From positions 42,263-106,262 of the forward strand of contig JAHFFE010000002.1 of NCBI GenBank assembly GCA_023248155.1: a stretch of 64,000 bases of DNA, read 5' to 3'. The position numbers and the translations under genes are program-made. The notes below the pieces were generated by a model, which made no database searches, was not told the origin of the DNA, and was given only the letters and a program-made list of their open reading frames with translations. This document shows, piece after piece, positions 1-64,000 of this stretch. Source of the stretch: Candidatus Omnitrophota bacterium. GTDB taxonomy: Bacteria > Omnitrophota > Gorgyraeia > 1-14-0-20-64-10. Positions within the stretch are counted from its first letter, which is position 1. The number at the start of each line of letters is the position of its first letter.

Positions 1-2163
1 TTTCATGACGCGCGCGCTTTTGACCACCTGCGGCAGAAACATTTTTCCCTGGCCGAACAGGTCGCCGACAATTTTCATGCCGGCCATCAGCGGTCCTTCA
101 ATAATCGAGAGCGCCCGCGGGTATCGCGGCATAATTTCGGCCAGGTCCTGGTCGATAAAGTCGGTGATGCCGTTGACCAGCGCGTAGGAGAGCCGTTCTT
201 CGGCTGTTTTTTTGCGCCACTCGGCCTCTTTCTTTTCCGCTTTGGCGCCGGCCCCTTGCTGCAGCCCTTCAGAATATTTCAGCAGCCGCTCGGTCGCGTC
301 GGGACGGCGATTGAGCACCAAATCTTCGACCAGCTCCAGCAGGTCCTTCGGAATTTCTTCGTAGATCGTCAGCAATCCCGGGTTGACGATGCCGGTGTCC
401 ATGCCGGCCCGGATCGCGTGGTACAGAAAGCAGGCGTGGATCGCTTCGCGCACCACATTGATGCCGCGGAAAGAAAAGGAGATGTTGCTGATTCCGCCGG
501 TGATATGCGAAAGCGGAAACCGTTTCTTCAGTTCGCGGCAGGCCTCGATATATTCCAGCGCGTAGTTGTTGTGCTCATCCATGCCGGTCCCGACCGTCAG
601 CACATTCGGATCGAAGAAAATATCTTGAGGAGGGAAACCAACCTCTTCGGTCAGGATTTTGTAGGCGCGCGCGCAGATCGCCACTTTTTGCTCAGCAGTG
701 GTGGCCTGGCCTTTTTCGTCGAACGCCATCACGACGGCGGCGGCGCCATACCGGCGGATCAGCCGCGCCCGCTGCAGAAACGGTTCCGGACCTTCCTTCA
801 AGCTGATCGAGTTAACGATCGATTTTCCCTGAAGGCATTGAAGCCCCGCCTCGATCACCGACCATTTCGACGAGTCGACCATCACCACGACGCGGCTGAT
901 TTCCGGTTCGGATCCGACCATGTTTAAAAACCGCGTCATCGCCGCTTCGGAATCGAGCAGGCCTTCGTCAAGGTTTACATCAATGATGAATGCGCCCGAT
1001 TCGATCTGCTGTTTGGCGACGCGCAGCGCCTCCTCGTAATTGCCCGACAGGATTGCTTTCGAAAATTTGGGAGAACCGGTGATGTTGGTCCGCTCGCCGA
1101 TGTTCGTGAAGTTGATTTCCGGCCGCAGCGCCAGCGGTTCCAGTCCGCTTAAGCGGGTGACCGGTTCCGGGTGCGCCGGTTTTCGCGGCGCCTTGTCGGC
1201 AACGGCCTGCGCGATGGCGGCAATATGATCCGGCGTGGTGCCGCAGCAGCCGCCGACGATATTTACCAGACCGCTGGCGGCGAATTCTCCGACGAGCGCG
1301 GCCATCGACGCGGGCGTCTCGTCGTATTCGCCGAACTGGTTCGGCAGGCCGGCGTTGGGATAAGCGCTGATGAAACAATCGGCCGCGCGCGACAATGTTT
1401 CGATGTGCGGCCGCATTTCAGCGGCGCCCAACGCGCAGTTCAAGCCGACGGCCAGCAGGTTGCCGTGCGCGACCGAATTCCAGAATGCTTCCGGTGTTTG
1501 TCCCGACAATGTGCGGCCGCTGCGGTCGGTGATCGTGCCGCTGATCATCAACGGCAGTTTCTTGCCGGTCTTTTCAAAATGGGAGAGCGCCGCGAAAATC
1601 GCCGCTTTGCAGTTGAGCGTATCGAACACCGTTTCAATCAGCAGCAGATCGGCGCCGCCATCGTCGAGTCCGCGGATCTGTTCGGCGTACACTTCTACCA
1701 GCTGATTGAAATTGACGGCGCGGAAACCCGGGTCGTTTACATTGGGGGAGATTGACGCGGTTTTGTTCGTCGGACCAATTGCACCGGCCACGAACCGCGG
1801 TTTGTTCGGATTCCGGTCGGTGGCCTGATCAGCCGCCGCGCGCGCCAGCCGGGCGGCGGCGACATTCAGGTCATAAACATGGCTCTCGAATCCGTAATCA
1901 GCCATCGAGAACCAGTTTGAGTTGAAGGTATTGGTTTCGATGATATCGGCGCCGGCCGCCAGATATTTGGCATGAATTTCCTGAATGATTTTTGGCTGCG
2001 TAAGAACCAGCGCGTCGTTGTTGCCTTTTAACGACGACGGATGATTTTTGAAAAGATCACCGCGGTAGCCGGCTTCATCCAGTTTGTAGCCCTGGATCAT
2101 CGTGCCCATGGCACCGTCGAGAATCAGGATCCGTTTTTGAATTGCGTCGAGGATATTCTTCAT
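1..2163 (-). CDS. metH: Cobalamin-dependent methionine synthase MetH, N-terminal homocysteine- and pterin-binding modules; partial, the C-terminal part runs past the left edge
   Basis: Manual minus-strand translation from the ATG at 2163 gives [24 protein letters not shown]...[11 protein letters not shown]...[12 protein letters not shown]...[12 protein letters not shown], a canonical MetH N-terminal half. No stop in the window, so it is absent from the supplied ORF track; the plus-strand track ORFs at 256-1755 are antisense artefacts. Confidence 0.9.
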
Positions 2164-2196
2164 CGGACTAGAGAATCAGTATAACAAATAACAAAT

Positions 2197-3408
2197 TTAT
2201 CCGGCGAATTTCCGGGCGATCAACGCCGTGCAAACGCCCAGGTAAGTGCCGAGCAGGTTTCCCAGGATTGCCATCAGCAGGCCGATCGTTGCCATCGCCG
2301 GAGAAAATGCCGCGCCGACCATCGGCGCGGAGACGGTTCCGCCGATGTTTGCCTGCGAGGCGGCGGCCACCAGTCCCAGCGGCGCCCGGAACAGAAACCG
2401 TCCGGCTGAAAATAAAATCAGTCCATGAATAACAATCCAGGTCAGTCCTACTGCCAAAAAAACCGGTGTTTGGAAAACAGAGGCCAGGTCGGCGCGCGCG
2501 CCAATCGTGGTCAGCAGCAGGTAGAGCAGAAATTGCGCGGCCGCCGCAGTCCGGGTGCCGGCCTGTTTTCGCAACGGCGTGGCGGATAACATTAATCCGA
2601 GTGCTGTAACCAGAAGAATTGTCCAGGTGGTTGCGCTGAAACCATTGCCTAGGATTGGCAGACGCTGCGCAATTTTTTGCGCACTGATTGATAGCGCGAT
2701 GCTGAGTCCGATCAATAGAATAAAATCGCCCGAAGGGGAGCTGATGGCCGGGCCGCTTGTCCCGCCCAGCGAGCGGGACTGCACTATTGGAAGTCCTTCG
2801 CTCCCACTCGCTACTACTCGTGGACCGTGCCCGCTTAGGCCTTCCGATGCCCGCTCATCTTCTCCCCTCCGAACGATTTTTCCCCATGTTGTTTCCCATT
2901 TTGCGCTGTAGATTAGCAGCGCCATCCAGCTGTAAGCGACCGCCGCATCGACGATCACCAGTGGTCCCAGCAAACTGTCGGGCATATTCAGCGCTTCTTT
3001 TACGGCCAGCATATTGGCCGATCCGCCGGTCCAGCTTCCGGTTAATGCGCCGATTGCGGCCCAGCTTCCGTCGGGAAGCCATCGCCGGTAAATCCAAAAA
3101 CTAATCAACCCGCCGGCCATTGTTCCTACGCATCCGGCCAGCATCACGCCGATGGCCGATCCCGATAATTTCCGCAGCGCCGGCAGATCGGTCTCGATCA
3201 AAAGCAAAATCAGGCAGACCGGCAGTAATTGTTTTGAGCCGAATAGATAGAGACTGCTTTCGTGCGGGATCAGCCCTGCGGTGGCGGCCAGCATCGGCAG
3301 AAAATAACACCAGAACGGGACCGGCGCCCACTTTAACCAGCGCTGTTTCATCAACAGCAATACAAGTCCGGCCAGCAGAATTCCTAAAACGACGGGGGAA
3401 TGAATCAT
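2197..3408 (-). CDS. DUF819 family polytopic membrane protein with an extra low-complexity central loop
   Basis: 403-aa ORF with many TM segments and DUF819-like N- and C-terminal halves. A central Ser/Gly-rich insert (…GEDERASEGLSGHGPRVVASGSEGL…) overlies a palindromic DNA stretch at about 2760-2890. Confidence 0.55.
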   Translation of the reverse strand: MIHSPVVLGILLAGLVLLLMKQRWLKWAPVPFWCYFLPMLAATAGLIPHESSLYLFGSKQLLPVCLILLLIETDLPALRKLSGSAIGVMLAGCVGTMAGGLISFWIYRRWLPDGSWAAIGALTGSWTGGSANMLAVKEALNMPDSLLGPLVIVDAAVAYSWMALLIYSAKWETTWGKIVRRGEDERASEGLSGHGPRVVASGSEGLPIVQSRSLGGTSGPAISSPSGDFILLIGLSIALSISAQKIAQRLPILGNGFSATTWTILLVTALGLMLSATPLRKQAGTRTAAAAQFLLYLLLTTIGARADLASVFQTPVFLAVGLTWIVIHGLILFSAGRFLFRAPLGLVAAASQANIGGTVSAPMVGAAFSPAMATIGLLMAILGNLLGTYLGVCTALIARKFAG

Positions 3409-4457
3409 CCGTTGCGCGATAGCACAGTTAATCGGGAGCCCTCGGTTTTGAAGCCCGGGTTCCCGCCTGGATTTTTTACCAGCAGGTGCGAATCGAGGTC
3501 GATAAAATCAAATGCGCCGGTTCCGCAGGCCAGCGCCACGCTGGGCCAAAGCCCGATCGCCGATTCTGCCATGCAGCTGATCATTAATTTCAGATGGGCT
3601 TTGCGCGCCATCGCGATAATTTCCAGTGCTCCCGAAAGACCCGATTTCGCCAGTTTTACGCAAACCGCCGATGCCGCTTTCTTGCGGATAATTTTCCGCG
3701 CATCGGCCGCGCTGCGAGCTGATTCATCGGCGCAGACCGGAATTTTCAGCGCCTGCGTCACTTTTTTCAATTCCGTCAGCGCTTTTTTGGGCACCGGCTG
3801 TTCCAATAGATCCACCGGCCATGATCGGTCCAGTTGTTTCATAAACGCAAGTGTGGCCGCGGCGTTGCGGAAACCCTGATTCGCGTCGAGCCATAACCGC
3901 GCGCGGGGCGCTGCCGCATGCACCGCTTGAATCCGCTGAAGATCACCGTCAGCATCTCGGCCGGTCAGCTTGATTTTAAATGTACGGAATCCGCGCTGAT
4001 AAGCGGATCGCACCGCTCGGGCCGCATCGGCGGTGGGCCAGGCCGAGATCGTTAACGCCGTCGTGACCGATCGTTTTTTTCCGCCGAACTGTTTCCAGAG
4101 AGAAGTTTTGTTTGTGAGGGCAAAGGCATCGCGCAGCGCGCATTCCAGCGCGGCCGCTGCCGTCGGATAATGGGACAGTTTTTTCCAGCTGTTGCGGATC
4201 AATTTGGGATATTTTGAAATCGGTTTTCCGATGAGATCTTTTTTTAATCCGGACAGTGCGCGGCTCATTGCCGCTTGCGTTTGGTCGGGCCAGGCCAATG
4301 AGGCGGACGCTTCGCCGATGCCGGTGGTTTCATCGGACAATCTGATTTTTACCAGCAGATTCCGGCTCTCAGTCTTTTGTCCGCGCGCCGTGATAAAAAT
4401 CTGTTTCATCGGCAGGTTCCAGCGGAGAAGCTGGATTTTAATAATGCGCGGGGTCAC
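3405..4457 (-). CDS. L-Ala-D/L-Glu (dipeptide) epimerase, enolase superfamily (MR/MLE)
   Basis: 350 aa with KIKLTG, DANQG and ADES catalytic-region motifs typical of the muconate-lactonizing/dipeptide epimerase family. Adjacent to an NlpC/P60 peptidase, as in B. subtilis ykfB/ykfC. Confidence 0.75.
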   Translation of the reverse strand: MTPRIIKIQLLRWNLPMKQIFITARGQKTESRNLLVKIRLSDETTGIGEASASLAWPDQTQAAMSRALSGLKKDLIGKPISKYPKLIRNSWKKLSHYPTAAAALECALRDAFALTNKTSLWKQFGGKKRSVTTALTISAWPTADAARAVRSAYQRGFRTFKIKLTGRDADGDLQRIQAVHAAAPRARLWLDANQGFRNAAATLAFMKQLDRSWPVDLLEQPVPKKALTELKKVTQALKIPVCADESARSAADARKIIRKKAASAVCVKLAKSGLSGALEIIAMARKAHLKLMISCMAESAIGLWPSVALACGTGAFDFIDLDSHLLVKNPGGNPGFKTEGSRLTVLSRNG

Positions 4458-4536
4458 CCCACCACCTCCATCCGTACCAACAGTACGGTTTCGTTCCGAA
4501 ACATGAAACGGAGTTTCATAGATAGAGGTGGTGGGG

Positions 4537-5499
4537 TTATTCCCAATTTAAGTAAGTTCCATAGTCAACCTGGCGGTCCGGCTCTTCGCGCAGCCGTTCA
4601 TCCAGATCGATTTCGCGCACCGTTTTTCCGGTGTTGGGCGCTTCAATCACGCGGTTGTTTCCACTATAGAGCATCACATGGGTGACTTTTTTGGAATTTT
4701 TCGGATCAAATAGAAAAACAAGATCGCCCAGCCGGAGTAGACTCCGTGAGGTTTTATCGCAGTTCATCCATTGTTCATGCGCATCCCGCGGCAGGAGAAG
4801 GTTATTTGCCTGATAGATCAGCCCGATTAACCCCGAACAGTCAACGCCGGTATGCGGAGGAGACGGTTGTTGCGGATCGTACCCGCTGCGGCCTCCCCAA
4901 TAATAAGGATCTCCCAAAAAGAGGCGCGCGGTCTCAACAATTCTCGGATAAAGCAGTTCTTGGGATGATTGAATTTCCTCAATCCGCTGCTGGGGGAGCG
5001 CCTGATTTTCATGGATCCAGGTCTGCGTTCCGTCCAGCAGACGCAGTTTCCACCAGCCATTTTCTTTTGTTCCAGTCAGATGCGTTCCAATTGAGAAACG
5101 AATGAAGACCGGTTCTTTGTCCGATGGTTTTAAACGGGCGTCCGCTTGTTTCGCCGTGATCGTTATTTTTGGAAACCAGTTGTTTTGATCGCTCACCACC
5201 GCCGTTTTGCGGATCCAGCCGGGGTATCCTTCCCAGCGCTGATGGTGCGTGAATTCCTGTTGTTCGGGGCAGAGAACGCGCAGCCAATCACCGCGTTCTT
5301 CCAAAACGCGTACCGGATCGCCGTAGAGAAGCTGGGTTTCTTCAAGCGGGTCATGGTTCCGTTCAGCCGGCGGGTCCGACGGTTCTGTCCTTACATCGGC
5401 TACCGGCACGCAGATCCGTCCGTTGTATGGGAACGAAGCTCCCTCCGCTGCCGTCAGCGCGAAAAAAAATAATAAAATAAACGCCGGAATGCGAACCAT
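4537..5499 (-). CDS. Secreted NlpC/P60 family peptidoglycan endopeptidase (likely gamma-D-Glu-diamino-acid endopeptidase) with an SH3-like N-terminal domain
   Basis: N-terminal signal peptide (MVRIPAFILLFFFALTAAEG). C-terminal DCSGLIGLIY...H...EAPN block fits the Cys-His-His NlpC/P60 catalytic core. Confidence 0.8.
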   Translation of the reverse strand: MVRIPAFILLFFFALTAAEGASFPYNGRICVPVADVRTEPSDPPAERNHDPLEETQLLYGDPVRVLEERGDWLRVLCPEQQEFTHHQRWEGYPGWIRKTAVVSDQNNWFPKITITAKQADARLKPSDKEPVFIRFSIGTHLTGTKENGWWKLRLLDGTQTWIHENQALPQQRIEEIQSSQELLYPRIVETARLFLGDPYYWGGRSGYDPQQPSPPHTGVDCSGLIGLIYQANNLLLPRDAHEQWMNCDKTSRSLLRLGDLVFLFDPKNSKKVTHVMLYSGNNRVIEAPNTGKTVREIDLDERLREEPDRQVDYGTYLNWE

Positions 5500-5554
5500 A
5501 AATTTATTATCCCACGAAAAACATTCACGCTTCTATTCTGGTATAGTGGAAGCC

Positions 5555-6328
5555 ATGTTCCGGTCAGTCGTGAAATCCGCGTCTCTTTTTCTGCTGGCAT
5601 TTTTCGTTTCTGCGTTGCCGGCGCGGGCCGTTTCTTTGGAAAGCCTGACCGACTCCGAAAAACAACTGCGCATTTCCATCTTCAATAAAGTCGATCCGGT
5701 GCTTGCCAAGAAAAAAGAGAAGGGGACTGCGCCGTTATTTACCTACCGGCAGTTTTACGCGCCGTTGAACAAGAAGGAACGGGCTTTTCTGGACGAAATC
5801 CGCGCCGTGGATCCGGACAAAATCGAAGGAGCCAGCCGCCCATTGCCGCCGCCCGCGCCCGATACGGAATTTGTTCCGCTGGGTAAGCAAGTGACGATTC
5901 GCGACGGAAAATCGATCAAGCTGGATCCGCAATATCTGCCGAGGGCCGTTTACGATGCGTATCAGGCGATGATGGCCGCGATGGAAAAAGAGATTGGCAA
6001 ACGGCTGCTGGTCGAGTCAGGATACCGTTCGCCGGCCTATCAGCTGTACCTATTTTTGTTCTATATGCCGAAGCATGATTTCTCGATCCGCGAGACGAAC
6101 CGCCATGTGGCGCTGCCCGGTTGCAGCGAGCATGGCAGTCCGGCGCGGCAGGCAATCGATTTCATTACGCCGGGCGGCATCAACGGCGAGGATCATCCCG
6201 AAGAGTTCGAAGCGCTTGAAGAATACCGCTGGCTGCAGCGCCGCGCGAAAAGTTTCGGTTTTTATCTGTCATATCCGCGCGGCGGAAAATCGGCGTTCGA
6301 ACCCTGGCACTGGCATTATGAGCAATAA
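5555..6328 (+). CDS. Peptidase M15 (VanY/D-Ala-D-Ala carboxypeptidase-like) secreted enzyme
   Basis: Start chosen at the ATG at 5555 (MFRSVVKSASLFLLAFFVSALPARA signal peptide). SEHGSPARQAIDF (SxHxxGxAxD) and EPWHWHY motifs are typical of M15B/VanY. Divergent from the NlpC/P60-epimerase pair. Confidence 0.75.
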   Translation: MFRSVVKSASLFLLAFFVSALPARAVSLESLTDSEKQLRISIFNKVDPVLAKKKEKGTAPLFTYRQFYAPLNKKERAFLDEIRAVDPDKIEGASRPLPPPAPDTEFVPLGKQVTIRDGKSIKLDPQYLPRAVYDAYQAMMAAMEKEIGKRLLVESGYRSPAYQLYLFLFYMPKHDFSIRETNRHVALPGCSEHGSPARQAIDFITPGGINGEDHPEEFEALEEYRWLQRRAKSFGFYLSYPRGGKSAFEPWHWHYEQ

Positions 6329-7637
6329 CGGTCAATTAAAACGGTCGCTCGGTTTGGTCGACGCCACGTCGCTGGTGATTAGCTGCGTGATTGGCGTCGG
6401 AATTTTCCGCACCGCTGCCTCCGTCGCCGCGCATGCGCAAGCCCCCTGGGTTGTTCTACTGGCCTGGGTCGTCGGCGGCGCGCTCTCATTTTTGGGCGCG
6501 TTGTGCTATGCCGAGCTGGGCGCCGCCTATCCGCAGGCCGGCGGCGATTATATTTATCTGTCGCGCGCCTACGGCCCCTGCGTCGGATTCCTGTTCGGGT
6601 GGACAAAAATATTGATCGAACGGATCGGCACCATCACCATTTTGGGCATCGTCTTTGCTGATTACCTGTCGCGGCTGGTTCATTACGGCCCCGATGTTTC
6701 CCGCGCGGTGGCCACGGCCGCGATCCTTTTGCTGACCGGCGTGAACATTCTGGGCGTTCATCTGGGGAAAAACCTGCAGAATTTTCTGGCCGCGCTTAAA
6801 ATCGCGGCGCTGCTGTTGATCATCGGCGTCGGGTTGTTTTCCGGCGGCGCGCACTGGGATTATTTAAGCACCAGCACCGTTGTCCGGATCAATGCGCAGT
6901 CGATCCAAATGTTCGGCATGGCGCTGGTTTTTGTTTTCTGGACCTACGGCGGATGGGAAGCCTCGGCCTATGTCGCTGAGGAGGTGAACGATCCTGCCCG
7001 CGTTCTGCCCTGGTCGATCCTCTATGGATTACTGATCATCACCGTTCTCTATCTGACGGTGAATATGGTTTATATGCTTTATGTTCCTCTGTCGCAGATG
7101 CCGGGCAAGCCGCTGATGGCCGCCGAGGTAATGAAACAGGCGCTCGGTCCCTGGGGTGAAAAGGGGACTTCGCTGATGGTCGCCTGTTCGGCGCTGGGAG
7201 CGCTCAGCGCGATGGTGATGACCAGCAGCCGCATCTTGCTGGCCGTCGGACGCGATCATGCGCTGATGAAACCGATGGCCGCCATTTCAGAAAAAACGCA
7301 TACGCCGGTCCGCGCGCTGCTGTTTAACGGAGTGGGCGCGGTTGTGCTGCTCTGGATCGGAACGTTCGACCAGATCGTCACCTATTCGACAGTCGCCATC
7401 GCCATTTTCTCGTCGATGGCCGCTTTTTCGGTGATTGTGCTGCGCGCGAAAGATCCGCAGACGCCGCGCCCGTATAAAGTCTGGGGTTATCCGGTAACGC
7501 CAGTGCTGTTCACGGGGGCGATGACGCTCTTTATCGGCAACGCGGCGCTGACATCGCCAAAAGATGCCGGTATCGGGTTCCTGCTGGTGCTGCTGGGAAT
7601 TCCGTTGTATCTTTTCTCGCGCTCTCTAAGAAAATAA
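6318..7637 (+). CDS. APC-superfamily amino-acid permease
   Basis: Real start at ATG 6318 (MSNNGQLKRSLGLVDATSLVISCVIGVGIF…), in frame with track ORF 5994..7637 and overlapping the M15 stop by 11 nt. 12-TM APC-type sequence. Confidence 0.8.
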   Translation: MSNNGQLKRSLGLVDATSLVISCVIGVGIFRTAASVAAHAQAPWVVLLAWVVGGALSFLGALCYAELGAAYPQAGGDYIYLSRAYGPCVGFLFGWTKILIERIGTITILGIVFADYLSRLVHYGPDVSRAVATAAILLLTGVNILGVHLGKNLQNFLAALKIAALLLIIGVGLFSGGAHWDYLSTSTVVRINAQSIQMFGMALVFVFWTYGGWEASAYVAEEVNDPARVLPWSILYGLLIITVLYLTVNMVYMLYVPLSQMPGKPLMAAEVMKQALGPWGEKGTSLMVACSALGALSAMVMTSSRILLAVGRDHALMKPMAAISEKTHTPVRALLFNGVGAVVLLWIGTFDQIVTYSTVAIAIFSSMAAFSVIVLRAKDPQTPRPYKVWGYPVTPVLFTGAMTLFIGNAALTSPKDAGIGFLLVLLGIPLYLFSRSLRK

Positions 7638-7691
7638 AACCGATGGGGGATTGTCTGTTTTTAAACGTTTCATTAATAAAGGAGAATCACA

Positions 7692-7841
7692 ATGACAAAA
7701 TCAATTCTGGCACTCGTGGCGGTTTTGGCAGTGGCGGCGGTTGCAGTGAGCGGCTGTTGCTCGATGAAGAAAAAATCGTGCGATCCGAAAAAAATGAACA
7801 GCTCATCGAGCGCCTGCTGTGTCCCCAGCGCAAAGAAGTAG
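7692..7841 (+). CDS. 49-aa Cys-rich mini-lipoprotein (unannotated small ORF)
   Basis: AAGGAGAA Shine-Dalgarno 7 nt upstream of ATG 7692. MTKSILALVAVLAVAAVAVSG|CCSMKKKSCDPKKMNSSSSACCVPSAKK has a lipobox-like VSGC and five further Cys in CC…C…CC spacing. Below the track's 60-aa cutoff. Confidence 0.5.
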   Translation: MTKSILALVAVLAVAAVAVSGCCSMKKKSCDPKKMNSSSSACCVPSAKK

Positions 7842-7853
7842 GATTAATTTACT

Positions 7854-10103
7854 ATGCCCCGGCCGAGCGGATGGCGCAGTTCCGTTGGCCGGGTTCTTTT
7901 TCTGCTGATTTTGACGGCCGGCTGCCGCACTGCGGGACTAACGCCGGTGAATCCTGAGGCGGAAATGCATTCCAACCGGTTAGCGCGCGAAAAAAGTCCC
8001 TACCTGCTTCAGCACGCCCATAACCCCGTCGACTGGTATCCCTGGAGCGACGAGGCGTTCGAGAAAGCCCGCCGCGAAAACAAACCTATTTTCCTGTCGA
8101 TCGGTTATTCAACCTGCCATTGGTGCCATGTGATGGAGCGCGAATCGTTCGAGAACGATGATCTGGCCGCGGTTCTGAACGCGTCATTCGTTTCCATTAA
8201 AGTCGATCGCGAAGAACGGCCCGATATCGACGGCATTTATATGCAGGCCGTGATGCAGATGACCGGGCATGGCGGTTGGCCGCTTTCTGTTTTTTTGACA
8301 CCCGACAAGAAACCGTTTTATGGTGGAACTTATTTTCCGCCCGAAGACCGCTGGGGCCCGCCCGGATTTAGATCACTGCTGCGCGGCGTGATGAACGCCT
8401 GGGAAAACAAGCGCGCTGAAATCGAAAAATCGGCCAGCGGCATGACCAAAGCGTTGGCGCTCGGCGAAGAAGGGCAGGCGCACCCGCCTGAATCAGAACC
8501 TGCCGGGCGCGCTGTTTTTGACCGTGCATTCATGGCGCTGGAATCGGTTTACGATTCCGTTCACGGCGGTTTTGGAGATGCGCCCAAATTTCCGCGCCCG
8601 CACCTGCTTTTTTTTCTGAACCGCTACGCGCGCCGCGCCAAAAATCCGCGCGCGCTCGAAATGGTCGAGGGAACATTGCGCGCGATGGCTGCCGGCGGGA
8701 TTTGCGATCAGTTGGGCGGCGGCTTTCACCGCTACTCCACCGACGCGCATTGGCACCTGCCTCATTTTGAAAAAATGCTGTATGACCAGGCGCTGCTGGC
8801 CATCGCCTATCTGGAGGCCTATCAGATTACGGGGAAACAAGAGTATGCCCAAACGGCGCGCGCTATCTTCGATTATGTTCTGCGCGATATGACCTCTCCG
8901 GAGGGCGGGTTTTATTCGGCCGAAGATGCGGACAGCGCCGTTGATGCCAGCCAACCGAAGCGCAAGCATGAAGGGGCTTTTTATGTTTGGATGGCGAAAG
9001 AGATCGAGCAGCTGCTGGATTCCGAATCGGCTGCTGTTTTTTCTTACGCCTATGGTATCGGCTTGCACGGTAATGTGACCGAAGATCCGACGGGCGAATT
9101 TCCCGGTAAAAATCATTTGTACCGCGCACGCTCTCTAACCGAGACGGCGCAGCATTTCAAAAAACCGGAGCCGGAAATCGAGTCCATATTAAAGGAAGCT
9201 CGCGTGAAACTATTGCAGGTTCGCACCGGCCGGCCGCGTCCGCATTTAGACGATAAAATTCTTGCCGACTGGAATGGTTGGATGATTGCCGCATTCGCGC
9301 TGGGCGGCCGCGTTTTGCAGGAGCCGCGCTATACGCAGGCCGCCGAACGCGCGATGCAGTTTATTCTGCGTTCGATGGTTCGCTCCGACGGGCGTCTGCT
9401 CCATCGTTGGCGCGGCGGGGAAGCGGCCATTCCGGCAATGCTCGATGATTACGCATTTTTGGCGCATGCATCGATTGAGCTGTATCAGACCACCGGAAAA
9501 ACAACTTATTTAGCCAAAGCCGTCCATTGGACGCGCCGCCAGATTGAACTGTTCTGGCAGGAGGAACCGGCCGGATTTTTTCTCACCGCGCATGATGCCG
9601 AACAGTTGCTGCTCCGTCCGAAGGAATGGACCGACGGCGCGATCCCATCGGGCAATTCGATGGCCGCGGTTAATCTACTCCGCCTCGGGCGGATGACCGG
9701 CGAATCTGATTTTGAGAAACGGGCTGAGCAGATGCTTCGCGCGCAGTCGGCCGCGATCACGCGCAACCCGACCGCTTATCCGCAGGCGCTGGCCGCGCTC
9801 GATTTTTTGTGGGGGCCGACGCGCGAACTGGTGCTGGCCGGTTCTGCCGACGATCCTGTTTTCCAGCGGATGCGCGCCTGGACCGACCGCACATTCCTGC
9901 CGGACACGATCGTCTTGTATCACACGGCCGATGCCGAGGGCCAAGCGCTCGAGAAGGTCGCTCCGTTCGTAAAACCGCAAATTGCGCCGGCCGGCAAGAC
10001 GGCCGCCTACCTCTGCGAGGGCCGGACCTGCCAGGCGCCTGTCGGGGAACTGGATTCGTTGAAACAGCGGTTTGAATTTCCTTCGGCCGATCAGGTACAA
10101 TAA
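7854..10103 (+). CDS. YyaL/DUF255 thioredoxin-domain protein fused to an N-acylglucosamine-2-epimerase-like (six-hairpin) domain
   Basis: NPVDWYPW and [14 protein letters not shown] motifs typical of the DUF255 thioredoxin domain. Long alpha-alpha toroid-like C-terminal part. The 7854 start adds a lipoprotein-like leader (LLILTAGC); an alternative start at ATG 7965 ([18 protein letters not shown]) has a better GAGG Shine-Dalgarno. Confidence 0.85.
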
Positions 10104-10107
10104 TTAT

Positions 10108-10446
10108 ATGGGCAATCCTAACAAACCGACCCGCGCGCGCGATCCGCGCATTGCGGCCGTCGTCAATCAAAACGGGTGTACCGGCTGCGAGGCCTGTCTG
10201 ACCGTTTGTCCCGTCGACTGCATCGAACCGGTTCCGGGGCCTGATGCTCAACAGCCGGCTGTTTTACGGCTGGTTGAAATCGACCAGGACCGCTGCATCG
10301 GCTGCGGACTCTGCCCGAAAATCTGCCCCTGGGATACGATCACCATGGAACCGTATCCGGCTTCGCGTGAAATCGCGGTGGCTTATACGCTGCGCTCCGT
10401 CGTGCCCGGGCACGCGGCCGGCGTTCCTTCCGAGATGATCGGTTAG
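10108..10446 (+). CDS. 2x[4Fe-4S] ferredoxin
   Basis: Two CxxCxxCxxxCP clusters (CTGCEACLTVCPVDC and CIGCGLCPKICPWD). Start taken at ATG 10108 to avoid overlap with the yyaL-like gene; the track's 10072 start is also possible. Confidence 0.8.
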   Translation: MGNPNKPTRARDPRIAAVVNQNGCTGCEACLTVCPVDCIEPVPGPDAQQPAVLRLVEIDQDRCIGCGLCPKICPWDTITMEPYPASREIAVAYTLRSVVPGHAAGVPSEMIG

Positions 10447-10917
10447 ATGACCACTTATCTGACGAAAGCCGGCATCCTCAAGCTTGAGGAGGAAATCAAA
10501 CAGCTTCGCAAACAAAAAGCGGAATTAACCGATGAGGTCCGCAAAGCGCGCGAACATGGCGACCTGCGCGAGAATGCCGAATACCATGCGGCCAAGGAAC
10601 GATTAACACAGGTGGTCGAAAAGCTGGGCGACCTTCAATTCAAGATGGTTGACGTCACGGTGGTCGATCCATCGCAGCAAAAAGCCGATATGGCTGTTCT
10701 GGGTATGCGCATCAAAGTAAAAGACCTCACCACAAAACAGACCGATGAATATACGCTGGTCGGCCCCGACGAGACCGATGCCGCCGCCGGAAAAATCTCC
10801 ATTCAGGCGCCGCTGGGCCGCGCTTTCCTGGGCCATAAAGTCGGTGAAAAAATAACCGTCGCTCTTCCGGCCGGGCCCCGCCCGTTTGAAATTCTCTCCA
10901 TTAAAATCGCCGACTGA
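10447..10917 (+). CDS. greA: Transcription elongation factor GreA
   Basis: 156 aa. N-terminal coiled coil with LTKAGILKLEEEIKQL and DLRENAEYHAAKE acidic-tip motifs, plus C-terminal FKBP-like domain. Confidence 0.9.
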   Translation: MTTYLTKAGILKLEEEIKQLRKQKAELTDEVRKAREHGDLRENAEYHAAKERLTQVVEKLGDLQFKMVDVTVVDPSQQKADMAVLGMRIKVKDLTTKQTDEYTLVGPDETDAAAGKISIQAPLGRAFLGHKVGEKITVALPAGPRPFEILSIKIAD

Positions 10918-12103
10918 TCGCGGCCTGATTTACGCGGCCGCGTTTTTGCGCGCGCTCGCCATTGGCCTTCTCGGTGTTTTATTCGCTTTGACGCTGGCCG
11001 CGCGCGGACTGCGCGCCGGTGAAATCGGAGCGCTGGTCGCCGTCGGCATCGCCGGATGCGCCTGCGGCACATTCTTCGTCGGATTCTGGGCCGATTCGTT
11101 CGGCCGCCGCAATACGCTGCTGCTGCTTTCCGCGTTGTCGGTTTTCGGCGCTATTCTTCTGCTGATCTCCCAATCGTTCATCGTTTTGCTGGCAGCCTGT
11201 TTCATTGGCATGGTCAATGCCATGGGGCGGGAGCGCGGCGCTTTCTTTACGCTGGAACAGGCGATCCTTCCAGAGTCGATCGATGCCGCCGGCCGCACGC
11301 ACGCGTTGGCCTGGTACAACGTGATGATCGACGCCGGCCAGGCGACCGGCGCGCTGATGGGCGGTCTGCCGTTTTTACTGCGCCGGCAGTGGGCGGTTCC
11401 CGAGGTGCAGTCGTATCAAACGCTCTGGTGGATTTACCTTGCTCTGGCGCTGGGCTGCCTGCTGCTCTACACCCGGCTAAGCACCGCCGTCGAAATTCAT
11501 GGGCCTATGCCCTGGCATCAGGTTTCCAAAAATTCCCGTAGTATCATTACCCGGTTAAGTCTTTTATTCGGCTTCGATAGTCTGGCCGGCGGATTTTTGC
11601 CCAGCAGTTTGATCGCCTACTGGTTTTTTAAACGGTTTGGCGTCGGGGAAGAACTCGCGGCGCCTTTATTTTTCTTCTCGCACATCGCCAACGCGGTTTC
11701 GTATCTGGTGGCGGTCCGGCTGGCCAGGCGGATCGGTCTGGTCAAGACGATGGTTTTCACGCATATCCCGGGCAACATTTGCCTGATGGCAATTCCGTTC
11801 GCGCCCAGCCTGCCGATTGCCGCTCTGCTTTATTTCTTGCGCGAATGTCTGGTGGAAATGGATGTTCCGACGCGCCAGTCGTATGTGATGGCCGTGGTGG
11901 CTCCCGGCGAACGGACGATGGCCGCCGGCATTACCAACATGACGCGGCTCTGCGCCTGGACCGTGGCGCCGACGCTGGCCGGGCTGGCGATGCAGTCGGC
12001 CGCGATGAGCGTTCCGTTGGTGCTGGGCGGCGGCATGAAAATTGTTTATGACGGCATGCTCTATTATTCGTTCCGTTCTATCAAGCCGCCCGAGGAATTA
12101 TGA
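10886..12103 (+). CDS. MFS transporter
   Basis: About 12 predicted TM helices; GRRNTLL and D/R-containing loop motifs typical of MFS. Start overlaps the greA 3' end by 32 nt. Confidence 0.7.
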   Translation: MKFSPLKSPTDRGLIYAAAFLRALAIGLLGVLFALTLAARGLRAGEIGALVAVGIAGCACGTFFVGFWADSFGRRNTLLLLSALSVFGAILLLISQSFIVLLAACFIGMVNAMGRERGAFFTLEQAILPESIDAAGRTHALAWYNVMIDAGQATGALMGGLPFLLRRQWAVPEVQSYQTLWWIYLALALGCLLLYTRLSTAVEIHGPMPWHQVSKNSRSIITRLSLLFGFDSLAGGFLPSSLIAYWFFKRFGVGEELAAPLFFFSHIANAVSYLVAVRLARRIGLVKTMVFTHIPGNICLMAIPFAPSLPIAALLYFLRECLVEMDVPTRQSYVMAVVAPGERTMAAGITNMTRLCAWTVAPTLAGLAMQSAAMSVPLVLGGGMKIVYDGMLYYSFRSIKPPEEL

Positions 12104-12459
12104 TTACCGTAATCATTGATGGGAATAATGTCTTTCGCGCGCTGGGCGTCTGGAAAGATCCCGCGGCTGAAGGTTTTTTGCAGGAACTGGAAATGGCTGC
12201 CATTGAAAAAGACTGGCAGGTGATGGTGGTGTTCGACGGCCCGGCGCGGTATCTGCCGCGTGAAACCGGCCCGCTGATCGTTCAGTACGGTAACGGCCGG
12301 CAGGCCGATACGCTGATCGAGCGTATGGTCTATGAAAGCAAAGACCGTTTTTCCGTCATTGTCGTTACGCGCGATTACTCAGTCGCCGATGTGGCACGCG
12401 GTTTCGGCGCGCGGTCCTGGCTGCCGGAAATGTTGAAGCAGGAGATCAATTCCAAATAG
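12100..12459 (+). CDS. NYN/YacP-like PIN-fold RNA-binding protein
   Basis: 119 aa. MITVIIDGNNV…VVFDG…VVTRD fits the YacP/NYN domain pattern. ATGA overlap with the MFS gene. Confidence 0.6.
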   Translation: MITVIIDGNNVFRALGVWKDPAAEGFLQELEMAAIEKDWQVMVVFDGPARYLPRETGPLIVQYGNGRQADTLIERMVYESKDRFSVIVVTRDYSVADVARGFGARSWLPEMLKQEINSK

Positions 12460-12496
12460 CGTTGCGGACGGTTTTTAATTCATATAAAGTATCCCT

Positions 12497-13051
12497 ATGA
12501 GCAAAAACCCGCGCATTCTTCCGATTGAGAAGAAGAGCGATATTCCTTCCAAATACCGCGGTACGCCGATCGGATCGTTTGCCGGATACCATAACCTCGG
12601 CCTGCCGGTGAAGCCGTTCACCGGGGCGCAGATGCTGGTCGGCATGTGCATGGATAACCGCAAGCATTTGAATATCCCGGATAATTTTGCCTATATCATC
12701 CGCGCGGCGGGCGCGAATCTGCGGTACAGCGAATTTAAAATTTCGTATGCCATCGGTGTAGGCGGTGTCTCGCATCTGGCGTTGATCGGTCATACGCAGT
12801 GCGGCATGCAGAACCTGGCCGGAAAAAAAGCGGCGTTCATCCGCGGACTCGTGAAGCGGGCCGGTTGGAACAAGCGCCAGGCCGAAGAACATTTTCTGAA
12901 TTTTTGTATGATGTTTGAAATTGGATCGGTGCAGCGATTTATTGTGAGCGAAGTGATGCGGCTGCGTGCCCGTTATCCGAAAATCTCCGTGGCACCGATG
13001 CTCTATAAAGTCGAAGACAGCCGGCTCTATTTTCTGGAAGACGGTTCTTAG
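12497..13051 (+). CDS. Beta-class carbonic anhydrase-like protein
   Basis: CMDNR (CxDxR) and HTQCG (HxxCG) zinc-ligand motifs of beta-CA. Confidence 0.65.
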   Translation: MSKNPRILPIEKKSDIPSKYRGTPIGSFAGYHNLGLPVKPFTGAQMLVGMCMDNRKHLNIPDNFAYIIRAAGANLRYSEFKISYAIGVGGVSHLALIGHTQCGMQNLAGKKAAFIRGLVKRAGWNKRQAEEHFLNFCMMFEIGSVQRFIVSEVMRLRARYPKISVAPMLYKVEDSRLYFLEDGS

Positions 13052-13068
13052 CAAGGGGAGAAAAGACC

Positions 13069-13620
13069 ATGATGGGATGGATTGTTTTAGCGCTCGTCGC
13101 AGTAATCGTGTTGTGGGCGGTGTCGGTTTACAATCAGCTCACGCAGTTGAAAATCCGGGCCGACGGTTCCTGGTCGGACATTGATGTCCAGTTGAAGCGG
13201 CGGCATGATTTGATTCCCAACCTGGTCGAGACGGTGAAGGGCTATGCCGCGCATGAACAGAAAGTTTTTCAAGCGGTTACCGAAGCGCGCTCCCGCGCGA
13301 TGCAGGCCGAAAACCCGGTTTCCCGTGGACAGGCCGAAGCCGGATTATCCGGCGCTCTGAAAAGCCTGTTCGCCGTGGCTGAAGGTTATCCGCAGCTGCG
13401 CGCCAGTGAAAATTTTCAGGGCCTGCAAAGTTCACTGACGCAGACGGAAGAAGCGATCCAGAGCGCGCGCCGCTATTACAACGCCGTCGTGCGCGATTAC
13501 AACACCAAGGTCAGCGTGATTCCGGACCGTTTTGTCGCCGGTGCGGCCGGTTTTCAGGCCAAGGAATTTTTCCAACCCGACAGCGCGGAAGAGCGGCAGA
13601 ACACCAAGGTTTCGTTCTAG
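13069..13620 (+). CDS. LemA family membrane protein
   Basis: N-terminal TM, then YNQL…LKRRHDLIPNLVETVKGYA…, the conserved LemA signature. Confidence 0.85.
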   Translation: MMGWIVLALVAVIVLWAVSVYNQLTQLKIRADGSWSDIDVQLKRRHDLIPNLVETVKGYAAHEQKVFQAVTEARSRAMQAENPVSRGQAEAGLSGALKSLFAVAEGYPQLRASENFQGLQSSLTQTEEAIQSARRYYNAVVRDYNTKVSVIPDRFVAGAAGFQAKEFFQPDSAEERQNTKVSF

Positions 13621-13634
13621 AGCTGGTTTCGTAA

Positions 13635-15374
13635 ATGACAAGTGCTGTCATTTCTCCGCCAGAGGCGGACCCGCCGATCGTTTTGGCGGGGAGGTTCCCC
13701 TCCCGCCGAGAAATCTTGGGGTTTTTCTTTAGCGCATTCTTTTTCTTGGCAGTTCCTGTTGCCTGGGCCTGGGAAATTGAATCGTTTGATGCCGATCTGA
13801 CCGTCGAGAAAAACGGTTCTCTGCTGGTCACCGAGCATATTCAGGTTGATTTTCAGGGCGAACAGAAACACGGCATCTACCGCGACATTCCGATCCGCGC
13901 GACCGATACCTCCGGAAAATCGCGGCCGATCTTTATCGAATTTCTCGGCGCTTCCGATGAACAGGACACTCCGTGGGGTGCGCAGGTTTCCCGGCAGGGC
14001 GAGTTCCGCCACATTCGCCTGGGTTCTTCCGATAGAACTTATTCCGGCCGCAAACTGTTTGCGATTTCTTACACCGTCCAGAATGCGTTCGACGCCTATC
14101 CCGATTACGATGAACTCTACTGGAACGTGACCGGTAACCAGTGGCAGGTTGCGATCCGGCATGCATCCGCCGCGATTCATTTTCCTCCCGCAATTTCCGC
14201 CAGAGAGATAAAATTCACCGCGTATACCGGTGCTTATGGTTCCAGGGAACAGTCGGTACAAATGACGCGTGTTGATCCGGCCACCGTGCGGTATGAAGCG
14301 ACCCGTTCATTCGCTCCCGGCGAGGGATTAACGGTCGTGGCCGGATGGCCGAAGGGGCTGGTTCCGCTTCCATCGGAAGCCCAGCGGGTGGGCTGGCTGC
14401 TTTCGGAGAACCGGCTCTGGTTTATTCCATTTCTGGTTGCGATTGGCATGTTCGCGATTTGGTGGCGGTTCGGAAAAGATATGTCGCCGGGATCGGTGGC
14501 GACTCGGTATGAGCCGCCTGAAAACATCAGTCCGGCCGAAGCCGGATTTTTGTTGAGTGAACGGGAGCAACTTTCGCAGGTGACCGCCACGCTGGTCGAT
14601 CTCTCCAGCCGTGGTTTTTTGCAGATTGAGCCGTTTCGGGGAGATGATTACCGCCTCAGCTTGGCATCCCCCCCACGATCATTGTCCCAACTCAAACCGC
14701 ACGAAAAATTTTTATTGGAAGATGTCTTTGCAGAATCTTCCGGCATTGTGCTTTTATCCGAGCTTGAAAACAAATTTTATTCGAAACTGCCTGGTATTCA
14801 GGGCGCGATTTATAATCAACTGACTGCGCAGTCGTACTGGTACGGACGTCCCGGAAATGTGCGTTCCATCTGGAACATCACAGCTTTTTACCTTTTGGGG
14901 ATCATGACTTTTATTACTCAGCCGTCCGATCTGTGGGATCTGTTTCCGGCAGTTGCTTCCGCAGGGGTCATTTGCTTATTCGGCCAGTTTATGCCGCGGC
15001 GGACATGGAAGGGCGTTCAAGCGCGCCGGGAATTGCTGGGCCTGAAAGAATTTTTATCGCGTACCGACGAAGATCGGATCCGCCGGGAAAAAGACCCTAA
15101 AATTTTGTTTGAACGGATGATGCCGTACGCGATGGTGTTTGGCGTAGCAGGGGCCTGGGCGCATACCTTCGAGAAATTATATAAGGAAGATCCGGCCCGG
15201 TACGGTTTTTCAAACGGCTATTCTCCAATGCTTTTTTATCACCGCTGGGATCTGGCGCAGCAACGGATGAATACAGTGCTGGCTTCTGCGCCGCGCAGCA
15301 GCGGCAGCGGATTTTCCGGCGGAGGCGGTTTCAGCGGCGGCGGTGGGGGTGGCGGCGGCGGCGGGTCATGGTAA
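13635..15374 (+). CDS. DUF2207 domain membrane protein (LemA partner) with a C-terminal poly-Gly tail
   Basis: Signal/TM at the N-terminus, internal TM pairs, C-terminal SGSGFSGGGGFSGGGGGGGGGGSW tail characteristic of DUF2207. Immediately downstream of LemA. Confidence 0.75.
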   Translation: MTSAVISPPEADPPIVLAGRFPSRREILGFFFSAFFFLAVPVAWAWEIESFDADLTVEKNGSLLVTEHIQVDFQGEQKHGIYRDIPIRATDTSGKSRPIFIEFLGASDEQDTPWGAQVSRQGEFRHIRLGSSDRTYSGRKLFAISYTVQNAFDAYPDYDELYWNVTGNQWQVAIRHASAAIHFPPAISAREIKFTAYTGAYGSREQSVQMTRVDPATVRYEATRSFAPGEGLTVVAGWPKGLVPLPSEAQRVGWLLSENRLWFIPFLVAIGMFAIWWRFGKDMSPGSVATRYEPPENISPAEAGFLLSEREQLSQVTATLVDLSSRGFLQIEPFRGDDYRLSLASPPRSLSQLKPHEKFLLEDVFAESSGIVLLSELENKFYSKLPGIQGAIYNQLTAQSYWYGRPGNVRSIWNITAFYLLGIMTFITQPSDLWDLFPAVASAGVICLFGQFMPRRTWKGVQARRELLGLKEFLSRTDEDRIRREKDPKILFERMMPYAMVFGVAGAWAHTFEKLYKEDPARYGFSNGYSPMLFYHRWDLAQQRMNTVLASAPRSSGSGFSGGGGFSGGGGGGGGGGSW

Positions 15375-15403
15375 ATAGAGTACAGGTAAGGTAGAATTTT
15401 AAA

Positions 15404-16048
15404 ATGAGTTCTAAAAATATTGAGCGGTTGGAAGAAAAGATGTCCGGCCTTGAGCCGGAGTCGCTGCGGTACCAGACACTGAAAGCGGCCAAACAGTTTA
15501 AACTTTCCTGGATTGAACTGGGCCAGATGCTGTGGACCGTCTACAAGGACAAGAAATTCCGCGAATGGGGCTATCTCGCGTTTGATGCCTATTGCTCCAA
15601 AGAAGTCGGCATCCGCGAAGCGACCGCCAAAAAACTTCTGCAGTCCTACTACTTTCTGGAAAAAGAAGAGCCGACCATTCTTCGCCAGTTGAAAGAAGAG
15701 ACGACGCCTGAAAAAATGCCGTCGCCCGATTCGGTGAATCTGCTGCGCCTGCTTAAAAACAAGCCCGAGGTGACCGAGCAAAGTTATCAGAAAGTGCGCG
15801 GCTATGTGCTTGAGAAGGGCAAGGAAGCGCCCGAGATCCGCAAAGAAGTTAAAACCATTTTAGACGAGTCCCGGACCGACGACGAAGATCCGGAAGAAGC
15901 GCGCGATCAGCGGACCCGTACGACGGTCCGCCGCATGGTCGGAACGTTGAAATCGATCCGCCAGCAGTTGACGACCGGCGATCTGGTTCCGGAAAAACTG
16001 TTGAAAGAGATCGACGCGCTTTCTGAAAAACTCGAGGGGATTCTTTAG
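15404..16048 (+). CDS. Hypothetical acidic, K/E-rich protein
   Basis: 214-aa ORF directly after the DUF2207 gene; no recognisable motif. Confidence 0.4.
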   Translation: MSSKNIERLEEKMSGLEPESLRYQTLKAAKQFKLSWIELGQMLWTVYKDKKFREWGYLAFDAYCSKEVGIREATAKKLLQSYYFLEKEEPTILRQLKEETTPEKMPSPDSVNLLRLLKNKPEVTEQSYQKVRGYVLEKGKEAPEIRKEVKTILDESRTDDEDPEEARDQRTRTTVRRMVGTLKSIRQQLTTGDLVPEKLLKEIDALSEKLEGIL

Positions 16049-16055
16049 AACCGGC

Positions 16056-16418
16056 ATGGAACCATGGCCGGTCCGGTTTGCAGTTTGGATGAGTCAAAGA
16101 AATGGCCGTTCGTTCGCGCGCGCACTGCATTCGAAAATGCGTCAGCGCGGTTTGTTGACGACGGCATCGCTTCCGATGGAACAATGGAATTTGTTTTTAG
16201 ACGGCCGGCTTGGCTGGAAAATGCTGGGTCCCGGCCGGTATCAATTTACCGACGGGCAGACGCTCTCGCTGAAACAGTTTTCGACAGCCGATGCCCTGGT
16301 GGAGAAACTTGCAGCAATTGAATTAACAGCGGTCAGCCGCGAATTGCCGCCGCCGTTACAGGCGCGCGTGATTGATGAGGCGATTCGTGCGGCAATGACC
16401 GAATGGAAACGGAGATAA
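16056..16418 (+). CDS. Hypothetical protein
   Basis: 120-aa ORF, tightly spaced with its neighbours; no motif recognised. Confidence 0.35.
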   Translation: MEPWPVRFAVWMSQRNGRSFARALHSKMRQRGLLTTASLPMEQWNLFLDGRLGWKMLGPGRYQFTDGQTLSLKQFSTADALVEKLAAIELTAVSRELPPPLQARVIDEAIRAAMTEWKRR

Positions 16419-16424
16419 GCACCG

Positions 16425-17681
16425 ATGACACCCATTGGATTAAAGCGGGGCCTTCGAACCCCGTTTGTGAAAATGAGCAAGGAGTTCGCCCGCCTTAACG
16501 CGGTTAAACTTTCAACCCGGCTGATTGACGCCATTCTTGAGAAACAGCTGGTTCCGGCCGACCGGATTCAGCACCTGATCTGGGGCAGTGTAGTGGCCGA
16601 CCCGAATATTTATTCAATCGGCCGCGAAGCGGTACTGGGATCGAAGCTGGACAATCGCGTCGAGGCTTACAGCGTCACGCGCGCCTGCGCCACATCGTTG
16701 CAGGCGGCGGCGAATGCGGTTACCTATTACCAGACTTTTCCGGGCGATGCTTCGATCGCGCTGGTCGGCGGCGTCGAATCATTTTCAACGGCCCGTCCTG
16801 TGATTACCGACGAAGCGGCCGCATTTTTTCAGACGATGGCGTCCAAGGCCTCGGTATTTCAGAAGCTGGGCGCTTTTATTAAAACGCCGTTCTGGAAATT
16901 AATGCCGACAGCGCCGTCGGCCAAGGAATATTCGACCGGCCTGACTATGGGCCAGCATTGCGAACAGATGGTGAAAGCGTTTAAAGTTTCACGCCAACGG
17001 CAGGATCGTCTGGCGCTTGCATCGCATCAGAACGCCGTGAAAGCGCGGCCGTTTCTGGCGTCGCAGTTGGTCACCATCGACGGCACGGCGAAAGATACGC
17101 TGATCCGCCAGGACACCTCACTGCAGGCGCTGGGGGCGCTGGCTCCCGTCTTTGACCGCTCGAGCGCGGGAACATTGACGGCCGGCAACTCCAGCCCGTT
17201 AACCGACGGCGCGGCGGCGTTATTCTGCATTTCTCCGTCGCTGGAACGGGTCGTTCCCCCCGAGGCCTACCTGTCTGATTTTGAATTTGTCGGCGTGGAA
17301 CCGAAGGACGGACTTTTGATGGGACCGGGTAAGGCGATGCTGCGCATTCTACAGCGCCGTAAACTGCGCTGGAACGAAATCGATTATGTCGAATTTCATG
17401 AAGCGTTTGCCGGGCAGGTCCTCTGCAACATCGAGGCGATCAACAGCCCGGTCTACCGCAAAAATAGTTACGGCATTGATTATGATGCCGGCACGCTCGA
17501 CGAAGCGCGCATCAATTCGTGGGGCGGCTCGGTCGCTTACGGCCATCCGTTCGGCGCCACCGGCGCCCGGATGCTCAACCAGGCGATTACCTATCTGATG
17601 GAGACCAAGTCCCGCCGCGCGCTGATCGGCATCTGCACGGCCGGCGGTCTCGGCGGAGCGGCGCTTGTTGAGCGTCGATAA
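16425..17681 (+). CDS. Thiolase family protein (acetyl-CoA C-acyltransferase-like)
   Basis: Active-site Cys region (VTRACATSLQAAANA), NSWGGSVAYGHPFGATGARM, and C-terminal GICTAGGLGGAALVER (thiolase signature). Confidence 0.8.
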   Translation: MTPIGLKRGLRTPFVKMSKEFARLNAVKLSTRLIDAILEKQLVPADRIQHLIWGSVVADPNIYSIGREAVLGSKLDNRVEAYSVTRACATSLQAAANAVTYYQTFPGDASIALVGGVESFSTARPVITDEAAAFFQTMASKASVFQKLGAFIKTPFWKLMPTAPSAKEYSTGLTMGQHCEQMVKAFKVSRQRQDRLALASHQNAVKARPFLASQLVTIDGTAKDTLIRQDTSLQALGALAPVFDRSSAGTLTAGNSSPLTDGAAALFCISPSLERVVPPEAYLSDFEFVGVEPKDGLLMGPGKAMLRILQRRKLRWNEIDYVEFHEAFAGQVLCNIEAINSPVYRKNSYGIDYDAGTLDEARINSWGGSVAYGHPFGATGARMLNQAITYLMETKSRRALIGICTAGGLGGAALVERR

Positions 17682-18057
17682 CCGGTTGCGGTTTGTTGGG
17701 CTATGGCTGCCGGTTATCGCCTACATCGCGTTTATTTTCTGGCTCTCCTCGGCGCCGCGGACCGCGCCCTCTTTTTTAAAATGGCCCGGCGGCGATAAGG
17801 CGTTCCATACCGTTGAATATGCAGGCCTCGGTGTTTTGCTGCTGCGCGCGCTGAACGGATCCTGGCCGTCCAAATATGAATGGGGTCAGCTGATTCTGGC
17901 CGGCTGGTTTATCGCCATGATTATCGGCGGGCTCGATGAATATTATCAGCAGTTCACGCCGACGCGCTCCAGCAGCGTTCTCGACTGGTCGGCTGACGCC
18001 ATCGGCGCGTTGATGGGACAGATTCTCTACTGGTTAAAGGTCTCCAATAACCCCTAA
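17665..18057 (+). CDS. VanZ-like family membrane protein
   Basis: DKAFHTVEYAGLG and GGLDEYYQQFTPTRSSSVLDWSAD motifs typical of VanZ. Confidence 0.7.
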   Translation: MLSVDNRLRFVGLWLPVIAYIAFIFWLSSAPRTAPSFLKWPGGDKAFHTVEYAGLGVLLLRALNGSWPSKYEWGQLILAGWFIAMIIGGLDEYYQQFTPTRSSSVLDWSADAIGALMGQILYWLKVSNNP

Positions 18058-18118
18058 GCTTACTTCCCGTTTTTCCGAGCGGTCCCGCTGGGATTTAACT
18101 CAAAACCGGCTCGCTCTT

Positions 18119-19231
18119 TTGCGGTCGCAATTATCGGCGCAAGGCACCCCGGTAATTGATCTGACCGTTTCCAATCCGACGGCTATTGGGTTAACCTATC
18201 CGCCGGAATGGGTCGACGAACTGGCCGATCCGGCTGTTTTTTCGTACGCGCCCGACCCGAAAGGACTTTCGCTCGCGCGCCGCTCGGTCGCCGCTCTCTT
18301 TTCGAAAAAAGGGGTTCCGGTTACTGAAGAACAAATTGTTTTAACGGCCAGCACCAGCGAAGCGTATTCCTGGCTGTTTAAACTGTTGGGCGATCCCGGC
18401 AGTAATGTTTTGGTTCCTACGCCCAGTTATCCGTTATTTGGTTATCTGGCCGGCTTGAATGATCTGGAAGCCGTCCCTTATTTTTTACGCCGTACCGGCG
18501 ACGGCCCATGGCACCTGGACCGCGAATCGGTGGTCGCTGCGTTCGATGAAAAAACCTGCGCCGTGGTTGCCGTGCATCCAAACAATCCGACCGGCTCGGC
18601 GCTGCGCGCCGATGAAGCGCGCTGGCTGGCCGATTTTTGCGCCCAGCGCGGAGTTGCGCTGATTTCCGACGAGGTTTTCGCCGATTATTTGCACACGCCC
18701 GATCCGCAGATTCCGCCGACACTGCTGGGCAATTCCGGCGCGCTGACCTTTGCGCTGGGCGGGTTGTCCAAATTCGCGGCATTGCCGCAGATGAAAATGG
18801 GCTGGATCGCCTGCAACGGTCCGGCGGAGGATTGCGCGCAAGCGCTGGCGCGGCTGGAACTGATCGCCGACACCTATCTCTCGGTCAATACGCCGGTTCA
18901 GCGCGCGGCGCCGGCTTGGATTACGCAGGCCGACAGAATCCAGCAGCCGATCCGCAGCCGTTTGTCTGAGAATCTGAAATTTTTGCGCGAACAAACAGCC
19001 GCTGGATCCTGGCGTTTGTTGCCGTCGGACGGCGGCTGGAGCGCGGTGCTGCATAACCCGGCGCTGGCCGATGAAGAAACGTGGGCTGTTTCGCTGCTGG
19101 AAAAGAAAAATGTTTTTGTGCATCCCGGTTTCTTTTTTGATTTTGAACAGGAAGGATTTGTCGTCGTCAGTTTGTTGTGCGAACTCAAACAGTTCAGGGA
19201 AGGGATTACGCGGCTTTGCTCCCATGAATAA
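18119..19231 (+). CDS. PLP-dependent aminotransferase, class I/II fold
   Basis: Fold-type I aminotransferase pattern (…VIDLTVSNPT…, PSYPLF, GLSKFAALPQMKMGW with the likely Schiff-base Lys). The true start may be a non-ATG codon slightly upstream. Confidence 0.65.
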   Translation: MRSQLSAQGTPVIDLTVSNPTAIGLTYPPEWVDELADPAVFSYAPDPKGLSLARRSVAALFSKKGVPVTEEQIVLTASTSEAYSWLFKLLGDPGSNVLVPTPSYPLFGYLAGLNDLEAVPYFLRRTGDGPWHLDRESVVAAFDEKTCAVVAVHPNNPTGSALRADEARWLADFCAQRGVALISDEVFADYLHTPDPQIPPTLLGNSGALTFALGGLSKFAALPQMKMGWIACNGPAEDCAQALARLELIADTYLSVNTPVQRAAPAWITQADRIQQPIRSRLSENLKFLREQTAAGSWRLLPSDGGWSAVLHNPALADEETWAVSLLEKKNVFVHPGFFFDFEQEGFVVVSLLCELKQFREGITRLCSHE

Positions 19232-20015
19232 AAAAATCCTGATTAGCTTGGTTATTTTTGGCATGGCATCAACGGCGCTGGGCGCGGAATCAACGCGCTG
19301 GCCCTATCCGAAAGAATCGGGCCGGTATCAGGTGCGGCAGTTGTCCAACAACGCGATTCTCTGGACGATTGACTGGACTACCACCGTCACGCAGTCGTCC
19401 GGACATGCGCAAATTCAGATTACGGAAACCGGAGAAGGAAAAATCCCGAAATATAAACAGCCGGTCAAATGGACAAAACAATTTTCATTTAAAGAATCGG
19501 AGGGCGGCACGCTCTCTTTTGATGAAATGAAATCAACCCGCTCGCTTCAGAGTGGAGAGTTTGTGGATGCATCGACGGTCACCCGCGGTTCAGGCGGAAT
19601 CAGCTACCACGATGCCGAGAAGGGAAAGAAAGAAAAGCAGGGAAATTTCCCGGGCGGTCCCGATGTGTTGCCCGACGAGATGTTGTTTCATTGGGCGCGC
19701 ATGGTTCCGAAAGAGGGACCCTTGCCGCAGCCGGTGCGCGAAGCGCTTTTTATTCTATCCGCCGGCCGGGCCGTGACAATGCAGGCCCGCGTTGCGAAAG
19801 TGGAAACCGTTAAAGTGCCGGCCGGAGAATTTGCCTGCTACCGGATGGAGCTTGCACCCAAGTTGCCGGGCGGACTAAAAATGTTTGCCCCGAAAATGAC
19901 CATTTGGTGCCGGCAGGAAGCGCCCTATGCGTGGGTTCGCTATGAAGGGCCGCTGGGTGGAAGCCCCGGTGCCCCGCGCGCTATAATTGAATTAATGGAA
20001 TGGAGCCATCAATAA
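19224..20015 (+). CDS. Secreted hypothetical protein
   Basis: In-frame ATG at 19224 gives the signal peptide MNKKILISLVIFGMASTALGA. The track's 19071 start would overlap the aminotransferase. Confidence 0.5.
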   Translation: MNKKILISLVIFGMASTALGAESTRWPYPKESGRYQVRQLSNNAILWTIDWTTTVTQSSGHAQIQITETGEGKIPKYKQPVKWTKQFSFKESEGGTLSFDEMKSTRSLQSGEFVDASTVTRGSGGISYHDAEKGKKEKQGNFPGGPDVLPDEMLFHWARMVPKEGPLPQPVREALFILSAGRAVTMQARVAKVETVKVPAGEFACYRMELAPKLPGGLKMFAPKMTIWCRQEAPYAWVRYEGPLGGSPGAPRAIIELMEWSHQ

Positions 20016-20155
20016 TGAAGATCAAGTGTGACCAGTGCGAGCGCGCGTTCGATGATGTGCTGATGCAGATTTCGGATCAAAATGGACAGATTTTGTACCT
20101 GTGCCCGGAATGTTTCACGGGCCATGCCGAGCATCCGGCCGACGAACAACCCTAA
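20015..20155 (+). CDS. 46-aa zinc-ribbon micro-protein, translationally coupled (TAATG)
   Basis: MKIKCDQCERAFDDVLMQISDQNGQILYLCPECFTGHAEHPADEQP has two CxxC pairs. Its start codon overlaps the stop of the upstream gene. Confidence 0.45.
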   Translation: MKIKCDQCERAFDDVLMQISDQNGQILYLCPECFTGHAEHPADEQP

Positions 20156-20172
20156 AATTCTTCTCATTTCTT

Positions 20173-20310
20173 GAGTCAGTCCGGGAGCGGGTCCGTGAAC
20201 GCGCTCGAAATCGACTACCGATTTCTCGCTCCGGTTTCGGCCTTACCGGAAACCCCGCTGAAACGGCCTCAACAGGGTTCACGCGACCCATCTCCCGAAC
20301 TGCCTCTTAC
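20173..20310 (+). repeat. Copy 1 of a ~137-nt element with imperfect 15-bp terminal inverted repeats (MITE/REP-like or structured RNA)
   Basis: Near-identical to 51873..52009 (only a few mismatches). Ends gagtcagtccgggag…ctcccgaactgcctc are reverse complements; internal hairpin cgaaatcg-actac-cgatttcg. Lies just 3' of a stop codon. Confidence 0.7.
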
Positions 20311-20478
20311 TCAGCTACGAAGCGGCTTCGGGTGACGCGGGCGGGAGAGGCCTCCGCCGCCACGCGCGCAGCGAAGCGAGCACGGACGGCGGAGAGTGTC
20401 CCCGAGCGGCAGGACCCGAAGCGACGGAGATTTCTGGTATGCCCGAGCCGAATTGAGCACATCCAAAGTTTATTTCGT

Positions 20479-20507
20479 TTGACAAAACCGTATAGGTGAG
20501 GTATTGT
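20479..20507 (+). promoter_or_regulatory. Sigma70-like promoter (TTGACA-17 nt-TATTGT)
   Basis: -35 TTGACA at 20479-84, 17-nt spacer, -10 TATTGT at 20502-07, in an AT-richer island. Confidence 0.5.
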
Positions 20508-20513
20508 ACTTGT

Positions 20514-20748
20514 ACGGTTTATTAGAGTAGAAAAAAATGAATCAGAACTATACCTCGTATAAGAAGGCCATTTGTGCCATGACGGCTGTAGCAGCCGTGT
20601 GGCAGACGGATCTTTTTGTCTGTGCACCGATGCACGACTTGCGTCCGATGGGCCTTAAGGGAGGCGTTCTCTAGTTCCAAAGTAGTCGATAAACAGAGTC
20701 AAAAACCTTAAAGGCCCATGATCAAACGATCGTGGGCCTTTCTCTTTT
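20514..20748 (+). ncRNA. Candidate ~230-nt small transcript or leader between promoter and intrinsic terminator; contains a possible 45-aa sORF (20537..20674)
   Basis: Bounded by the promoter above and the terminator at 20711-48. Lower GC than its surroundings. sORF MNQNYTSYKKAICAMTAVAAVWQTDLFVCAPMHDLRPMGLKGGVL has a weak Shine-Dalgarno. Class not identifiable by eye. Confidence 0.3.
20711..20748 (+). terminator. Rho-independent terminator
   Basis: aaggcccatgatc-aaac-gatcgtgggcctt (13-bp stem, one mismatch) followed by tctctttt. Confidence 0.6.
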
Positions 20749-20783
20749 AGAACCCGCCATTGGGGCGAGGTTAACCAGGAGGA

Positions 20784-21020
20784 ATGAAGATGCCAAGAGT
20801 GAATGAACGAAAAAGTGAAAGCAGCAGCAGCCCGCCGAAATTGGGCCGGGGCAGCCGGAAAAACGCGGTTCAGCTGACCGCGCTGCTTTACCTGCGGGAA
20901 GCTTTAATCAACCAACGGTACGAGAATTGCCCTGAGTTCGTGGCGGTTGCCAAAGAATTCGGAGCGAGTCCTGCCGATATAGAGGCGTTACTGGAAGATG
21001 CTAGACGATTACCGGAGTGA
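20784..21020 (+). CDS. Hypothetical 78-aa protein (more likely 76 aa from ATG 20790)
   Basis: AGGAGG Shine-Dalgarno at 20777-82. MKMPRVNERKSESSSSPPKLGRG…EFVAVAKEFGASPADIEALLEDARRLPE; possible small helical DNA-binding fold, unassigned. Confidence 0.45.
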   Translation: MKMPRVNERKSESSSSPPKLGRGSRKNAVQLTALLYLREALINQRYENCPEFVAVAKEFGASPADIEALLEDARRLPE

Positions 21021-21024
21021 TTGT

Positions 21025-21906
21025 TTACGCAGCCAGAGCGGCGGGCGCTTTAACGGCCATCTGCTGGCGCTGTTGGGGTGTGGGCAGCTGGATGTTCCAG
21101 GCCAGCCCGAGCAACGAGAGAAGCCGGACTGTGCCATGGGTTATGTCCAGCTCCCACCACCGCAGCCCGTGGGCCGCGGAACGGGGGAATGCATGATGGT
21201 TATTGTGCCAGCCTTCGCCGTAGGTCAGCAGAGCAACCCACCAGTTGTTCGTCGACTGATCGTTGGATGCCCAGGTGCGGTAGCCCCAGACATGCGAAGC
21301 CGAATTGACGAACCATGTGGAGTGCCAGACGAATACGGTGCGCAACGCGAAGCCCCAAAGAAACGCGGACCATCCGCCCCAGAGAAACAGGCCGGCTGCC
21401 AAAATCAATTGATAGTACGGAAAAGTTTTTTCGATGAAACGGTAGACTGGATCGCGGTCAAGATCGGACGCGTAATGCCGGTAATTTTCGTACCGGTCGA
21501 GCTCGTCGCTGAACGAACAGAGCCAGCCCATGTGCGCCCAGAAGAAACCGCGCGTCGGGCTGTGAGGATCGTTCGGCATATCGGAGCGCGCGTGATGCAT
21601 GCGGTGAACAGCCACCCATTTGATGGGGCCGTTCTGCCAGGCCAAGCAGGCTAACCAGGTAATAAAATAATCCAGCGGTTTCCAGAGCTGGAACGACCGG
21701 TGCGTTAGCATCCGGTGATACGCAAGGCAAATCCCGATCCCGCCAGTAAGCCACTGCAGCACAAAGAATGCCCAGAACCCTTTCCAGCTGAAGCAAAAGA
21801 GAGCGGCCACCGCCAAAATGTGCATAACAGCGAAGACAGCAACGCTGTCCCACTTAATGCGCACCGGTTTGAGTAAATCGGTAGGAGTCTTTGATTCTTC
21901 TTGCAT
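21025..21906 (-). CDS. Membrane acyl-CoA/acyl-lipid delta-9 desaturase (stearoyl-CoA desaturase family)
   Basis: Three histidine boxes HRMLTHRSF, HRMHHARSD and HNNHHAFP, plus TM helices. Confidence 0.85.
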   Translation of the reverse strand: MQEESKTPTDLLKPVRIKWDSVAVFAVMHILAVAALFCFSWKGFWAFFVLQWLTGGIGICLAYHRMLTHRSFQLWKPLDYFITWLACLAWQNGPIKWVAVHRMHHARSDMPNDPHSPTRGFFWAHMGWLCSFSDELDRYENYRHYASDLDRDPVYRFIEKTFPYYQLILAAGLFLWGGWSAFLWGFALRTVFVWHSTWFVNSASHVWGYRTWASNDQSTNNWWVALLTYGEGWHNNHHAFPRSAAHGLRWWELDITHGTVRLLSLLGLAWNIQLPTPQQRQQMAVKAPAALAA

Positions 21907-22012
21907 GATAAGAATAGGTTAGCACCGGACAAGCGCTGTGTCAAAGTAAATCGGGCCTTGTTTTTGCCCGCCTATTGACCCGCGTTGAAGAGTCTGTTAC
22001 TGTGAAATTCTT

Positions 22013-23167
22013 ATGAAAAATATCCGGTGGCGCGACTTACTGATTGTGGCGGTGGCGGTCTCTCTGTCCTGGGGTTTGCGCGGCCAGCAGGGGCATGAGC
22101 GGGGTGCTGCCGCTGCCGGTGCGATGATCGGTTTGGCGCTGGGTGCCGTGACCGGCGGAGCTCCGTGGATCGGGTCGGCCGTCATCGGGTCGCTGACGTT
22201 TGCCATAGGCGGATCATTAAGCTACGGCCGGTTTGTGCAGGCCGCGTATGAAGGATCCTGGGAAGCGATCGGCTCGCTGGCCTTGATCGGTTTCGTCTGG
22301 GGCGGATTGGGCGCGCTCGGTTTGGGTCTGGGGCTGGCACTGCCCCGGTATAAATTGTGGGAGCGCGTCGTCATCGCCGGCGGATTGTTTCTCGTCTGGT
22401 TTTTAGTCGACCGTCTTTTATGGGGGTGGCTGGCCGGCCCCGATGATTTCTGGACGCGCGAACTAATGGCCATTATCCTGCTGGGCGTCTGGTCGCTGGT
22501 ATCGGCCTATGTCGGCGTCTGGCGCGGCGATTCCACTTCGTTAAAACTGGCCGTGGCCGGCGCGATCGGATTCGCCGTCGGATTTCCTCTGGCGGCCGGT
22601 GTGCAGGGCCTGGGCCAGTTAACCGGAATTCAGGCCGACTGGTGGGCCATCTCGGAACATTTAATCGGTTTGTGCGGCGGGTTAAGTCTGGGGATTACCG
22701 TTCTTTCGATGAAACCAACCTGGCAGTTGCCGCTGGCCGTCAAGCCGTGGGAACGGTGGTCGGGCATGGTCTGGCTGCTCTGGTTTTTGCCGGCCTGGCT
22801 GCTGGCCAATAATGTCGATTATTGGGTGAAGGAGCGAGCGCTGTTTCCGGCCGGTATCGGCCATGCAATCAGCTGGCTGATGATTCTGATTCTCGTTGGG
22901 CTGGCGGTTTGGGGCTGGTCTGAAATGCGCCGCGGCCGGTTATTCGTGATCTCCTGGATGCCGCGCCACCTGCGCCGTATATTTCTATTCTTCGTCTGGA
23001 TTACGACGATCCTGGCCTGCTCCAAGACGCTGCTTACTGAAACATTGAACAGTTCCGTTTTCGTTTTTGCCGGCATGGCGCTGCTGCTGACTTGGCTGGT
23101 CGGCACCTACCGTTCCGGTCTTCCGCCGGTTCGCCAAGCACGGGCCATAAAAACCGCCTCAAATTAG
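22013..23167 (+). CDS. Hypothetical polytopic membrane protein
   Basis: 384 aa, Gly/Trp-rich, about 10 hydrophobic segments; no motif recognised. Confidence 0.5.
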   Translation: MKNIRWRDLLIVAVAVSLSWGLRGQQGHERGAAAAGAMIGLALGAVTGGAPWIGSAVIGSLTFAIGGSLSYGRFVQAAYEGSWEAIGSLALIGFVWGGLGALGLGLGLALPRYKLWERVVIAGGLFLVWFLVDRLLWGWLAGPDDFWTRELMAIILLGVWSLVSAYVGVWRGDSTSLKLAVAGAIGFAVGFPLAAGVQGLGQLTGIQADWWAISEHLIGLCGGLSLGITVLSMKPTWQLPLAVKPWERWSGMVWLLWFLPAWLLANNVDYWVKERALFPAGIGHAISWLMILILVGLAVWGWSEMRRGRLFVISWMPRHLRRIFLFFVWITTILACSKTLLTETLNSSVFVFAGMALLLTWLVGTYRSGLPPVRQARAIKTASN

Positions 23168-23313
23168 GGATTGCCCTTGTATTTTGAGAGGGGATAAGCC
23201 ATTATGAGAGTGGGCCTTTCTGTCAGAACTGTTGAAAAAACTTAAAATTGTTAATCGTATGGAATCCGATAGTGGGGAATTGGGGCTGCACCATTAATTG
23301 AGGGAGGCAAGGA

Positions 23314-23718
23314 ATGGAAGAAACGCAGAACACTCATATTTTATTGGTGGATGATGAACCGGATTTGGTCCAAATGGTCTCGGTTCGGTTGAAAGCGGCC
23401 GGATACAATGTCGCCGTTGCGTATGACGGGCAGCAGGCGCTCGATTATGTCAAGCAGACGCGGCCGGACATGATTATTCTCGACTTGATGCTGCCGAAGC
23501 TCGATGGCTACAAGGTCTGCCGGCTATTGAAATTCGACGAGCGGACGAAAGGAATTCCGATCCTGATTTTCACGGCGCGCGCGCAGGTGGAAGATGTAAC
23601 GCTGGCGACTGAGTGCGGGGCCGACGCCTACCTGACCAAACCGTTCGAGGCGAAAACGCTGTTGACCAAGATTCAGGATTTAGTCGGGCTGGGCAAGAAA
23701 AACGCGGAACCAAAATAA
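23314..23718 (+). CDS. Single-domain response regulator (CheY-like receiver)
   Basis: ILLVDDEPD…ILDLMLPKLDG…TKPF with the phospho-acceptor Asp. Confidence 0.85.
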   Translation: MEETQNTHILLVDDEPDLVQMVSVRLKAAGYNVAVAYDGQQALDYVKQTRPDMIILDLMLPKLDGYKVCRLLKFDERTKGIPILIFTARAQVEDVTLATECGADAYLTKPFEAKTLLTKIQDLVGLGKKNAEPK

Positions 23719-23735
23719 TCCGGCGAGGGAAACGA

Positions 23736-25382
23736 ATGCCCACCGCGAAAAAGCAGCTTAACCGAAAAGAACTGCGGAGCTGGCTCGCTCAGCTGGATCA
23801 GCAGCTGGATCTGGAAGCGCTGATGAAAGGCTGCTGCGGGATGTTGATTAAGCTGACCGGAGCCGACCGTTGTTCGATTATGGTGCTCGACAGCGATACC
23901 GACCACCTGATCGTCCGCTGGGCGCATGGAAACCGGGTGCAGATGAAGGGCTCCGGCATGAAATTCCGCGTCGGTGAAGGGTTGTGCGGATGGGTGGCCC
24001 GTTCGCAAAAATCATTCTGCTCTTTGGATGCCACGAAAGAAGTCCGTTTCATGCCGCGCGCGCAGCAATCGGGGCAACCGCGCAATTTCAAAGAAGTGCG
24101 CGGCATTTGCTGCACGCCGCTGGTGGTCGACGGACGAACCGTCGGCGTGATCAATTTCTCCAGCTTTGACGCCAAAAAAACCCGCTTCGACTGGATCCGC
24201 AAGGACGAAGTCAAACTGTTTATCGAACGGCTGGCCCGCGTGATTTACCAGGCCGCGCTGCTGCGCGAATCGCAGGCCGTTTCAGAACGGTTCCGGCGGC
24301 AGGCCAAGGCCACCTCGGAGACCGTCGCTCAGGTCAGCCACGAAGTGCGCACGCCGCTGACGCTGGTCACTGAGGCGTCGCAGCAGCTGATTGATGAACT
24401 CGCCGGACCGCTTCAACCCGACCAGAAAAAACTGGTCCATATCATTCAATCCCAATCCCAGCGGATGCTGAAGCTGGTTTCGGAACTGCTCGACATTTCG
24501 CGCATCGAAGCCGGCCGCATGGCGCTGTACCGCGAACCGATGTCGATGGCCGATGCCATCCGCGACGTGGCCGACCGTTACCAGATGCTGGTTTCGCCGC
24601 GCAAACTGATTTTGGAAATCGGACTGGTCCCGCTGGTTTACGGCGACAAGACGCGGCTGGCGCAGATCGTCGAGAACCTGCTCGGCAATGCCGTTAAATT
24701 CACGCCGCCGGAGGGTTCAATTACCATTGGACTGCGCGAAAAAGGCAAAACGGCCGAGATCTCCGTGCAGGATACCGGCGCCGGCATTCCGCACAAGCAA
24801 CTCAAACTGCTGTTCCAGCGTTTTTCAAAACTCAAAGTGGCCGCCGGCATTAATGTGCGCGGCACCGGTTTGGGGCTGATGATCGTCAAGGAAGTGGCGC
24901 AGATGCACGGCGGGGCGGTACGCGTTGACTCGGAACCGGGCAAGGGAACCCGCTTTTCGGTGACGCTGCCGCTGTATTCGTCGACGCTGGCGCTCTCGGA
25001 AGAGTTCCGTGTGATGCGCGAGCAATCGTCGCGCGAAGGGCGGGATCTGGCGATTCAATTGCTGCGCCTGAAAAAAGATCCGAAAGCCACGCTCAATGAA
25101 ATCCGTGAAATGCTGGTCAAGCATGTGTCGCGCGAAGACCGCATTTTGGAAAACCCCGACGGCGGCCTGGTGATTTTGTCGGTCGTCGACCCGGAAGGGT
25201 TCGCGGCGATGCGAAAAAGAATCGATCAGGTATTTGCCGCGAATTTGCCGGCGGTCAATTCCCGCGATTTAGGCTGGGGGTGGGCGCTGGTTCCAAAAGA
25301 GGGAACGACGCTGACCATGGTGCTGCCGATTGCCGAGCGCCGCGCGCAGGAAGAAAAATTGGAGGCCGCGAAAAGCCGATGA
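23736..25382 (+). CDS. GAF-domain sensor histidine kinase
   Basis: Start at ATG 23736 (MPTAKKQLNRKEL…), in frame with track ORF 23613. GAF-like N-terminus, H-box VSHEVRTPLT, then N, G1 (DTGAGI) and G2 (GTGLGL) boxes. Confidence 0.85.
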   Translation: MPTAKKQLNRKELRSWLAQLDQQLDLEALMKGCCGMLIKLTGADRCSIMVLDSDTDHLIVRWAHGNRVQMKGSGMKFRVGEGLCGWVARSQKSFCSLDATKEVRFMPRAQQSGQPRNFKEVRGICCTPLVVDGRTVGVINFSSFDAKKTRFDWIRKDEVKLFIERLARVIYQAALLRESQAVSERFRRQAKATSETVAQVSHEVRTPLTLVTEASQQLIDELAGPLQPDQKKLVHIIQSQSQRMLKLVSELLDISRIEAGRMALYREPMSMADAIRDVADRYQMLVSPRKLILEIGLVPLVYGDKTRLAQIVENLLGNAVKFTPPEGSITIGLREKGKTAEISVQDTGAGIPHKQLKLLFQRFSKLKVAAGINVRGTGLGLMIVKEVAQMHGGAVRVDSEPGKGTRFSVTLPLYSSTLALSEEFRVMREQSSREGRDLAIQLLRLKKDPKATLNEIREMLVKHVSREDRILENPDGGLVILSVVDPEGFAAMRKRIDQVFAANLPAVNSRDLGWGWALVPKEGTTLTMVLPIAERRAQEEKLEAAKSR

Positions 25383-25795
25383 CCATTCTAATCATTGAAG
25401 ATGAAGCGCAGGTCCGTGAATTGCTCGGCCGCCGCCTGCAGGCGCACAGCTACGAAACGCAGGAGGCCGAGAACGGCAAGGTCGGCCTTGAAAAGGCCAA
25501 ACAGCTGAAGCCCGAACTGATCATCCTTGATTTGAATATGCCGGAGATCGACGGAATCCAGGTTTATCAGCGGCTGCGCCAGGATCCGGACACCGCGAAG
25601 ATTCCGGTTCTTTTTCTGACCGCATTGTCGGCCGGTGGAACGATGACCGAGCAAAGCCTGGCGATTATCGCTTCGGCGAAGCACCGTGTGCAGTTGACGG
25701 GAAAATATGCCGTCATGGGTAAACCATATGATGCTCAGCAGCTGTTGGAGACGATCCGAAAACTGCTGGGGCAGGAGAGCGCGCCGGCGGTATGA
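25379..25795 (+). CDS. Single-domain response regulator
   Basis: ATGA overlap with the kinase. ILIIEDEAQ…ILDLNMPEIDG…K. Confidence 0.85.
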   Translation: MTILIIEDEAQVRELLGRRLQAHSYETQEAENGKVGLEKAKQLKPELIILDLNMPEIDGIQVYQRLRQDPDTAKIPVLFLTALSAGGTMTEQSLAIIASAKHRVQLTGKYAVMGKPYDAQQLLETIRKLLGQESAPAV

Positions 25796-27465
25796 AATCG
25801 ACCAAGCAGACCGATGAACGGCTCGTTGAAGAAGGGCTGATTACGCCGGAACAGCTGGCGAAGGCCCGCTCGGAAGCGCTGCGCGGCGGAGGCACCGTGC
25901 GCGAAGCGATCCTGCGAATGCGGTTTGTCGAGCCGTCGCGCATGGCCGACTGGCTCAGCCAGCAGCTGCAGATTCCGCGCGTGGAATTAAAATCGTACGT
26001 GATCGATTCGAAAGTTCTGCAGCTTGTTCCCGAGGCGCTGGCCCGCAAGCATCGCGTCATCCCGTTGTTTAAGGTAGGTAATTCGCTCACCGTTGCCACG
26101 GCCGATCCGCTGAATTTAATCGCGCTCGACGAACTGCATTTGAAAACCGCCAAAACGATCGAACCGGTTGTCGCCACCGATCAGGAAATTAATCAGGCGC
26201 TGGCCGATTATTACGGCACGAAAGGGCGCGTCGATGAGCTGGTGTCGGGGATGCCGGCCGAGACCGCCGCGGCGGAACTTCCTTCCGGCGCCGCTGCCGC
26301 GCAGAAAGCGTCGGACCCGCCTGTGGTGCAGCTGGTTAATCTGCTGCTCACCGACGCGGCCCGTTACCGCGCGTCAGATATTCACCTGGAACCCGAGCAT
26401 GAGGGGATGCGCGTCCGGTTCCGCATCGACGGAATTTTGCGCGAACAAACGGTGCTGCCCAAATCGCTGGAGCCGGCCGTTGTTTCGCGCATCAAGATTC
26501 TTGCCGGCATGGACATTGCCGACCAGCGCAAACCGCAGGACGGCCGTTTCCGGACGACGCTGGAAGGGCACGAGGTCGATCTGCGTATTTCGGTGATTCC
26601 GTCGATGGACGGAGAAACGGTCGTGATGCGTTTGCTGGATACGCAGGGCTTGCGCCTCGACATGAGCCAGCTGGGCATGGATGCCGACATGTTGGCACGC
26701 TACCAGCAGCTGGTTCAGCGCGCCTGGGGAATTTTGCTGGTGACCGGTCCGACCGGTTCCGGAAAAACGACGACACTGTATTCGACGCTGGCGTCGCTCA
26801 ATGCCGTCGAGCGCAACATCGTCACGATTGAAGATCCAGTCGAATATCGTTTGTCCGGCATCCGGCAGATTCAGGTGAATTCATCCGTGCAGCTGACGTT
26901 CGCCACCGGCTTGCGTTCGATTTTGCGTCAGGACCCCAACATCATCATGGTCGGAGAAATCCGTGACCGCGAAACGGCCGAGATCGCGATTCAATCGGCG
27001 TTGACGGGTCATATGGTTTTCTCGACGCTGCATACCAATGACGCGGCCACCGCCATTACACGGCTGCTCGACATGGGCATCGAGCCGTTCCTGGTCAGTT
27101 CCAGCTTGATCGGCGTGTTGGCCCAGCGGCTGGTGCGCACACTTTGTCCCGAATGCAAAACCGACGATCCGGCGCAGGAAGAAAAAGCGCGCAAGATGGG
27201 GTTCACCGGGACGGGTCACTGGATGAAAGCGGCCGGCTGCCGCCAATGCGGAAAAACCGGATACCGCGGCCGGATCGCGCTGTTTGAGCTGATGCCGATG
27301 GATGAAACGATTCAGAAAATGACGCTGGCCAAAACGTCGGCGTCCGATATCGCCACGCACGCGCATTCCGCCGGCATGAAAGCGCTGCGCGAAGACGGGC
27401 TGGCCAAGGCGGCGGCCGGAATCACGACGATCGACGAGGTGTTCCGCGTCGTCTCGGAGGCGTAA
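25792..27465 (+). CDS. Type IV pilus/T2SS assembly ATPase (GspE/PilB family)
   Basis: GspE N-terminal domain, Walker A VTGPTGSGKTTTLYS, Asp and His boxes, tetracysteine CPEC…CRQC zinc motif. Confidence 0.9.
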   Translation: MKSTKQTDERLVEEGLITPEQLAKARSEALRGGGTVREAILRMRFVEPSRMADWLSQQLQIPRVELKSYVIDSKVLQLVPEALARKHRVIPLFKVGNSLTVATADPLNLIALDELHLKTAKTIEPVVATDQEINQALADYYGTKGRVDELVSGMPAETAAAELPSGAAAAQKASDPPVVQLVNLLLTDAARYRASDIHLEPEHEGMRVRFRIDGILREQTVLPKSLEPAVVSRIKILAGMDIADQRKPQDGRFRTTLEGHEVDLRISVIPSMDGETVVMRLLDTQGLRLDMSQLGMDADMLARYQQLVQRAWGILLVTGPTGSGKTTTLYSTLASLNAVERNIVTIEDPVEYRLSGIRQIQVNSSVQLTFATGLRSILRQDPNIIMVGEIRDRETAEIAIQSALTGHMVFSTLHTNDAATAITRLLDMGIEPFLVSSSLIGVLAQRLVRTLCPECKTDDPAQEEKARKMGFTGTGHWMKAAGCRQCGKTGYRGRIALFELMPMDETIQKMTLAKTSASDIATHAHSAGMKALREDGLAKAAAGITTIDEVFRVVSEA

Positions 27466-27469
27466 ACCG

Positions 27470-28699
27470 ATGCCGACGTTTGCGTATCAGGCGCGCGATG
27501 AAGCGGGGCGGCTGGTGAAAGGGTTTCAGGAGGCGGAATCCCAGACTCTGCTGCTGCAGCAATTGCGCAAGGCCGGTTATTTAATCACGCGGCTGGAAGA
27601 AAAGACACAACAGAGTACGAGCTGGCTGCCTGACCTTCAGTTTGGAAAAAGGGTCGACGGGCAGGACCTGCTGATGGCTATTTTACAGCTGGCGAATCTG
27701 GTCGAGGCCGGACTTCCGCTGTTAACGGCGCTCAATACCGTTTGCGAGCAGTGGGCCGACGGTCCGCTGAAAGAGGCGCTCAGCGCCGTCGTGCGCGACA
27801 TTGAATCGGGCGAGAAATTTTCGCAGGCGCTCAAAAAGCATCCGCATATTTTCCCGAAATTAATGGTGAGCATGGTGATGGTCGGCGAGCAGACCGGAAA
27901 ATTGGACCTGGTGCTGATGCGGTTCTCGTCGTTTCTCGAACGGGACATGGCCGAACGCAGGGCGCTTCAGTCGGCTCTGAGTTATCCGATTTTGCTGTTT
28001 TGCGCCAGCATCGTGCTGGTGCTTTTCGTGGTGACGTTTGTGGTGCCGCAGTTTTCCGAGTTGTTCGTCAAGGCCGGCGTGCGGATGCCGGCGCCCACGC
28101 TCTTTTTATGCGGCGTCGGAAAATCGATCCGGCAATACTGGTGGCTCATGATTCTTTCGGTGCCGGCGGCCGGGGTTGGGGTTCCTCTGCTGATGCGCCG
28201 TCCCGATGTTCGCGCGTTCTGCGACCGATGGATTCTGAAAGTTCCGATATTCGGGAAGGTGATTTATCAGACGGTCATCCTGCGTTTCGCGCGCAGCCTG
28301 GCCACGCTGGTGGCCAGCGGCATCTCGATTTTGAGCGCGCTGGATACCGCCCGGGAAATGGTCGACAACCAGATGATCGAAGCCGAGCTCAAGCGCGTGC
28401 GCAGCGCCGTCGAGCGCGGCGAGAAACTGTCGGCGGCGCTGGCTGCCGGGAAAATTTTTCATCCCGACGTGGTGCAGATGGTCAAGGCCGGCGAAGAATC
28501 CGGCCGCATGGACGCGATGCTCGACAAGGTCGCCGATTTTTATGAGATGCGCGTTAATTTTTCATTGAAACAAATGGTTACTTTTCTGGAACCGCTTTTA
28601 TTAATGGGGATGGGAGGCATCGTCGTTTTAATTATGGCGTCTTTGATCTTGCCGATGTTTGATATGGTCAAGGTCTTACAAAATGGAGGGTTACGCTGA
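27470..28699 (+). CDS. Type IV pilus/T2SS inner-membrane platform protein (GspF/PilC)
   Basis: Two T2SSF repeats, three TM segments. ATGA overlap with the following gene. Confidence 0.85.
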   Translation: MPTFAYQARDEAGRLVKGFQEAESQTLLLQQLRKAGYLITRLEEKTQQSTSWLPDLQFGKRVDGQDLLMAILQLANLVEAGLPLLTALNTVCEQWADGPLKEALSAVVRDIESGEKFSQALKKHPHIFPKLMVSMVMVGEQTGKLDLVLMRFSSFLERDMAERRALQSALSYPILLFCASIVLVLFVVTFVVPQFSELFVKAGVRMPAPTLFLCGVGKSIRQYWWLMILSVPAAGVGVPLLMRRPDVRAFCDRWILKVPIFGKVIYQTVILRFARSLATLVASGISILSALDTAREMVDNQMIEAELKRVRSAVERGEKLSAALAAGKIFHPDVVQMVKAGEESGRMDAMLDKVADFYEMRVNFSLKQMVTFLEPLLLMGMGGIVVLIMASLILPMFDMVKVLQNGGLR

Positions 28700-29172
28700 T
28701 GAAAATGAGGCAACGTAAAATAAGCAAAGGGTTCACGCTGGTCGAGTTGATCATCGTGATCGCCGTGATCGCGATTTTGCTGGGCATCGCGCTTCCGCGG
28801 CTGCGCGGCATGATTGACGAAGGCAACTCCGCCCGCGCCGCTGCCGAAGTCCGCGCGCTGCAGGCGGCAGTCGAGTCTTTCTTTATCCATAACGCCCGCG
28901 TTTATCCGGCGGCCGGCGCGACCTGGGAAAACGCGTTAGTGGCCGCGAGCCCGCGGCTGATTGGCGCCGCGCTGCTCGATCCGTTTAACGGGGCTGTTCA
29001 ATATCAGTACGCGCTATCGGCCAACGGCCAGTTTTATGTAATCTCGTCGTTCGGCCCCAACAGGGCTGCAACGATTATCGGCATTGATAACACCGGCGCG
29101 GTCACTCCTGCGGGAGCTACCGGAGACGATATCTTCAGCTCGAACGGCACTCCGGGTAACGGCGGGTTTTAA
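28699..29172 (+). CDS. GspG-like major (pseudo)pilin with prepilin peptidase site
   Basis: KGFTLVELIIVIAVIAILLGIALP N-methylation motif. AAAEVRALQAAVESFFIHNARVYP resembles the GspG alpha-beta loop. Confidence 0.8.
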   Translation: MKMRQRKISKGFTLVELIIVIAVIAILLGIALPRLRGMIDEGNSARAAAEVRALQAAVESFFIHNARVYPAAGATWENALVAASPRLIGAALLDPFNGAVQYQYALSANGQFYVISSFGPNRAATIIGIDNTGAVTPAGATGDDIFSSNGTPGNGGF

Positions 29173-30153
29173 TTGGTAGTGGAGTTACTGCGAGGGAAGG
29201 GACGGCTCCAGCTGGTGCTTGGGGCCGTCCTGACCTGCGGCGTGGGGATCGCGTTGTCAATGGCCGCGCTGATGGTGCCCGAGCGTTTTGATGCCTGGCG
29301 CATCTACGCGTTCGGCGTGGGCGTTATTTTTTTCATGCTGGCCTATCTGATTTCCAGCTTTCGGCACGCTTCTAAAATCGAAACACTGGTTCTTGAACGG
29401 ACCGCTGAGTTGCAGGCGGCCAACCTGCGTCTGCTTGAGTTGGGAAAAATCAAGGATGAATTTGTCGCGGTGGTCAGCCATGAACTGCGCACGCCGATCG
29501 CCGTGATGCGCGAGGGGATCTGCCAGATGCAGGAAGGGGTTTGCGGTCCGATTACTCTGGAACAGCAGGCAACCATCGCGATCACATTAAGAAATCTCGA
29601 GCGGCTGCGCGAGCTGGTTGAGGATATGCTCGATATTTCCAAAATTGAAGCGGGAAAAATTGTTTTACAGCATGAAAAATTCGATTTTATTCAACTGGTT
29701 CGGGAAATCCAGAATTCTTTTTTGCCCCGTTCGCGCGAGAAAGAGATCGGCCTTGAATTGCATTTGCCGGGGCCGCATCTCTGGGTCCGGGCCGACCGCG
29801 CGAAACTGGCGCAGGTATTAACGAACCTGGTCAGCAACGCCATAAAGTTTACCGATCAGGGCGAGGTGCGCGTGACCGTGGAAGAGGACGCGCAACAGAT
29901 CCGGTGCGCGGTCTCCGACAGCGGCATCGGCATTTCGGACGAGAACATGCCCAAGCTGTTCCAGAAATTCCAGCAGTTTACGCGTCTCAGCAACGGTGAA
30001 AAAGGCAGCGGTCTGGGCCTGGCCATCTGCAGGGGGTTAATCGATCTGCATCAGGGCCGTCTCTGGGCCGAGTCGTCTTACGGAAAAGGAAGCCGTTTTA
30101 TTTTCAGCATCCCCAAGGGGGAAAACAGGGAGCCGTCCGCCGCCATCCGATGA
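29173..30153 (+). CDS. Membrane-anchored histidine kinase (2 TM, no periplasmic sensor domain)
   Basis: TTG start directly after the pilin stop (ATG 29260 is an alternative). H-box VSHELRTPIA, G1 DSGIGI, G2 GSGLGL. Confidence 0.75.
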   Translation: MVVELLRGKGRLQLVLGAVLTCGVGIALSMAALMVPERFDAWRIYAFGVGVIFFMLAYLISSFRHASKIETLVLERTAELQAANLRLLELGKIKDEFVAVVSHELRTPIAVMREGICQMQEGVCGPITLEQQATIAITLRNLERLRELVEDMLDISKIEAGKIVLQHEKFDFIQLVREIQNSFLPRSREKEIGLELHLPGPHLWVRADRAKLAQVLTNLVSNAIKFTDQGEVRVTVEEDAQQIRCAVSDSGIGISDENMPKLFQKFQQFTRLSNGEKGSGLGLAICRGLIDLHQGRLWAESSYGKGSRFIFSIPKGENREPSAAIR

Positions 30154-31274
30154 ACGAGTCGCCATTTGCCGTCAATCCGTTTTCGCGGGAAATCCGCGTT
30201 TTGCTGATCGAAAACGACCTGGCTGAAGTCCGCCGATTTAAAGAAGTACTCTCCGAGGCGGGAGAGAAATTATTTCCGGTCACCTGGGCCGATCGTATGG
30301 CCGAGGGTTTGAGCCGTATTTCGGGAGATTCCGTTGATCTGATCGCGCTTGGGCTTTCTCTGCCTGACTCGTCAGGAGCGGATCTGTTCGCGCGCGTCCA
30401 CGCGCAGGCGTCGCATCTGCCGATCGTGCTGCTGGTATCGGCCGCGCAGGAAACAGAAGCCCAGCAGGCCGTTCTGGCTGGCGCACAGGATTATCTAATC
30501 AGGGGAAAATGGGAATCGTCGGTTCTTCCGCGCGTATTGCGTTACGCGGTGGAGCGCAAAGCGGTCGAGCGGATGAAAGACGAATTCGTCAGCAGTGTTT
30601 CGCACGAATTGCGCACGCCGCTGGCGATCGTCAAGGAAGGCGTCAGCCTGGTTCTCGACGGAGTTTCCGGTCCGCTTACCGCCGACCAGGATAAAATCCT
30701 GAAAGTCGCCCAGGACAACATCGACCGGCTCGCGCGTATTATCGAGAACCTGCTGGATGTTTCGGAACTGGACCGCGGCCGCATGAAGCTGAAGATTCAG
30801 CCGATCGATATTTTTGATCTGATCCGAAAAAAAGCCGAACAGCTGGCGCCAAAAATCCGCGAGAAGGGCATCGAATTTTCAGTGCAGATCCCTTCTGAAA
30901 AAAAGATGATGGAAGCCGATCCGATCCGCGTCGAACAAATATTAACCAGCCTTTTGGGCAATGCGTTGAAATTCACACGTAAAGGTTCCATCGTGCTGTC
31001 GGTGACCGAAGAACCGGACCGTTTAATCTGCCAAATATCCGATACCGGCATCGGCATTGCGCGCGAAGATCTGCCTAAAATTTTCCGCCGGTTCCAGCAG
31101 TTTGGGCGCAAAGACGGCCCCGGCGAGCAGGGGACCGGGCTGGGACTGTGGCTTTCGCAGCAGTTTATCGAGCTTCATGGAGGATCGGTCTGGGTTGAGA
31201 GCGAACAGGGCCGCGGCACGCGCGTTTTCTTTTCGCTTCCGAAGCCGGTTGTTCCGGCGGTAGAACCGGCATGA
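30150..31274 (+). CDS. Hybrid receiver-histidine kinase (REC + HisKA + HATPase_c)
   Basis: N-terminal receiver (VLLIENDLAE…DLIALGLSLPDS…), then H-box VSHELRTPLA and DTGIGI/GTGLGL boxes. Confidence 0.8.
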   Translation: MNESPFAVNPFSREIRVLLIENDLAEVRRFKEVLSEAGEKLFPVTWADRMAEGLSRISGDSVDLIALGLSLPDSSGADLFARVHAQASHLPIVLLVSAAQETEAQQAVLAGAQDYLIRGKWESSVLPRVLRYAVERKAVERMKDEFVSSVSHELRTPLAIVKEGVSLVLDGVSGPLTADQDKILKVAQDNIDRLARIIENLLDVSELDRGRMKLKIQPIDIFDLIRKKAEQLAPKIREKGIEFSVQIPSEKKMMEADPIRVEQILTSLLGNALKFTRKGSIVLSVTEEPDRLICQISDTGIGIAREDLPKIFRRFQQFGRKDGPGEQGTGLGLWLSQQFIELHGGSVWVESEQGRGTRVFFSLPKPVVPAVEPA

Positions 31275-31663
31275 AAATCCGTCGGAATGCCGGTGGTTTT
31301 ACGCTGCTCGAGATGCTGATCGCGCTGGGCATTTTAATGACGGGTGTTCTTGCGACGGTCTACCTGGTAAGCCGCGGCATTGCCGCGACGAATGATACCG
31401 AGTCCACCGAGCAGGCGCTGGCATTGGCGCAGCAGCGGATGGAAGCGCTTCGCTCGGGCGCTTATGCCGCGATTGTCAACGAACCGCGTGCCGCCGTGGC
31501 CGGCTGGGTTAATTTCGACCGCCAGGTGGTTGTAGCACAGCCGGCCGGTACCGGTGTGAGCAATCAGATTCGCCAGGTCACCGTTACGGTATTTTGGCCG
31601 ACGACCGGCGGCGAGCAGAACCTGACATTAACCACCTATGTCTGCAATGTCGTCAATAACTAG
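31271..31663 (+). CDS. Minor pseudopilin (prepilin-type N-terminal domain)
   Basis: GGFTLLEMLIALGILMTGVL. Confidence 0.75.
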   Translation: MKIRRNAGGFTLLEMLIALGILMTGVLATVYLVSRGIAATNDTESTEQALALAQQRMEALRSGAYAAIVNEPRAAVAGWVNFDRQVVVAQPAGTGVSNQIRQVTVTVFWPTTGGEQNLTLTTYVCNVVNN

Positions 31664-32180
31664 GCGGTCGCGCGGCGTCAGTCTGCTTGAATTGATTTTG
31701 GCGGTTGGTCTTTTTTCTGTACTGCTGATTGCGCTGTTCGGTGTTTACCGGATCATTTTTATCTCGACCACGTCGGTTCAGGACCGGATGCAGCTGCAGC
31801 GGAGCGCCGAGCATGGCCTTGAAAAAGCGATCCGCGATTTGCGTACCGCGGTGGCGCTGCAGAACGATCCGAGCAACGCGATCCGGTACACGCTTCAACA
31901 GGGCGCTGCGCAGAATTCGTTTATTTTATATCTCTACAACGCGGCCGACCCGTTTCTGCCGCCTTACACGCAGCCGACGTATGAACTTCGGCAGGCGCCC
32001 GTCGCCGGCGCGATTGGCGGCGCGTTTGTGTATGGCGCCGGCACGCTGTTGGTGCGCGATGTTCAGCCGCCGCCGGCATCGGTTATTCAGGTTGCCGGAA
32101 CATTGGCAACGCTGGATCTCAGCGTGACGCGGGGAAACGAAACTTACCGTCTGGTTAAACAGGTCAGGCGCAGAAGTTGA
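31638..32180 (+). CDS. Minor pseudopilin (prepilin-type N-terminal domain)
   Basis: RGVSLLELILAVGLFSVLLIAL; overlaps the preceding gene. Confidence 0.65.
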   Translation: MSAMSSITRRSRGVSLLELILAVGLFSVLLIALFGVYRIIFISTTSVQDRMQLQRSAEHGLEKAIRDLRTAVALQNDPSNAIRYTLQQGAAQNSFILYLYNAADPFLPPYTQPTYELRQAPVAGAIGGAFVYGAGTLLVRDVQPPPASVIQVAGTLATLDLSVTRGNETYRLVKQVRRRS

Positions 32181-33073
32181 TGCGCGCCTCTGCGCAGCGC
32201 GGAGTGGCGCTGGTGATGGTGATGGCTTTTTTGATTCTGTTCGCGACGATGGCGACATTTTTTGTTTTCACGGCCTCTGTTTTCGTAAAGAACAGCGGCT
32301 GGGAGCAGGTGGACCACCAGGTATTCTGGATTGCGGAGGCCGGTTTGCAAAAAGCGATTTGGAATTTGAAAACGCCGGTTGCCAGCGGTGGGCGGGGTGA
32401 GCTCTGGACAACGGCTGGAACTCTGGAAAATTTGGCCAATGGGAACTATACGATGGTGGTTGAGGCCTGGGATTACGCACTTGCCGCCAATGGGGCCACT
32501 GCGGTGTCCGTACCACCCACTGTTGTCAATCCCGCTTCTAATGCGATTGATGGCAACGGCGCTACTTTCTGGGAGTCCAGTGGATCACCTGTAATCACTC
32601 AACAAGATTTAATCATCACACTGCCTTATGCGATTACCGTGAATCGGTTGCGGTTCTTAGCGTTTAGTACTCCAGCGTTTCCACAAAACTACATTCCGCG
32701 GGATTATAGTTGGGCTGTTTCCCCAGACAACGCGGTTTGGACGCCTGCTTTACCCGCGATTACCAACAACACCAGTGCTGACAGTGATCTTGCCGTTCCA
32801 CCGGCTTTAGCTGTGGGCGGGCCGGCGGATGTTTTTCCCGCTCAGACGAATGTGCGGTTTGTCCGTTTGCGGACGACGCGGGATGGTGTCGGGGCTCCCG
32901 CGCGCGCGCGTGTCATTGCTCTGGAGATCAACGGCCGGCGGATTACTTCCACGGGCCGGATTACGACCGGCGGGGTTACCATTGCCAGGACTGTCCGCCA
33001 AACGGTTGTCACCGACGACGCGCTTCCTCAAAATCAAGTGGCTTATTACCAGCCCGACTGGACGGAGCAGTAG
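32177..33073 (+). CDS. GspK/PilX-like minor pseudopilin carrying a discoidin (F5/8 type C)-like domain
   Basis: RGVALVMVMAFLILFATMA leader region. Central NAIDGNGATFWESSG…QDLIITL…YSWAVSPDNAVW matches the discoidin-domain pattern. Confidence 0.6.
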   Translation: MMRASAQRGVALVMVMAFLILFATMATFFVFTASVFVKNSGWEQVDHQVFWIAEAGLQKAIWNLKTPVASGGRGELWTTAGTLENLANGNYTMVVEAWDYALAANGATAVSVPPTVVNPASNAIDGNGATFWESSGSPVITQQDLIITLPYAITVNRLRFLAFSTPAFPQNYIPRDYSWAVSPDNAVWTPALPAITNNTSADSDLAVPPALAVGGPADVFPAQTNVRFVRLRTTRDGVGAPARARVIALEINGRRITSTGRITTGGVTIARTVRQTVVTDDALPQNQVAYYQPDWTEQ

Positions 33074-33075
33074 CG

Positions 33076-34653
33076 ATGGCCGAACGAATTTTAGCGCTTG
33101 ATCTGGGAACCGAATCGTTCAAACTGCTGACGGCTGAGGAGCAGGCTGGTTCATGGGTCATCACGCATCTGGGTTCCAAAGAGATTCCTCCCGGCGCCAA
33201 TGACGCGATTCGTCTGCAGGCCTTAAAAGAATTAATCGGCGAGATTCAGTTAAAACAATTCCGCACCGTCGTCAGCGTGCTGGACGATTCTTTTTCATCT
33301 GTGCGCCAGATTTACACGCCGCCGATACCGGCATCGGAACTGCTTTCAGCGGTCCGCTGGGAAATGCAGAATTTTCTGGCGATCCCTCCGGAAGAAACGG
33401 CGGTTGATTTAATTTCTTTGGGCACGGTTGATTTAGGCGGCGTTACCAAACAGAGGCATATCGCGGCGGCGGTCTCCGTCGAGGCGGTCCGCAATCATTG
33501 CGCGCTGCTGGCGTCGGCCGGCATTCGTCCGTCGCAACTGATCCCGAAAAATTTAGCGCTCGCTCTCTGCGCCGAAAAGCTACAGCCGTCTTCGGCCGAT
33601 CTGCCCCGCGTTATTTTGGATATCGGGTCGTCTTCGGCCGAATGCGTCGTGCAGGAAGGGCTGTGGCCGGTGTTTGCGCGCAGAATTCCCGGCGGATCGC
33701 AGGGGCTGACGCGCGAGATGAGCGGCATGATCGTTTCGGGCCAGGGGCAGGTGGCGCTTACGGCCGATGAAGCCGAACAGTTAAAACGCCGCGTCGGGAT
33801 CCCTTCAAGGGACGCCGGAGACCTGGGCGTCAAAGGGATTTCCGGCATGCAGCTTTTTTCGCTGATGCGCGCCTGGCTGGACCGCCTGGCCGTTGAAACC
33901 GAACGCTCGGTCACTTTTTATGGTGAGACTTCCGGCCGCAATGCCGTTGCCGAAATTATTCTGCTGGGCGGCGGCGCCCATCTGCGCGGATTGCCCGAAT
34001 GGCTCTCGGAACGGCTCGGGGTCCGCGTGAGCGTTCCGGCCGGATTAACGGGTGATCAGGCCGTTTTCGGAAAATTTCCGTCTGTCCGGGGCGTGGAATG
34101 CGCTTACGCGGCCGTTCTGGGTGCTGTTTACGGCGAAGGCAAAGGCCTGAATCTTTTACCGGCTGAAATACGCGAAAAAACAAAACGGACGGTTCAACGG
34201 ATGGCGGCCGCGGCGCTGGGCGCCGCTTTCGCGGTGGCGCTGATCGTCGGCGGCGTAGGCTTGCGATTGTATCAGCGTAATTTACGGGGACAGATCGCCG
34301 CGATGGAAATCGAAGCCGCTTCGACTAACCAGCGCTGGGCTGATTTAAAAGAATATTTGTCGGCCCGGAACCGCATTATCTCCGAACCGCGCTGGCGTGA
34401 TTTTTTAATGGAGTTAAGCCAAGCGACCCCCGCTCAAATAAAGCTCTCTTCGTTGACAGTGGATGAAACCCGCCAGGTCACGCTGCGCGGAGTTATTCAT
34501 GCCGGGCCGCGCTCCGTGCAAGATCTGATGGCCGATTATTTGCGCGTGCTGCATGGCCGCTCATTAACTCAGGTCGAATTGCGACGGACCCGCCGTACGG
34601 ATAATGATTCGGCTGAGGCGGAGTTTGAAATCGGAGGCCGCTTACTGCCATGA
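33076..34653 (+). CDS. PilM-PilN fusion protein (actin-like ATPase + bitopic N component)
   Basis: N-terminal ILALDLGTESFKLL (PilM/FtsA-like). Internal TM (AAAALGAAFAVALIVGGVGL) followed by a PilN-like coiled coil. Confidence 0.7.
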   Translation: MAERILALDLGTESFKLLTAEEQAGSWVITHLGSKEIPPGANDAIRLQALKELIGEIQLKQFRTVVSVLDDSFSSVRQIYTPPIPASELLSAVRWEMQNFLAIPPEETAVDLISLGTVDLGGVTKQRHIAAAVSVEAVRNHCALLASAGIRPSQLIPKNLALALCAEKLQPSSADLPRVILDIGSSSAECVVQEGLWPVFARRIPGGSQGLTREMSGMIVSGQGQVALTADEAEQLKRRVGIPSRDAGDLGVKGISGMQLFSLMRAWLDRLAVETERSVTFYGETSGRNAVAEIILLGGGAHLRGLPEWLSERLGVRVSVPAGLTGDQAVFGKFPSVRGVECAYAAVLGAVYGEGKGLNLLPAEIREKTKRTVQRMAAAALGAAFAVALIVGGVGLRLYQRNLRGQIAAMEIEAASTNQRWADLKEYLSARNRIISEPRWRDFLMELSQATPAQIKLSSLTVDETRQVTLRGVIHAGPRSVQDLMADYLRVLHGRSLTQVELRRTRRTDNDSAEAEFEIGGRLLP

Positions 34654-35159
34654 AACTTAAAAACCCGAAGCCGGCCGCCGCCGCGGGTCTTATTTTTTCC
34701 ATACTGATTCTGGTGATCGGTTATCTGCTGCCTGCGGCCGACATTCAGGCTCTATTGCGCCAGAAAAAACAGATTCAAATGACCGTGGATCAAGCAACTG
34801 ACGCCGTCCGTCCCGCGCGCGGTTCTGAATTCCGTGAACTGCCTTTACAAGAAGAAACTCCGGAGTTGTTTAAGCGTTTTTACCGGCTGGCTGAACGGCA
34901 CCGGGTTCGCGTGATGGAGTTCTCGCCGCGCATCGTTTTGCCCGGAACGGCCGATCAACCGGCCGTTCTTCCCATCGATATTCAGATGGAGGCCGCTTAT
35001 TCCGACGCGGGAGACTTTATCGGAAAGCTGACGACGGATCCGGAAATGGGGATTGTTTCCGTCCGCCGAATCGATATGGTTCCCGATGGCGAAAATAACG
35101 GACAGCTGCGGCTGTCCGTCGTGGTAGAGTTTTGTTTGAAAGCCGATAGCAATGCGTGA
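34650..35159 (+). CDS. PilO/GspM-like bitopic protein
   Basis: N-terminal TM, coiled coil, ferredoxin-like C-terminal part. Position directly after pilMN. Confidence 0.5.
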   Translation: MKLKNPKPAAAAGLIFSILILVIGYLLPAADIQALLRQKKQIQMTVDQATDAVRPARGSEFRELPLQEETPELFKRFYRLAERHRVRVMEFSPRIVLPGTADQPAVLPIDIQMEAAYSDAGDFIGKLTTDPEMGIVSVRRIDMVPDGENNGQLRLSVVVEFCLKADSNA

Positions 35160-35610
35160 TCCAAAACAAAAAATTATCCTGACGGTTTTAGGGATTGTGC
35201 TCGTCGTGGTTTGGACGCGGGCGTTCATGATGAAGCCGGTCTATCGCCATAATCCGCCGCCGGTTTCTTTTCATGCCTCCGGCAGGGTTGTTGCGCCCCG
35301 GCCTTTAGCCAAAGAATCGCCGGATGAAGAACCGCCTGTCCTGAGATGGAAACGTGATCCGTTCGCTGTTTCCGAGATAGTACTGTCTTCCGGGCCGGAG
35401 AAATCAACTTTGTCGTCGGGGGCCAATGCAAAGCCGGCCGCCCCTCTGCGCCTGGAGGGGATTTTATGGGATGCCCGCAAACCGGCCGCGCTGATTAATG
35501 ACACGCTGGTTGAGGTCGGTTCTTCCGTGGGCGGCTGGAAAGTGGTTGAAATCAGGGAAGACCGCGTGAGTCTTTCCGATGGACAATCCACCCAAACTCT
35601 TGAAATCTAG
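35152..35610 (+). CDS. PilP/GspC-like protein
   Basis: N-terminal TM, Pro-rich linker. C-terminal LRLEGILWDARKPAALINDTLVEVGSSVGGWKVVEIREDRVSL matches the PilP/GspC HR-domain pattern. Confidence 0.5.
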   Translation: MRDPKQKIILTVLGIVLVVVWTRAFMMKPVYRHNPPPVSFHASGRVVAPRPLAKESPDEEPPVLRWKRDPFAVSEIVLSSGPEKSTLSSGANAKPAAPLRLEGILWDARKPAALINDTLVEVGSSVGGWKVVEIREDRVSLSDGQSTQTLEI

Positions 35611-36133
35611 CCGCCATCCCTTTTTTTGTTTGGCTGCTTTTCTGGTTTTCACGCAGATTGTTTTGTTTTCCGGAACGTGCGCGCGTGCCGCCGATGTTCC
35701 GTGGACGCTTCAGGAGCTGTCTGCCTATTACCGCGGTCCCGATCAAATCGCCCAATTTCTCAGAAAAAAAATCGTGCTGGTTTCCGACAGGCAATTGTTC
35801 GGCTGCGACGATTACTGGCAGTCTCCGGCCGAAACATTGCGAAGCGGAAAAGGCGATTGCGAAGATTACGCGTTGTTGGCCGAAGCGCTGTTGCGCCGGC
35901 AGAAAATTCCGGCCTGGGTTTTTTCGGTCTACGGCCCGGGCGGGTACGCGCATACGGTCTGCGCGTTTAAACAAAATGGCCGATACAATGTCATCAATGT
36001 GGATCAACTGATTTCGTATCAGGCCGAGTCCTTTAAAGAACTTGCCGGGAAGCTTCATCCTCGATGGGAATGGGCCGCGGTGGCCCGAAGAGCCGGTCAC
36101 CGCGGCAAAGCACTGCGCCGGATTACTCCGTAA
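35579..36133 (+). CDS. Secreted transglutaminase-like cysteine protease
   Basis: Signal peptide. [16 protein letters not shown]…YAHTVCAF…NVD gives the Cys-His-Asp transglutaminase-like core. Last gene of the pilus cluster. Confidence 0.65.
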
Positions 36134-36665
36134 TTGTCACTTTCTCCATCTTGATTTCGGAAAGCGGCCGGTCGCCCGAATCTCGGGGGGCATTGGCGAT
36201 CGCATCGGCCACAGACTGGCCTTCGATGACCTTACCGAAAATCGCATGCTTGCCGTCCAGCCAGGGGGTGGGAGCTACCGTGATGAAAAACTGGCTTCCA
36301 TTCGTGTTCGGTCCGGCGTTGGCCATTGAAAGCATGCCGGCAGAGGTGTGCTTGAGCCCCGGCCCGAATTCGTCCGGAAAGCTGTATCCGGGGCCGCCCC
36401 GGCCGGTTCCGGCCGGGTCTCCGGTCTGGATCATGAAACCGGGGATAACTCGGTGAAAGATGATTCCATTATAGAAACCTTTATTGGCCAGCGTCACGAA
36501 ATTCCCGACTGTTTTGGGCGCTTTGTCCTTGTACAGCTCTACGACAATCTTGCCTTTTGTCGTTTCGATCGTTGCTTTGGGATTTGCGGGTGCTGCGTTG
36601 GCATTCGACATCAGAAAAAATCCTCCGGTGAATAATAGACTAATGATTAGGATAAATTTTCGCAT
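36123..36665 (-). CDS. ppiB: Secreted cyclophilin-type peptidyl-prolyl cis-trans isomerase
   Basis: Start at ATG 36665 ([24 protein letters not shown] signal peptide). [15 protein letters not shown] and GSQFFIT cyclophilin signatures. Confidence 0.85.
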
Positions 36666-36684
36666 GAGAGACCCCTGTTGGAAA

Positions 36685-36722
36685 TCTAAAAAACCTGTCA
36701 TGCCGAGATCGTTTCTGCTCGG
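36685..36722 (-). terminator. Probable intrinsic terminator after nrdJ
   Basis: Minus strand: gccgagcagaaacgatctcggc hairpin followed by a T-run (ttttttag) about 10 nt downstream. Confidence 0.35.
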
Positions 36723-36748
36723 CATCTTACACGCCTAATACCAGGTTT

Positions 36749-39544
36749 TTACGAACAGCCGGATGTTTCGCCGCAGTTGAAGCACTTGTAGCAGCTTCCC
36801 GAGCGAACCATCATCGATCCGCAGCTATGACAGGGCGGGGCATCCACCTGGCCCTGGAACCCTTGCCGGGTTGTGGGCGTTATGGTGGAGGTGGTCCCGT
36901 CCGTTGATGCCGGCTGCGTGATATCCGCCTGCTTGGCGGCCAGGTCAGTCACCGTTGCCGGGGCTTGCGGCTGCTCTGCAGTCGGCAGAAACTTTAACGC
37001 CAGCCACCGGAACACATAGTCGAGAATCGACTGCGCGAACCGGATCTGCGGGTTGGAAGTGATGCCGGCCGGCTCGAACCGCATATGGGTGAATTTCTTC
37101 ACCAGCGCTTCCAGCGGCACGCCGTACTGCAGCGCCAGCGAGATCGCCGTCGCGAAGGCGTCCAGAAGTCCCGAGATCACGGTGCCTTCCTTGGACATCA
37201 CGATGAAAATCTCACCCGGCTTGCCGTCTTCGTACAGGCCGACCGTTAAATAGCCGTCATGGCCAGCGATCGAAAACTTGTGCGTGAACGCCTGACGCTC
37301 ATCCGGCAGGTACTTGCGTTTCGCGCGCGTCTTGATTTGCGCGGCGATTTCCCGCGAGATCGCTTCACCGGTTTCTGATTTTTCGCTCTTCTCTTCTTTT
37401 CCGGCCGAGAGCGGCTGAACTTTCTTGGATCCGTCACGGTAGATCGCCACCGCTTTTACGCCCAGTTTCCACGATTCGATGTAGGTCTGCATAATCTCAT
37501 CAATCGTGATGTCGGTGGGAACGTTGACCGTCTTGGAGATGGCGCCGCTGATAAACGGCTGAACGGCTCCCATCATCCGGACATGGCCCATGTAATGGAT
37601 ATACCGCGTCCCTTTCATTGATTTGAACGCGCAGTCGAAGACCGCCAGGTGCTCGTCTTTGAGCCCGGGCGCTCCCTCGATGGTTTCTTCCTTGTCGAGG
37701 TGCTGACAGATCGCGGTAACCTCGTCCTCGGAATAGCCCAGCCGTGAAAGCGCTTTCGGAACGGTCTGGTTCACAATTTTCATCAACCCGCCGCCAACCA
37801 GCTTCTTGTATTTGATCAGCGCGATGTCAGGCTCCACGCCGGTCGTATCGCAGTCCATCATGAACCCGATCGTTCCGGTCGGCGCCAGCACTGACATCTG
37901 GGAATTGCGCACGCCCTGGGCCGTGCCCAGCTTGAGAGCTTCGTCCCAGGACTGCTGTGCGGCGCTGAACATTGCCTCGGGAACCAGGCGGTCATCGACG
38001 GCCACCAGCGCGTCGCGGTGCATTCGGATTACTTTCAACTGCGCGTCGCGGTTGGCGGCAAATCCGGCGTACGGACCTTTAACTCCGGCGATTTCCGCCG
38101 AGGTCCGGTACGCTTCGCCGCACATCAGCGCGGTGATCGCCGCGGCGTAGGCGCGGCCTTTGTCGGAATCATAAGGAACACCCAGCGACATCAGCAAAGC
38201 GCCCAGGTTTGCATAACCCAGACCCAGTTCGCGGAACGCGCGGGCATTCTCGCCGATCTTCTGCGTCGGGTAGGAAGAATTGTCCACGACGATATCCATT
38301 GCCGTTGAAATCGTCCGGACCGCCGACTTGAAATCTGACACATGAAAATGTCCGGCCTCGTCGACGAATTTCATCAGGTTCAGACTGGCCAGGTTGCAGG
38401 CGCTGTCGTCGAGGTGCATATATTCGGAGCAGGGGTTGCTGGCATTAATTCGCCCGCTGTTGGGGCAGGTGTGCCATTTGTTGATGGTCGTATCGAACTG
38501 CATGCCCGGGTCGCCGCAATGCCAGGTCGCTTCCGCGATGGAGTAGAGCAGATCGCGTGCCTGAACGGTATGCACCGGTTTGCGGTCGGCCGTGCCGAGA
38601 AGATCCCATGCTTTATTGTCGGCGGCGGCCTGCATGAACTCGTCGGTCGCACGGACCGAATTGTTCGCGTTCTGAAAGTAAACGCTGCCGTAGGCTTCTC
38701 CGTCGATGGCGGAGTCATAACCGGCTTCAACCAATGCCCAGGCCTTGCGTTCTTCGTCCCACTTGCAGCGGATAAATCGCTCGATGTCCGGATGATCCGA
38801 ATTCAGAACCACCATTTTCGCGGCGCGCCGGGTTTTACCGCCCGACTTGATCACGCCGGCGGATGCATCGGCGGCCCGCATGAACGAAACCGGTCCGGAA
38901 GCGGTTCCGCCGCCGGCCAATCGTTCCTTGCTGCCGCGGATCGGGGAAAGGTTCACGCCCGATCCGGACCCGTACTTGAAAATCATTCCTTCGGTCTTGT
39001 ACCAGTCGAGGATCGACTCCATCGTGTCTTTGACCGACAGGATGAAGCAGGCCGAGCATTGCGGCTTGGCTTCGATTCCAACATTGAACCAGACCGGGGA
39101 GTTGAACGCGACGCGCTGCATGACCAGCATATGCGTCAATTCCGCGCGGAACGATTCAGCATCTTCGGCGCTGGCGAAATAGCCGTCTTTGATGCCCCAC
39201 TCGGTGATGGTGTTGGCGACGCGATTGATCAGCTGTCGAACCGACGATTCGCGCTGCGGGGTTCCCAACTGGCCGCGGAAATATTTGGAGACCACCACAT
39301 TGGTGGCCGTCTGCGACCAGAAGATAGGCATTTCCACCTGCTTCTGCTCAAAGACAACCTCGCCATGCTCATTGGTGATTGAGGCGGCGCGGAACTCCCA
39401 CGAAATCTCATCGTAGGGGTGCGTCCCGGCTGTAGTGAAATACCGCGGAATCTCCAAACCTTTCAAAGACGCATTACTCTTGGCTTGTCCTCGTGTGGTC
39501 ATCGATTTGGCGGAAGCCTCTCCCAAGGCGGAATCGTTCGACAT
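36749..39544 (-). CDS. nrdJ: Class II (adenosylcobalamin-dependent) ribonucleotide reductase NrdJ with C-terminal zinc ribbon
   Basis: About 930 aa. Conserved NrdJ blocks (…VMQRVAFNSPVWFN…, NPCSEYMHLDDSACNLASLNL). C-terminal CHSCGSMMVRSGSCYKCFNCGETSG. Start taken at ATG 39544 (MSNDSALGEAS…); ATG 39604 is the alternative. Confidence 0.9.
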   Translation of the reverse strand: MSNDSALGEASAKSMTTRGQAKSNASLKGLEIPRYFTTAGTHPYDEISWEFRAASITNEHGEVVFEQKQVEMPIFWSQTATNVVVSKYFRGQLGTPQRESSVRQLINRVANTITEWGIKDGYFASAEDAESFRAELTHMLVMQRVAFNSPVWFNVGIEAKPQCSACFILSVKDTMESILDWYKTEGMIFKYGSGSGVNLSPIRGSKERLAGGGTASGPVSFMRAADASAGVIKSGGKTRRAAKMVVLNSDHPDIERFIRCKWDEERKAWALVEAGYDSAIDGEAYGSVYFQNANNSVRATDEFMQAAADNKAWDLLGTADRKPVHTVQARDLLYSIAEATWHCGDPGMQFDTTINKWHTCPNSGRINASNPCSEYMHLDDSACNLASLNLMKFVDEAGHFHVSDFKSAVRTISTAMDIVVDNSSYPTQKIGENARAFRELGLGYANLGALLMSLGVPYDSDKGRAYAAAITALMCGEAYRTSAEIAGVKGPYAGFAANRDAQLKVIRMHRDALVAVDDRLVPEAMFSAAQQSWDEALKLGTAQGVRNSQMSVLAPTGTIGFMMDCDTTGVEPDIALIKYKKLVGGGLMKIVNQTVPKALSRLGYSEDEVTAICQHLDKEETIEGAPGLKDEHLAVFDCAFKSMKGTRYIHYMGHVRMMGAVQPFISGAISKTVNVPTDITIDEIMQTYIESWKLGVKAVAIYRDGSKKVQPLSAGKEEKSEKSETGEAISREIAAQIKTRAKRKYLPDERQAFTHKFSIAGHDGYLTVGLYEDGKPGEIFIVMSKEGTVISGLLDAFATAISLALQYGVPLEALVKKFTHMRFEPAGITSNPQIRFAQSILDYVFRWLALKFLPTAEQPQAPATVTDLAAKQADITQPASTDGTTSTITPTTRQGFQGQVDAPPCHSCGSMMVRSGSCYKCFNCGETSGCS

Positions 39545-39960
39545 GAAAGCTCTCCAAAATAGATTACCTGATGCAAGGGAGAAAATAAACCCTTGGACAG
39601 GCAATCAAAAAAGTTGTTGTTTCAAACTGCTCATACTGCCGCTTGCCCTGCAGCGTTTGCGGTGGGAGGGAATCCCCTTCGGGGAGTATGGGGATGAAGC
39701 CCTATTCATTCCGTACAATTGGTGCTTTTTGCTGAACAGAACCTAGTCTGCCTTCTCACTTAGGCCGACGAGGCCCTCTCAACTGCACCCACCCCCCTCC
39801 ACAACATCTTGCGGGCAGAGATTGTTTTACCGCAATATGTGGCGCTTTGTCAAGTCTAAAAGCAGAAAAAATTTCAACAATCAACTATTGTATATATTAA
39901 CAAATCGTTTCCGTCGGGGGGTATCGTTTGGGCGCACAATTCATGCTATAATCGGTTTTA

Positions 39961-40521
39961 ATGGAAACCGCAATTGCGTTAAAAGAATGGGCGATTATCA
40001 CTCAGGCCGCGGGTGCCGGAGAACAGGTGATTTTGCTGCGAAAGGGAGGGATCCGCGACCCGCAGGGACTCTTTGCTCTCGAACACCGCGAATTTTTGCT
40101 TTACCCTACCTGGGAACATCAGAAAAAAGAATGGGTTCGCGCGCCGTTCCAGCAGAAATACAGCGCTGTTTTAGAAGCCAAAGAACCGGCCCAGGTCCCA
40201 TTTTCAGTTTATGCCGGCGTAGCGTACCACACCGAAATTAAAAACCTTTCTGTTTTCACGAGGCTCGAAAAATACCATATCTGGACGCCCGAATTTTTTG
40301 CCTACCGGGCGCAATACCATCCGGAATCACCCACGCTGCTGGCGGTCATCCGCGCTTATCATCTGCCCAAGACGGTGAACGTTTCTCCGGAACCGGACTA
40401 TGCCGGCTGTAAATCCTGGGTGAATTTAAAGAGGCCGGTTTCAGTGGATGGCGGTGAGCCGGTGATTGAAAACCGGAAATTCCGGACGATATTGGAAGAG
40501 ATTAGAGAGGTTTGCGGTTAG
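39961..40521 (+). CDS. DUF1802 family protein
   Basis: METAIALKEWAIITQAAGAGEQVILLRKGGI… fits the DUF1802 N-terminal signature. Divergent from nrdJ. Confidence 0.6.
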   Translation: METAIALKEWAIITQAAGAGEQVILLRKGGIRDPQGLFALEHREFLLYPTWEHQKKEWVRAPFQQKYSAVLEAKEPAQVPFSVYAGVAYHTEIKNLSVFTRLEKYHIWTPEFFAYRAQYHPESPTLLAVIRAYHLPKTVNVSPEPDYAGCKSWVNLKRPVSVDGGEPVIENRKFRTILEEIREVCG

Positions 40522-40528
40522 TTAAGAG

Positions 40529-41926
40529 TTAATTACCGGCGCCGGTATTGCGCGCCAGTGCGAAGAACGATTCGGCCACATCTTCGGCCACCTGCCCGTT
40601 GCGGATCAAATCCATGATGGAACGCTCCAGCGTGTACATCTTGGCGTTTCCACCGGTTTCAATCACGGAAGGCAGCTGGGAAAGAGTGCCGTTGCGGATA
40701 ATGTTCCGGCCGGCCGAGGTGGGCACGAATACCTCGGTGGCGAGTGCCAGCCCGCCCTCAAGCGCTTGTTCGCGCGGAATCAGGTACTGCGTCAAGACTC
40801 CCTGAAGACAGCTGGCCAGCTGGAAGGTTGCTTGCTGGCGCTGTTCCGGCGAGCAAATAGTCGCGAACCGGTCGATCGCCTGCACGGTGTTGGTGGCGTG
40901 GAACGACGCGAGCACCAGCGTGCCGGTTTCAGCCGCGTTGAGAACTACCTGCGCCGTTTCAGCGTCATCGACCTCACCGACGACAATGACATCGGGGTCC
41001 TGCCGCAGCGCGCGGCGCACGGCCTCGGCGAATGACAGCGTATCGGAACCCACCTCGCGCTGTTTGATCACCGCTTTTTTGTTTTGGTGAATATATTCAA
41101 TCGGCCGCTCCAGGCAGATGACGATGGCATCGCGATCTTCGTTGATCTGTTCCACCAGGCTGTTGAGCGTCGTTGTTTTTCCGGACCCCGTCGGGCCAAC
41201 CACCAGAATCAGGCCGCTGTTTTTGCGCGTCCAGTCAATGACTACCGACGGAAGCCCCAGTTTTTCCCAATGGGTTACTTTCGCCGGGATACTGCGGATT
41301 GCTGTCTCGACCTGGCCGCGCTGCCAATGCACATTCAGGCGGAACCGTTGCGTGACCGAGATCGAGTAGGCCAGATCCATCTCCCGCTGTTTCTCAAACA
41401 TGCAGATCTGCTCATCGGACATGACACTATAGACCAGCGAACGGATCTCGCCGGGTTTCAAAATTGGAAACTTCATCGGCTTGAGCCGTCCGCGCACGCG
41501 CGCGATCGGCGGGCTGTTCGTGGTTAAATGCAGGTCGGAACCGCCCATTTTGATTAATTCTTCCAGCAGGTTGCGGATATCCATCGTTTCCAGCCGCTGC
41601 AAGATTTCGATGGCGCTGGAAGGATCGATTCTTTCGAACTGCAGGCCAAGCCAATATTTTTGCGCCGGGATTTTTTCTTCCACGCGAATGACGCGGCAGT
41701 TGGCCAGCAATGTTTGATTGTACCCGGGAACATGCAGCTGCAACCGTATCGCCGCGCCGATTTCCACAGGGGAAGCGGTGTTAATGAGCGCGCCGGTTGA
41801 GCTGACATTAACGGTGGTGGAGGGAAGCAGTACTCCGAAAGGAGCACCGTCTTTCAGCAGCTGATACGCTGCCACATAGGCCAGTTGGGCGCGATACGCG
41901 CGCGATGTTTCAGTAGTGTTCGCCAT
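40529..41926 (-). CDS. PilZ-domain/PilT-family retraction ATPase fusion
   Basis: N-terminal ~110 aa contain RAYRA (RxxxR) and NVSSTG ((D/N)xSxxG) c-di-GMP-binding PilZ motifs. C-terminal part is PilT-like (Walker A VVGPTGSGKTTTL, Asp box, His box). Confidence 0.75.
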   Translation of the reverse strand: MANTTETSRAYRAQLAYVAAYQLLKDGAPFGVLLPSTTVNVSSTGALINTASPVEIGAAIRLQLHVPGYNQTLLANCRVIRVEEKIPAQKYWLGLQFERIDPSSAIEILQRLETMDIRNLLEELIKMGGSDLHLTTNSPPIARVRGRLKPMKFPILKPGEIRSLVYSVMSDEQICMFEKQREMDLAYSISVTQRFRLNVHWQRGQVETAIRSIPAKVTHWEKLGLPSVVIDWTRKNSGLILVVGPTGSGKTTTLNSLVEQINEDRDAIVICLERPIEYIHQNKKAVIKQREVGSDTLSFAEAVRRALRQDPDVIVVGEVDDAETAQVVLNAAETGTLVLASFHATNTVQAIDRFATICSPEQRQQATFQLASCLQGVLTQYLIPREQALEGGLALATEVFVPTSAGRNIIRNGTLSQLPSVIETGGNAKMYTLERSIMDLIRNGQVAEDVAESFFALARNTGAGN

Positions 41927-42003
41927 GAACTCGGTTGATTAGTATGCTATCGAACGAAACCGGATTTGACAAGCGAAAATAAAAAAACCGCACGGAAACA
42001 TTC

Positions 42004-43446
42004 TTAGCTTGAATAGGTGATAACCACCCGCCCGACGGCGCCGTTATTGGATCCGGACGGAGATCGGGCAAACCAGCCGCATCCTCCGCCTCCGGGAGCT
42101 ACGCCGTCTGTTCCGATAAAGCGTGAACTGTTCAATTCACCAACGCTTCCGGCGCCACCATTTCCTCCGCTTCCTCCCGCCCGTTGGTATAATGTAAAAA
42201 ACGGCGCTATGGCATCCTGGCCCGAAATATTAAATGTTGCCGTACTGGTTCCGCCTCGTCCTACAATAGCTCCTTCAATTCCTCCAGAGCTTCCGCCTCT
42301 TCCGCCTGTAGCGCTAACAGCAGGGGGAACATTCAGTCCTGTTACGGAGGAGGTGCCGCCGTTGCCTCCGGTATTTGAATTTGTTTTCTGACCTGTTCCT
42401 CCGGCACCGACCGTGATGGTCAAAACGGCTCCAGGTGTTACCGTCGCGAGTTGTCTGCCGTAACCTCCACCTCCACCTCCGTGACCAAACTGAGCGCCGC
42501 CAGCGTTGGGGCTTCCGCCACCGCCACCTCCACCTCCCCAAACTTCAACTGTGACTCCTGTTACTCCGGCCGGTACAGTCCAGTTCGTTGCTCCGGCTGT
42601 GCCAAATACCACTTGCGTTGTCAGGCCTACGCTTCCGCTTACGGAGGCTAAAATAGTAGTCCATGCTGTTCCGTTGTAGAGATTTAATTGGTTCGTAGTG
42701 GTGTTGTAAATTATCAGCCCGGCTACTGGACCGGCAATCGCGTTCCGCTCGGCCGTGATCATTCGAGGAGGGAGAAACCCCTTTGTCGTAGAAGTCAGAT
42801 CCAATGCCGCCGATGCGGCCGGCGCCGCCGTTCCGATCCCCACATTCCCGCCCAGAGGGTTCAACACCAGGTTTCGGAAAGCCACATTCTGTGACTCCGC
42901 TTGAATGTAGCCGGTATTGGTAAAGTTGGTGCTGTCGTAATCCCGGTTGAACCCCAGCGCTAGGCCTCCATTCCCCGCAGCGAGGCTCGGCGTGTTCAGA
43001 TAAATGCCGCTTTGCCCGTTCGCTGAAATCCGCGCCCCGCTGGCCCCAGCTACATCCAACGCGTAAGCGGGGGCCGCCGTCCCAATCCCAACCCGTATTC
43101 CCGGAGTTCCCGGCACTCCAGCGTTGTCTGCTCCAGACGAGAAAATGACATTACTGATGGCGTCATCGGCCCCCACCACATGCAGCGGTCCCTGCGGGTT
43201 GGTAGTCCCGATACCCACTGGACCTACGATGAACGCCGCGCCATTGTTTAGAGGAGGGGTTGGCGTTGCCTCAAAATCGGTTCCGACCGTTAAGCTTTGG
43301 AGATGTTGATTGCCTGTGTTGGACGAAGAGGGGTAGTAGGTGACCAGTTCGACGGTTTCCGCCCACGCGTAACCGGCGAGGATGCCAATGATGAGGAATA
43401 AAAACAATGCGTTGCCGCTGGAAAACCTGCTTTTAATTTTTATCAA
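42004..43446 (-). CDS. Secreted glycine-rich protein with tail-fibre-like repeat motifs
   Basis: Signal peptide. Repeated VGIGTTNPQGPLHV, NVGIGTAAP…LDL and KGFLPPRMT…YNGTAW motifs reminiscent of phage tail-fibre/collar modules. C-terminal GGGGGGG-rich region. Confidence 0.5.
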   Translation of the reverse strand: MIKIKSRFSSGNALFLFLIIGILAGYAWAETVELVTYYPSSSNTGNQHLQSLTVGTDFEATPTPPLNNGAAFIVGPVGIGTTNPQGPLHVVGADDAISNVIFSSGADNAGVPGTPGIRVGIGTAAPAYALDVAGASGARISANGQSGIYLNTPSLAAGNGGLALGFNRDYDSTNFTNTGYIQAESQNVAFRNLVLNPLGGNVGIGTAAPAASAALDLTSTTKGFLPPRMITAERNAIAGPVAGLIIYNTTTNQLNLYNGTAWTTILASVSGSVGLTTQVVFGTAGATNWTVPAGVTGVTVEVWGGGGGGGGSPNAGGAQFGHGGGGGGYGRQLATVTPGAVLTITVGAGGTGQKTNSNTGGNGGTSSVTGLNVPPAVSATGGRGGSSGGIEGAIVGRGGTSTATFNISGQDAIAPFFTLYQRAGGSGGNGGAGSVGELNSSRFIGTDGVAPGGGGCGWFARSPSGSNNGAVGRVVITYSS

Positions 43447-43522
43447 ACAATCTCCCTGTTCGAATAAGTATACCCGATAAAAACGAGTATGAACAGCGGC
43501 GGTTGACAGCGTGAATTAGAGC

Positions 43523-44023
43523 GTGGTAGCTTCCTATACAATGAACCGCTGGAGACCCGTTCTCACGATGATCGCCGCGCTGGCGGCCGGTTTTGCCATC
43601 GGCGCCGGGATCGGCTGGATCCACCGCCAATCGCGGCCGGCACCCGCTCCGGCGCTTCCGGCCCAAACCCAGTTTCGCATCAACGGCCTGATCGATATCC
43701 ATCCGAAATTCAAAAAAAGAGTCAAGCAGTCCGATGTTTTATTTCTCGTGGTTCGTCTTGAAGGGCAGGCCGTTCCGTACGCGGTTAAAAAAATAGCCCC
43801 GGTTTCTTTTCCTCTGCCATACGCGATTGGCCCCGAAGACCGGATGCTCGGAGAAGCGTCGGAACCGCTGAGTCCCGGCCGCAAAATCTCGCTGGCGGCG
43901 CGGCTGGACCACGACGGAGAAGTGTCTGCGAGTCCCGGGGATTTGGAGGGGAGCCCTGCCGAAGGATCATTCGAGTTGCCCGCCGATTCTCTGCATATTT
44001 TAATCGACCGCGTCGTGAAATAA
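43523..44023 (+). CDS. Hypothetical membrane-anchored protein
   Basis: N-terminal TM (PVLTMIAALAAGFAIGAGIGWI); no motif recognised. Directly upstream of the ECF sigma gene. Confidence 0.4.
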   Translation: MVASYTMNRWRPVLTMIAALAAGFAIGAGIGWIHRQSRPAPAPALPAQTQFRINGLIDIHPKFKKRVKQSDVLFLVVRLEGQAVPYAVKKIAPVSFPLPYAIGPEDRMLGEASEPLSPGRKISLAARLDHDGEVSASPGDLEGSPAEGSFELPADSLHILIDRVVK

Positions 44024-44028
44024 AGGGG

Positions 44029-44054
44029 GGAACTTTTTCCTGAACAAGGGGTCT
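44029..44054 (+). promoter_or_regulatory. ECF-type promoter P1 (GGAAC-N17-GTCT) in front of the sigma gene; probably autoregulated
   Basis: -35 GGAAC at 44029-33, 17-nt spacer, -10 GTCT at 44051-54, only 2 nt before ATG 44057, which implies a leaderless mRNA. Confidence 0.55.
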
Positions 44055-44056
44055 TT

Positions 44057-44641
44057 ATGAGTGACGCGGAGCTGGTTGAACAAGCGCGTGCCGGAGACCG
44101 GCAGGCATTTGATCAACTGATGCAACGCTATGAGCGCGAAATGATCGGCGTGGCCTATCGAATGCTGGGCCACTCCGAAGACGCGGTCGATTTGGCACAG
44201 GAGGTGTTCTTGCGCGCCTGGCGCGGGCTCGGCCAGTTTCGCGGCGAAGCGTCGTTTCGCAGCTGGCTTTACCGGATCGCGCTCAATCTGGCGCGCAACA
44301 AACGCCGGTGGTACGCGCGCCATCGGATTGCTTCGATGGTTTCATTAAGCCCGTCCGACGAAGAGACCGAAGAAGGGGACCCTGCGCCGGTTGTACCGAT
44401 CGCTGACCCCTCGACGGATCCGCGTGCCGAGGCGCAGGCGAGTCAGTTTCAGGAAGCGGTGCGGCAGGCGTTGGAAAAACTTCCGGCGGAATTTCGGGAA
44501 ACGGTGATATTAAGGGATATTCAACAGTTGTCGTATGAGGAAGTCGCGCAAGCGACCGGACAACCGGTTGGAACGGTCCGGTCGCGGTTATCCCGCGGCC
44601 GGCATTTGCTGCGGGAAGCGTTAAAAGGAATTTATCCATGA
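44057..44641 (+). CDS. ECF (group IV) sigma-70 factor
   Basis: Region 2 (…DLAQEVFLRAWRGLGQFRG…SWLYRIALNLARN) and region 4 HTH (LSYEEVAQATGQPVGTVRSRLSRGR). Confidence 0.9.
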   Translation: MSDAELVEQARAGDRQAFDQLMQRYEREMIGVAYRMLGHSEDAVDLAQEVFLRAWRGLGQFRGEASFRSWLYRIALNLARNKRRWYARHRIASMVSLSPSDEETEEGDPAPVVPIADPSTDPRAEAQASQFQEAVRQALEKLPAEFRETVILRDIQQLSYEEVAQATGQPVGTVRSRLSRGRHLLREALKGIYP

Positions 44642-45591
44642 ACTGTCAGCAGTGCAGCGAACATCTTTCGGCGTACCTTGACGGACTGCTGTCGGCCTCT
44701 GAGCGGCAGGCGCTGGAGAGCCATTGCGCCGGCTGCGCCCGGTGCGCGGCGGAACTCGCCGATCTTCAGAAAATCCTGATAGCGCTTCCTCAATTGCCGC
44801 AGCCGCCGGTTCCGGAAAATTTCCGCCGCCGTGTCTGGTCTGAGATCGACCGGAAAGGACGGCCGCTCGATTCCTGGCTCATTAAATTGCCGGTAGGCGC
44901 TTTGGCGACGGCGGCCGTTATTTTATTGGTCGCGCGGGTTTCGCAAGATACCATGCCGCAAATGAAGGAACAGGCCGTGCTTTCCGATGTTGCCGCTGCT
45001 CGTTTTGCCGAGCCGACTATGCGACAGCAGAAGGCAGCTCCGCTTGCTGAACAAGAAGAATCAGTATCTGCAAAGGTCATTAATCAAGATAAAAACAAAA
45101 TGGAGTTAAAAGACAAAGCCGATCGATCCGAAGAAACATTGGGAAAATCCCAATCGGTTTCAGCGGCCGCGTCGCCTCAATTAGCGCCGCAACAAAACAG
45201 GGCTTCTATGAAAATGTTGGAAACGGAAGATGGAGAACTTGTTTCTGGGAGGAAAATGTCCGCCGATAGTTCTTCGGCAGCCAGCTTGGTTGCCGATGGT
45301 TTGGAAGATAAAAAATCCAGTTTCGATTCTGCTTATGGCGAATCTGAGCGATGGTTTTTAAGAGTAGAAGATCCATCGGCTACGCAGGTTTTGGTTAGGC
45401 ATATCCTCCAAGAAATGAATGCTTTCAATATTCGGTCGATTTCGCCCTACATAACCGAATTTCAGGTCTCGTTCGGCCAACGCGATTCTTTAAAACAGTA
45501 TTTAAATGAACTGGGCGATCTTCAGCAAGTATCTTCGGAAGATTCCACAATCGAAACAATAACCATTATTGTTCTCCAGCGAACATCGTAA
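44638..45591 (+). CDS. Zinc-binding (ZAS-type) anti-sigma factor, single TM, periplasmic C-terminal domain
   Basis: ATGA overlap with the sigma gene. CQQC…HCAGCARC HxxxCxxC-type motif. TM at PVGALATAAVILLVA. Confidence 0.75.
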   Translation: MNCQQCSEHLSAYLDGLLSASERQALESHCAGCARCAAELADLQKILIALPQLPQPPVPENFRRRVWSEIDRKGRPLDSWLIKLPVGALATAAVILLVARVSQDTMPQMKEQAVLSDVAAARFAEPTMRQQKAAPLAEQEESVSAKVINQDKNKMELKDKADRSEETLGKSQSVSAAASPQLAPQQNRASMKMLETEDGELVSGRKMSADSSSAASLVADGLEDKKSSFDSAYGESERWFLRVEDPSATQVLVRHILQEMNAFNIRSISPYITEFQVSFGQRDSLKQYLNELGDLQQVSSEDSTIETITIIVLQRTS

Positions 45592-45598
45592 ATTTTTG

Positions 45599-45624
45599 GG
45601 AACTTTTTCTTCCGCCCGGTGTCT
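45599..45624 (+). promoter_or_regulatory. ECF-type promoter P2 (GGAAC-N17-GTCT) before the precursor-MNIO operon
   Basis: GGAAC at 45599-603, GTCT at 45621-24. About 55 nt including the 5' UTR and GGGAGG Shine-Dalgarno are nearly identical to P3. Confidence 0.6.
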
Positions 45625-45653
45625 GCATCAGTAGAAAAGGGAGGAATAAACCA

Positions 45654-45863
45654 ATGAAAATTCCAGCGTCAGTGTTAGCGGTCATGTTGGTTGGATTGGG
45701 AAGCGTCGGCGTGATGGGCTGTGCCGCGCACCAGACTCCGACTGAAAAAGCACCCAAAAATAAACCGGACTCTGTTGAGCCGGCTGCCAACCCCCAACCC
45801 GAAACACCGAATCGCCCGAGTCGTTCTGCCGGTTATGAGTGTCGTGCCTGCGGAATGGGATAA
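45654..45863 (+). CDS. 69-aa secreted/lipobox peptide with C-terminal YECRACGMG; candidate RiPP precursor
   Basis: MKIPASVLAVMLVGLGSVGVMG|C signal + lipobox. Pro/Glu-rich linker, C-terminal CxxC. Immediately upstream of the DUF692 gene and behind the GGGAGG Shine-Dalgarno of P2. Confidence 0.55.
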   Translation: MKIPASVLAVMLVGLGSVGVMGCAAHQTPTEKAPKNKPDSVEPAANPQPETPNRPSRSAGYECRACGMG

Positions 45864-45865
45864 AA

Positions 45866-46738
45866 ATGGGGATTCCTCTCGTAGGGCTGTCGTTAATGCC
45901 GGAGGACCCCTTTCGTCAGGCGGCCTACCCTCTTTTTGAAGCGGGGGAAGTCGATGTTCTGGAATGGAGTTTTGATATGGGGTGGGCCGGCGCTCCGTTG
46001 CCTGAATGGATGGAGCAACTGCTCCATCTTTATGGGCAGCGGGGCCGCCTGCTGGGGCATGGAGTTTCATTTTCGCTCTTGTCCGGACAGTGGACCGACC
46101 GCCATCAGAGGTGGCTGCAATTATTATCGGAAGAAGCCACTCGCCACCGGTACCGGCATATCTCCGAACATTATGGATTTATGACGGCCGGAACTTACCA
46201 GAAAGGGGCTCCATTACCGGTCCCCAAAACTCCCGATACAGTTCGTCTCGGGCAGGACCGGTTGCGCCGGCTGGCCGAAGCGGCCGGATGTCCGGTCGGG
46301 CTGGAAAATCTGGCGTTTGCGTTTGGCGCTCATGATGTTTGGGATCAAGGTTCTTTTTTGGAAGAACTGCTGGAATCAGTGGATGGCTTTCTTCTGCTCG
46401 ATCTTCATAATCTCTACTGCCAGTCGGTAAATTTCAAAGCGCCTTGGACTGAATTAGTCGCGCAATACCCGCTCCATCGCGTTCGGGAGCTGCATCTTTC
46501 AGGCGGGTCCTGGTTCGCCGGTGAGCCGTCTTCCCGCTATGAACCGATCCGGCGCGATACGCACGATGGCGCTGTGCCCGAGGAACTTTTCGCTATGCTG
46601 CAGTCCATTTTGAAACGGGCTCCGGCGGTTGAAGCGGTAATTCTCGAACAGCTGGGCGATTCATTAGAGAGCGACGAATCGAAGGTTCGATTCCAGGCCG
46701 ATTACCGGAAAATTCGGGCGATTGTCCATGGACAATAA
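45866..46738 (+). CDS. DUF692 / MNIO (multinuclear non-haem iron oxidative) enzyme, MbnB/TglH/BufB-like
   Basis: Start at ATG 45866 (MGIPLVGLSL…), 3 nt after the peptide stop. HGVSFSL, SEHYGF, PVGLENLAFAF, LLLDLHNLYCQSVNF, VRELHLSGG and RRDTHDG match the conserved DUF692 TIM-barrel blocks. Confidence 0.8.
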   Translation: MGIPLVGLSLMPEDPFRQAAYPLFEAGEVDVLEWSFDMGWAGAPLPEWMEQLLHLYGQRGRLLGHGVSFSLLSGQWTDRHQRWLQLLSEEATRHRYRHISEHYGFMTAGTYQKGAPLPVPKTPDTVRLGQDRLRRLAEAAGCPVGLENLAFAFGAHDVWDQGSFLEELLESVDGFLLLDLHNLYCQSVNFKAPWTELVAQYPLHRVRELHLSGGSWFAGEPSSRYEPIRRDTHDGAVPEELFAMLQSILKRAPAVEAVILEQLGDSLESDESKVRFQADYRKIRAIVHGQ

Positions 46739-46934
46739 AACCTGCGAAGATAAAAACCTCGATAATTTCCAAAGCCGCTTGCTGGAGCTTATGCTGCAGC
46801 CGCTCTCGCAAGAACAGCGCTGGAGAGCTCTGAAAACAGACCCTCTTTTTATACCCTACCAGAACTACATCGCCTCATTTGATCCGCGCATGATGGAAGT
46901 GGCCGCGCAGATTATCCGGAAATGGACTGTTTAG
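46722..46934 (+). CDS. 70-aa protein resembling only the N-terminal (substrate-recognition) part of the DUF2063 MNIO partner
   Basis: Overlaps the MNIO 3' end by 17 nt. LDNFQSRLLELMLQP…YQNYIASF pattern resembles the DUF2063 N-terminus; the C-terminal domain is absent. Confidence 0.4.
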   Translation: MSMDNKTCEDKNLDNFQSRLLELMLQPLSQEQRWRALKTDPLFIPYQNYIASFDPRMMEVAAQIIRKWTV

Positions 46935-46937
46935 CCG

Positions 46938-46963
46938 GGAACTTTTTCCTCCGCCCGGTGTCT
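46938..46963 (+). promoter_or_regulatory. ECF-type promoter P3 (GGAAC-N17-GTCT) before the 639-aa secreted protein gene
   Basis: GGAAC at 46938-42, GTCT at 46960-63; near-duplicate of P2 including UTR and Shine-Dalgarno. Confidence 0.6.
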
Positions 46964-46991
46964 GCATTAGTAGAAAAAGGGAGGAACGACG

Positions 46992-48911
46992 ATGACTATT
47001 CAAACAAAGATTTTCGCGATTGCGGTGGCAGCGGTAGCGTGGATTACAGCCGGCCAGTCTTTTGCCGAGGCAACGACCGAGCCGTATTCATTGGAGCAGG
47101 GCCGTTATTCCGCGGTTGTCGACGGGGAAAAAGTTAAAATTCAGGCGGCGCTGGAATTCAAGGTGCTTGAAGACGGCCTGATCCAGATTCCGGTTTCGTT
47201 TGGCGGCGCCGAAATTCTGGATCTGAAATTATCCGGAGGATCCGCCGTGTTGGCGGTTGAGAACGACCAATACACGGTTCGGATTAGCCGCAAAGGAACC
47301 GTTCGGCTGACGGCCATGTTGATCGTGCCGTTGTCGCGCAATGCGGATCAGGAAGGGTTTTATCTCGAGATTCCGCAGGCGGTTTTTTCTTTCTGCACGG
47401 TCACGGTTCGGCGCGCCAGCGTGCAGTTAAGTCCTAATTATGCGGCCGCCGGAACCAGTCAGACCCGCGGCGATCAGACGATCATTACGCTGCCGTTGGG
47501 CTTAAAGCGGCAGGCCCAGGTTTTCTGGACGGTCCGCCCAATCCAGGAAACGCCGAAAACAACAGAACCGGTGGAGCCGGTTTATTTGGCGAATCTGCAG
47601 CTGCTGGGCACGCTGGAAGAAGAAACATTCCGTTGTTTGGCCACCGTTGATTTGCATCTGCTGCAGGGCGAATTAAAAACGGCTTTGTTCGAGCTGCCTT
47701 CGGGCTGGACCGTTACCGGGGTGCGCGGGGGTTCCGGCATTGCGGATTGGAAGACCGAGGCGGCCGGTTCGAATCAGCAGATCACGGTTATTTTCAACCA
47801 GCCGTTCAAGGAGGGGAACCTTCGTCTGCTGATTGATGCCGAACAACCGCTGAGCAGCGGCAGTGCCTCGGTTTCTTTGCCGAGTATTATTCCGGTCGGC
47901 GCAAAACGGTTAACGGGCCAATTGGCGCTGGCAACGGCCACGGCCATGGAATTGAAAGATCCGGTGATGGAAGGGGTCAAGCGGATCGATGTCCGGGAAT
48001 TGCCCGACGAATTGCGCGCGATGGCCAACGCGCCGGTCGTGGCGGCATTTCGTTATATGGAAGCCCCTTACCATGTGACGACCCAATTAATCCGTCCCGA
48101 AGAATTGCCGGTATTGGTGGCGATCGCTGAATCGGGAGAGTTAATCACGGTGGCTGCGCCGACGGGTGAAACCATTACGCGCGCGATTTATCAAATCCGT
48201 AATAACAAAAAAACAACGCTGAGCGTCACACTGCCGGCGGGGTCTACGCTCTGGTCGGTGCTGGTCGACCAGCGTCCGGTGAAGCCGTCGGCCGGACCGC
48301 GCGGGCAGATTCAAATTCCGATCATGAACAACCATGGTCCGGAAACGGTCTTCCCGGTGGAAATCGTCTATGTCCAGAAAACCGGTTCATTGAAATCGTT
48401 ACTTGGCCAAGTCCGTTACGAAGGTCCCGGCCTCGATATCCCGGTCACCGTTTCGTCCTGGAAACTGCTTTTACCCGACGGATTGATAAAGATCGGTTAT
48501 TCCGGCAATGTAGAAGCTGGTTTTTCGGTGAACACGGTGCCAGTCGAATTGGCTGCTTATCGCGATGTTTCGGCGAATGCGGCGCTCCGACGGGACTCTG
48601 CCCGATGCCAAAAAGTATTAGCCGCTGCTCCGGCAGCGCAGTCGTTGGCCGATTGCGAGTATAAGGTAAAGGAAGAATTTCAGGAGGTGGTTGGTAAAAC
48701 TCAGCAAACCGGCGTGCTGCCGTTCCGGATTTCAATTCCGCAGAGCGGCCGCGTTTACCGGTTTGGCCGGTTGCTGGCCGTCAACGAGCCGATGTCGGTC
48801 CAGATTAATTATGTCCGGACATCCGCAATGCCGTTCGCCAGCGGCGGAATGGTGTTTGTTGGATTGATGGGGCTGGCGGGTGTTGCCCGGCTGGTTCGTG
48901 CCAAGAAGTAA
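46992..48911 (+). CDS. Large secreted beta-rich protein with C-terminal TM anchor; member of the ECF regulon
   Basis: Signal peptide MTIQTKIFAIAVAAVAWITAGQSFA, C-terminal GGMVFVGLMGLAGVARLVRAKK. No catalytic motif recognised. Confidence 0.55.
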   Translation: MTIQTKIFAIAVAAVAWITAGQSFAEATTEPYSLEQGRYSAVVDGEKVKIQAALEFKVLEDGLIQIPVSFGGAEILDLKLSGGSAVLAVENDQYTVRISRKGTVRLTAMLIVPLSRNADQEGFYLEIPQAVFSFCTVTVRRASVQLSPNYAAAGTSQTRGDQTIITLPLGLKRQAQVFWTVRPIQETPKTTEPVEPVYLANLQLLGTLEEETFRCLATVDLHLLQGELKTALFELPSGWTVTGVRGGSGIADWKTEAAGSNQQITVIFNQPFKEGNLRLLIDAEQPLSSGSASVSLPSIIPVGAKRLTGQLALATATAMELKDPVMEGVKRIDVRELPDELRAMANAPVVAAFRYMEAPYHVTTQLIRPEELPVLVAIAESGELITVAAPTGETITRAIYQIRNNKKTTLSVTLPAGSTLWSVLVDQRPVKPSAGPRGQIQIPIMNNHGPETVFPVEIVYVQKTGSLKSLLGQVRYEGPGLDIPVTVSSWKLLLPDGLIKIGYSGNVEAGFSVNTVPVELAAYRDVSANAALRRDSARCQKVLAAAPAAQSLADCEYKVKEEFQEVVGKTQQTGVLPFRISIPQSGRVYRFGRLLAVNEPMSVQINYVRTSAMPFASGGMVFVGLMGLAGVARLVRAKK

Positions 48912-48991
48912 AAAGAGTGGGCTCCCTGACCAGGTTTTCAGGGAGCCCGGTTCTTTGTTCTTTTTGATTCTCTGCGTGGTAAAATAACAGT

Positions 48992-49444
48992 TTGCCGATG
49001 ACCTCCTTAGATCAGTTTTTTCAAAATCGCATTATTTGGTCTACGTTTGCCGCCTGGGTGATTGCTCAGGGGGCCAAGATGATGCTGTTCTTTCGGCAAA
49101 AACGGCGGTTTGATGTCCGCTGGATTACAGAAACCGGCGGCATGCCATCGGCCCACTCGGCCGGCGTGGCGGCGCTGGCGATGTCGGTCGGATTGACCGA
49201 CGGTGTTGGAACAACCACATTCGGCATCGCGCTGATTTTCGCGCTGGTTACGATGTTTGACGCGCAGGGTGTCCGCCGCGCGGCGGGCCGGCAGGCGGTT
49301 GCGTTTAATCTGATTATTGAAGAGTTATACGCCAAGGGCCATGTCAGCAACCAGCGTGTGCGTGAACTGCTGGGGCATACGCCGGTCGAGGTGTTGGTCG
49401 GCGCGCTGGTCGGGGCGTTAACAGCATGGGCCATTTGCCGCTAA
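48992..49444 (+). CDS. Divergent PAP2 (YuiD/DUF212) family membrane protein
   Basis: GGMPSAHSAG and surrounding TM pattern typical of the divergent PAP2 family. Confidence 0.6.
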   Translation: MPMTSLDQFFQNRIIWSTFAAWVIAQGAKMMLFFRQKRRFDVRWITETGGMPSAHSAGVAALAMSVGLTDGVGTTTFGIALIFALVTMFDAQGVRRAAGRQAVAFNLIIEELYAKGHVSNQRVRELLGHTPVEVLVGALVGALTAWAICR

Positions 49445-49459
49445 AGTGAAAGAGTAAAG

Positions 49460-50296
49460 ATGAACTCGAAATTACGATGGATTGTAGTCGCCGCGGTGGT
49501 TTTAATCGCGGCCGTTTCGTTAGGGATGGTGATTGGACGCGGTTCGGCCAAGCAAACCCCGGCCATTGTTGCTACTGAGGAAGCGGTTTCTCCGGCTCCG
49601 TCCGACAACGCAAAAGTGGTTTTAGCGCGCGGCGACACGGCCAAGGCCCAGGGTTCTTACCAGCAAGCCCAGAAATTATACGAGCAGGCGCTCGATAAAA
49701 GCCCCGATACCGCCACTTCCACGAAGGCGCAGTCGCAATTGGGCCAGGCTAATATCCAGGCAATCTTCTCGACGCAATTTAGCCCAAGCGACTTATCCTA
49801 CGAAGTGCAGTCGGGCGATACGCTCACAAAAATCGCGCGCAAACATCATGTCACGGTCGAACTGCTGCGCGTTTGCAACGGCCTGCGCGGCGACTTAGTC
49901 CGGCTCGGACAGACGCTCAAAATCCCCAACGTCAACTTCATCGTTTTCGTCGATAAATCACAAAACCTGCTGACGCTCAAAAACGGCGAGCAGGTATTCA
50001 AGACCTACCGCTGTTCCACCGGCCGCGGCGGAATTACGCCGGTCGGTGATTTTAAAATTGCCAACAAAATGATCGATCCGGTCTGGAAAGGCCTTGTCTC
50101 TCCCAGCGATCCGAAAAATCCGCTGGGCACGCGCTGGCTCGGGTTTGATCTGCCGCAATACGGAATTCATGGAACCAACGATCCGTCTACGATCGGACAG
50201 CCGGTCACCCAGGGATGCGTGCGAATGCTCAACGAAGATGTGGAAGAGCTTTATACGCTGCTGCCGGTCGGAACCGTAATCATCATCGCTGAGTAA
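49460..50296 (+). CDS. L,D-transpeptidase (YkuD) with LysM domain
   Basis: LysM (YEVQSGDTLTKIARKHHVTVELLRVCNGL). Catalytic HGTNDPSTIGQPVTQGCVRM with the conserved His/Cys. Confidence 0.8.
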   Translation: MNSKLRWIVVAAVVLIAAVSLGMVIGRGSAKQTPAIVATEEAVSPAPSDNAKVVLARGDTAKAQGSYQQAQKLYEQALDKSPDTATSTKAQSQLGQANIQAIFSTQFSPSDLSYEVQSGDTLTKIARKHHVTVELLRVCNGLRGDLVRLGQTLKIPNVNFIVFVDKSQNLLTLKNGEQVFKTYRCSTGRGGITPVGDFKIANKMIDPVWKGLVSPSDPKNPLGTRWLGFDLPQYGIHGTNDPSTIGQPVTQGCVRMLNEDVEELYTLLPVGTVIIIAE

Positions 50297-50306
50297 GGAG
50301 ACTTTT

Positions 50307-51278
50307 ATGGCGACATTCACTTTTACGCTGGATTTTGAACGGCCGATCATCGAGCTGGAACAAAAAATCCAGGAACTCAAAAACTTGAACGGATCCAAGG
50401 CCAAGGGCGTCGACATGGGCCACGAGATCCAGCTGCTCGAGGGCAAAGTCGCGCAGATGCGCAAGCAGGTGTATGACAATTTAACGCCCTGGCAGCGCGT
50501 GCAGATGGCGCGCCATCCCAAGCGTCCCTACACGCTTGATTACGTCGGCAAATGCATGACCGATTTCGTCGAGCTGCACGGCGACCGTTTATTCGCCGAC
50601 GATAAAGCGCTCATCGGCGGGTTTGCCAAGATCGACGGCATCCCGGTCATGATCATCGGCCACCAAAAAGGCAAAGACACCAAAGAAAACCTTTTCCGCA
50701 ATTTTGGTTCGGCGCACCCGGAAGGCTACCGCAAAGCGATCCGCCTGATGCAGATGGCCGACAAGTTCAAACTGCCGATCCTCTGTTTTGTCGATACGCC
50801 GGGCGCTTACCCGGGCGTCGGCGCCGAGGAGCGCGGCCAGTCATCGGCGATCGCCTATAACCTGCGCGAAATGGCGCGGTTCAAGGTTCCGATCATCGTT
50901 TCGGTCATCGGCGAGGGCGGTTCCGGCGGCGCGCTGGGCATCGGCGTGGGCGATTATGTGATGGTAATGGAAAACGCTTATTACTCGGTGATCTCGCCCG
51001 AAGGCTGCGCGGCTATTTTGTGGAAAGATCGCGCCAAGGCCCCCGATGCCGCGACTAATTTGAAGATGACCGGCAAAGATCTGCTGGCGCTGAAAATCAT
51101 CGACGAGATTATCCCGGAACCGTTCGGCGGCGCGCATAAAGATCCCGACGCCGCGGCGGCCAATTTGAAAGCGGCGCTTCTGAAGAATTTGCGCGCGCTG
51201 CAAAAAATGACGCCCGATCAACTAGTGGCGCACCGCGACCAGAAATACCGCAACATCGGTTTATTCACCGAAGTCTAG
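50307..51278 (+). CDS. accA: Acetyl-CoA carboxylase carboxyltransferase alpha subunit
   Basis: …DTPGAYPGVGAEERGQSSAIA…SVIGEGGSGGALGIGVGD… canonical AccA. Confidence 0.9.
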   Translation: MATFTFTLDFERPIIELEQKIQELKNLNGSKAKGVDMGHEIQLLEGKVAQMRKQVYDNLTPWQRVQMARHPKRPYTLDYVGKCMTDFVELHGDRLFADDKALIGGFAKIDGIPVMIIGHQKGKDTKENLFRNFGSAHPEGYRKAIRLMQMADKFKLPILCFVDTPGAYPGVGAEERGQSSAIAYNLREMARFKVPIIVSVIGEGGSGGALGIGVGDYVMVMENAYYSVISPEGCAAILWKDRAKAPDAATNLKMTGKDLLALKIIDEIIPEPFGGAHKDPDAAAANLKAALLKNLRALQKMTPDQLVAHRDQKYRNIGLFTEV

Positions 51279-51287
51279 CCTCTTAGT

Positions 51288-51839
51288 ATGGCCGCCCGTA
51301 AAGGACTTGTTATTGTTTATACCGGCGACGGCAAGGGTAAAACCTCCGCTTCACTCGGTGCCGCGATGCGCGCGCTGGGCCACGGCTGGCGCGTACTAAT
51401 CATCCAGTTTTTCAAGGGTGACTGGCCGGTGGTTTACGGCGAGCTGGAACTGGCCAAAAAACTCTATCCGCAATTTGAAGTTCTGCAGTTGGGCAAAGGC
51501 TTCGTAAAAATCATGGGCGACAAGAAACCATTTGATGCCCATGTCGACGCCGCCCGCGAAGCGCTCAAGATCGCGCGCGAAAAAATGCTCTCGGGAGATT
51601 ACGATCTGATCATCCTCGACGAGGTCAACTACGCGCTGGGCTATATGGATTTTAAACTGCTCGAACCGTCCGATGTCATCGAGTTTTTAAAGCAGAGACC
51701 GCCGAAAGTTCATATCATTCTGACCGGCCGCAACGCACTGCCTGAAATCATCGAAATGGCCGATCTCGTCACCGAAATGAAAGAGATCAAACATCCGATG
51801 AAAAAGGGAATCCCCGCCCAGCAGGGCATCGACTTCTAA
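51288..51839 (+). CDS. cobO: ATP:cob(I)alamin adenosyltransferase (CobA/CobO/BtuR type)
   Basis: GLVIVYTGDGKGKTSASLG P-loop and DEVNYAL motif. Confidence 0.8.
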   Translation: MAARKGLVIVYTGDGKGKTSASLGAAMRALGHGWRVLIIQFFKGDWPVVYGELELAKKLYPQFEVLQLGKGFVKIMGDKKPFDAHVDAAREALKIAREKMLSGDYDLIILDEVNYALGYMDFKLLEPSDVIEFLKQRPPKVHIILTGRNALPEIIEMADLVTEMKEIKHPMKKGIPAQQGIDF

Positions 51840-51872
51840 ACCCCGCGCTTCCCGTCGATAAACTGTGATTCG

Positions 51873-52009
51873 AGGCAGTTCGGGAGCGGGTCCGTGAACG
51901 CGCTCGAAATCGACTACCGATTTCTCGCTCCGGTTTCGGCCTTACCTAAAACCCCGCTGAAACGGCCTCAACAGGGTTCACGCGACCCATCTCCCGAACT
52001 GCCTCTTAC
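51873..52009 (+). repeat. Copy 2 of the ~137-nt inverted-repeat element
   Basis: Perfect 15-bp terminal inverted repeats (gaggcagttcgggag / ctcccgaactgcctc). Same orientation as copy 1, again directly 3' of a gene, and next to two tRNA genes. Confidence 0.7.
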
Positions 52010-52251
52010 CGATTCTTGCGTGAGCGATTCCGTGCAGGATAAGGCTGAGCAGGCACTGGAAACCCTGAGCGGGCATGGTTCTCCGCTAAAAGCGGAGAGA
52101 GCGAAGGGTTGACCGTAGTGCAGCGAGACTCGCAGGGGCGAGCAAGCGGCCTGCGAACGCCTTGCCTGACGGAAGCGGGAGCGCAGAATTTGCGGCGATC
52201 GAATCAAGTTGAATGCCCGGACTGACTTGAAAAAGTAGATTCGGAAAGTTA

Positions 52252-52335
52252 TGCCGAGGGAGAGAATCGAACTCTCATGGGGTTGCCCCCGCAGGTTTTT
52301 GAGACCTGTGCGTCTACCGATTTCGCCACCTCGGC
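52252..52335 (-). tRNA. tRNA-Leu (anticodon CAA)
   Basis: Minus-strand cloverleaf GCCGAGG…CUCAAAA…long variable arm…GAGAG-UUCGAUU-CUCUC…CCUCGGC-A. CCA is not encoded. Confidence 0.85.
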
Positions 52336-52357
52336 GGGAGAATGAAGAGAAAATTTA

Positions 52358-52430
<73 letters not shown>

Positions 52431-52507
52431 GATTAGAACTCCCAGTCTACCCAGCAGGGCGTTGGTTGTCAATCATACCCCCCTCTGCTAGAATCAGTTT
52501 CTTGACC

Positions 52508-54937
52508 ATGAGTTATCCATTCTCCGATATCGAATCCAAATGGCAGAAGCGCTGGGAAGAACAGGGCGCTTTCCGTGCCGTTATGGGCAAGTCCGCCTCT
52601 TCCAAAAAATATTATCTGCTGGAGATGTTCCCTTATCCGTCGGGCCGCATCCATATGGGCCATGTCCGCAACTATACCATCGGTGATGTGATGGCCCGGT
52701 TTCGCAAGGCGCAGGGCTGCCAGGTGCTGCACCCGATGGGGTTCGACGCGTTCGGGCAGCCGGCCGAGAACGCCGCCATCAAGAAAGGCGTTGATCCGGC
52801 CGCCTGGACCTATGACTGCATCGCGCAGATGCGCGACGGCCTTAAAAAACTGGGCATCTCCTACGACTGGGACCGCGAGCTGGCCACCTGCGACGCCGAT
52901 TATTATCGGTGGAACCAGTGGATCTTCCTGAAAATGGCCGAGAAGGGGTTGGCTTATCGCGCCAAGTCGCCGGTCAACTGGTGCCCCTCCTGTCAGACAA
53001 CGCTGGCCAATGAAGAGGTGATCGACGGCGAATGCTGGCGCTGCCATTCCAAAGTCGACCCGAAACTGCTCGAACAATGGTTTTTAAAAATCACCGCGTA
53101 TGCCGAACCGCTGCTCAACGATCTTGATAAATTAGCCCACTGGCCCGACCGCGTCCGAGCCATGCAGCGCAATTGGATCGGTCGCAGCGAAGGCGTTGAG
53201 ATTTTCTTTTCGGTGAAAGGGACCGGCGAGAAATTGCCGGTTTTCACAACGCGCCCCGATACGATTTTCGGCGCGACTTATGTGGTGCTGGCGCCCGAAC
53301 ATCCACTGGCCAAAAAATTAAGCGCCGGAACGCCGCAGGAAAAACCGGTCGCTGCGTTTGCTGAAGCGGTGGCACGCCGTTCCAAAATAGAGCGGACCGC
53401 CGAAGGCGTAAACAAGCAGGGGGTTTTCACGGGCGGCTATGCCGTGAATCCGGTCAACGGCGAAACGATCCCTATCTGGATCGCCGATTATGTGCTGATG
53501 GAGTACGGCACCGGCGCGATCATGGCGGTTCCGACGCACGATCAGCGCGATTTTCTGTTTGCCAAAGAACAAAAACTTCCAATGCGCGTCGTTATTCAGG
53601 GGGGAGAGGGCGGGGGTGAGGGGGCTTATGTAGGCGAAGGGGTGTTGGTCAACTCAGCGCAGTTCAGCGGTCTGAAAAATACCGACGCCAAAAAGAAAAT
53701 CGCGCTCTGGATGGAAGAAAAAGGGCACGGCAAGCGGGTCACGCAATGGCGTCTGCGCGACTGGCTGATCTCGCGCCAGCGCTGCTGGGGAACGCCGATC
53801 CCGATGATCTATTGCGCGGCCTGCGGCGTGGTGCCGGTGCCGGAAGATCAACTGCCGGTCCGCCTCCCTGAAAAACTTCCGATTACCGGAGAGGGCGGCT
53901 CTCCGTTGGCCAAGGTCAAAGAGTTTGTCGAAACCACCTGTCCGTGCTGTAAAAAACCGGCCCGGCGCGAAACCGATACGATGGCCACCTTTTTTGACTC
54001 CTCCTGGTATTTTCTGCGCTTTTGTTCGCCGAAAGAAACCCAACTGCCGTTTGATCCGAAAGAAGCCGCGCACTGGATGCCGGTTGATCAATACATCGGC
54101 GGCATCGAGCATGCGATTCTGCATCTGCTTTACTCGCGCTTCTTCACCAAGTTTCTGAAAGATATCGGCCTGTTGTCTGTCGACGAGCCGTTCACGCGCC
54201 TGTTAACGCAGGGCATGGTGCTCAAAGACGGCGAGGTGATGTCGAAGTCGCGCGGCAATGTGGTTGACCCTGACGGTGTCATTGAAAAACATGGCACCGA
54301 CGCGATGCGCCTTTTTATTTTATTTGCGGCGCCCCCCGAAGACCAGCTCGAATGGAACGACAGCGGCATCGACGGCGTCGATCGTTTTTTAAATCGCGTC
54401 TGGAATTTAGTTGAGCGTCTGGATGGTTATGCGCCGACCGAATCCAATGGTACTGAAACCAAAGAACTGCGCCGCATTACGCACGCCACGATCAAGCGGG
54501 TAACCGATGAGGTCGACGCGTTCAAATTCAACACCGCCATCAGCGCGTTGATGGAGATGCGTAACGCAATTGAAAAATCATGGGGAAAAGTTCCCACCGA
54601 TGCCGCGCGCGAGTCGGTCGAAGCGCTGGTCTGTTTACTGAATCCGTTCGCGCCGCATATCGCCGAAGAGCTTTGGCAGAAGTTGGGCCACTCCGACCTA
54701 CTGGCAATCCGCACTTGGCCTGCATACGATCCGACATTGCTGACGCAGTCGGAAGTTTCAATCATCCTTCAGGTCAACGGCAAACTTCGCTCTAAAATTA
54801 CACTACCCAAAGATGCGCCGGCCGAGCAGGTAAAGGCATCGGCGTTGGCCGATCCTGCTGTTCAGAAATGGCTGGAAGGGAAAGCCCCGCGCGACATCAT
54901 CATCGTTCCAAACCGCCTCGTCAACCTCGTCATTTAA
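52508..54937 (+). CDS. leuS: Leucyl-tRNA synthetase
   Basis: Start at ATG 52508 (MSYPFSDIESKWQKRWEE). HMGH and KMSKS (VMSKS) class I motifs; CP1 editing domain. Confidence 0.9.
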   Translation: MSYPFSDIESKWQKRWEEQGAFRAVMGKSASSKKYYLLEMFPYPSGRIHMGHVRNYTIGDVMARFRKAQGCQVLHPMGFDAFGQPAENAAIKKGVDPAAWTYDCIAQMRDGLKKLGISYDWDRELATCDADYYRWNQWIFLKMAEKGLAYRAKSPVNWCPSCQTTLANEEVIDGECWRCHSKVDPKLLEQWFLKITAYAEPLLNDLDKLAHWPDRVRAMQRNWIGRSEGVEIFFSVKGTGEKLPVFTTRPDTIFGATYVVLAPEHPLAKKLSAGTPQEKPVAAFAEAVARRSKIERTAEGVNKQGVFTGGYAVNPVNGETIPIWIADYVLMEYGTGAIMAVPTHDQRDFLFAKEQKLPMRVVIQGGEGGGEGAYVGEGVLVNSAQFSGLKNTDAKKKIALWMEEKGHGKRVTQWRLRDWLISRQRCWGTPIPMIYCAACGVVPVPEDQLPVRLPEKLPITGEGGSPLAKVKEFVETTCPCCKKPARRETDTMATFFDSSWYFLRFCSPKETQLPFDPKEAAHWMPVDQYIGGIEHAILHLLYSRFFTKFLKDIGLLSVDEPFTRLLTQGMVLKDGEVMSKSRGNVVDPDGVIEKHGTDAMRLFILFAAPPEDQLEWNDSGIDGVDRFLNRVWNLVERLDGYAPTESNGTETKELRRITHATIKRVTDEVDAFKFNTAISALMEMRNAIEKSWGKVPTDAARESVEALVCLLNPFAPHIAEELWQKLGHSDLLAIRTWPAYDPTLLTQSEVSIILQVNGKLRSKITLPKDAPAEQVKASALADPAVQKWLEGKAPRDIIIVPNRLVNLVI

Positions 54938-55208
54938 CGTCACCGTCGCGCGCTTCCGTCAGGCAAACCCTTTTTCGAGTCGGCTCGTGTATGGGGACCG
55001 TGGACACGCTCGGAATTGATTACCCATTCCATCGGTGCGCCGAGGCGCCTGGTGGCGTAACTTCCGCTATCGCCAGCCGCTCTGTCTCCGGCCTTGCCGA
55101 AGAACAATTCGATTCGGCCTCCGCCAAGGTCCACTTGCCCCATATCCCGATCCGCCTCTACCCACGCAGGCGCTTTGGTGACGCGGGTGATGTAAAAAAT
55201 AGATAAAC

Positions 55209-55243
55209 TTGCATTGATTTATTGTAATTTATAAGGTATAGTT
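55209..55243 (+). promoter_or_regulatory. Sigma70-like promoter in an AT-rich island before the giant gene (TTGATT-17 nt-TATAGT)
   Basis: -35 TTGATT at 55214-19, -10 TATAGT at 55237-42. ATG at 55255 has no obvious Shine-Dalgarno, so the leader is very short or absent. Confidence 0.4.
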
Positions 55244-55254
55244 TCTCTATCATC

Positions 55255-58200
55255 ATGAAACACCAATCTAGTCACCCTATGGGGCCGCGAACCCCATTTT
55301 TATTTGGCCGTTTTTTGAGCGCTTTGCTAATCATTAGCATGGTGCTGACGATCCCGCATGCCTATGCCGACACTCTGCGCGTTTCCAACGCCGGTCAGGA
55401 AGAGAATCCAGTTCGCACCCTTCTGGAAACCGAATTATCCGCCGACCAGAAGGCGGATGCTGAAACTTCTCTTTCCATAAAACAAGCAGTCTCCGAGGAA
55501 GACGAAGACGAAAATGAGTTTGAATGGAGAATGCCGTTGCCGAAACAAGCGGGTGATTTCGAGCTGAACGAAGGTTTTCTGTCGGATGACCATCCGGCAG
55601 TTCGGGTTGTATCCGAGCGGCTGAACGCGCTTCTTCCTGATCTGAAACCGGATGAACGGCCTCAATTGCGGGTCCTGGCTTCCCGCGGCCAGGGGATCCA
55701 GGCCCTGATGTTTGAGGATGGCACCCTCGTGGTAAGCCCAGAATTGGTAGATGTGGTCGAATATGAAGAGGAGTTGGATTTTGTCCTCCTGCATGAAATC
55801 AACCACTGGCATCGAAAACATATTAAGCAAACGGAGCGACTTCTGGAAAGCGGAGGAATTCTCACTGCCGTAGTGCGCTCGTTGGGATTAGACAGGTACC
55901 AGGAGTATGAGTCGGATATGGCCGCTTTCTGGGGGTTGCTCGATCGCCGGCGCAGCGGGTTGGGGGCCGTGATTTTTATGGAACGTCTGGAAAAGGAACG
56001 CCTGGAGAAAAAGAGGATCATGGTGGATTGGGATCTCGCGCACGGGACAATGCGGGACCGGATCCTGAATATGAAGAGTTTGATCCCATTGGTGCATATG
56101 CAATATCTAGACGCACCCCTGCATCCGATGGACCCGTCGGTCCGGCAGTCGCTCTCCTCCCTTCCGATTGAAGGGTTAATGGATCGATTGATGAGGATTC
56201 CGAGCCGGCAATCCGGAGTTCAAGAAAAGCATCTGGAGGCGCTGGAGCCGGAAATCCGGGCCCTCTCTCCCGAACTTCGTCTTCAGTTTATCGGTTATGC
56301 GGTGGGCCTGATGGATCAAGCGTTTGCTCATGCGCTGACGGAAATGGAATTGAGAGTAATTAATCTTGACAGCGAGAGAAACGCGGCGGGCGATGTGATT
56401 TGGAGTAAGGAAGAATTGCGCCGTCTTTCTGAGGTGTCGGGTCGCGTGAACTATGCCCCGCGCGCTATACCGCGCTTTTTGCACTTATGGAATGAAACCG
56501 TTTCCGGGATGCTCTCTGGAGTTTCTCCTGAGGTAGCGATTTTCCTGAACCAGCTTCTTTACAAACTGAATATGGAAGGACGTCTTTATAACATCCTGGA
56601 GGATCAAACCTTTGAAGGCCTAAAAGAAGTTCTTCTATCGGAAACGGATGCGGAACGGGAATCGGTGGATGAAGAGCTTCTGCAGATCAAAAACCATCTC
56701 CTGGCACAACGGGAAAGCTATTTATCCGTTTTGGAATTGCCAAAATTGGAGAATGCTTTGGAGGTGTTGGAAAATCCGGTTTCAAGGGCGGAATGGGTGG
56801 ATCGGCTCGGAAGAATGTCCCGAATGGGAGCTGGAATCAACGCCGGTTTGTCGTTTATGGTGGAGCAGATCTCTTCCACTATGGCTCAGCGGCCCGGAAG
56901 AGATTTTCTTTCGGAAACGGGGGAGCTGCTGGCTGCGTTTCGTGACCTGATGAGCCGATCCGAAGTCCTGCGTCAGGAAACCGTGGTCCGGCATATGAAC
57001 CGGGTTTGGACCCAGCTTTTTATGAGACAGGCGGCGCTTCTGCATACCGAAGCAGCGGGCCTGGAAGAAGGGTTCCATAAGACGGTTGCGGAGGTGGCCC
57101 GGCGGCATGGTTTTCAGGAGGATGTCACCGGGATCAGAGAAGAGCTTAGAGTCCATCCGGAGATGAAACCCTGGGTTGGAAAATACTTTGATGCGTTTAC
57201 TCAGCAGGAGTCGCTGTTTCGACGGTTGGATCAGATTGAGGAAGACCTTTCAAAAATCGATGTAAAGGATCGAAAAGCCGCCTCCGCACCTTATCAAATC
57301 CTGTTGCTGGAGGCCGCGAATTTGCTCAACGGTGTTCCCGAGATTGTTCCTGTGGAAGGCGAACTACGGAAAAGAATCGATCGGGCTGAATTCAAGATCC
57401 GGTATTTGAACAGGGTGGTGGGGCTGCGGGTCAATTATAGAGATTTCACGCTCTGGGGACCAGAGCAAGCCCTGTTGCCCGATCCGATTTCGATGGATGA
57501 TCTGCGGTTTCTGGTTGGCTGGTGGGCTTCTGTGGCGGAGGACAGTCGGGAGTATCAGGAAGGGGTTAAGCTCCTCTCACAAAAGGAACAATGGATGGAT
57601 CATTGGAAGAAAGTGGCCAGAGTGGAGGAAGTGAATGCTTTGGCGGACACATTGACGAGTCCCAGTGAAGCGGCGCAATCCATAGGGACGGTCATCCACA
57701 GCGGTCTTGCCGGGTCCCAAATCCATTCCGAAGAAATCAGGAAGGTTTTTTACGATTTGGCGCAAGAAGTATTGGAGCGTGACATGGCCCAGGCAAAGAG
57801 CGAGGAGGTGTTTTTTGGTTTATTGGATGGTTACGCCCAGCGGTGGCCGGTTCGTCCTAATGCTGAGGTGGTACGAAAAGGGGTGCAGTTCCTGAACGCT
57901 TCGAAAAGCACCGATCAACCCCTGATTTGGCAGAGGAGATTACTGTTGAGTTTCTTTGCCTCCGACCCGCTCATTCGACGTCAATTGGGCGAGTATTCAG
58001 TGCTTCAAATCGTTCAATCAGAGAGGGTCTCCTTCGATGACGCCTACGCGCTTTTGTTCGAGCGCTACAAACCGCAGGGAACGGCCGGTGGGTTGAGGGC
58101 CCTGAGGGCTTTGCTGGATCGGGCACATACCTACCCGGAACTGGACCGGTTGAAAGAGGCCGGCGCCGATTTCCTGAAGTTCCTGCAAAGTTCTCTGCTG

Positions 58201-61200
58201 GCTGGTGGAGCGGTGCTCGCGGAAGGGGGTGTGGAGCATTGGCTCGACGTCGGGGACCGATCCCAGCTTTTTCGATCTTTGATGGCCAGCGGGCAGGACG
58301 ATTGGCTGCTGCGCCGGCAGGTGGCTTCTTATTGGACGGGAATTTACAGCGAAATAATTAACTCCATGCTTATGAACAATTTCGAGCGCGACCTGCGCTA
58401 TTGGGACGACGCAGACGAAATCGAGGACTGGAGCGGCAGGAGTCCGTCTATCTCTGTGAACCGTGTCAGCCCGTTTGAGCTGGCCATGGACCGGATTTAT
58501 ATGTTGGGGGATCCCGAACGCTACGCCATGCTTCGAAAGCTGCTGGCGGATGAGGATGGTATTTTGCGCAGGGCCCGCCATGACCTGTTGGATGCTTTCC
58601 TGAACCAGCACCTGGATTCCAGCGGAGAGGAGCGGGCGGCTGAAGTGGTTTCTGAGGTGCTGGGGACAGTTCTCAAGATCATGCCCGAAGACGATCTGTT
58701 TTTGCTGGTTGCCCCGTTGTTGATGGATCGGATTGGCAACCCGCCGGAATCTCCCGCGGAACCGGCTGAAGCAAGCGTGGAGACGGAAGATTGGAGCCGG
58801 CGGATTGCGCTGCGACTGGCAAGGAGTGCCGGGCTTAGGAAGGGTCAGCGCCAGAATTTTGTGGAGACGATGGCGCCGGCGCTTGAAAGAAAGTTTTCCT
58901 GGTTCTTGCGGGGACACGGTCCGGATGTGACGCCCGACCCTGGAGCGGAGCGGGATCTTTTCTCGGTGGTTCCGCCGGAGTTTTACCAGAACAGAACGCA
59001 TCCGATGAGTCCGCTGGAGATGACTCTCGAGACGGCCCGCCAGCTGGGAGCGCCGGGGGTGCGGTTCCTTCAGTTGGTGGGGCAGACGGTCCGGCTTCCT
59101 GAAGATTACCGGAAGCAATTTCTGACCGTTTACGACAATGTAGAGGGGCAGTCTTTGCTGTCCGTCGCCGAAACGATCCGGAATCTTCTTCCAGAGTATG
59201 CCGGGCGGATTCAGCGGTTTGTGCGCCGTCTTGGAGGAGGCTCGATCTACACGGTATGGGAAGTAGAGGTCGTGGCCACCGAGGAGGAATATCCGGGCCG
59301 CGCCGGGGAGCTGGTCCGTGAGGCGGTGCGGGTTGTCAATCCGAACGCGCTGTATCGCTCGCGCAAATCGGTGCAGGTGATCCGGGACGCGCTGACCCAG
59401 CTGGCTCAAGAACAGCCGCAATCCGGCTATGCGCTGGCGCTTCCCATGGTGGATCTTCTGGAGGAGTGGATCGCGAAAGAGCTGGAGGACACTTCTTTTG
59501 AAGCCGATGATCAAGAGTTCCGGAGCCGCTGGAACGGCTGGGCCCCCGAAGGATTCCAGAAAACGGTAGTGGTCCCGCGAACCCTGCCCACTGGCATTCC
59601 GGAGATCCGACGGGCGGAGTTCCTGCCCGGGGAGAGCTTCACGTCCCTGGATTCGCTGGAGAACGCAGAACAGAGAGAGCTGGTTGCGTTGGCCAGTCAT
59701 TTTTATTTTCAACAGGTGGTGGATTCGGTTCAGCAAGTTTTGTCCGGGCAGAGAGAGGAGACCCTGATCCTCTCCGATATTTCTGTTGGGAATTTTCTGA
59801 GGACTTCCGAGGGACATCTGGGGGATCTGGACCGAGGGATGTTCTTGAAGTTTAATCGGACGGAGGCCGGGGTTCTCATGAATTTCAGCTTTGCCGCCAC
59901 GGTCCAACAACGGGCCGAGGTGTTGATCTCGCATCTCTGGACGCTGGACCTGAACCAGGCATCCTCCGAAGACCTTGCCCAGCGGGGGGTGAGCCCGGCC
60001 TCCATGGCGGCGGAGATTGCGGGCGGATTGGACCCTGTCGGCTCCATGGAGAAAACGGCTTTGGATGTAATTTTGGGCATTCAAAACCGTGGGTTGCGTG
60101 TTCCATTGCAGTTCCAGTTATTGTTCAAGAATTTCAATGCTTTAAGAGAGATCGCTGACGGGGAGATGAGCCCGCAGGCCCGTTTCGGTTCTTTGGAAGC
60201 GGCTCTGCAGTATCTCCCCACCGCTGGCCAGGAAGAAAACGGAACTGATCAGCTGGTGAATGGTGCGCGCGGCCAGCTGATTCTTTACCATCGGTTTAGA
60301 GCCGCCGCTACCACCTCGGAAGCGCTTAAACAATATGGTTTATACGAAGCAGCTAGGATCAAACCCCGGTTAGAAAAAATTCTTTCTTCCGCTGCGCTAG
60401 GAGGACTTAAGTATGCGGTCATTAATTTAATGGAACATGGAAATGGCGGCGACCTGGAAATTTTCTTAACCCAGCCCGATGCCGACGGCATCTCTCGCGT
60501 GACGGTCCGTCTGGCCGATGATGGCCCCGGGATTGCGGATCCTCGTGAATTGCTGGCACGAAGCATCGAGGCGCATTCCGGCGTGCGGGCAAGTCGGTAT
60601 GAAGAACCGCGCGGATACGGCTGGAAAAATATCGCCGCCCCGTCCGCTGAAATGACAGTCGAGTCGGGCCATGTGAAATGGCGACTTTTCAAAGAGGCAA
60701 ATAATCTTCGTTTTAAATTGGACGAGGAACCCTCCGATGTGAGTAAAGGCACTGTGATTACTGTGGTTTACGAATCCACCGCTGCCGGGCAGGAAGAAAC
60801 AACATGGAAGGGGCCGACCGATCCGGTTGATGCGGTAACCCGGTTGGTGAACGCATTGATCGCGCAGGGATATAAAGGAGAACAGAGGCTTACTTTAGAC
60901 CGGACATCAACACTGCTCAAGCGATCGCCAACACAGCAAGCGCTTTCTTTGAATCCGGGGCTGGTTGCCGAGATGAACAGCCTCTTGAAAAGAGTGGCTG
61001 CAGTAAAAGAACCACGGATGAAATTATTGAAACCGGTTTGGACAAAGTTCCACGGATCAGAATTAGCAGTCGTCATTATTCAAAAAGGACCCGTTCCGGT
61101 TCGCACCGATCCCGTTGAAGTGGTATCCCGCTTGGTGGATGCATTGATTGCGCAGCAGGCCAGCGGAGAACGGCAGCTTGCTTTAAAACAGACAGTACGG

Positions 61201-64000
61201 CTTTTGAATGGGGTACCCAGCCAAGCGACTCTGTCCAGGAATTCAAAGGTTCTCACTCGTATAAATGAACTGTTAGAAATTGTGGCAGCGGATGAACAAC
61301 CTTCCGAGCCGCAGTTGATACCGGCTTGGGAGAAGTTCCATGCATCGCGGCTGAAATCGGTGGTCATCGCGAAAGAAGTGCGCACTGCCGGCCAGGAGGA
61401 GAGTATCTGGGAGGATATTTCGCAGGCATTTGGAATTTCAAAGGATTCGCTTCTGGAGCGCTTATCGGAGCGGGATAGAAATCAGCTAAGAAGGGCAACC
61501 GATATCACTGCTCCTAAAATGATTGTTCTTTACGCGCGGATTTTTGGTGTATCGATCCCGGCGCTTCAGCAAACGCAGCTGGCGCAAAGAATCGTAGCCG
61601 CTCGAATTGTTACAGAAAAGCCCATGCCGGCAAGAGTTCGGAGGGCCTACGACTCTTTGGAGCGAAGCCTGCTTGATTCCGATATTGATAGCGGAGTCCG
61701 GCAAATGGCGCAGAATGTCCGCGAAGAATTGGCAGAACTCTCTTCGGAAGATCCAGCCGTCCGGACGCTGAGGCAGCTGGTTCAGCCGAAGGATTATTCA
61801 CAACAGCAGGAAACTATTTTGGAAAGAGCGGCTCGATGGGTGGCGGGGGCTCTGGACCCTGAATCTCAGAATATAGATGAAACCGTCGCCGATCTTCGGG
61901 CCATTACGTCATCTCACTCCATAGAACAGATGGCCAAAGTCCTTAAGGCGGATCAGGCGTTCTCATTGGGTGAGCCCTGGCGGCTGAAGGCTCTGTTGAG
62001 AAGCCTGCTTCAAACAGACAGCTTCTTTTTTCCGGCTCGGTTTTCAGGCGGCAGAATAGTTCCCCTGCTGGTTGTTGTTGATTCCGACAGTGCGTATCCA
62101 TTGCCGCGGTTTGCCGGCAATGCCGCCCATGAATACGCCCATGCTCTGTTGATCCGCCGTCCGTTTTGGAAGGAACAGGTCACGGGAACTTCGATGGCGG
62201 ATTGGATTACCCAAGCCGTAGAATTACTTGCTGCGGATCGAATCGCTTTGGAAAACAGCGAGAATCCGGACCCCTATTTGTCTGTCTTGTATCGTGAGGG
62301 AGAGCGACTTGCCTTGCAGGGGTCTTCCTCGGAATGGGAGTCAATGCTGAGAGAATTAGATCAATTCCCTGATTCAAAGCGCTGGTACTTGCAAGGTGTT
62401 TTCATTGGCGGGTTGGCCAAAGGACTTGGAAAGCGGGCGGCCGATCAAACAGCGCGGTCGGCGGAACCGTTCGCAGCGCATGAACTGGGACTCCGTTTTA
62501 TTTCCTCTTTGGCGGATGCGATTGCTGAATCCGGCGGGCGTTCTCCGATCGAGGTCTTGATTAAAACGGCACAAGGTTTCCCGGAGATCGCTCCCGCCGG
62601 CCAGGAAGAGCGACAAGTTCTTCGATTCTATCCGGACCAGGGCGGAGCAAAAATAATTGCAGAACAAGGAACAAGTTGGACACCACTCTCCCCGGTTTCT
62701 CCTCAACGATTGATTTTACCCAACGATCCAGGCTGGCGTCTTGCCGTCGAAGAGCCCCGGCTTCGACAGCTGGCGGAATTTCTGTTCCAGCAATTCCAAA
62801 CTAATATTGCCCAGGGATATCCGCTTCAAACGGGGGATAGAAATATCGTAGAAGCCATTCGAGCTGTTTATCCCATTCCTGGTTTAGAACCATACGAAGG
62901 AATGCTTACTCAGAGTAATTTCATGAATCTGATTGATCTGCTGGACAGAGGGCTGTTTCTTCGGGCTGGCGCGTCCATTCAATTATTCGCAGGCGGAAAG
63001 ATTGCTGCTTACATTACGCTGGATCTTCCGTGGCAAGAAATTTCATATCTGGGCGGGCGTGCCAGCACGTGGCTTGTCTCCACGAAACTTCAAATCGATC
63101 AAAGAGATCCGTACTCGTTCATTTACGGGTCTAGCTTCATGAACCTGAGCCTGTACGATCCCGCGGTTGGCCAGCAAGCGATGGAGTTCCAGTATCAGGA
63201 ATTTTTATCTAAGGGAAAAAGCCGAGGTGTTCCACCGGCGGCTCTCCAGCTGATGCAGCAGCTTCATGACCGTGATCCGGTAATATATCAGCGGTTATTT
63301 GGTGTTGACAGCTCGAAACAAGAGGAAATTAACCACGCGCGTGATTTTGTCTGGGCTGCCTATTTCTATCCGATTGTTGTTGACGCTAAAGAAGGGGCGA
63401 CGCAGCCCTTTGTCGCGGAAGCGGTCATTCGACCCGATTCCTTTTTGGACCGGACGGTCTGGAATCGTTCCAAGCGAAGAGCTTCAGACCTTGTATTCTC
63501 TGCTCGAAATATTGTAGAACTCTCCGGGCAGACGCAGGGATTGGTCGATACACTGCAGGCATTAAGAGATAATCAGGGGGAAGATTGGGCGTACGGTTAT
63601 TTCTGGCTCTATCTGTTCCAAAAAACGGAGGAAAGGTTGCATCGGCCCGGAACGGTTGCCGCGGGGCATGATCGGACAGCGGCAGAATCAGTTTTTGATT
63701 TTTTGAAGGGGGAAGGGTTCGCCGATCTTCAGCAGATAGAAGATCATCTGCGGATGGTGCCCAACGCTCACGGATCCAGAGCGCTGGGAATTGCCCAACG
63801 GCTCCATGATGAAAATTTTCTGACCGAAGCCGAACGCGTCGCTATTCTGGAAAAAAGTGAACGAGGAGAACTGGTTTCCCTGGGTGTTCGCCAGACCGCC
63901 GCCGGCCAGGAAGAAAATGCAGTGCAAGCAATTACCGCCGACGAAATCCGCGCGCGGTTTGCCGATATTTCGGTGCAGGATGGGGAAACCGGATATTTGG
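55255..64000 (+). CDS. Giant secreted multidomain protein; at least 2915 aa within the window and continuing past the right edge
   Basis: Manual frame-1 translation from ATG 55255 to 64000 shows no stop; frame confirmed against the +1-offset track ORFs at 56648 and 57707. N-terminal signal peptide (MKHQSSHPMGPRTPFLFGRFLSALLIISMVLTIPHAYA|D). HEINH at about 55792 and HEYAH at about 62128. GHKL-like motif block (DDGPGI…GYGW) at about 60520-60620. Two ~96-aa tandem repeats at 60784-61402. Recurring AGQEE motif. Absent from the track because it has no stop; track ORFs on the minus strand here (e.g. 58018..60084) are antisense artefacts. Confidence 0.8.
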   Translation, partial: MKHQSSHPMGPRTPFLFGRFLSALLIISMVLTIPHAYADTLRVSNAGQEENPVRTLLETELSADQKADAETSLSIKQAVSEEDEDENEFEWRMPLPKQAGDFELNEGFLSDDHPAVRVVSERLNALLPDLKPDERPQLRVLASRGQGIQALMFEDGTLVVSPELVDVVEYEEELDFVLLHEINHWHRKHIKQTERLLESGGILTAVVRSLGLDRYQEYESDMAAFWGLLDRRRSGLGAVIFMERLEKERLEKKRIMVDWDLAHGTMRDRILNMKSLIPLVHMQYLDAPLHPMDPSVRQSLSSLPIEGLMDRLMRIPSRQSGVQEKHLEALEPEIRALSPELRLQFIGYAVGLMDQAFAHALTEMELRVINLDSERNAAGDVIWSKEELRRLSEVSGRVNYAPRAIPRFLHLWNETVSGMLSGVSPEVAIFLNQLLYKLNMEGRLYNILEDQTFEGLKEVLLSETDAERESVDEELLQIKNHLLAQRESYLSVLELPKLENALEVLENPVSRAEWVDRLGRMSRMGAGINAGLSFMVEQISSTMAQRPGRDFLSETGELLAAFRDLMSRSEVLRQETVVRHMNRVWTQLFMRQAALLHTEAAGLEEGFHKTVAEVARRHGFQEDVTGIREELRVHPEMKPWVGKYFDAFTQQESLFRRLDQIEEDLSKIDVKDRKAASAPYQILLLEAANLLNGVPEIVPVEGELRKRIDRAEFKIRYLNRVVGLRVNYRDFTLWGPEQALLPDPISMDDLRFLVGWWASVAEDSREYQEGVKLLSQKEQWMDHWKKVARVEEVNALADTLTSPSEAAQSIGTVIHSGLAGSQIHSEEIRKVFYDLAQEVLERDMAQAKSEEVFFGLLDGYAQRWPVRPNAEVVRKGVQFLNASKSTDQPLIWQRRLLLSFFASDPLIRRQLGEYSVLQIVQSERVSFDDAYALLFERYKPQGTAGGLRALRALLDRAHTYPELDRLKEAGADFLKFLQSSLLAGGAVLAEGGVEHWLDVGDRSQLFRSLMASGQDDWLLRRQVASYWTGIYSEIINSMLMNNFERDLRYWDDADEIEDWSGRSPSISVNRVSPFELAMDRIYMLGDPERYAMLRKLLADEDGILRRARHDLLDAFLNQHLDSSGEERAAEVVSEVLGTVLKIMPEDDLFLLVAPLLMDRIGNPPESPAEPAEASVETEDWSRRIALRLARSAGLRKGQRQNFVETMAPALERKFSWFLRGHGPDVTPDPGAERDLFSVVPPEFYQNRTHPMSPLEMTLETARQLGAPGVRFLQLVGQTVRLPEDYRKQFLTVYDNVEGQSLLSVAETIRNLLPEYAGRIQRFVRRLGGGSIYTVWEVEVVATEEEYPGRAGELVREAVRVVNPNALYRSRKSVQVIRDALTQLAQEQPQSGYALALPMVDLLEEWIAKELEDTSFEADDQEFRSRWNGWAPEGFQKTVVVPRTLPTGIPEIRRAEFLPGESFTSLDSLENAEQRELVALASHFYFQQVVDSVQQVLSGQREETLILSDISVGNFLRTSEGHLGDLDRGMFLKFNRTEAGVLMNFSFAATVQQRAEVLISHLWTLDLNQASSEDLAQRGVSPASMAAEIAGGLDPVGSMEKTALDVILGIQNRGLRVPLQFQLLFKNFNALREIADGEMSPQARFGSLEAALQYLPTAGQEENGTDQLVNGARGQLILYHRFRAAATTSEALKQYGLYEAARIKPRLEKILSSAALGGLKYAVINLMEHGNGGDLEIFLTQPDADGISRVTVRLADDGPGIADPRELLARSIEAHSGVRASRYEEPRGYGWKNIAAPSAEMTVESGHVKWRLFKEANNLRFKLDEEPSDVSKGTVITVVYESTAAGQEETTWKGPTDPVDAVTRLVNALIAQGYKGEQRLTLDRTSTLLKRSPTQQALSLNPGLVAEMNSLLKRVAAVKEPRMKLLKPVWTKFHGSELAVVIIQKGPVPVRTDPVEVVSRLVDALIAQQASGERQLALKQTVRLLNGVPSQATLSRNSKVLTRINELLEIVAADEQPSEPQLIPAWEKFHASRLKSVVIAKEVRTAGQEESIWEDISQAFGISKDSLLERLSERDRNQLRRATDITAPKMIVLYARIFGVSIPALQQTQLAQRIVAARIVTEKPMPARVRRAYDSLERSLLDSDIDSGVRQMAQNVREELAELSSEDPAVRTLRQLVQPKDYSQQQETILERAARWVAGALDPESQNIDETVADLRAITSSHSIEQMAKVLKADQAFSLGEPWRLKALLRSLLQTDSFFFPARFSGGRIVPLLVVVDSDSAYPLPRFAGNAAHEYAHALLIRRPFWKEQVTGTSMADWITQAVELLAADRIALENSENPDPYLSVLYREGERLALQGSSSEWESMLRELDQFPDSKRWYLQGVFIGGLAKGLGKRAADQTARSAEPFAAHELGLRFISSLADAIAESGGRSPIEVLIKTAQGFPEIAPAGQEERQVLRFYPDQGGAKIIAEQGTSWTPLSPVSPQRLILPNDPGWRLAVEEPRLRQLAEFLFQQFQTNIAQGYPLQTGDRNIVEAIRAVYPIPGLEPYEGMLTQSNFMNLIDLLDRGLFLRAGASIQLFAGGKIAAYITLDLPWQEISYLGGRASTWLVSTKLQIDQRDPYSFIYGSSFMNLSLYDPAVGQQAMEFQYQEFLSKGKSRGVPPAALQLMQQLHDRDPVIYQRLFGVDSSKQEEINHARDFVWAAYFYPIVVDAKEGATQPFVAEAVIRPDSFLDRTVWNRSKRRASDLVFSARNIVELSGQTQGLVDTLQALRDNQGEDWAYGYFWLYLFQKTEERLHRPGTVAAGHDRTAAESVFDFLKGEGFADLQQIEDHLRMVPNAHGSRALGIAQRLHDENFLTEAERVAILEKSERGELVSLGVRQTAAGQEENAVQAITADEIRARFADISVQDGETGYL
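60784..61402 (+). repeat. Tandem ~288-nt (about 96-aa) intragenic repeat inside the giant gene
   Basis: Unit 1 …TDPVDAVTRLVNALIAQGYKGEQRLTL…WTKFHGSELAVVII…; unit 2 …TDPVEVVSRLVDALIAQQASGERQLAL…WEKFHASRLKSVVI…. Each unit is bounded by A-G-Q-E-E (gccgg(g/c)caggaagaa). Confidence 0.7.

Follow-up and report, generated by a model that had tools for sequence, protein, structure and literature searches.

What is the small protein encoded by the short open reading frame (ORF) that overlaps the end of an MNIO (DUF692) gene in the window, i.e., in the whole 64-kb stretch of DNA analysed here? An earlier note had described it as a small, translationally coupled partner of the MNIO that resembles the first approximately 60 residues of DUF2063, and had offered two views of its nature: a minimised RiPP recognition element (RRE) or a decayed gene. 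We consider it highly probable that the ORF encodes the stand-alone C-terminal helical-bundle subunit (Hc, of the MelHc type) of an MNIO of the ChrH subfamily. The locus is a chryseobasin-like lipoprotein-RiPP operon, made up of an ECF sigma factor, an anti-sigma factor, a precursor with a lipobox, the MNIO and Hc. The separate encoding of Hc has already been published, in PNAS in 2026 (PMC13056109), and the ORF in the window is an ordinary further case of this arrangement. The features of the locus are the following.

44057-44641, plus strand: ECF sigma factor (Pfam match; syntenic in contig L001)
44638-45591, plus strand: zf-HC2 anti-sigma factor (Pfam match; syntenic in contig L001)
45599..45653, plus strand: candidate ECF-sigma-type promoter GGAACTT-N16-TCTG and leader with a strong Shine-Dalgarno sequence, AAAGGGAGGAA, upstream of the precursor gene
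45654..45863, plus strand: precursor peptide, 69 amino acids, with lipobox ...GVMGC (Cys23) and C-terminal CRACGMG
45866..46738 (ORF from 45839), plus strand: MNIO (DUF692) assigned to the ChrH subfamily, 290 amino acids, without the C-terminal bundle
46722..46738, plus strand: overlap of the MNIO and Hc genes, without a strong Shine-Dalgarno sequence; probable site of translational coupling
46728..46934, plus strand: Hc gene, 68 amino acids, 8.19 kDa (8190 Da), pI 6.1; alternative TTG start at 46722
46938-46991, plus strand: second copy of the candidate promoter and leader, before the 639 amino acid gene
46992-48911, plus strand: 639 amino acid protein that matches no family
48918-48949: strong terminator with a 12-bp stem, after the 639 amino acid gene

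The small ORF is a gene

The ORF is present on the plus strand at 46722..46934, where the earlier note had placed it, and comprises 70 amino acids when read from the TTG at 46722, which gives an overlap of 17 nt with the end of the MNIO gene. Read from the ATG at 46728 the overlap is 11 nt; the Hc reading frame is +1 relative to that of the MNIO. We regard the ATG as the likelier start, because public gene calls use it (call P0001, 68 amino acids long, begins at the equivalent ATG) and because it follows the family pattern, an ATG overlapping the MNIO stop codon by 1-19 nt. With this refinement, the reported ORF and its overlap stand. Since Hc lacks a strong Shine-Dalgarno sequence, its translation is probably coupled to that of the MNIO.

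Is such a short ORF a gene at all? A word-index search with the 70 amino acid ORF returns only itself and one relative, and the Hc family comes into view only through an exhaustive HMMER search and through scanning the DNA downstream of MNIO homologues. The exhaustive search covered 1.84 billion cluster representatives and gave 112 clusters of relatives at E ≤ 1e-3. Another contig (L001), fully syntenic with the locus, carries a 68 amino acid copy of Hc, 76% identical, at the equivalent position, together with an MNIO that is 88% identical, and the junction of the two genes differs from that of the window by a single base. Between these two loci the dN/dS ratio is 0.20 in the Hc frame, compared with 1.7 and 2.0 when the DNA is read in either of the other frames; the MNIO value is 0.14. 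Hc is under purifying selection. Given the 112 clusters of relatives, the syntenic copy and the dN/dS ratio, the ORF is a genuine gene, and a chance ORF is excluded. The Hc of the window also retains Q15, which is invariant in the family alignment, and L18, L35, A59 and W66, which are nearly so. It is hydrophilic (GRAVY -0.55; maximum 19-residue hydropathy 0.21), has no transmembrane segment and, judged by its sequence, is a soluble protein.

The MNIO is of the ChrH type

The upstream gene was correctly recognised as an MNIO in the earlier note: it matches PF05114 in Pfam at 1.6e-31. Its stop codon occupies 46736-46738 and its likely start is the ATG at 45866, 2 nt past the stop codon of the precursor gene, which leaves only 2 nt between the precursor and MNIO genes, followed by the 11-nt overlap of MNIO and Hc. 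In NCBIfam, the MNIO matches MNIO_ChrH at 2.9e-102 (342 bits; profile positions 2-283 of 363), compared with 2e-24 (86 bits) for BufB and 73 bits for HvfB. These profile scores place it in the chryseobasin maturase (ChrH) family, as against the BufB type. Most close homologues are 280-300 amino acids long, while a few have approximately 380. The nearest MNIOs among GTDB species representatives are 60% identical and belong to Planctomycetota.

Hc is homologous to the C-terminal bundle of fused enzymes

Several comparisons connect Hc with the C-terminus of the longer enzymes. By BLASTP, it matches the last approximately 58 residues of two fused MNIOs (P0042, 383 amino acids, 8e-10; P0097, 381 amino acids, 2e-7). 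When the family of 64 Hc members is compared by hhalign with the fused MNIO of Hymenobacter volaticus, the probability is 90% (E 1.6e-6) and the match covers residues 315-377 of 377. The Hc ORF alone aligns weakly with the NCBIfam ChrH profile, at positions 302-361 (E 0.11). An AF2 model built from an alignment of 71 sequences has four helices (4-23, 28-37, 39-49 and 53-67) and no strands, with a mean pLDDT of 85.7; a Foldseek search with this model gave no match at E ≤ 0.001.

The closest tie to a characterised system is to Candidatus Melainabacteria bacterium SJ512, the source of the mel cluster studied in PMC13056109. In its contig (L075), a 332 amino acid stop-to-stop ORF ending in PCPACGMG is followed by an MNIO and then by a 68 amino acid ORF (L075:5153-5356) that is 39% identical to Hc over 57 amino acids (E 8e-14). 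The 332 amino acid ORF is consistent with the published 34-kDa MelA1, and the 68 amino acid ORF we take to be MelHc, an assignment that goes by isolate name and locus content and not by an accession number.

The separate form prevails in a census of loci

How common is a separate Hc? We scanned one genome per GTDB species with the MNIO alignment and obtained 80 loci, 45%-60% identical to the window MNIO. An iterated Hc HMM was then run on all stop-to-stop ORFs of 83 sequences, namely these 80 loci, L001, the window region and L002, which is an independent assembly of the identical sequence and thus a duplicate of the window. The Hc domain lies directly after the MNIO in 81 of the 83 sequences, which is to say in all 81 that extend past the MNIO; in the other two, L032 and L059, the contig stops inside it. 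The domain is encoded separately in 68 of the 81 loci and fused in 13. The short form, whose conservation in related genomes the earlier note had proposed to check, is thus conserved.

The separate form accounts for 7 of 7 loci in Verrucomicrobiota, 10 of 11 in Planctomycetota, 11 of 13 in Cyanobacteria and 17 of 21 in Melainabacteria/Obscuribacterales. One or a few split loci each come from Chlamydiales, Bdellovibrionales, Oligoflexales, Myxococcota, Acidimicrobiales, Vicinamibacteria and Pseudomonadota, and about ten phylum-level groups are represented among the split loci. Five of the six Bacteroidota loci are fused. One further arrangement is found in a Sandaracinaceae MAG (L054), where the ORF that directly follows the MNIO (5875-7089) joins Hc to the N-terminal end of a zinc-dependent alcohol dehydrogenase.

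For the junctions we set the window and L002 aside and considered the remaining 66 split loci, in which the median Hc length is 70 amino acids. In 62 of these, the best Hc start codon overlaps the MNIO stop codon. The idea of a small, translationally coupled MNIO partner was essentially right. An ATG with an 8-nt overlap is the commonest junction (31 of 66), with overlaps of 4, 11, 14 and 1 nt next. Both alternative frames are used for Hc, in 48 and 18 loci, respectively. The constant start codon at the junction, without a slippery site, favours coupled re-initiation over programmed frameshifting or decay.

These proteins have largely escaped annotation. Pfam and NCBIfam offer no model for proteins of the Hc type (60-110 amino acids), and these are called “hypothetical protein” wherever a source names them.

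Precursor peptide and promoters

The precursor matches the NCBIfam model ChrA_rel_RiPP (“chryseobasin-related MNIO class RiPP peptide”) at 8.7e-8, which is under the curated cut-off. Its motif has Arg (CRACGMG) where the family consensus has Pro (CPxCGxG), whereas the L001 orthologue ends in CPPCGRG. Analogous ORFs ending in C..CG.G are found in 61 of 82 loci. Owing to the Arg in place of Pro and to the score below the cut-off, the product could differ from the known chryseobasin type.

A 30-nt element, GGAACTTTTTCYTCCGCCCGGTGTCTGCAT, has two copies, one at 45599 ahead of the precursor gene and one at 46938 ahead of the 639 amino acid gene, and in both places it is followed by the strong Shine-Dalgarno sequence given above. 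Its degenerate form, GGAACTT-N16-TCTG, has no further copy in the 64-kb window (2 observed, 0.08 expected), and both copies are kept in L001. It resembles the sigma-E-type ECF promoter consensus, and we treat both copies as candidate ECF-sigma promoters. The ECF sigma factor and the anti-sigma factor are the probable regulators of the operon.

Comparison with known systems

In the published work (PMC13056109), the C-terminal domain of ChrH-like MNIOs is described as separately encoded in Cyanobacteriota. MelHc is recovered together with His-tagged MelH on purification, modification of MelA1 (-4 Da at CPACGMG) requires co-expression of MelHc with MelH, and an AlphaFold 3 model of the MelH/MelHc complex places the substrate motif in the active site of the MNIO (PMC13056109). 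The window locus is similar to this system in many respects. MelHc is also 68 amino acids long and directly follows an MNIO core of approximately 285-290 amino acids, with a start codon that overlaps the MNIO stop (by 8 nt at the MelHc locus and by 11 nt in the window); it is likewise predicted to be an all-helical bundle, of an approximately 7.8-kDa type compared with 8.19 kDa in the window. The window MNIO, like MelH, falls in the ChrH subfamily, and both substrates end in CxxCGMG, with CPACGMG in MelA1 and CRACGMG in the window precursor. There are differences as well. MelA1 is secreted, carries an SPI signal and has a mass of 34 kDa, while the substrate in the window is a 69 amino acid lipobox peptide; the mel host belongs to Melainabacteria, whereas the window host, so far as can be judged, is neither a cyanobacterium nor a melainabacterium, and the window gives a faint pointer to the PVC superphylum; and the window operon, unlike the mel system, sits behind an ECF sigma/anti-sigma pair.

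The Bacteroidota enzymes ChrH, DybH, HymH and ChsH carry a homologous bundle fused by a linker, and the single polypeptide is active alone; in the window the bundle is a separate gene product. The precursors of the DybA type are short lipobox peptides, as in the window, and such short lipobox precursors are lipidated through the lipoprotein pathway (“DAG-RiPPs”; PMC13056109). The first-reported partner of ChrH was ChrI, a DUF1772 integral membrane protein of the Chryseobacterium chr cluster (PMC10214503), which was later found to be dispensable (PMC13056109). ChrI is a multi-pass membrane protein beside a ChrH-type MNIO, whereas Hc is hydrophilic; a ChrI-like partner is ruled out, as Hc has neither a DUF1772 match nor a transmembrane segment.

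Proposed mechanism

Starting from the homology, fold class, gene arrangement, conservation and purifying selection established in the present analysis, we can outline how the operon might work, with complex formation, the requirement for Hc, the chemistry and the lipidation drawn by analogy from MelH/MelHc and DybH (PMC13056109). The precursor, MNIO and Hc genes would be transcribed together, most likely from the ECF-sigma-dependent promoter. Termination on the MNIO frame would most likely be coupled to the start of Hc translation, giving roughly equimolar subunits. By analogy with MelHc, Hc would then associate with the TIM barrel of the MNIO, and the two would make up the active heterodimer; both this step and the need for Hc are carried over from a single characterised system, whose Hc is 39% identical. 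The heterodimer may oxidise the two cysteines of CRACGMG to a macrocycle of the chryseobasin type and an imidazolidinedione (-4 Da), and the modified peptide would be exported and lipidated at Cys23 via the lipoprotein pathway. We think the scheme as a whole, from coupled translation through the heterodimer and the chemistry at CRACGMG to export and lipidation, rather probable.

Alternative explanations

Could Hc instead be a naturally minimised DUF2063/BufC partner that has kept the N-terminal part binding the MNIO or the peptide? DUF2063 genes do follow and overlap MNIO genes in bufferin operons, and the best local hhalign pairing sets the N-terminal “LAxFQxALL” of Hc against the N-terminal “QxAFxxxL” of DUF2063. 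BufC and HvfC (DUF2063, PF09836) thus share with Hc the position of the gene, downstream of and overlapping the MNIO gene, and a short N-terminal “Q-x-(A)F/L-x-x-L” motif; they differ in their length of approximately 250 amino acids, in the MNIO subfamily they accompany and in their DUF2282/EGKCG precursors. In these proteins the DUF2063 domain is joined to a domain of the RRE type (PMC12452194). The reported resemblance to the first approximately 60 residues of DUF2063 does not hold at the profile level. PF09836 gives no match for the Hc ORF at E ≤ 1 and none for the 64 family members at E ≤ 10 in Pfam. Seven BufC-type genes from bufferin operons on plasmids, each lying after a DUF692 gene, served as positive controls, and all three of those scanned match PF09836, at 3.7e-16 to 3.6e-24. 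A profile-profile comparison with DUF2063/BufC, the check named in the earlier note, also speaks against it: by hhalign, the Hc family and the alignment of the seven BufC sequences pair with a probability of 0.6% and a score of 15.9. A short N-terminal “FQxxL” motif is probably the source of the seeming resemblance. In addition, the MNIO scores as ChrH type (2.9e-102) far above BufB (2e-24), the precursor is related to ChrA, and the comparisons above show Hc as the C-terminal part of fused ChrH-type enzymes, which makes a reduced DUF2063 protein very improbable. Neither a DUF2063 fragment nor a minimised RRE finds any likeness to Hc in sequence, profile or fold. The RRE is a PqqD-like winged helix of three helices and a three-stranded beta-sheet, and it is ruled out because the Hc model is all-helical, with four helices and no strands.

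The remaining alternatives accept the relation of Hc to ChrH and concern the split itself or its role. A recently frameshifted fused ChrH gene, or an error of sequencing or assembly, would also leave an ORF that is out of the MNIO frame and overlaps the MNIO, and 13 of the 81 loci do have the domain fused; a decayed gene of this kind has next to no probability, given that the split is identical in L002 and alike in L001 (76% identity in Hc, 88% in the MNIO), that it recurs, with a start codon at every junction, in 66 other species-level loci belonging to about ten phylum-level groups, that dN/dS is 0.20 with the split form conserved, and that the MNIO ends where most of its homologues do (280-300 amino acids). 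Programmed ribosomal frameshifting within the 11-17-nt overlap, yielding a single MNIO-Hc polypeptide and only an apparent split, would suit the short overlap, the +1 downstream frame and the fused proteins of other lineages. However, Hc lies in one frame in 48 loci and in the other in 18, overlaps range from 1 to 19 nt, and the constant element is a start codon (mostly ATG) and not a shared slippery sequence; moreover, separately expressed MelH and MelHc form an active complex (PMC13056109). We judge frameshifting very unlikely. Somewhat less remote, but still improbable, is a role for Hc as a docking or adaptor protein that recruits tailoring enzymes or the export and lipidation machinery to an MNIO whose active site is complete without it. 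The attachment of the C-terminal domain via a linker in the fused enzymes (PMC13056109) and the fusion of Hc to an alcohol dehydrogenase in L054 would be in line with such a role, although the latter was seen only once, in a high-GC MAG. In E. coli, with the other proteins of the cluster absent, MelH does not act on MelA1 unless MelHc is present (PMC13056109), and this points to a direct role of Hc in catalysis or substrate positioning.

Implications for annotation

The main value of identifying Hc as the separate C-terminal subunit lies in the annotation of small Hc proteins. As Pfam and NCBIfam have no model for Hc, ChrH-type clusters outside Bacteroidota could be scored as “partner-less”, or the split could be mistaken for a frameshift. 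The inactivity of MelH alone means that expression of the window cluster should include the 8-kDa gene with the MNIO. The census widens the published statement on Cyanobacteriota, since the split is the majority state well beyond that group. A bolder reading, which we offer only tentatively and consider somewhat doubtful, is that the split into an MNIO core and an 8-kDa Hc prevails among chryseobasin-type enzymes across at least ten phylum-level groups and may even be their ancestral state, that the characterised fused enzymes of Bacteroidota are a derived exception, and that Hc is a portable docking module which other enzymes can carry too, the alcohol dehydrogenase fusion in L054 being an example. 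If this were true, Hc would be a new, unannotated class of MNIO partner beside MbnC, TglI and DUF2063. In the window locus itself, a split enzyme and a precursor that is a short lipobox peptide occur together, two features which published work has characterised in separate systems, and the locus adds probable ECF control. No new principle is involved, and the added value is modest.

The gene downstream of Hc

The 639 amino acid protein encoded after Hc found no match in family searches that included Pfam and NCBIfam, and besides the window its gene adjoins an MNIO only in L001. It is probably part of the regulon of the operon. No terminator-like site lies between Hc and this gene, which is possibly on the transcript of the operon as well. 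Rfam searches of the region and of the whole window yield only two tRNAs, which have no bearing on the locus. The window also holds a weak match to PilM of the Amuc_1101 family.

Paired putative promoter and leader elements

An ECF-sigma-like promoter with a strong Shine-Dalgarno (SD) leader behind it occurs twice in nearly identical form, once before the precursor gene and once before a gene for a 639-amino-acid protein. The features are as follows.

45599-45653, + strand: ECF-sigma-like promoter and SD leader, copy 1, before the precursor gene
46938-46991, + strand: ECF-sigma-like promoter and SD leader, copy 2, before the 639-amino-acid protein gene
46992-48911, + strand: 639-amino-acid protein gene, directly 3' of Hc (the helical-bundle subunit gene) and behind the second promoter copy
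48918-48949, + strand: terminator with a 12-bp stem, after the 639-amino-acid protein gene

The promoter pattern is GGAACTT-N16-TCTG, and the leader that follows it is AAAGGGAGGAA. Across the 64 kb of the window the pattern occurs at these two places and nowhere else, against an expectation of 0.08 occurrences. Both promoter/leader copies are kept in L001, the syntenic contig of a relative. Given two near-identical copies that are conserved in this way, the ECF sigma/anti-sigma pair encoded alongside is suggested to control both units, the precursor and the 639-amino-acid protein gene.

The 639-amino-acid protein has no match in Pfam or NCBIfam. Its counterpart in L001 is 84% identical, and, that contig aside, the gene was not found beside the MNIO gene in the other 80 loci. 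By eye, the protein has a signal-like segment at its N-terminus and a hydrophobic tail at its C-terminus.

Precursor core and Hc fusion

The core of the precursor (45654-45863, + strand) reads CRACGMG, with Arg replacing the Pro of the family consensus CPxCGxG, while that of its L001 orthologue is CPPCGRG. Between the two precursors identity is just 58%, compared with 88% for the MNIO. Some related loci (L007, L010, L024) carry a tandem pair of precursor genes.

In one related locus, from a Sandaracinaceae MAG, Hc is part of a larger protein:

JBFWYI010000018.1 (L054), 5875-7089, + strand: fusion of Hc and a zinc-dependent alcohol dehydrogenase

Here the Hc domain is joined to the N-terminus of the dehydrogenase (ADH_N, 1.5e-28; ADH_zinc_N, 3.3e-18), and the fusion gene lies directly 3' of the MNIO gene, overlapping its stop by 8 nt. 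The fusion may hint that a tailoring enzyme can be tethered through Hc.

Other genes in the window

Type IV pilus/type II secretion genes are also present, at 25792-34653 (+ strand) and 40529-41926 (- strand). The assignments listed below, for these genes and for a further, glycine-rich protein, draw on precomputed domain annotation of L002, an independent assembly of the same sequence. The match of the PilM-like protein to the Amuc_1101 family hints weakly at an affiliation of the organism with the PVC superphylum.

25792-27465, + strand: PilB/GspE ATPase (Pfam domains)
33076-34653, + strand: PilM-like protein (weak match to the Amuc_1101 family)
40529-41926, - strand: PilZ-T2SSE protein (Pfam domains)
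42004-43446, - strand: glycine-rich protein of 480 amino acids (PTL_trimer and Gly_rich_2 domains)

The gene for the glycine-rich protein lies just upstream of an Ig_CycH-like gene, which is followed in turn by the ECF sigma factor gene.

Follow-up and report, generated by a model that had tools for sequence, protein, structure and literature searches.

The window (the 64,000-nucleotide stretch of Omnitrophota DNA analysed here) ends within a gene for a single predicted Sec-exported protein of 3037 aa, in which the pentapeptide AGQEE occurs six times: once just past the signal peptide and otherwise at every module boundary. With one further variant, the motif AGxEE is present in seven copies, where shuffled sequences give ~0.15. 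Six autonomous modules (M1-M6) form a linear chain, and AGQEE stands ahead of each. A preliminary description of this DNA, made from its letters, had missed this repeated junction, the organising feature that delimits the modules. Taking the sequence evidence together, we propose, with a probability of about 0.5, that the gene encodes a Sec-exported cassette polyprotein, whose junctions would act as processing or sorting signals, whose modules would be swapped, and whose products would play a role towards a host or prey.

The frame that opens at ATG 55255 runs to the window edge through 2915 codons free of in-frame stops, as had been described, and no alternative start codon lies between it and the nearest upstream in-frame stop (55225). 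It had also been called open-ended, which it is not. The locus of the 3037-aa protein was recovered through its identical LeuS, and the independent ENA assembly L017 (3 mismatches to the window in 21,493 bases) encodes exactly the protein found as an identical entry (P0001) in a public protein collection; thus, the stop would fall at window position 64366-64368, and ~122 codons of the 9.1-kb gene lie outside the window. The gene was correctly said to be missing from the list of open reading frames, since frames running past the end of the source are not listed. As for the antisense frames reported over it, one of 688 aa (58018-60084) does exist but matches no family. An artefact (i.e. an assembly chimera, a fused pseudogene or separate genes masked by a frameshift) might be suspected from the mutual unrelatedness of the modules and from the shifts in composition along the gene, yet it has a negligible chance of being the explanation: two independent assemblies concur (3 mismatches in 21.5 kb, same protein), relatives from other samples carry the same continuous architecture, and 3037 codons are read without a stop. 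Neither the missed stop nor the misassembly named as possible pitfalls in the preliminary description was found, the two assemblies agreeing and their proteins being identical. The frame is genuine and encodes one predicted exported protein of 3037 aa in an uncultured Omnitrophota bacterium known from a MAG.

Upstream of the ATG, ~70 nt show strong conservation when compared with the orthologous locus L002 (61 matches in the last 75 positions), and farther upstream the two sequences are unrelated (12 of 68 positions). This block holds a putative AT-rich sigma70-like promoter of the gene's own, as noted before: the TTGATT-17-TATAGT match lies in a region of 38% GC (the last 100 nt before the gene), and the promoter scan found 3 sites where 0.4 were expected. 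The Sec signal peptide, likewise noted before, is predicted from sequence features (basic n-region, single hydrophobic stretch, AYA↓DT) and is nearly identical in P0003, another variant of the protein. Kyte-Doolittle 19-residue windows exceed 1.6 only at residues 13-20 of the 3037-aa protein; the precursor carries a Sec signal and is otherwise soluble. The gene is indeed poorer in GC than its neighbours, but the contrast of low-50s against 60% was overstated, as its GC content (53.8%) lies about one standard deviation below that of 29 window ORFs (56.2±2.4%; GC3 57.5% against 64.8±6.2%). GC3 is uneven along the gene, being typical (65%) in residues 501-1656 and low (48-53%) in modules M2-M5; the deficit is mild and restricted to the C-terminal modules. 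Simple horizontal acquisition of the whole gene, which had been suggested, is not the best description, because related Omnitrophota have kept the signal peptide, the leader, the promoter block and the flanking genes by vertical descent while the modules turn over.

Features of the gene and its upstream region (window coordinates; residue numbers of the 3037-aa protein in brackets)
Feature	Position	Strand	Basis or remark
Conserved 5′ control block with sigma70-like TTGATT-17-TATAGT (55214-55242)	55186..55254	+	Promoter scan, comparison with L002
Modular exported protein, CDS	55255..64000	+	Cut by window edge; true end would be 64368
Sec-type signal peptide (1-38), ends AYA↓D	55255..55368	+	Sole hydrophobic segment
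Leader box DTLRV	55369..55383	+	Clade consensus [T/A]-L-R-[V/P] right behind signal peptide
Junction J0, AGQEE (46-50)	55390..55404	+	
Module M1 (51-1656)	55405..60222	+	Widespread ~1500-aa M48 + UbiB-like family; HMMER
M48-type zincin core	55507..56064	+	HEINH 55792-55806; EYESD 55903-55917; HG..DR motif 56038-56061
Internal AGLEE in M1 (601-605)	57055..57069	+	Not conserved in P0002
ABC1/UbiB-like kinase-fold region of M1	58942..60222	+	ABC1 scores of relatives, 5yjz match, alignment A2
GGGSIYTV in UbiB-like region	59233-59256	+	
VRVVNPN in UbiB-like region	59326-59346	+	
SDISVGN, catalytic-loop-like (1507-1513)	59773-59793	+	
LDRGM, DFG-like (1525-1529)	59827-59841	+	
Junction J1, AGQEE (1657-1661)	60223..60237	+	P0002 homology stops exactly there
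Module M2 (1662-1843), GHKL/HATPase-like	60238..60783	+	NLMEHG, DDGPGI, GYGW; weak Pfam match
Junction J2, AGQEE (1844-1848)	60784..60798	+	PGAEE in L021 counterpart
Module M3 (1849-2044), two-copy ~95-aa tandem repeat	60799..61386	+	Copies 60817-61101 and 61102-61386
Junction J3, AGQEE (2045-2049)	61387..61401	+	
Module M4 (2050-2447), orphan	61402..62595	+	HEYAH 62128-62142; absent from P0003
Junction J4, AGQEE (2448-2452)	62596..62610	+	
Module M5 (2453-2882), orphan family	62611..63900	+	73% identical in P0003
Junction J5, AGQEE (2883-2887)	63901..63915	+	
Terminal module M6 (2888-3037), start	63916..64000	+	Runs past window to 64365

The gene occupies a slot between leuS and comEA. Eight variants spanning 160-3037 aa (160, 288, 996, at least 977, 1564, 2379, 2567 and 3037 aa) were found at this position in related Omnitrophota, between syntenic flanks that read DUF212-YkuD-accA-cobO-leuS on one side and comEA-comEC-PilZ-BamD-LptE on the other. 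They share the leader and the [A/S/P]-G-[Q/A/L]-E-E junctions, and comprise one to about seven modules that are mostly unrelated; a ninth module combination (P0002) was found at another locus. In pairwise comparisons of variants, homology breaks off at junctions: similarity between the window protein and P0002 ends at residue 1661 (the end of J1), the blocks shared with P0003 cover residues 1-63, 1656-2049 and 2448-3037, and the one module of L024 corresponds to residues 29-287 of L021, ending at a junction. Module M1 is dispensable, as P0003, L021 and other variants are without it. The slot is a hypervariable locus whose constant elements are the flanking genes, the promoter block, the signal peptide, the leader and the junction motif. 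Contig scans returned no relatives, whether genomes were queried with the N-terminal 1000 aa or metagenomes with M1 (A1) or the C-terminal modules (A3).

The junction itself is recurrent in the relatives, with six AGxEE copies in both L021 and P0003 (shuffle means 0.07-0.15, maximum 3 in 2000 shuffles) and seven [A/S/P/T]GxEE copies in both L025 and L023 (shuffle means 0.13-0.24), while AG[QA]EE is absent from the other reading frames of the 64-kb window. G, E and E do not vary across 41 instances, the third position is Q, A or L in orthologous junctions, and proline is enriched upstream (16% versus 5.7%) in a linker-like manner. Different synonymous codons are used among the copies, which points to selection on the peptide. 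J2 reads PGAEE in L021 although the flanking modules are just 28-31% identical; by this comparison, the junction is more conserved than the domains beside it. The motif is clade-wide, the same layout (signal peptide, ALR box, TGLEE, AAGLEE, AAGMEE) being found in L018, which encodes an unrelated WD40 exported protein. Some spacers between junctions measure only 11-48 aa (in L023, L025 and P0003) and fit poorly with a rule of one junction per folded module, and the AGLEE at residue 601, within M1, may be a chance occurrence or a vestigial junction.

M1 (~1600 aa) is built of an M48 zincin followed by a helical region and a predicted UbiB-like kinase fold. Its family, delimited here and otherwise uncharacterised, has at least 450 representatives (450 at E<=1e-3, HMMER), most of which stand alone, are 1450-1650 aa long and end 0-5 residues past the J1 position. 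The architecture is typically found in lineages without cultured members (MAGs of Omnitrophota, CPR, Elusimicrobia and DPANN). The zincin motif HEINH, described earlier near residue 180, is a true M48 motif (residues 180-184): Pfam Peptidase_M48 (PF01435) scores 25.0 bits against a cut-off of 20.3, in a single-sequence match that spans ~50 residues, and the M1 family profile matches PDB 3c37 (E = 1.7e-9), BepA (~2e-5) and Ste24p (8e-4). The third-ligand motif RYQEYESD (residues 214-221) aligns with ‘sReyEnqAD’ of 3c37, all 17 sequences of alignment A8 have H96, E97 and H100, and HExxH together with a third-ligand motif no more than 80 aa away was found in 95 of 154 family proteins. By these sequence criteria the N-terminal part of M1 is assigned to peptidase family M48, with which (BepA, HtpX, Ste24, Geobacter 3c37) it shares HExxH, the glutamate motif R..E.E(A/S)D and an H(G/P)....R motif; unlike these M48 peptidases, it is fused to ~1300 more residues that end in the UbiB-like kinase fold.

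The last 430 aa of M1 can be aligned to ABC1/UbiB proteins (AarF, COQ8), the motifs H.D..PGN and D(F/R)G matching those of the M. tuberculosis UbiB-like structure 5yjz (E = 4e-4 with the M1 profile). For the window protein the ABC1 Pfam score (11.6 bits) is below the 22.9 cut-off, and in the homologues P0006, P0008 and P0019 it is above (26-38 bits); one M1 relative is named ‘AarF/UbiB family protein’ by NCBI. The catalytic-loop Asp/Asn (H.D..PGN) and the DFG-like Asp are both present in this part of M1, and the G, N and D-R of the kinase motifs are invariant in alignment A2. The ATP-binding Lys position is occupied by R or K throughout the family ([RK][VI][LVM]NPN), with Arg in the window protein. 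Classical UbiB proteins are cytoplasmic or mitochondrial and associate with membranes, whereas the kinase-like domain of M1 sits behind a Sec signal peptide and is predicted to be exported.

The earlier view of a large, poorly characterised secreted protein (export being predicted) that has an M48 zincin and a GHKL-like segment is supported. Among the remaining modules, M4-M6 are orphans. NCBIfam and single-sequence phmmer searches against PDB with the 3037-aa protein gave no matches, and phmmer searches of M2-M6 against 150 other family proteins and the six-frame ORFs of L001-L016 matched only P0003. BLASTP against the leuS-slot variants added a 28%-identical M2+M3 counterpart in L021. The GHKL-type ATPase motif set noted before is present (NLMEHG, DDGPGI at residue 1755, GYGW at residue 1787; N box, G1 and G2 largely conserved in three homologues), but M2 itself stays below the family threshold (HATPase_c_2, E = 0.08; 13.4 bits, cut-off 27.4). 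The L021 counterpart scores E = 0.005, separate GHKL modules in the L020 variant are above cut-off (37.1 bits), and a profile of the M2 GHKL module retrieved only noise from PDB. The tandem repeats reported before are real and reside in M3, whose two copies (residues 1855-2044) are ~45% identical by alignment count. A second HExxH motif, HEYAH (residue 2292, in M4), had been put on a par with HEINH; it has no match in Pfam, NCBIfam, PDB or homologues, and, with ~0.07 HExxH expected per protein of this composition, it may be fortuitous. M4 had no homologue among the family proteins, locus ORFs and leuS-slot variants. P0003 carries, besides its M5 counterpart, a 27% paralogue of that module, and the ~135-155-aa terminal modules of the variants showed no phmmer match to each other and a hhalign probability of 0.3% (i.e. 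no shared ancestry was detected). AlphaFold2 models from alignments of 2-3 sequences had a mean pLDDT of 39 for M2-M4 and 34 for M5-M6, too low for recognising module folds or for placing the junctions in disordered linkers.

We reason that such a precursor would leave the cytoplasm by the predicted Sec route, after which a putative trans-acting enzyme would recognise the junctions for processing and/or sorting, so that the chain would be cut into separate proteins, each beginning or ending with the same tag. This arrangement would amount to an operon of secreted factors at the protein level, with modules gained, lost or exchanged at the junctions. The M48 domain was ruled out as an obligatory processing enzyme in cis, because variants without M1 retain the junctions. 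The products probably work outside the cytoplasm, in contact with a host or prey cell; this role is proposed from the occurrence of the family in Omnitrophota, CPR and DPANN MAGs and from the lifestyle predicted at phylum level, most Omnitrophota having been proposed to be predators or parasites (PMC10066038).

The most serious alternative, which we nevertheless consider unlikely, is an uncleaved 330-kDa multidomain enzyme or adhesin, working as a single chain, in which AGxEE serves as a conserved hinge between domains, for docking, or for binding a metal or a partner. Cleavage at the junctions is predicted from sequence, acidic EE pairs and proline-rich upstream stretches are also typical of passive linkers, and giant Omnitrophota proteins have been proposed to be intact surface coats or adhesins (PMC10066038). 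Still, all 41 copies keep G, E and E although the domains of their proteins are unrelated, which a passive linker would not do; nor would it need a copy between the signal peptide and the first module, and M1 is mostly a free-standing protein that ends at the junction.

The coincidence of breakpoints with junctions and the frequent GCCGGC core could also mean that the junction is kept mainly as a DNA recombination site, the short direct repeat GCC GGC SNG GAR GAR through which cassettes would be shuffled, with no role in the protein. We find this improbable: synonymous differences affect four of the five codons, the third codon specifies Q, A or L, the repeat with its fifteen imperfect bases is short for homologous recombination, and every copy is in frame and in the same orientation. 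A role in recombination is compatible with the data as a secondary one only.

The short motif between the N-terminal part shared by P0001 and P0002 and the unrelated sequence beyond it resembles the VENN-type demarcation motif of polymorphic toxins. A CdiA-, Rhs- or MafB-type toxin for interbacterial competition, with AGxEE preceding variable C-terminal toxins, is however very improbable and largely refuted by the anatomy of the locus, where neither a delivery scaffold nor an adjacent immunity gene was found. No small immunity-like gene lies downstream (comEA is directly next in every variant), Pfam and NCBIfam scans gave no Rhs/YD, filamentous haemagglutinin, PAAR, LXG or known toxin domain, the conserved N-terminal module M1 is itself dispensable, and the motif, instead of occurring once, is repeated as many as 7 times. 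Mimicry of Ras switch II (DTAGQEE), with the motif as decoy or mimicked substrate of an enzyme that modifies GTPases, takes its appeal from the several copies that read TAGQEE (same as the Ras G3/switch II sequence) and from the literature matches for AGQEE, all of which concern Ras, but it is hardly credible given that Gln becomes Ala or Leu in orthologous junctions, that Pfam detects no GTPase-like domain, and that an identity of 5-6 residues is weak.

In the MARTX toxins of Vibrio and relatives, regions between effectors are processed to release the modules, and the repertoire differs by strain, according to PMC6315884, where recombination of the rtxA1 gene is cited as generating toxin variants (Kwak et al. 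2011). The cassette polyprotein proposed here would share with them one very large secreted chain with several unrelated modules and a variable repertoire. It differs in its Sec signal peptide, in its fixed pentapeptide junction, in the leader as the only conserved scaffold and in its putative processing in trans; Pfam and NCBIfam scans found neither RTX repeats (RTX-type arms) nor a cysteine protease domain (CPD) in cis, and type I secretion features were likewise absent. The P97/P102 adhesins of M. hyopneumoniae are cut at S/T-X-F↓X-D/E in disordered regions by a protease that is unknown (PMC3322551). They too are large proteins, located at the surface, with a short recurring motif in which an acidic residue follows the cut, though cleavage is only proposed in our case, the motif and lineage are different, and the mycoplasma fragments form one adhesin family, not a set of shuffled unrelated enzymes, with no variable-cassette locus.

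Giant exported proteins with poor annotation are characteristic of Omnitrophota and of other ultrasmall microbes that depend on a host. The giant ORFs of this phylum (‘Archaeovorins’ and others) are similarly multi-domain, with frequent HATPase_c (10.1101/2023.11.21.568195, PMC10066038), but are larger (ORFs >20 kb, or >=30,000 aa) and rich in transmembrane helices. The window gene, at 9.1 kb, is below the >20-30 kb of that class, and its product is soluble, with the signal peptide as sole hydrophobic segment; it differs further in its defined variable slot and explicit repeated junction. Cleavage of the Omnitrophota giants has been hypothesised, their sites not being known, and the missing information on cleavage points blocked their analysis (10.1101/2023.11.21.568195). 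The words M48, UbiB and polyprotein do not occur in the Omnitrophota giant-protein literature checked for them, and a 2026 giant-protein preprint also lacks cleavage and linker. The junctions represent concrete candidate sites for cutting or sorting. The locus supplies a simple rule that can be tested, the same pentapeptide wherever modules meet, along with a natural experiment in which one syntenic slot holds eight module combinations and another locus a ninth. If the junctions are processing sites, they could be searched for in existing metaproteomes, and could guide the splitting of giant ORFs for structure prediction and the finding of the reader enzyme.

More tentatively, and at somewhat below even odds, [A/S/P]-G-x-E-E together with the leader box [T/A]LR[V/P] may constitute a clade-wide ‘cut-and-sort’ signal, read by a putative protease or export factor and marking shufflable cassettes, for which other lineages would use words of their own. 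If true, exported proteins would be organised as shufflable cassettes in single ORFs (i.e. protein-level operons), and junction motifs could split the giant proteins of episymbiotic or predatory nanobacteria into functional units. The junction rule is not universal, since among the other giants of the M1 family (P0014, P0015, P0023, P0119, P0010 and others) recurrent junction words were found in P0046 only. In this protein of 5166 aa, GEKSYPAG occurs eight times, with two copies bracketing its M1 module, and it is an independent analogue of the AGxEE junction.

The gene beginning at ATG 55255 (+), in the slot between leuS and comEA, is a single ORF with an export signal, whose autonomous modules are separated by a junction conserved at the peptide level and which occupies a hypervariable syntenic locus with breakpoints at these junctions. 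Its frame runs uninterrupted to the window edge as previously described (55255-64000, 2915 codons, 0 stops; nearest upstream in-frame stop at 55225, with no ATG, GTG or TTG before the start), but it is not open-ended. The exact protein is present in the public collection (P0001, 3037 aa), and the same organism's independent assembly in ENA (L017; 3 differences in 21,493 bases) encodes an identical one, so that the gene is complete, would end at window coordinate 64368 and reflects neither a missed stop nor misassembly. It is indeed missing from the supplied ORF list, only because that list omits ORFs running off the sequence end. Within the GC-rich part of M1, a 688-aa antisense ORF (no family match) is almost certainly a shadow of the plus-strand gene.

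The preliminary description was also right about the Sec signal peptide (the protein's sole hydrophobic segment is N-terminal, with a layout ending in AYA before DT) and the gene's own sigma70-like promoter match: TTGATT-17-TATAGT lies inside a ~70-nt block conserved with the orthologous locus L002, upstream of which the two sequences are unrelated. The AT-richness stood in direction, although the gap had been overstated: GC is 53.8% versus 56.2±2.4% and GC3 57.5% versus 64.8±6.2% (29 window ORFs), with residues 501-1656 typical in GC3 (65%) and modules M2-M5 low (48-53%).

AGQEE occurs six times in the protein, together with one AGLEE, while shuffled versions contained on average 0.145 AGxEE copies (maximum 3, 2000 trials), and AG[QA]EE was absent from all other reading frames of the 64-kb window. 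The first copy directly follows the signal peptide and a DTLRV box, and the remaining ones divide the protein into six segments. Since the copies differ in synonymous codons, it is the peptide that is conserved, not the DNA. Among 41 junction instances G, E and E never varied, the third residue was L, Q or A, and position 0 held A in 33 cases, S in seven and P in one; the stretch upstream of the motif was enriched in proline, and the one downstream showed no conservation. A [D/A][S/T]LR[V/P] box, placed directly after the signal peptide here and in the related proteins P0002, P0009, P0016 and P0020, recurs in many signal-bearing family members; the CPR versions of the M1 family are mostly without an obvious signal peptide.

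Positions of the modules, junctions and accompanying features (window nucleotides unless stated otherwise)
Feature	Position	Strand
AGQEE junctions J0-J5	residues 46, 1657, 1844, 2045, 2448, 2883	+
AGLEE	residue 601	+
M1	residues 51-1656	+
M2	residues 1662-1843	+
M3	residues 1849-2044	+
M4	residues 2050-2447	+
M5	residues 2453-2882	+
M6	residues 2888-3037 (63916-64000 in the window)	+
Sigma70-like match	55214-55242	
Box after signal peptide	55369-55383	+
TAGQEE junction copies	60223-63915	+
Antisense ORF	58018-60084	-
tRNA-Leu(CAA), tRNA-Ala(GGC)	52252-52430	-
639-aa ORF	46992-48911	+
ECF sigma, zf-HC2, DUF692 genes	44057-46738 (L017:1550-4427)	
480-aa Gly_rich_2 protein	42004-43446	-
T2SSE-PilZ ATPase	40529-41926	-
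Type IV pilus/T2SS-like genes	25792-34653	
996-aa slot gene	L023:7744-10734	
WD40 protein	L018:14212-15104 (L019:14198-15090), first ~300 residues	

M1 begins with what its sequence marks as a true M48-type zincin (Pfam PF01435 above cut-off), in which the HEINH noted earlier near residue 180 is accompanied by RYQEYESD and the family profile matches the solved M48 peptidases 3c37 (1.7e-9), BepA (~2e-5) and Ste24p. It ends with an ABC1/UbiB-like kinase fold, weakly matched in the window protein and above cut-off in relatives (profile against the M. tuberculosis UbiB-like structure 5yjz, E = 4e-4, spanning the H.D..PGN and D-x-G motifs), with Arg at the expected ATP-binding Lys. Residues 861-1667, used as query in an exhaustive HMMER search, recovered 450 representatives at E<=1e-3 (217 of them below 1e-30), the majority being 1450-1650 aa long, with the same M48 and ABC1 layout and an end 0-5 residues past the J1 position; a smaller share are giants, the longest with 6307 aa. 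The hosts (MAGs) comprise Omnitrophota, Peribacteraceae, Paceibacterota, Saganbacteria, Elusimicrobia, an uncultured Bdellovibrionales and Micrarchaeota.

From the GHKL/histidine-kinase-like ATPase set described previously, boxes resembling N, G1 and G2 are present in M2 and largely conserved in three homologues, the family match itself being sub-threshold. The tandem repeats reside in M3 (two copies of ~95 aa, ~45% identical). M4, M5 and M6 gave no family match, and although M4 does carry the second HExxH (HEYAH, near residue 2292), a second zincin is unproven, as one chance occurrence is not unlikely (expectation 0.07). The last module measures ~135-155 aa in most variants (149, 149, 145, 155, 135 and 142 aa; window M6, L001, L018, L021, P0009 and P0020), with no mutual sequence similarity among these termini (phmmer none; hhalign probability 0.3%).

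Relatives change content at the junctions. P0002 (1782 aa), encoded elsewhere behind an MnmA-like gene, shares 37-39% identity with the window protein from the signal peptide across leader and M1, up to exactly AGAEE 1629-1633 versus AGQEE 1657-1661, beyond which P0002 has an unrelated 149-aa tail. P0003 (1564 aa, locus L002) has a nearly identical signal peptide plus TLRVSNAGQEENP, lacks M1 and M4, and places after a different first module M2, M3, M5 and M6 at 68-73% identity, all linked by AGQEE or AGLEE; it is the one close relative of these four modules, and none was found for M4.

Using LeuS as synteny anchor (68-74% identical), we recovered the slot from further Omnitrophota, between conserved flanks (DUF212, YkuD, accA, cobO and leuS; comEA, comEC, PilZ, BamD, LptE, holA, rpsT, murJ and uvrC). 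The gene enclosed encodes 160 aa (L018/L019), 288 aa (L024), 996 aa (L023), at least 977 aa (L020, contig end inside the gene), 1564 aa (L002), 2379 aa (L021/L022), 2567 aa (L025) or 3037 aa (window). All variants but one start with a signal peptide (upstream of the called start in L024 and L025), a [T/A]LR[V/P] box and [A/S]GxEE; the exception is the 160-aa version, which is without a signal peptide and seems degenerate. Variants hold up to seven junctions (AGAEE in L021, [A/S]GLEE in L023 and L025; shuffle means 0.03-0.24), between which the modules are mostly unrelated and, where related, homology stops at the junction. The sole module of L024 corresponds to L021 residues 29-287, and L021 has PGAEE at the J2-homologous position, though the flanking modules are just 28-31% identical to those of the window.

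An unrelated exported WD40 beta-propeller protein (1363 aa), encoded elsewhere in L018, shows this grammar too: its first ~300 residues hold a signal peptide, an ALR box, TGLEE, AAGLEE and, just before the WD40 part, AAGMEE. The grammar thus characterises the clade, not this one locus. In P0046, a family giant from another lineage (Logan contig, 5166 aa), GEKSYPAG recurs eight times (residues 130, 493, 818, 1115, 1365, 2919, 4136, 4829), and the full M1 module lies between the two copies at 1365 and 2919, which suggests that junction words are lineage-specific; the other family giants checked had no recurring word like GEKSYPAG or AGxEE.

We reason, with a probability of about 0.5, that a processing and/or sorting activity acting in trans recognises the junctions and would release individual exported proteins from the precursor, and that the locus would provide an exchangeable set of factors that interact, outside the cytoplasm, with host or prey cells. 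Invariance across unrelated domains would not be expected of a passive linker, which would also need no copy ahead of the first module, and M1 is normally free-standing, ending at the junction. Moreover, cleavage of Omnitrophota giant proteins has already been proposed, with no sites given (10.1101/2023.11.21.568195), and predictions point to predation or parasitism in most of the phylum (PMC10066038). The M48 domain as obligatory cis-protease is ruled out, because variants without M1 retain junctions. Some spacers are only 11-48 aa long, which a simple model of one junction per domain leaves unexplained; the 996-aa variant (L023) has four motifs spaced 37-48 aa apart near its C-terminal end (residues 849-996), and cutting there would release short peptides, not domains.

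The main rival, an uncleaved multidomain protein in which the junction acts as a functional hinge or docking motif, is less likely. Mimicry of Ras is suggested by TAGQEE, found within the Ras/Rap switch II (G3) sequence DTAGQEE, but the likeness is probably coincidental, as A or L replaces Q in orthologous junctions. A polymorphic toxin is a minor alternative that lacks both immunity gene and scaffold, a DNA recombination site is disfavoured by the synonymous variation, and an artefact is of minor concern given two agreeing assemblies.

If the junctions are processed, the closest analogue in function would be the MARTX toxins, single secreted chains with exchangeable effector modules freed by cleavage of inter-effector regions (PMC6315884); however, all defining MARTX features tested are absent from the window protein, which is without repeat arms, the in-cis cysteine protease domain (CPD) and type I secretion and has a Sec signal instead. 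Putative cutting at AGxEE would also resemble processed mycoplasma adhesins, with their short recurring cleavage motif and acidic residues after the cut (PMC3322551). In spirit the gene is akin to the giant ORFs of Omnitrophota, but it is small and soluble and falls outside their size and transmembrane definition. We would thus file it, on present sequence comparisons, as a putative secreted polyprotein of modular build that occupies a defined variable locus and is marked by a junction signal not described before; the Omnitrophota giant-protein papers searched describe neither.

Proteins from Candidatus Omnitrophica/Omnitrophota MAGs (NCBI names; among them Velamenicoccus archaeovorus, 64%) share 62-71% identity with the adjacent LeuS, and BamD and LptE genes downstream in the syntenic loci indicate a diderm. 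The two tRNA genes immediately precede leuS and are encoded on the other strand. The 639-aa ORF has no Pfam match; L020 and L025 each have an unannotated ORF of comparable length (670 and 673 aa) at a comparable place ahead of DUF212. The ECF sigma factor, zf-HC2 anti-sigma factor and MbnB/TglH/ChrH-family (DUF692) genes, flanked by two small ORFs (~68-69 aa), may form a RiPP-like or stress-response cluster. Type IV pilus/T2SS-like genes (PilB-like T2SSE ATPase with MshEN, T2SSF platform protein, PilM), interspersed with histidine kinases, and a second T2SSE ATPase may bear on surface attachment or export in the phylum. The 480-aa protein with a glycine-rich domain, whose L017 counterpart is additionally tagged PTL_trimer, may be a fibre- or tail-like surface protein.

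Follow-up and report, generated by a model that had tools for sequence, protein, structure and literature searches.

The window, i.e. the whole 64,000-nt stretch of DNA that was analysed, contains at its downstream end a giant gene, P0001, flanked by leuS (52466-54937) on one side and by comEA/comEC on the other. Its reading frame runs without a stop codon from 55228 to the window end. The coding sequence of 9111 nt has its first 8746 nt within the window, and the stop codon is expected at 64366-64368, beyond it. The same gene occurs in a second, independent assembly (L006), with 0 mismatches across the 8746 nt and with comEA/comEC likewise downstream; because this copy is identical, an assembly artefact was ruled out for the open reading frame. 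At the leuS-X-comEA locus of relatives, the insert X measures 160, 1564, 2379 or 3037 aa. P0001 has no recombinase or mobile-element genes next to it, and an antisense ORF of 688 aa (58018-60084) without a family match was taken as spurious. Exact look-ups of P0001, of LeuRS (taken as the 823-aa ORF with a TTG start) and of AccA matched no record. The features of the gene are listed here, with reference to two relatives, P0002 and P0287 (the latter 65-81% identical to P0001).

55255..64000, forward strand: giant gene P0001, ATG at 55255, product of 3037 aa, ~330 kDa
55255..55368, forward strand: predicted Sec signal peptide, aa 1-38, with charged n-region, core FLSALLIISMVLTI and site AYA↓D
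55369..55389, forward strand: post-signal leader DTLRVSN; D[ST]LRV or LRP(E)Q in relatives
55390..55404, forward strand: tag 1, AGQEE, aa 46-50; same place AGAEE in P0002 and AGQEE in P0287
55405..60222, forward strand: module 1, aa 51-1656, consisting of an acidic linker, M48 domain, long helical middle and UbiB/ABC1-like kinase domain
55552..56244, forward strand: BepA-like M48 zinc metallopeptidase domain, aa ~100-330 (Pfam PF01435, PDB profile, AF2)
57055..57069, forward strand: possible seventh, variant tag AGLEE, aa 601-605, within module 1; status uncertain
59005..60222, forward strand: UbiB/ABC1-like atypical kinase domain, the most conserved part of module 1, ending ...FGSLEAALQYLP
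60223..60237, forward strand: tag 2, AGQEE, aa 1657-1661; stand-alone homologues end here
60238..60783, forward strand: module 2, aa 1662-1843, GHKL ATPase-like (histidine-kinase-like; HATPase_c)
60784..60798, forward strand: tag 3, AGQEE, aa 1844-1848 (pattern match and relatives)
60799..61386, forward strand: module 3, aa 1849-2044, two ~96-aa repeats in tandem, untagged between
61387..61401, forward strand: tag 4, AGQEE, aa 2045-2049; left edge of the module-4 indel in the P0287 comparison
61402..62595, forward strand: module 4, aa 2050-2447, containing another HExxH (HEYAH, 62128-62142)
62596..62610, forward strand: tag 5, AGQEE, aa 2448-2452; right edge of the module-4 indel in the P0287 comparison
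62611..63900, forward strand: module 5, aa 2453-2882, 74% identical in P0287
63901..63915, forward strand: tag 6, AGQEE, aa 2883-2887 (pattern match and P0287 comparison)
63916..64000, forward strand: start of module 6, C-terminal, 150 aa in total, cut by the window end

The degenerate pattern GCNGGNCARGARGAR matched six times in the 64-kb window (55390, 60223, 60784, 61387, 62596 and 63901), always on the forward strand and in one common frame, with AGQEE starting at aa 46, 1657, 1844, 2045, 2448 and 2883. This confirmed the count of six AGQEE copies in one giant protein given in the initial annotation. The nucleotide pattern proposed there (gccggN...) recovered five copies and missed copy 2, which begins with GCT; of the positions given, 61388 should read 61387. 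In shuffled DNA, 0.05 matches to GCNGGNCARGARGAR were expected and none of 100 shuffles gave six, while the composition of P0001 predicts 0.0076 copies of AGQEE (Poisson p = 2.6e-16 for six). Among the six copies, all four variable nucleotide positions are codon third positions and 0 of the 10 first and second positions vary (p = 0.0037). The DNA flanking the copies is unrelated from one to another, and therefore it is the peptide, not the DNA, that is conserved. The motif had been described as conserved at both levels, and only the amino acid part of that description stands. AGQEE is under selection as a peptide.

Across the clade, the junction tag follows the consensus [A/T/P/K]-A-G-[Q/A/L/M]-E-E, the residue preceding the G being A in 20 of 24 instances; homologues thus keep the motif at equivalent positions as A-G-[Q/A/L/M]-E-E. 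The tags lie in coil in both AF2 models, one of which is of low confidence, and the residues that flank them in P0287 differ from those of P0001 by substitutions and indels of 5-13 aa. The tags sit in short, flexible, indel-prone linkers ahead of each cassette-like module. The AGLEE at aa 601-605 agrees with the clade consensus, yet lacks a counterpart in P0002. An example of a tag-spanning peptide of P0001 is ...EVRTAGQEESIWEDISQAFGISK. A search of the literature found nothing comparable to the AGQEE junction tags.

The N-terminus of P0001 has a Kyte-Doolittle 12-mer maximum of 2.78 and is predicted to be cut at AYA↓D. The first tag had been placed right after the signal peptide, and it does lie 8 residues past the predicted signal-peptidase site (AYA↓DTLRVSN-AGQEE). 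Over aa 1-63, P0287 and P0001 are 81% identical. A signal-peptide-like N-terminus was found in 7 of 10 tag-bearing members vs 9 of 126 others (p = 8e-6).

The HExxH protease-like domain reported in the same polypeptide was borne out by a Peptidase_M48 match (PF01435, 25.0 bits vs a cutoff of 20.3), the HEINH of this domain being located at 55792-55806 (aa 180-184). Residues H, E, H, R, E, D, H and G are invariant across 24 diverse members, and the third-ligand motif of P0001, DRYQEYESD, aligns with SRxxExxAD of PDB 3c37. Against the PDB, the M48 profile matched 3c37 (E = 2.6e-14), BepA (E = 2e-8) and Ste24p (8.5e-5). An AF2 model covering the M48 domain and the mature N-terminal stretch before it had a domain core with pLDDT > 90 and 3c37, BepA and ZMPSTE24 as best folds; Foldseek aligned it to 3c37 with probability 1.0 and a TM of 0.58. 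From these residues and folds, the domain is apparently catalytically complete. It has HExxH, R..E..AD, a downstream His and the fold in common with BepA, YcaL, LoiP and the Geobacter 3C37 protein. Unlike that group, it is without a TPR domain and is fused to ~1300 more residues that end in the UbiB-like kinase domain. To the latter, Pfam ABC1 assigned a weak 11.6 bits in P0001 (cutoff 22.9) and 46.3 bits in the homologous domain of P0011, and the module-1 homologue P0005 carries the NCBI name AarF/UbiB family.

Word-indexed protein searches were insensitive (1-2 matches), and it was an exhaustive profile search that revealed the family, with 483 homologues. Scans of one genome per species did not find module-1 relatives, and metagenome scans yielded nothing beyond the L005 contig, which was known already. 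Of the best 150 homologues, about 115 are stand-alone proteins of ~1450-1650 aa, which stop 0-5 aa past EAxxYxP, the position of tag 2. Module 1 represents a newly defined, widespread and previously undescribed family of ~1500 aa in which a BepA-like M48 peptidase is fused to a UbiB-like kinase.

Module 2 scored 23.6 bits against Pfam HATPase_c (cutoff 26.4, E = 7.5e-5), and the paralogous module of L004g 37.1 bits. Its homologues in P0287 (65% identity) and L005g (28%) have A-G-x-E-E on both flanks, as in P0001. Sequence searches of Pfam, NCBIfam and the PDB gave no match for modules 3-6, and a single-sequence AF2 model of aa 1640-2470 (pLDDT 39.7) was too poor for domain definition. Two copies of the motif had been said to bracket the ~96-aa tandem repeats; these are copies 3 and 4, and the repeats share 43 of 90 identical residues. 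This tandem repeat is the only similarity that a self-search of P0001 detected. The idea that the tags are linkers generated by module duplication thus failed, as the modules are mutually unrelated and the DNA around the copies is dissimilar. Each clade member ends in a module of 134-157 aa behind its last tag; these C-terminal modules (~145 aa) are alike in length, and marginal similarity was detected in P0002 and P0008 only.

That the motif marks module boundaries is borne out by three independent tests, namely the ends of stand-alone homologues, gain/loss breakpoints between close relatives and Pfam domain limits. P0287 is without modules 1 and 4, and all its breakpoints fall at a tag, namely at tags 2, 4 and 5 of P0001 and at its own AGLEE, 12 residues past tag 1. 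Module 4 and one tag copy are precisely missing from it, and where P0001 has module 1, P0287 has a 24%-identical paralogous copy of module 5. P0287 keeps AGQEE at its tags matching 1, 3, 6 and the merged 4/5, and it has AGLEE in place of tag 2, for which P0002 and L005g have AGAEE. Homology between P0002 and P0001 ends at a tag, with AGAEE at both equivalent positions. No Pfam domain spans a tag. In P0011, tags at 946 and 1205 enclose CheR (976-1153), and those at 3947 and 4208 enclose a methyltransferase (3982-4153); Response_reg and tRNA_edit likewise fit between tags in P0081, and HATPase_c stops 11 aa ahead of a tag in L004g. The tags coincide with the boundaries of autonomous modules, and whole modules are gained, lost or replaced at them.

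Other giant relatives have private tags, including GEKSYPAG (×8–9), G[STA]RL[SA] (×9), RSEAR, DKAMLS and RAELR. Private tags bracket module 1 in P0081, P0011, P0013, P0025, P0026, P0053, P0027, P0008 and P0002, and a shuffling test was significant at p <= 0.05 for 6 of 21 (binomial 4e-4). In giants that share module 1 and are otherwise unrelated, private tags peculiar to them have taken the place of AGQEE at these boundaries. For about half of the multi-module module-1 proteins (e.g. P0014, P0022 and P0009), a private tag was not detected.

We propose that the tags are endopeptidase recognition sites at which an exported mosaic polyprotein would be split into its modules, a reading drawn from sequence comparison to which we give roughly an even chance. 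An endopeptidase would read the tag and divide the exported chain into its modules, in the manner of viral polyproteins or MARTX toxins. The cut might fall between the G and the variable residue, with small residues before it and L, M, A or Q after it; such A-G↓(L/M/A/Q) sites resemble the substrates of zinc metalloproteases. The obvious candidate enzyme would be the BepA-like M48 domain of module 1, which would then have to be capable of working in trans as well, and a different genome-encoded protease is the alternative. With one short tag at all junctions, easy in-frame exchange of modules would follow as a side effect. Several points count against the proposal. Cleavage at copy 1 would free only a ~9-aa peptide, not obviously of use for module separation. 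The uniformity of the variable residue could reflect copying of junctions and not coevolution with an enzyme, and P0287 mixes AGQEE and AGLEE. The kinase-like and GHKL-like folds depend on ATP and would not be expected beyond the cytoplasm unless the modules enter another cell.

If the tag were instead a short linear motif that is recognized and left uncut, each module would have a bound handle and the protein would work as a single chain, the proposed partners being a chaperone, a secretion/translocation component, an envelope anchor or a modifying enzyme. The tags of P0001 do follow the logic of a header, with one before every module including the first and none past the last, and the signal peptide, an LR(V/P) leader and the tag recur together in several different exported proteins of the clade. 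Selection at the peptide level and action in trans suit binding as well as cleavage. Set against this, the first tag of other giants follows an N-terminal region of 130-585 aa, which keeps the header logic from being a general one. The modules are autonomous proteins, as their stand-alone homologues show, and their free swapping is easier to tolerate if they act separately. The chemically different private tags (GEKSYPAG, GSRLS, RAELR) also suit the evolvable pocket of a protease better than they do a conserved machine. We consider the uncut handle unlikely.

Self-processing had been suggested initially, with the N-terminal HExxH domain cutting its own chain at each AGQEE. The presence of an apparently complete BepA-like domain in the chain and the metalloprotease-like character of A-G↓(L/M/A/Q) are consistent with it, as is the occurrence of M48 in 10 of 10 tag-bearing proteins found via module 1, which is so by construction. 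In contrast, P0287 and L005g have 6-7 tags each and lack both HExxH and a Pfam-detectable protease domain, so that cis self-processing is not the general rule; L004g is similarly tagged without HExxH. Related genomes have the tag in further proteins as well (the WD40 protein of L003 and the upstream giant gene of L002), and together with the relatives that lack HExxH this means that the tag reader can act in trans. Most module-1 proteins are stand-alone, without tags and without a signal peptide, which points to a different primary role of the M48 domain. The AF2 model did not dock tag 1 into the M48 active site (pLDDT there ~50). Strict processing in cis we regard as quite improbable.

A third reading holds that the 15-nt repeats are microhomologies or scars of in-frame cassette indels and that the peptide itself is functionless. 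Module changes between P0001 and P0287 break at tags with one copy lost along with module 4, the leuS-X-comEA insert varies in size, and codon use in the six copies is uniform (GCC for 5 of 6 Ala, CAG for 6 of 6 Gln), all of which would fit. Variation confined to wobble positions is, however, the opposite of selection for DNA identity. The nine GEKSYPA copies of L002 (eight in the P0081 gene and one in the adjacent gene) similarly differ at synonymous sites only. The pentapeptide is kept where module identity is down to 28%, while the residues and lengths of the neighbouring linkers drift. Moreover, for a dedicated recombination site a length of 15 nt, mismatches included, is very small, and the absence of adjacent recombinase or mobile-element genes speaks against it as well; overall, a mere recombination joint is very unlikely. 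Target-site duplications and transposon scars were rejected because the copies diverge at wobble positions only, are deeply conserved and have no mobile-element genes nearby.

That the tag arose by chance or from low complexity, or is a known motif in another guise, has a negligible probability with p = 2.6e-16 against chance, despite the purine-rich tag DNA (AGGAAG/AGGAGG) and the likeness to the Ras switch-II motif DTAGQEE, the sole kind of literature match returned. A Ras-type G3 box was rejected because Walker A (P-loop) and NKxD are absent throughout P0001, which leaves the likeness a coincidence. Sites for transglutaminase or pyroglutamate formation were dismissed since relatives have A, L or M for the Gln, so that Gln chemistry is not needed. 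An in-frame start codon never follows the copies, which excludes an internal start, and a Shine-Dalgarno-like pause is further countered by the tags of other lineages, which are not purine-rich. Signal peptidase I sites do not apply, as the internal copies are without a preceding hydrophobic segment and have P, N or K at -3. Double-glycine leader (C39) processing was discarded as well: there was no C39 match, the sites are internal and repeated, and A is the usual residue before the G.

Returning to the proposal of cleavage at the tags, multi-core precursors of RiPPs and other peptides (cyanobactin PatE, yeast alpha-factor, cyclotide) have repeated, pathway-specific recognition sequences that flank the cargo. 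The cargo of P0001, unlike those peptides, consists of folded modules of 150-1600 aa, and no macrocyclase or leader-binding enzyme is adjacent. Viral polyproteins (picornavirus 3C, potyvirus NIa, coronavirus Mpro) have a lineage-specific consensus at each junction and one protease. P0001 resembles them in being a long translation product with the same consensus at every junction. It differs in being encoded by a cellular chromosomal gene between housekeeping genes, its modules are swappable accessory units and not a fixed replication set, and in proteins of its type the protease module is sometimes absent.

In MARTX toxins, the cysteine protease domain cleaves several disordered inter-domain junctions at a common minimal site, after Leu with a small P1', and has been likened to the processing of viral polyproteins (PMC3153235). 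P0001 shares with them the very large secreted protein, interchangeable modules and a protease domain in the chain, and the module repertoire of MARTX varies by strain as P0001-type modules vary among relatives. The differences are that export of P0001 is apparently Sec-dependent by way of the N-terminal signal peptide, that a zinc enzyme of family M48 is the protease candidate and that the junctions carry a longer tag of 5-8 residues, strictly conserved and lineage-specific, at which cleavage is a proposal. No Pfam or NCBIfam match to RTX repeats or to the InsP6-activated cysteine protease domain was found in the whole of P0001. P0001 is not a MARTX member and may work like one.

The giant proteins described from Omnitrophota, the phylum of P0001 as judged from named relatives of LeuRS, are very long, multi-domain and exported, with embedded peptidase domains (West-Roberts et al. 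2023, 10.1101/2023.11.21.568195). Post-translational cleavage was suspected and C39 and S8 peptidase domains were indicated in that study, and the cleavage points were stated to be unknown, which blocks structure prediction and functional dissection; whether a single chain or many products result is an explicitly open question for these giants. Neither that preprint nor a 2026 preprint on long Omnitrophota proteins mentions the M48/UbiB family or junction tags. The tags are the first concrete candidate cut points for such giant bacterial proteins. More tentatively, and with rather modest expectations, we suggest that Omnitrophota, and possibly neighbouring uncultured lineages, make exported cassette polyproteins with a lineage-private tag of 5-8 residues before each cassette, in-frame exchange of cassettes at the tag and release by a dedicated metalloprotease (the M48/UbiB module as candidate). 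If true, this would constitute a bacterial counterpart of viral polyproteins that makes combinatorial effector sets, with a simple rule for predicting cut sites in bacterial giant proteins. A fixed chromosomal locus with tag-based module swaps offers a route to rapid diversification of the exported protein arsenal, which is probably directed at a host or prey. The tags supply exact candidate cut points along with a rule by which any giant protein can be screened, namely the recurrence of a private tag where its domains meet, and as they delimit autonomous modules they can be used to split such proteins before modelling.

The degenerate pattern GCNGGNCARGARGAR has six matches in the window (55390, 60223, 60784, 61387, 62596 and 63901), all on the + strand and in a single frame; the shuffled window yielded a mean of 0.05 matches, and none of 100 shuffles held six. 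The six copies reported in the initial annotation are thus recovered, although its literal pattern matches five because copy 2 codes Ala as GCT. No stop codon interrupts this frame between 55228 and the window end, an ATG lies at 55255, and the complete product, P0001, taken from the 350,776-nt NCBI/ENA contig, is a giant protein of 3037 aa with AGQEE at aa 46, 1657, 1844, 2045, 2448 and 2883 (0.0076 copies expected by composition; p = 2.6e-16 for six). A second assembly (locus L006, ENA ERZ27280021) has the gene without a single mismatch over 8746 nt, again coding for 3037 aa, so the long ORF is not an assembly artefact. A 688-aa antisense ORF within the gene (58018-60084, - strand) has no Pfam match and was taken as spurious, homologues showing that the + strand is the coding strand there.

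Organization of P0001 (+ strand; tags 1-6 are the AGQEE copies)
aa 1-38: signal-peptide-like N-terminus ending AYA before D, then DTLRVSN, then tag 1
aa 51-1656 (window 55405-60222): module 1, between tags 1 and 2
Between tags 2 and 3: module 2, GHKL-ATPase-like
Between tags 3 and 4: module 3, two ~96-aa tandem repeats, 43/90 identical
Between tags 4 and 5: module 4, with a second HExxH (HEYAH)
Between tags 5 and 6: module 5
aa 2888-3037 (starts in window 63916-64000): module 6, 150 aa, after tag 6

The tandem repeats are bracketed by two motif copies, as first described. Pfam recognised Peptidase_M48 alone in P0001 (25.0 bits, cutoff 20.3), with weak ABC1 and HATPase_c signals, NCBIfam recognised no family, and relatives of modules 3-6 were recognisable only in P0287, a close relative without module 1 encoded at locus L007. 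A single-sequence AlphaFold model of aa 1640-2470 was poor (pLDDT 39.7), and its placement of four tags in coil carries little weight. An AGLEE at aa 601 (window 57055-57069), within module 1, matches the clade consensus and may be a seventh tag or may have arisen by chance; by an informal estimate, composition predicts about 0.03 matches to AG[ALM]EE, and the relative P0002 has no counterpart at that position.

Purifying selection acts on the tag as a short peptide. DNA around the six copies is unrelated between copies, and within the 15-nt tag the four variable positions are all third codon positions, with 0/10 first and second positions varying (p = 0.0037); the peptide is therefore the conserved object, and the nucleotide-level conservation claimed earlier is no more than the peptide imposes. 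Nine copies of GEKSYPA, the tag of locus L002, likewise vary at third codon positions and not at first or second.

In exported proteins the tag lies within variable linkers, each ahead of a module that is autonomous and exchangeable. About 115 of the best 150 of 483 module-1 relatives are stand-alone proteins of ~1450-1650 aa, which end 0-5 residues past ...EAxxYxP, where tag 2 starts in P0001 (...EAALQYLP-T-AGQEE). In P0002 (39% identical), homology to P0001 ends at the tag, and AGAEE stands at the counterparts of both tag 1 and tag 2. Module 2 has A-G-x-E-E on both sides in all three proteins compared, namely P0001, the L005 gene (28% identity) and P0287 (65%), while the adjoining linkers vary in residues and length (indels of 0-13 aa). 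P0287 occupies the same locus as P0001, has 65-81% identity to it over the parts that both proteins have, and reads leader, AGQEE, 12 aa, AGLEE, a module-5 paralogue (24% identical), AGLEE, module 2, AGQEE, module 3, AGQEE, module 5, AGQEE, module 6. Where P0287 has the paralogue, P0001 carries module 1, and it additionally contains module 4 with one more tag; of the four breakpoints, three coincide with P0001 tags 2, 4 and 5, and the remaining one, at the left edge of module 1, coincides with the AGLEE of P0287 that lies 12 residues past tag 1. No Pfam domain spans a tag in P0011, P0081 or L004g (the giant gene of locus L004). All these lines agree with the module boundaries originally proposed.

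Pfam domains relative to tags
P0011, 976-1153: CheR, between tags at 946 and 1205
P0011, 3982-4153: class-I methyltransferase, between tags at 3947 and 4208
P0011: M48 and ABC1, between tags at 1587 and 3146
P0081: Response_reg and tRNA_edit, each within one module
L004g: HATPase_c, ending 11 aa short of a tag

The tag is homogeneous within a lineage and is swapped for unrelated sequences in other lineages. The 24 instances in six proteins of the window clade give the consensus [A/T/K/P]-A-G-[A/Q/M/L]-E-E, in which G and the first E never vary and A precedes G in 20/24; the suggested search of homologues for AGQEE finds A-G-x-E-E kept at equivalent positions, with Q, A, M or L as x. Other multi-module proteins containing module 1 carry their own, quite different tags in the same places. 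When the two windows on either side of module 1 were tested against shuffles, 6/21 multi-module proteins reached p <= 0.05 (binomial p = 4e-4); a private tag went undetected in about half of them, so the rule is common rather than universal.

Tags of proteins containing module 1
P0081: GEKSYPAG, 8-9 copies, flanking module 1 at 1365 and 2919
P0011: G[STA]RL[SA], 9 copies, flanking module 1 at 1587 and 3146
P0013: [RK]SE[AV]R, 5 copies, flanking module 1 at 1963 and 3533
P0025: K[SA]SSAG[GS]AE, at 2392 and 3960
P0026: DKAMLS, at 801 and 2309
P0053: RAELR, at 110 and 1675
P0027: AGME, at 68 and 1601
P0008: G[AM]EE, 4-5 copies

P0013 also contains in-frame VGAPLAGARS.GQ... copies (aa 72-90, 428-445, 575-590) and DSRFRGNDK, which resemble REP-type palindromic DNA repeats translated as part of the giant ORF and differ from its junction tag RSEAR. 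The module-1 proteins P0007, P0009, P0019 and P0105 show no private tag and share a C-terminal domain of ~70-100 aa that starts GGID[LFM]N after a Pro/Asp/Ser-rich linker. The module after the last tag measures 134-157 aa in every clade member (P0001, P0002, P0008, P0027, the L005 giant gene L005g and the small gene of L003); the sequences are barely alike (sole similarity P0002 vs P0008, E ~5e-4), and the module may be a conserved terminal domain that serves in anchoring or export.

By a crude hydrophobicity criterion, the N-terminus resembles a signal peptide in 7/10 module-1 proteins that bear tags vs 9/126 others (Fisher p = 8e-6); the N-termini of P0002 and P0027 look like signal peptides, yet fall under the threshold. 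In the clade, the predicted signal-peptidase site is followed by a short leader that is conserved, D[ST]LRV or LRP(E)Q, and, no more than ~5-15 residues on, the first A-G-x-E-E. This leader grammar recurs in different exported proteins (window 55369-55389; L003 5271-5753 and 14212-15104; L004 from 12569; L005 from 5839), which is suggestive of a shared pathway for sorting or processing.

Module 1 (window 55405-60222; P0003-P0150) defines a widespread family that has apparently not been described before; we found no literature description of an M48/UbiB family of ~1500 aa. The 483 relatives come from an exhaustive profile search with its C-terminal 417 aa. Members of the family, ~1450-1650 aa long, start with a BepA-like M48 peptidase, continue with a long helical middle and end in a UbiB/ABC1-like kinase, and are mostly stand-alone and without a signal peptide; one is annotated from Candidatus Peribacteraceae (CPR) and one from Omnitrophota. 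In plant plastoglobules, too, ABC1 kinases occur together with an M48 peptidase. The M48 assignment is solid: 24 diverse relatives all keep H, E and H of HExxH, the R..E...D third-ligand motif and a downstream HG, the domain profile matches PDB 3c37 (M48, 2.6e-14), BepA (2e-8), Ste24p and HtpX, and an AlphaFold model from 20 sequences has pLDDT > 90 across the domain core, with 3c37, BepA and ZMPSTE24 as best structural matches.

A selected peptide, placed in linkers before modules and private to each lineage, is the combination found at viral polyprotein protease sites and, more loosely, in MARTX toxins. On this analogy endoproteolytic processing is favoured as the most likely function of the tag, to which we would give an even chance. 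Zinc endopeptidases commonly prefer a small P1 and a hydrophobic P1', which the tag, P/T/A-A-G then L/M/A/Q, resembles, and the BepA-like M48 domain would be a reasonable candidate for the cutting enzyme. In the AlphaFold model of aa 39-335, tag 1 is coil (pLDDT ~50) and is not docked in the active site. As a side effect of one tag at all junctions, tag-to-tag recombination or deletion is automatically in frame and within module limits, and the differences between P0001 and P0287 match such exchange. Among the alternatives, the tag may serve as a docking peptide that is never cut. It may also be purely a recombination joint. Strict self-processing in cis is a further alternative, and a weakened one. 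The M48 domain does lie in the same chain, as first noted, but tags occur in other proteins (L002, L003), and P0287, L005g and L004g, with 2-7 tags each, have no HExxH motif and no protease domain detected by Pfam; the M48 domain is a candidate only if able to work in trans. At L002, the giant gene that immediately precedes P0081 also carries GSGEKSYPAQ, and a 1363-aa WD40 protein of L003 has a signal peptide followed by ALRNQQ...TGLEE...AAGLEE...AAGMEE, so that whatever reads the tag can, judging from these sequences, act in trans. The upstream L002 gene (1-9998, at least 3489 aa, faint beta-propeller matches) ends 2 nt before the P0081 start and has one GEKSYPA copy, ~210 aa ahead of its stop.

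Polyproteins with repeated sites are already known from viruses and MARTX toxins; in the toxins, a single protease domain cleaves after Leu within the disordered junctions between effectors (PMC3153235). For Omnitrophota giant genes, cleavage by C39 or S8 domains has been proposed, and missing cleavage-point information prevented the splitting of the proteins (10.1101/2023.11.21.568195); that preprint lacks 'linker', 'M48' and 'polyprotein' and has 'motif' once, in a cited title, while a 2026 preprint on Omnitrophota long proteins lacks all four words. No literature pairing 'polyprotein' with Omnitrophota was found, and the proposal that tags are processing sites is directly testable in these proteins. 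The only literature matches for the motif were to Ras switch II: T-A-G-Q-E-E (window 55390-63915) is identical to the G3 sequence DTAGQEE, and word searches were consequently swamped by Ras. The resemblance is coincidental, because P0001 has no P-loop or NKxD.

The giant gene is flanked by leuS and comEA/comEC, and its neighbours are housekeeping genes, namely leuS, accA, cobA and nrdJ. All named best LeuRS matches are Candidatus Omnitrophica/Omnitrophota MAGs (62-71% identity), Velamenicoccus archaeovorus among them. Gene content at the leuS-comEA position differs greatly across related genomes.

Gene at the leuS-comEA position
Window and L006: 3037 aa
L005: 2379 aa
L007: 1564 aa, comEA side seen, contig begins before leuS
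L003: 160 aa, leader, tag and one module
L004: at least 977 aa, contig ends before comEA is reached

The window also holds a RiPP-like cluster (44057-48911).

Genes of the RiPP-like cluster
44057-44641: ECF sigma factor
44638-45591: anti-sigma factor
45654-45863: 69-aa ORF
45866-46738: MNIO/ChrH-like maturase (NCBIfam chryseobactin maturase, E = 3e-102, under cutoff)
46728-46934: 68-aa ORF
46992-48911: 639-aa protein of no family
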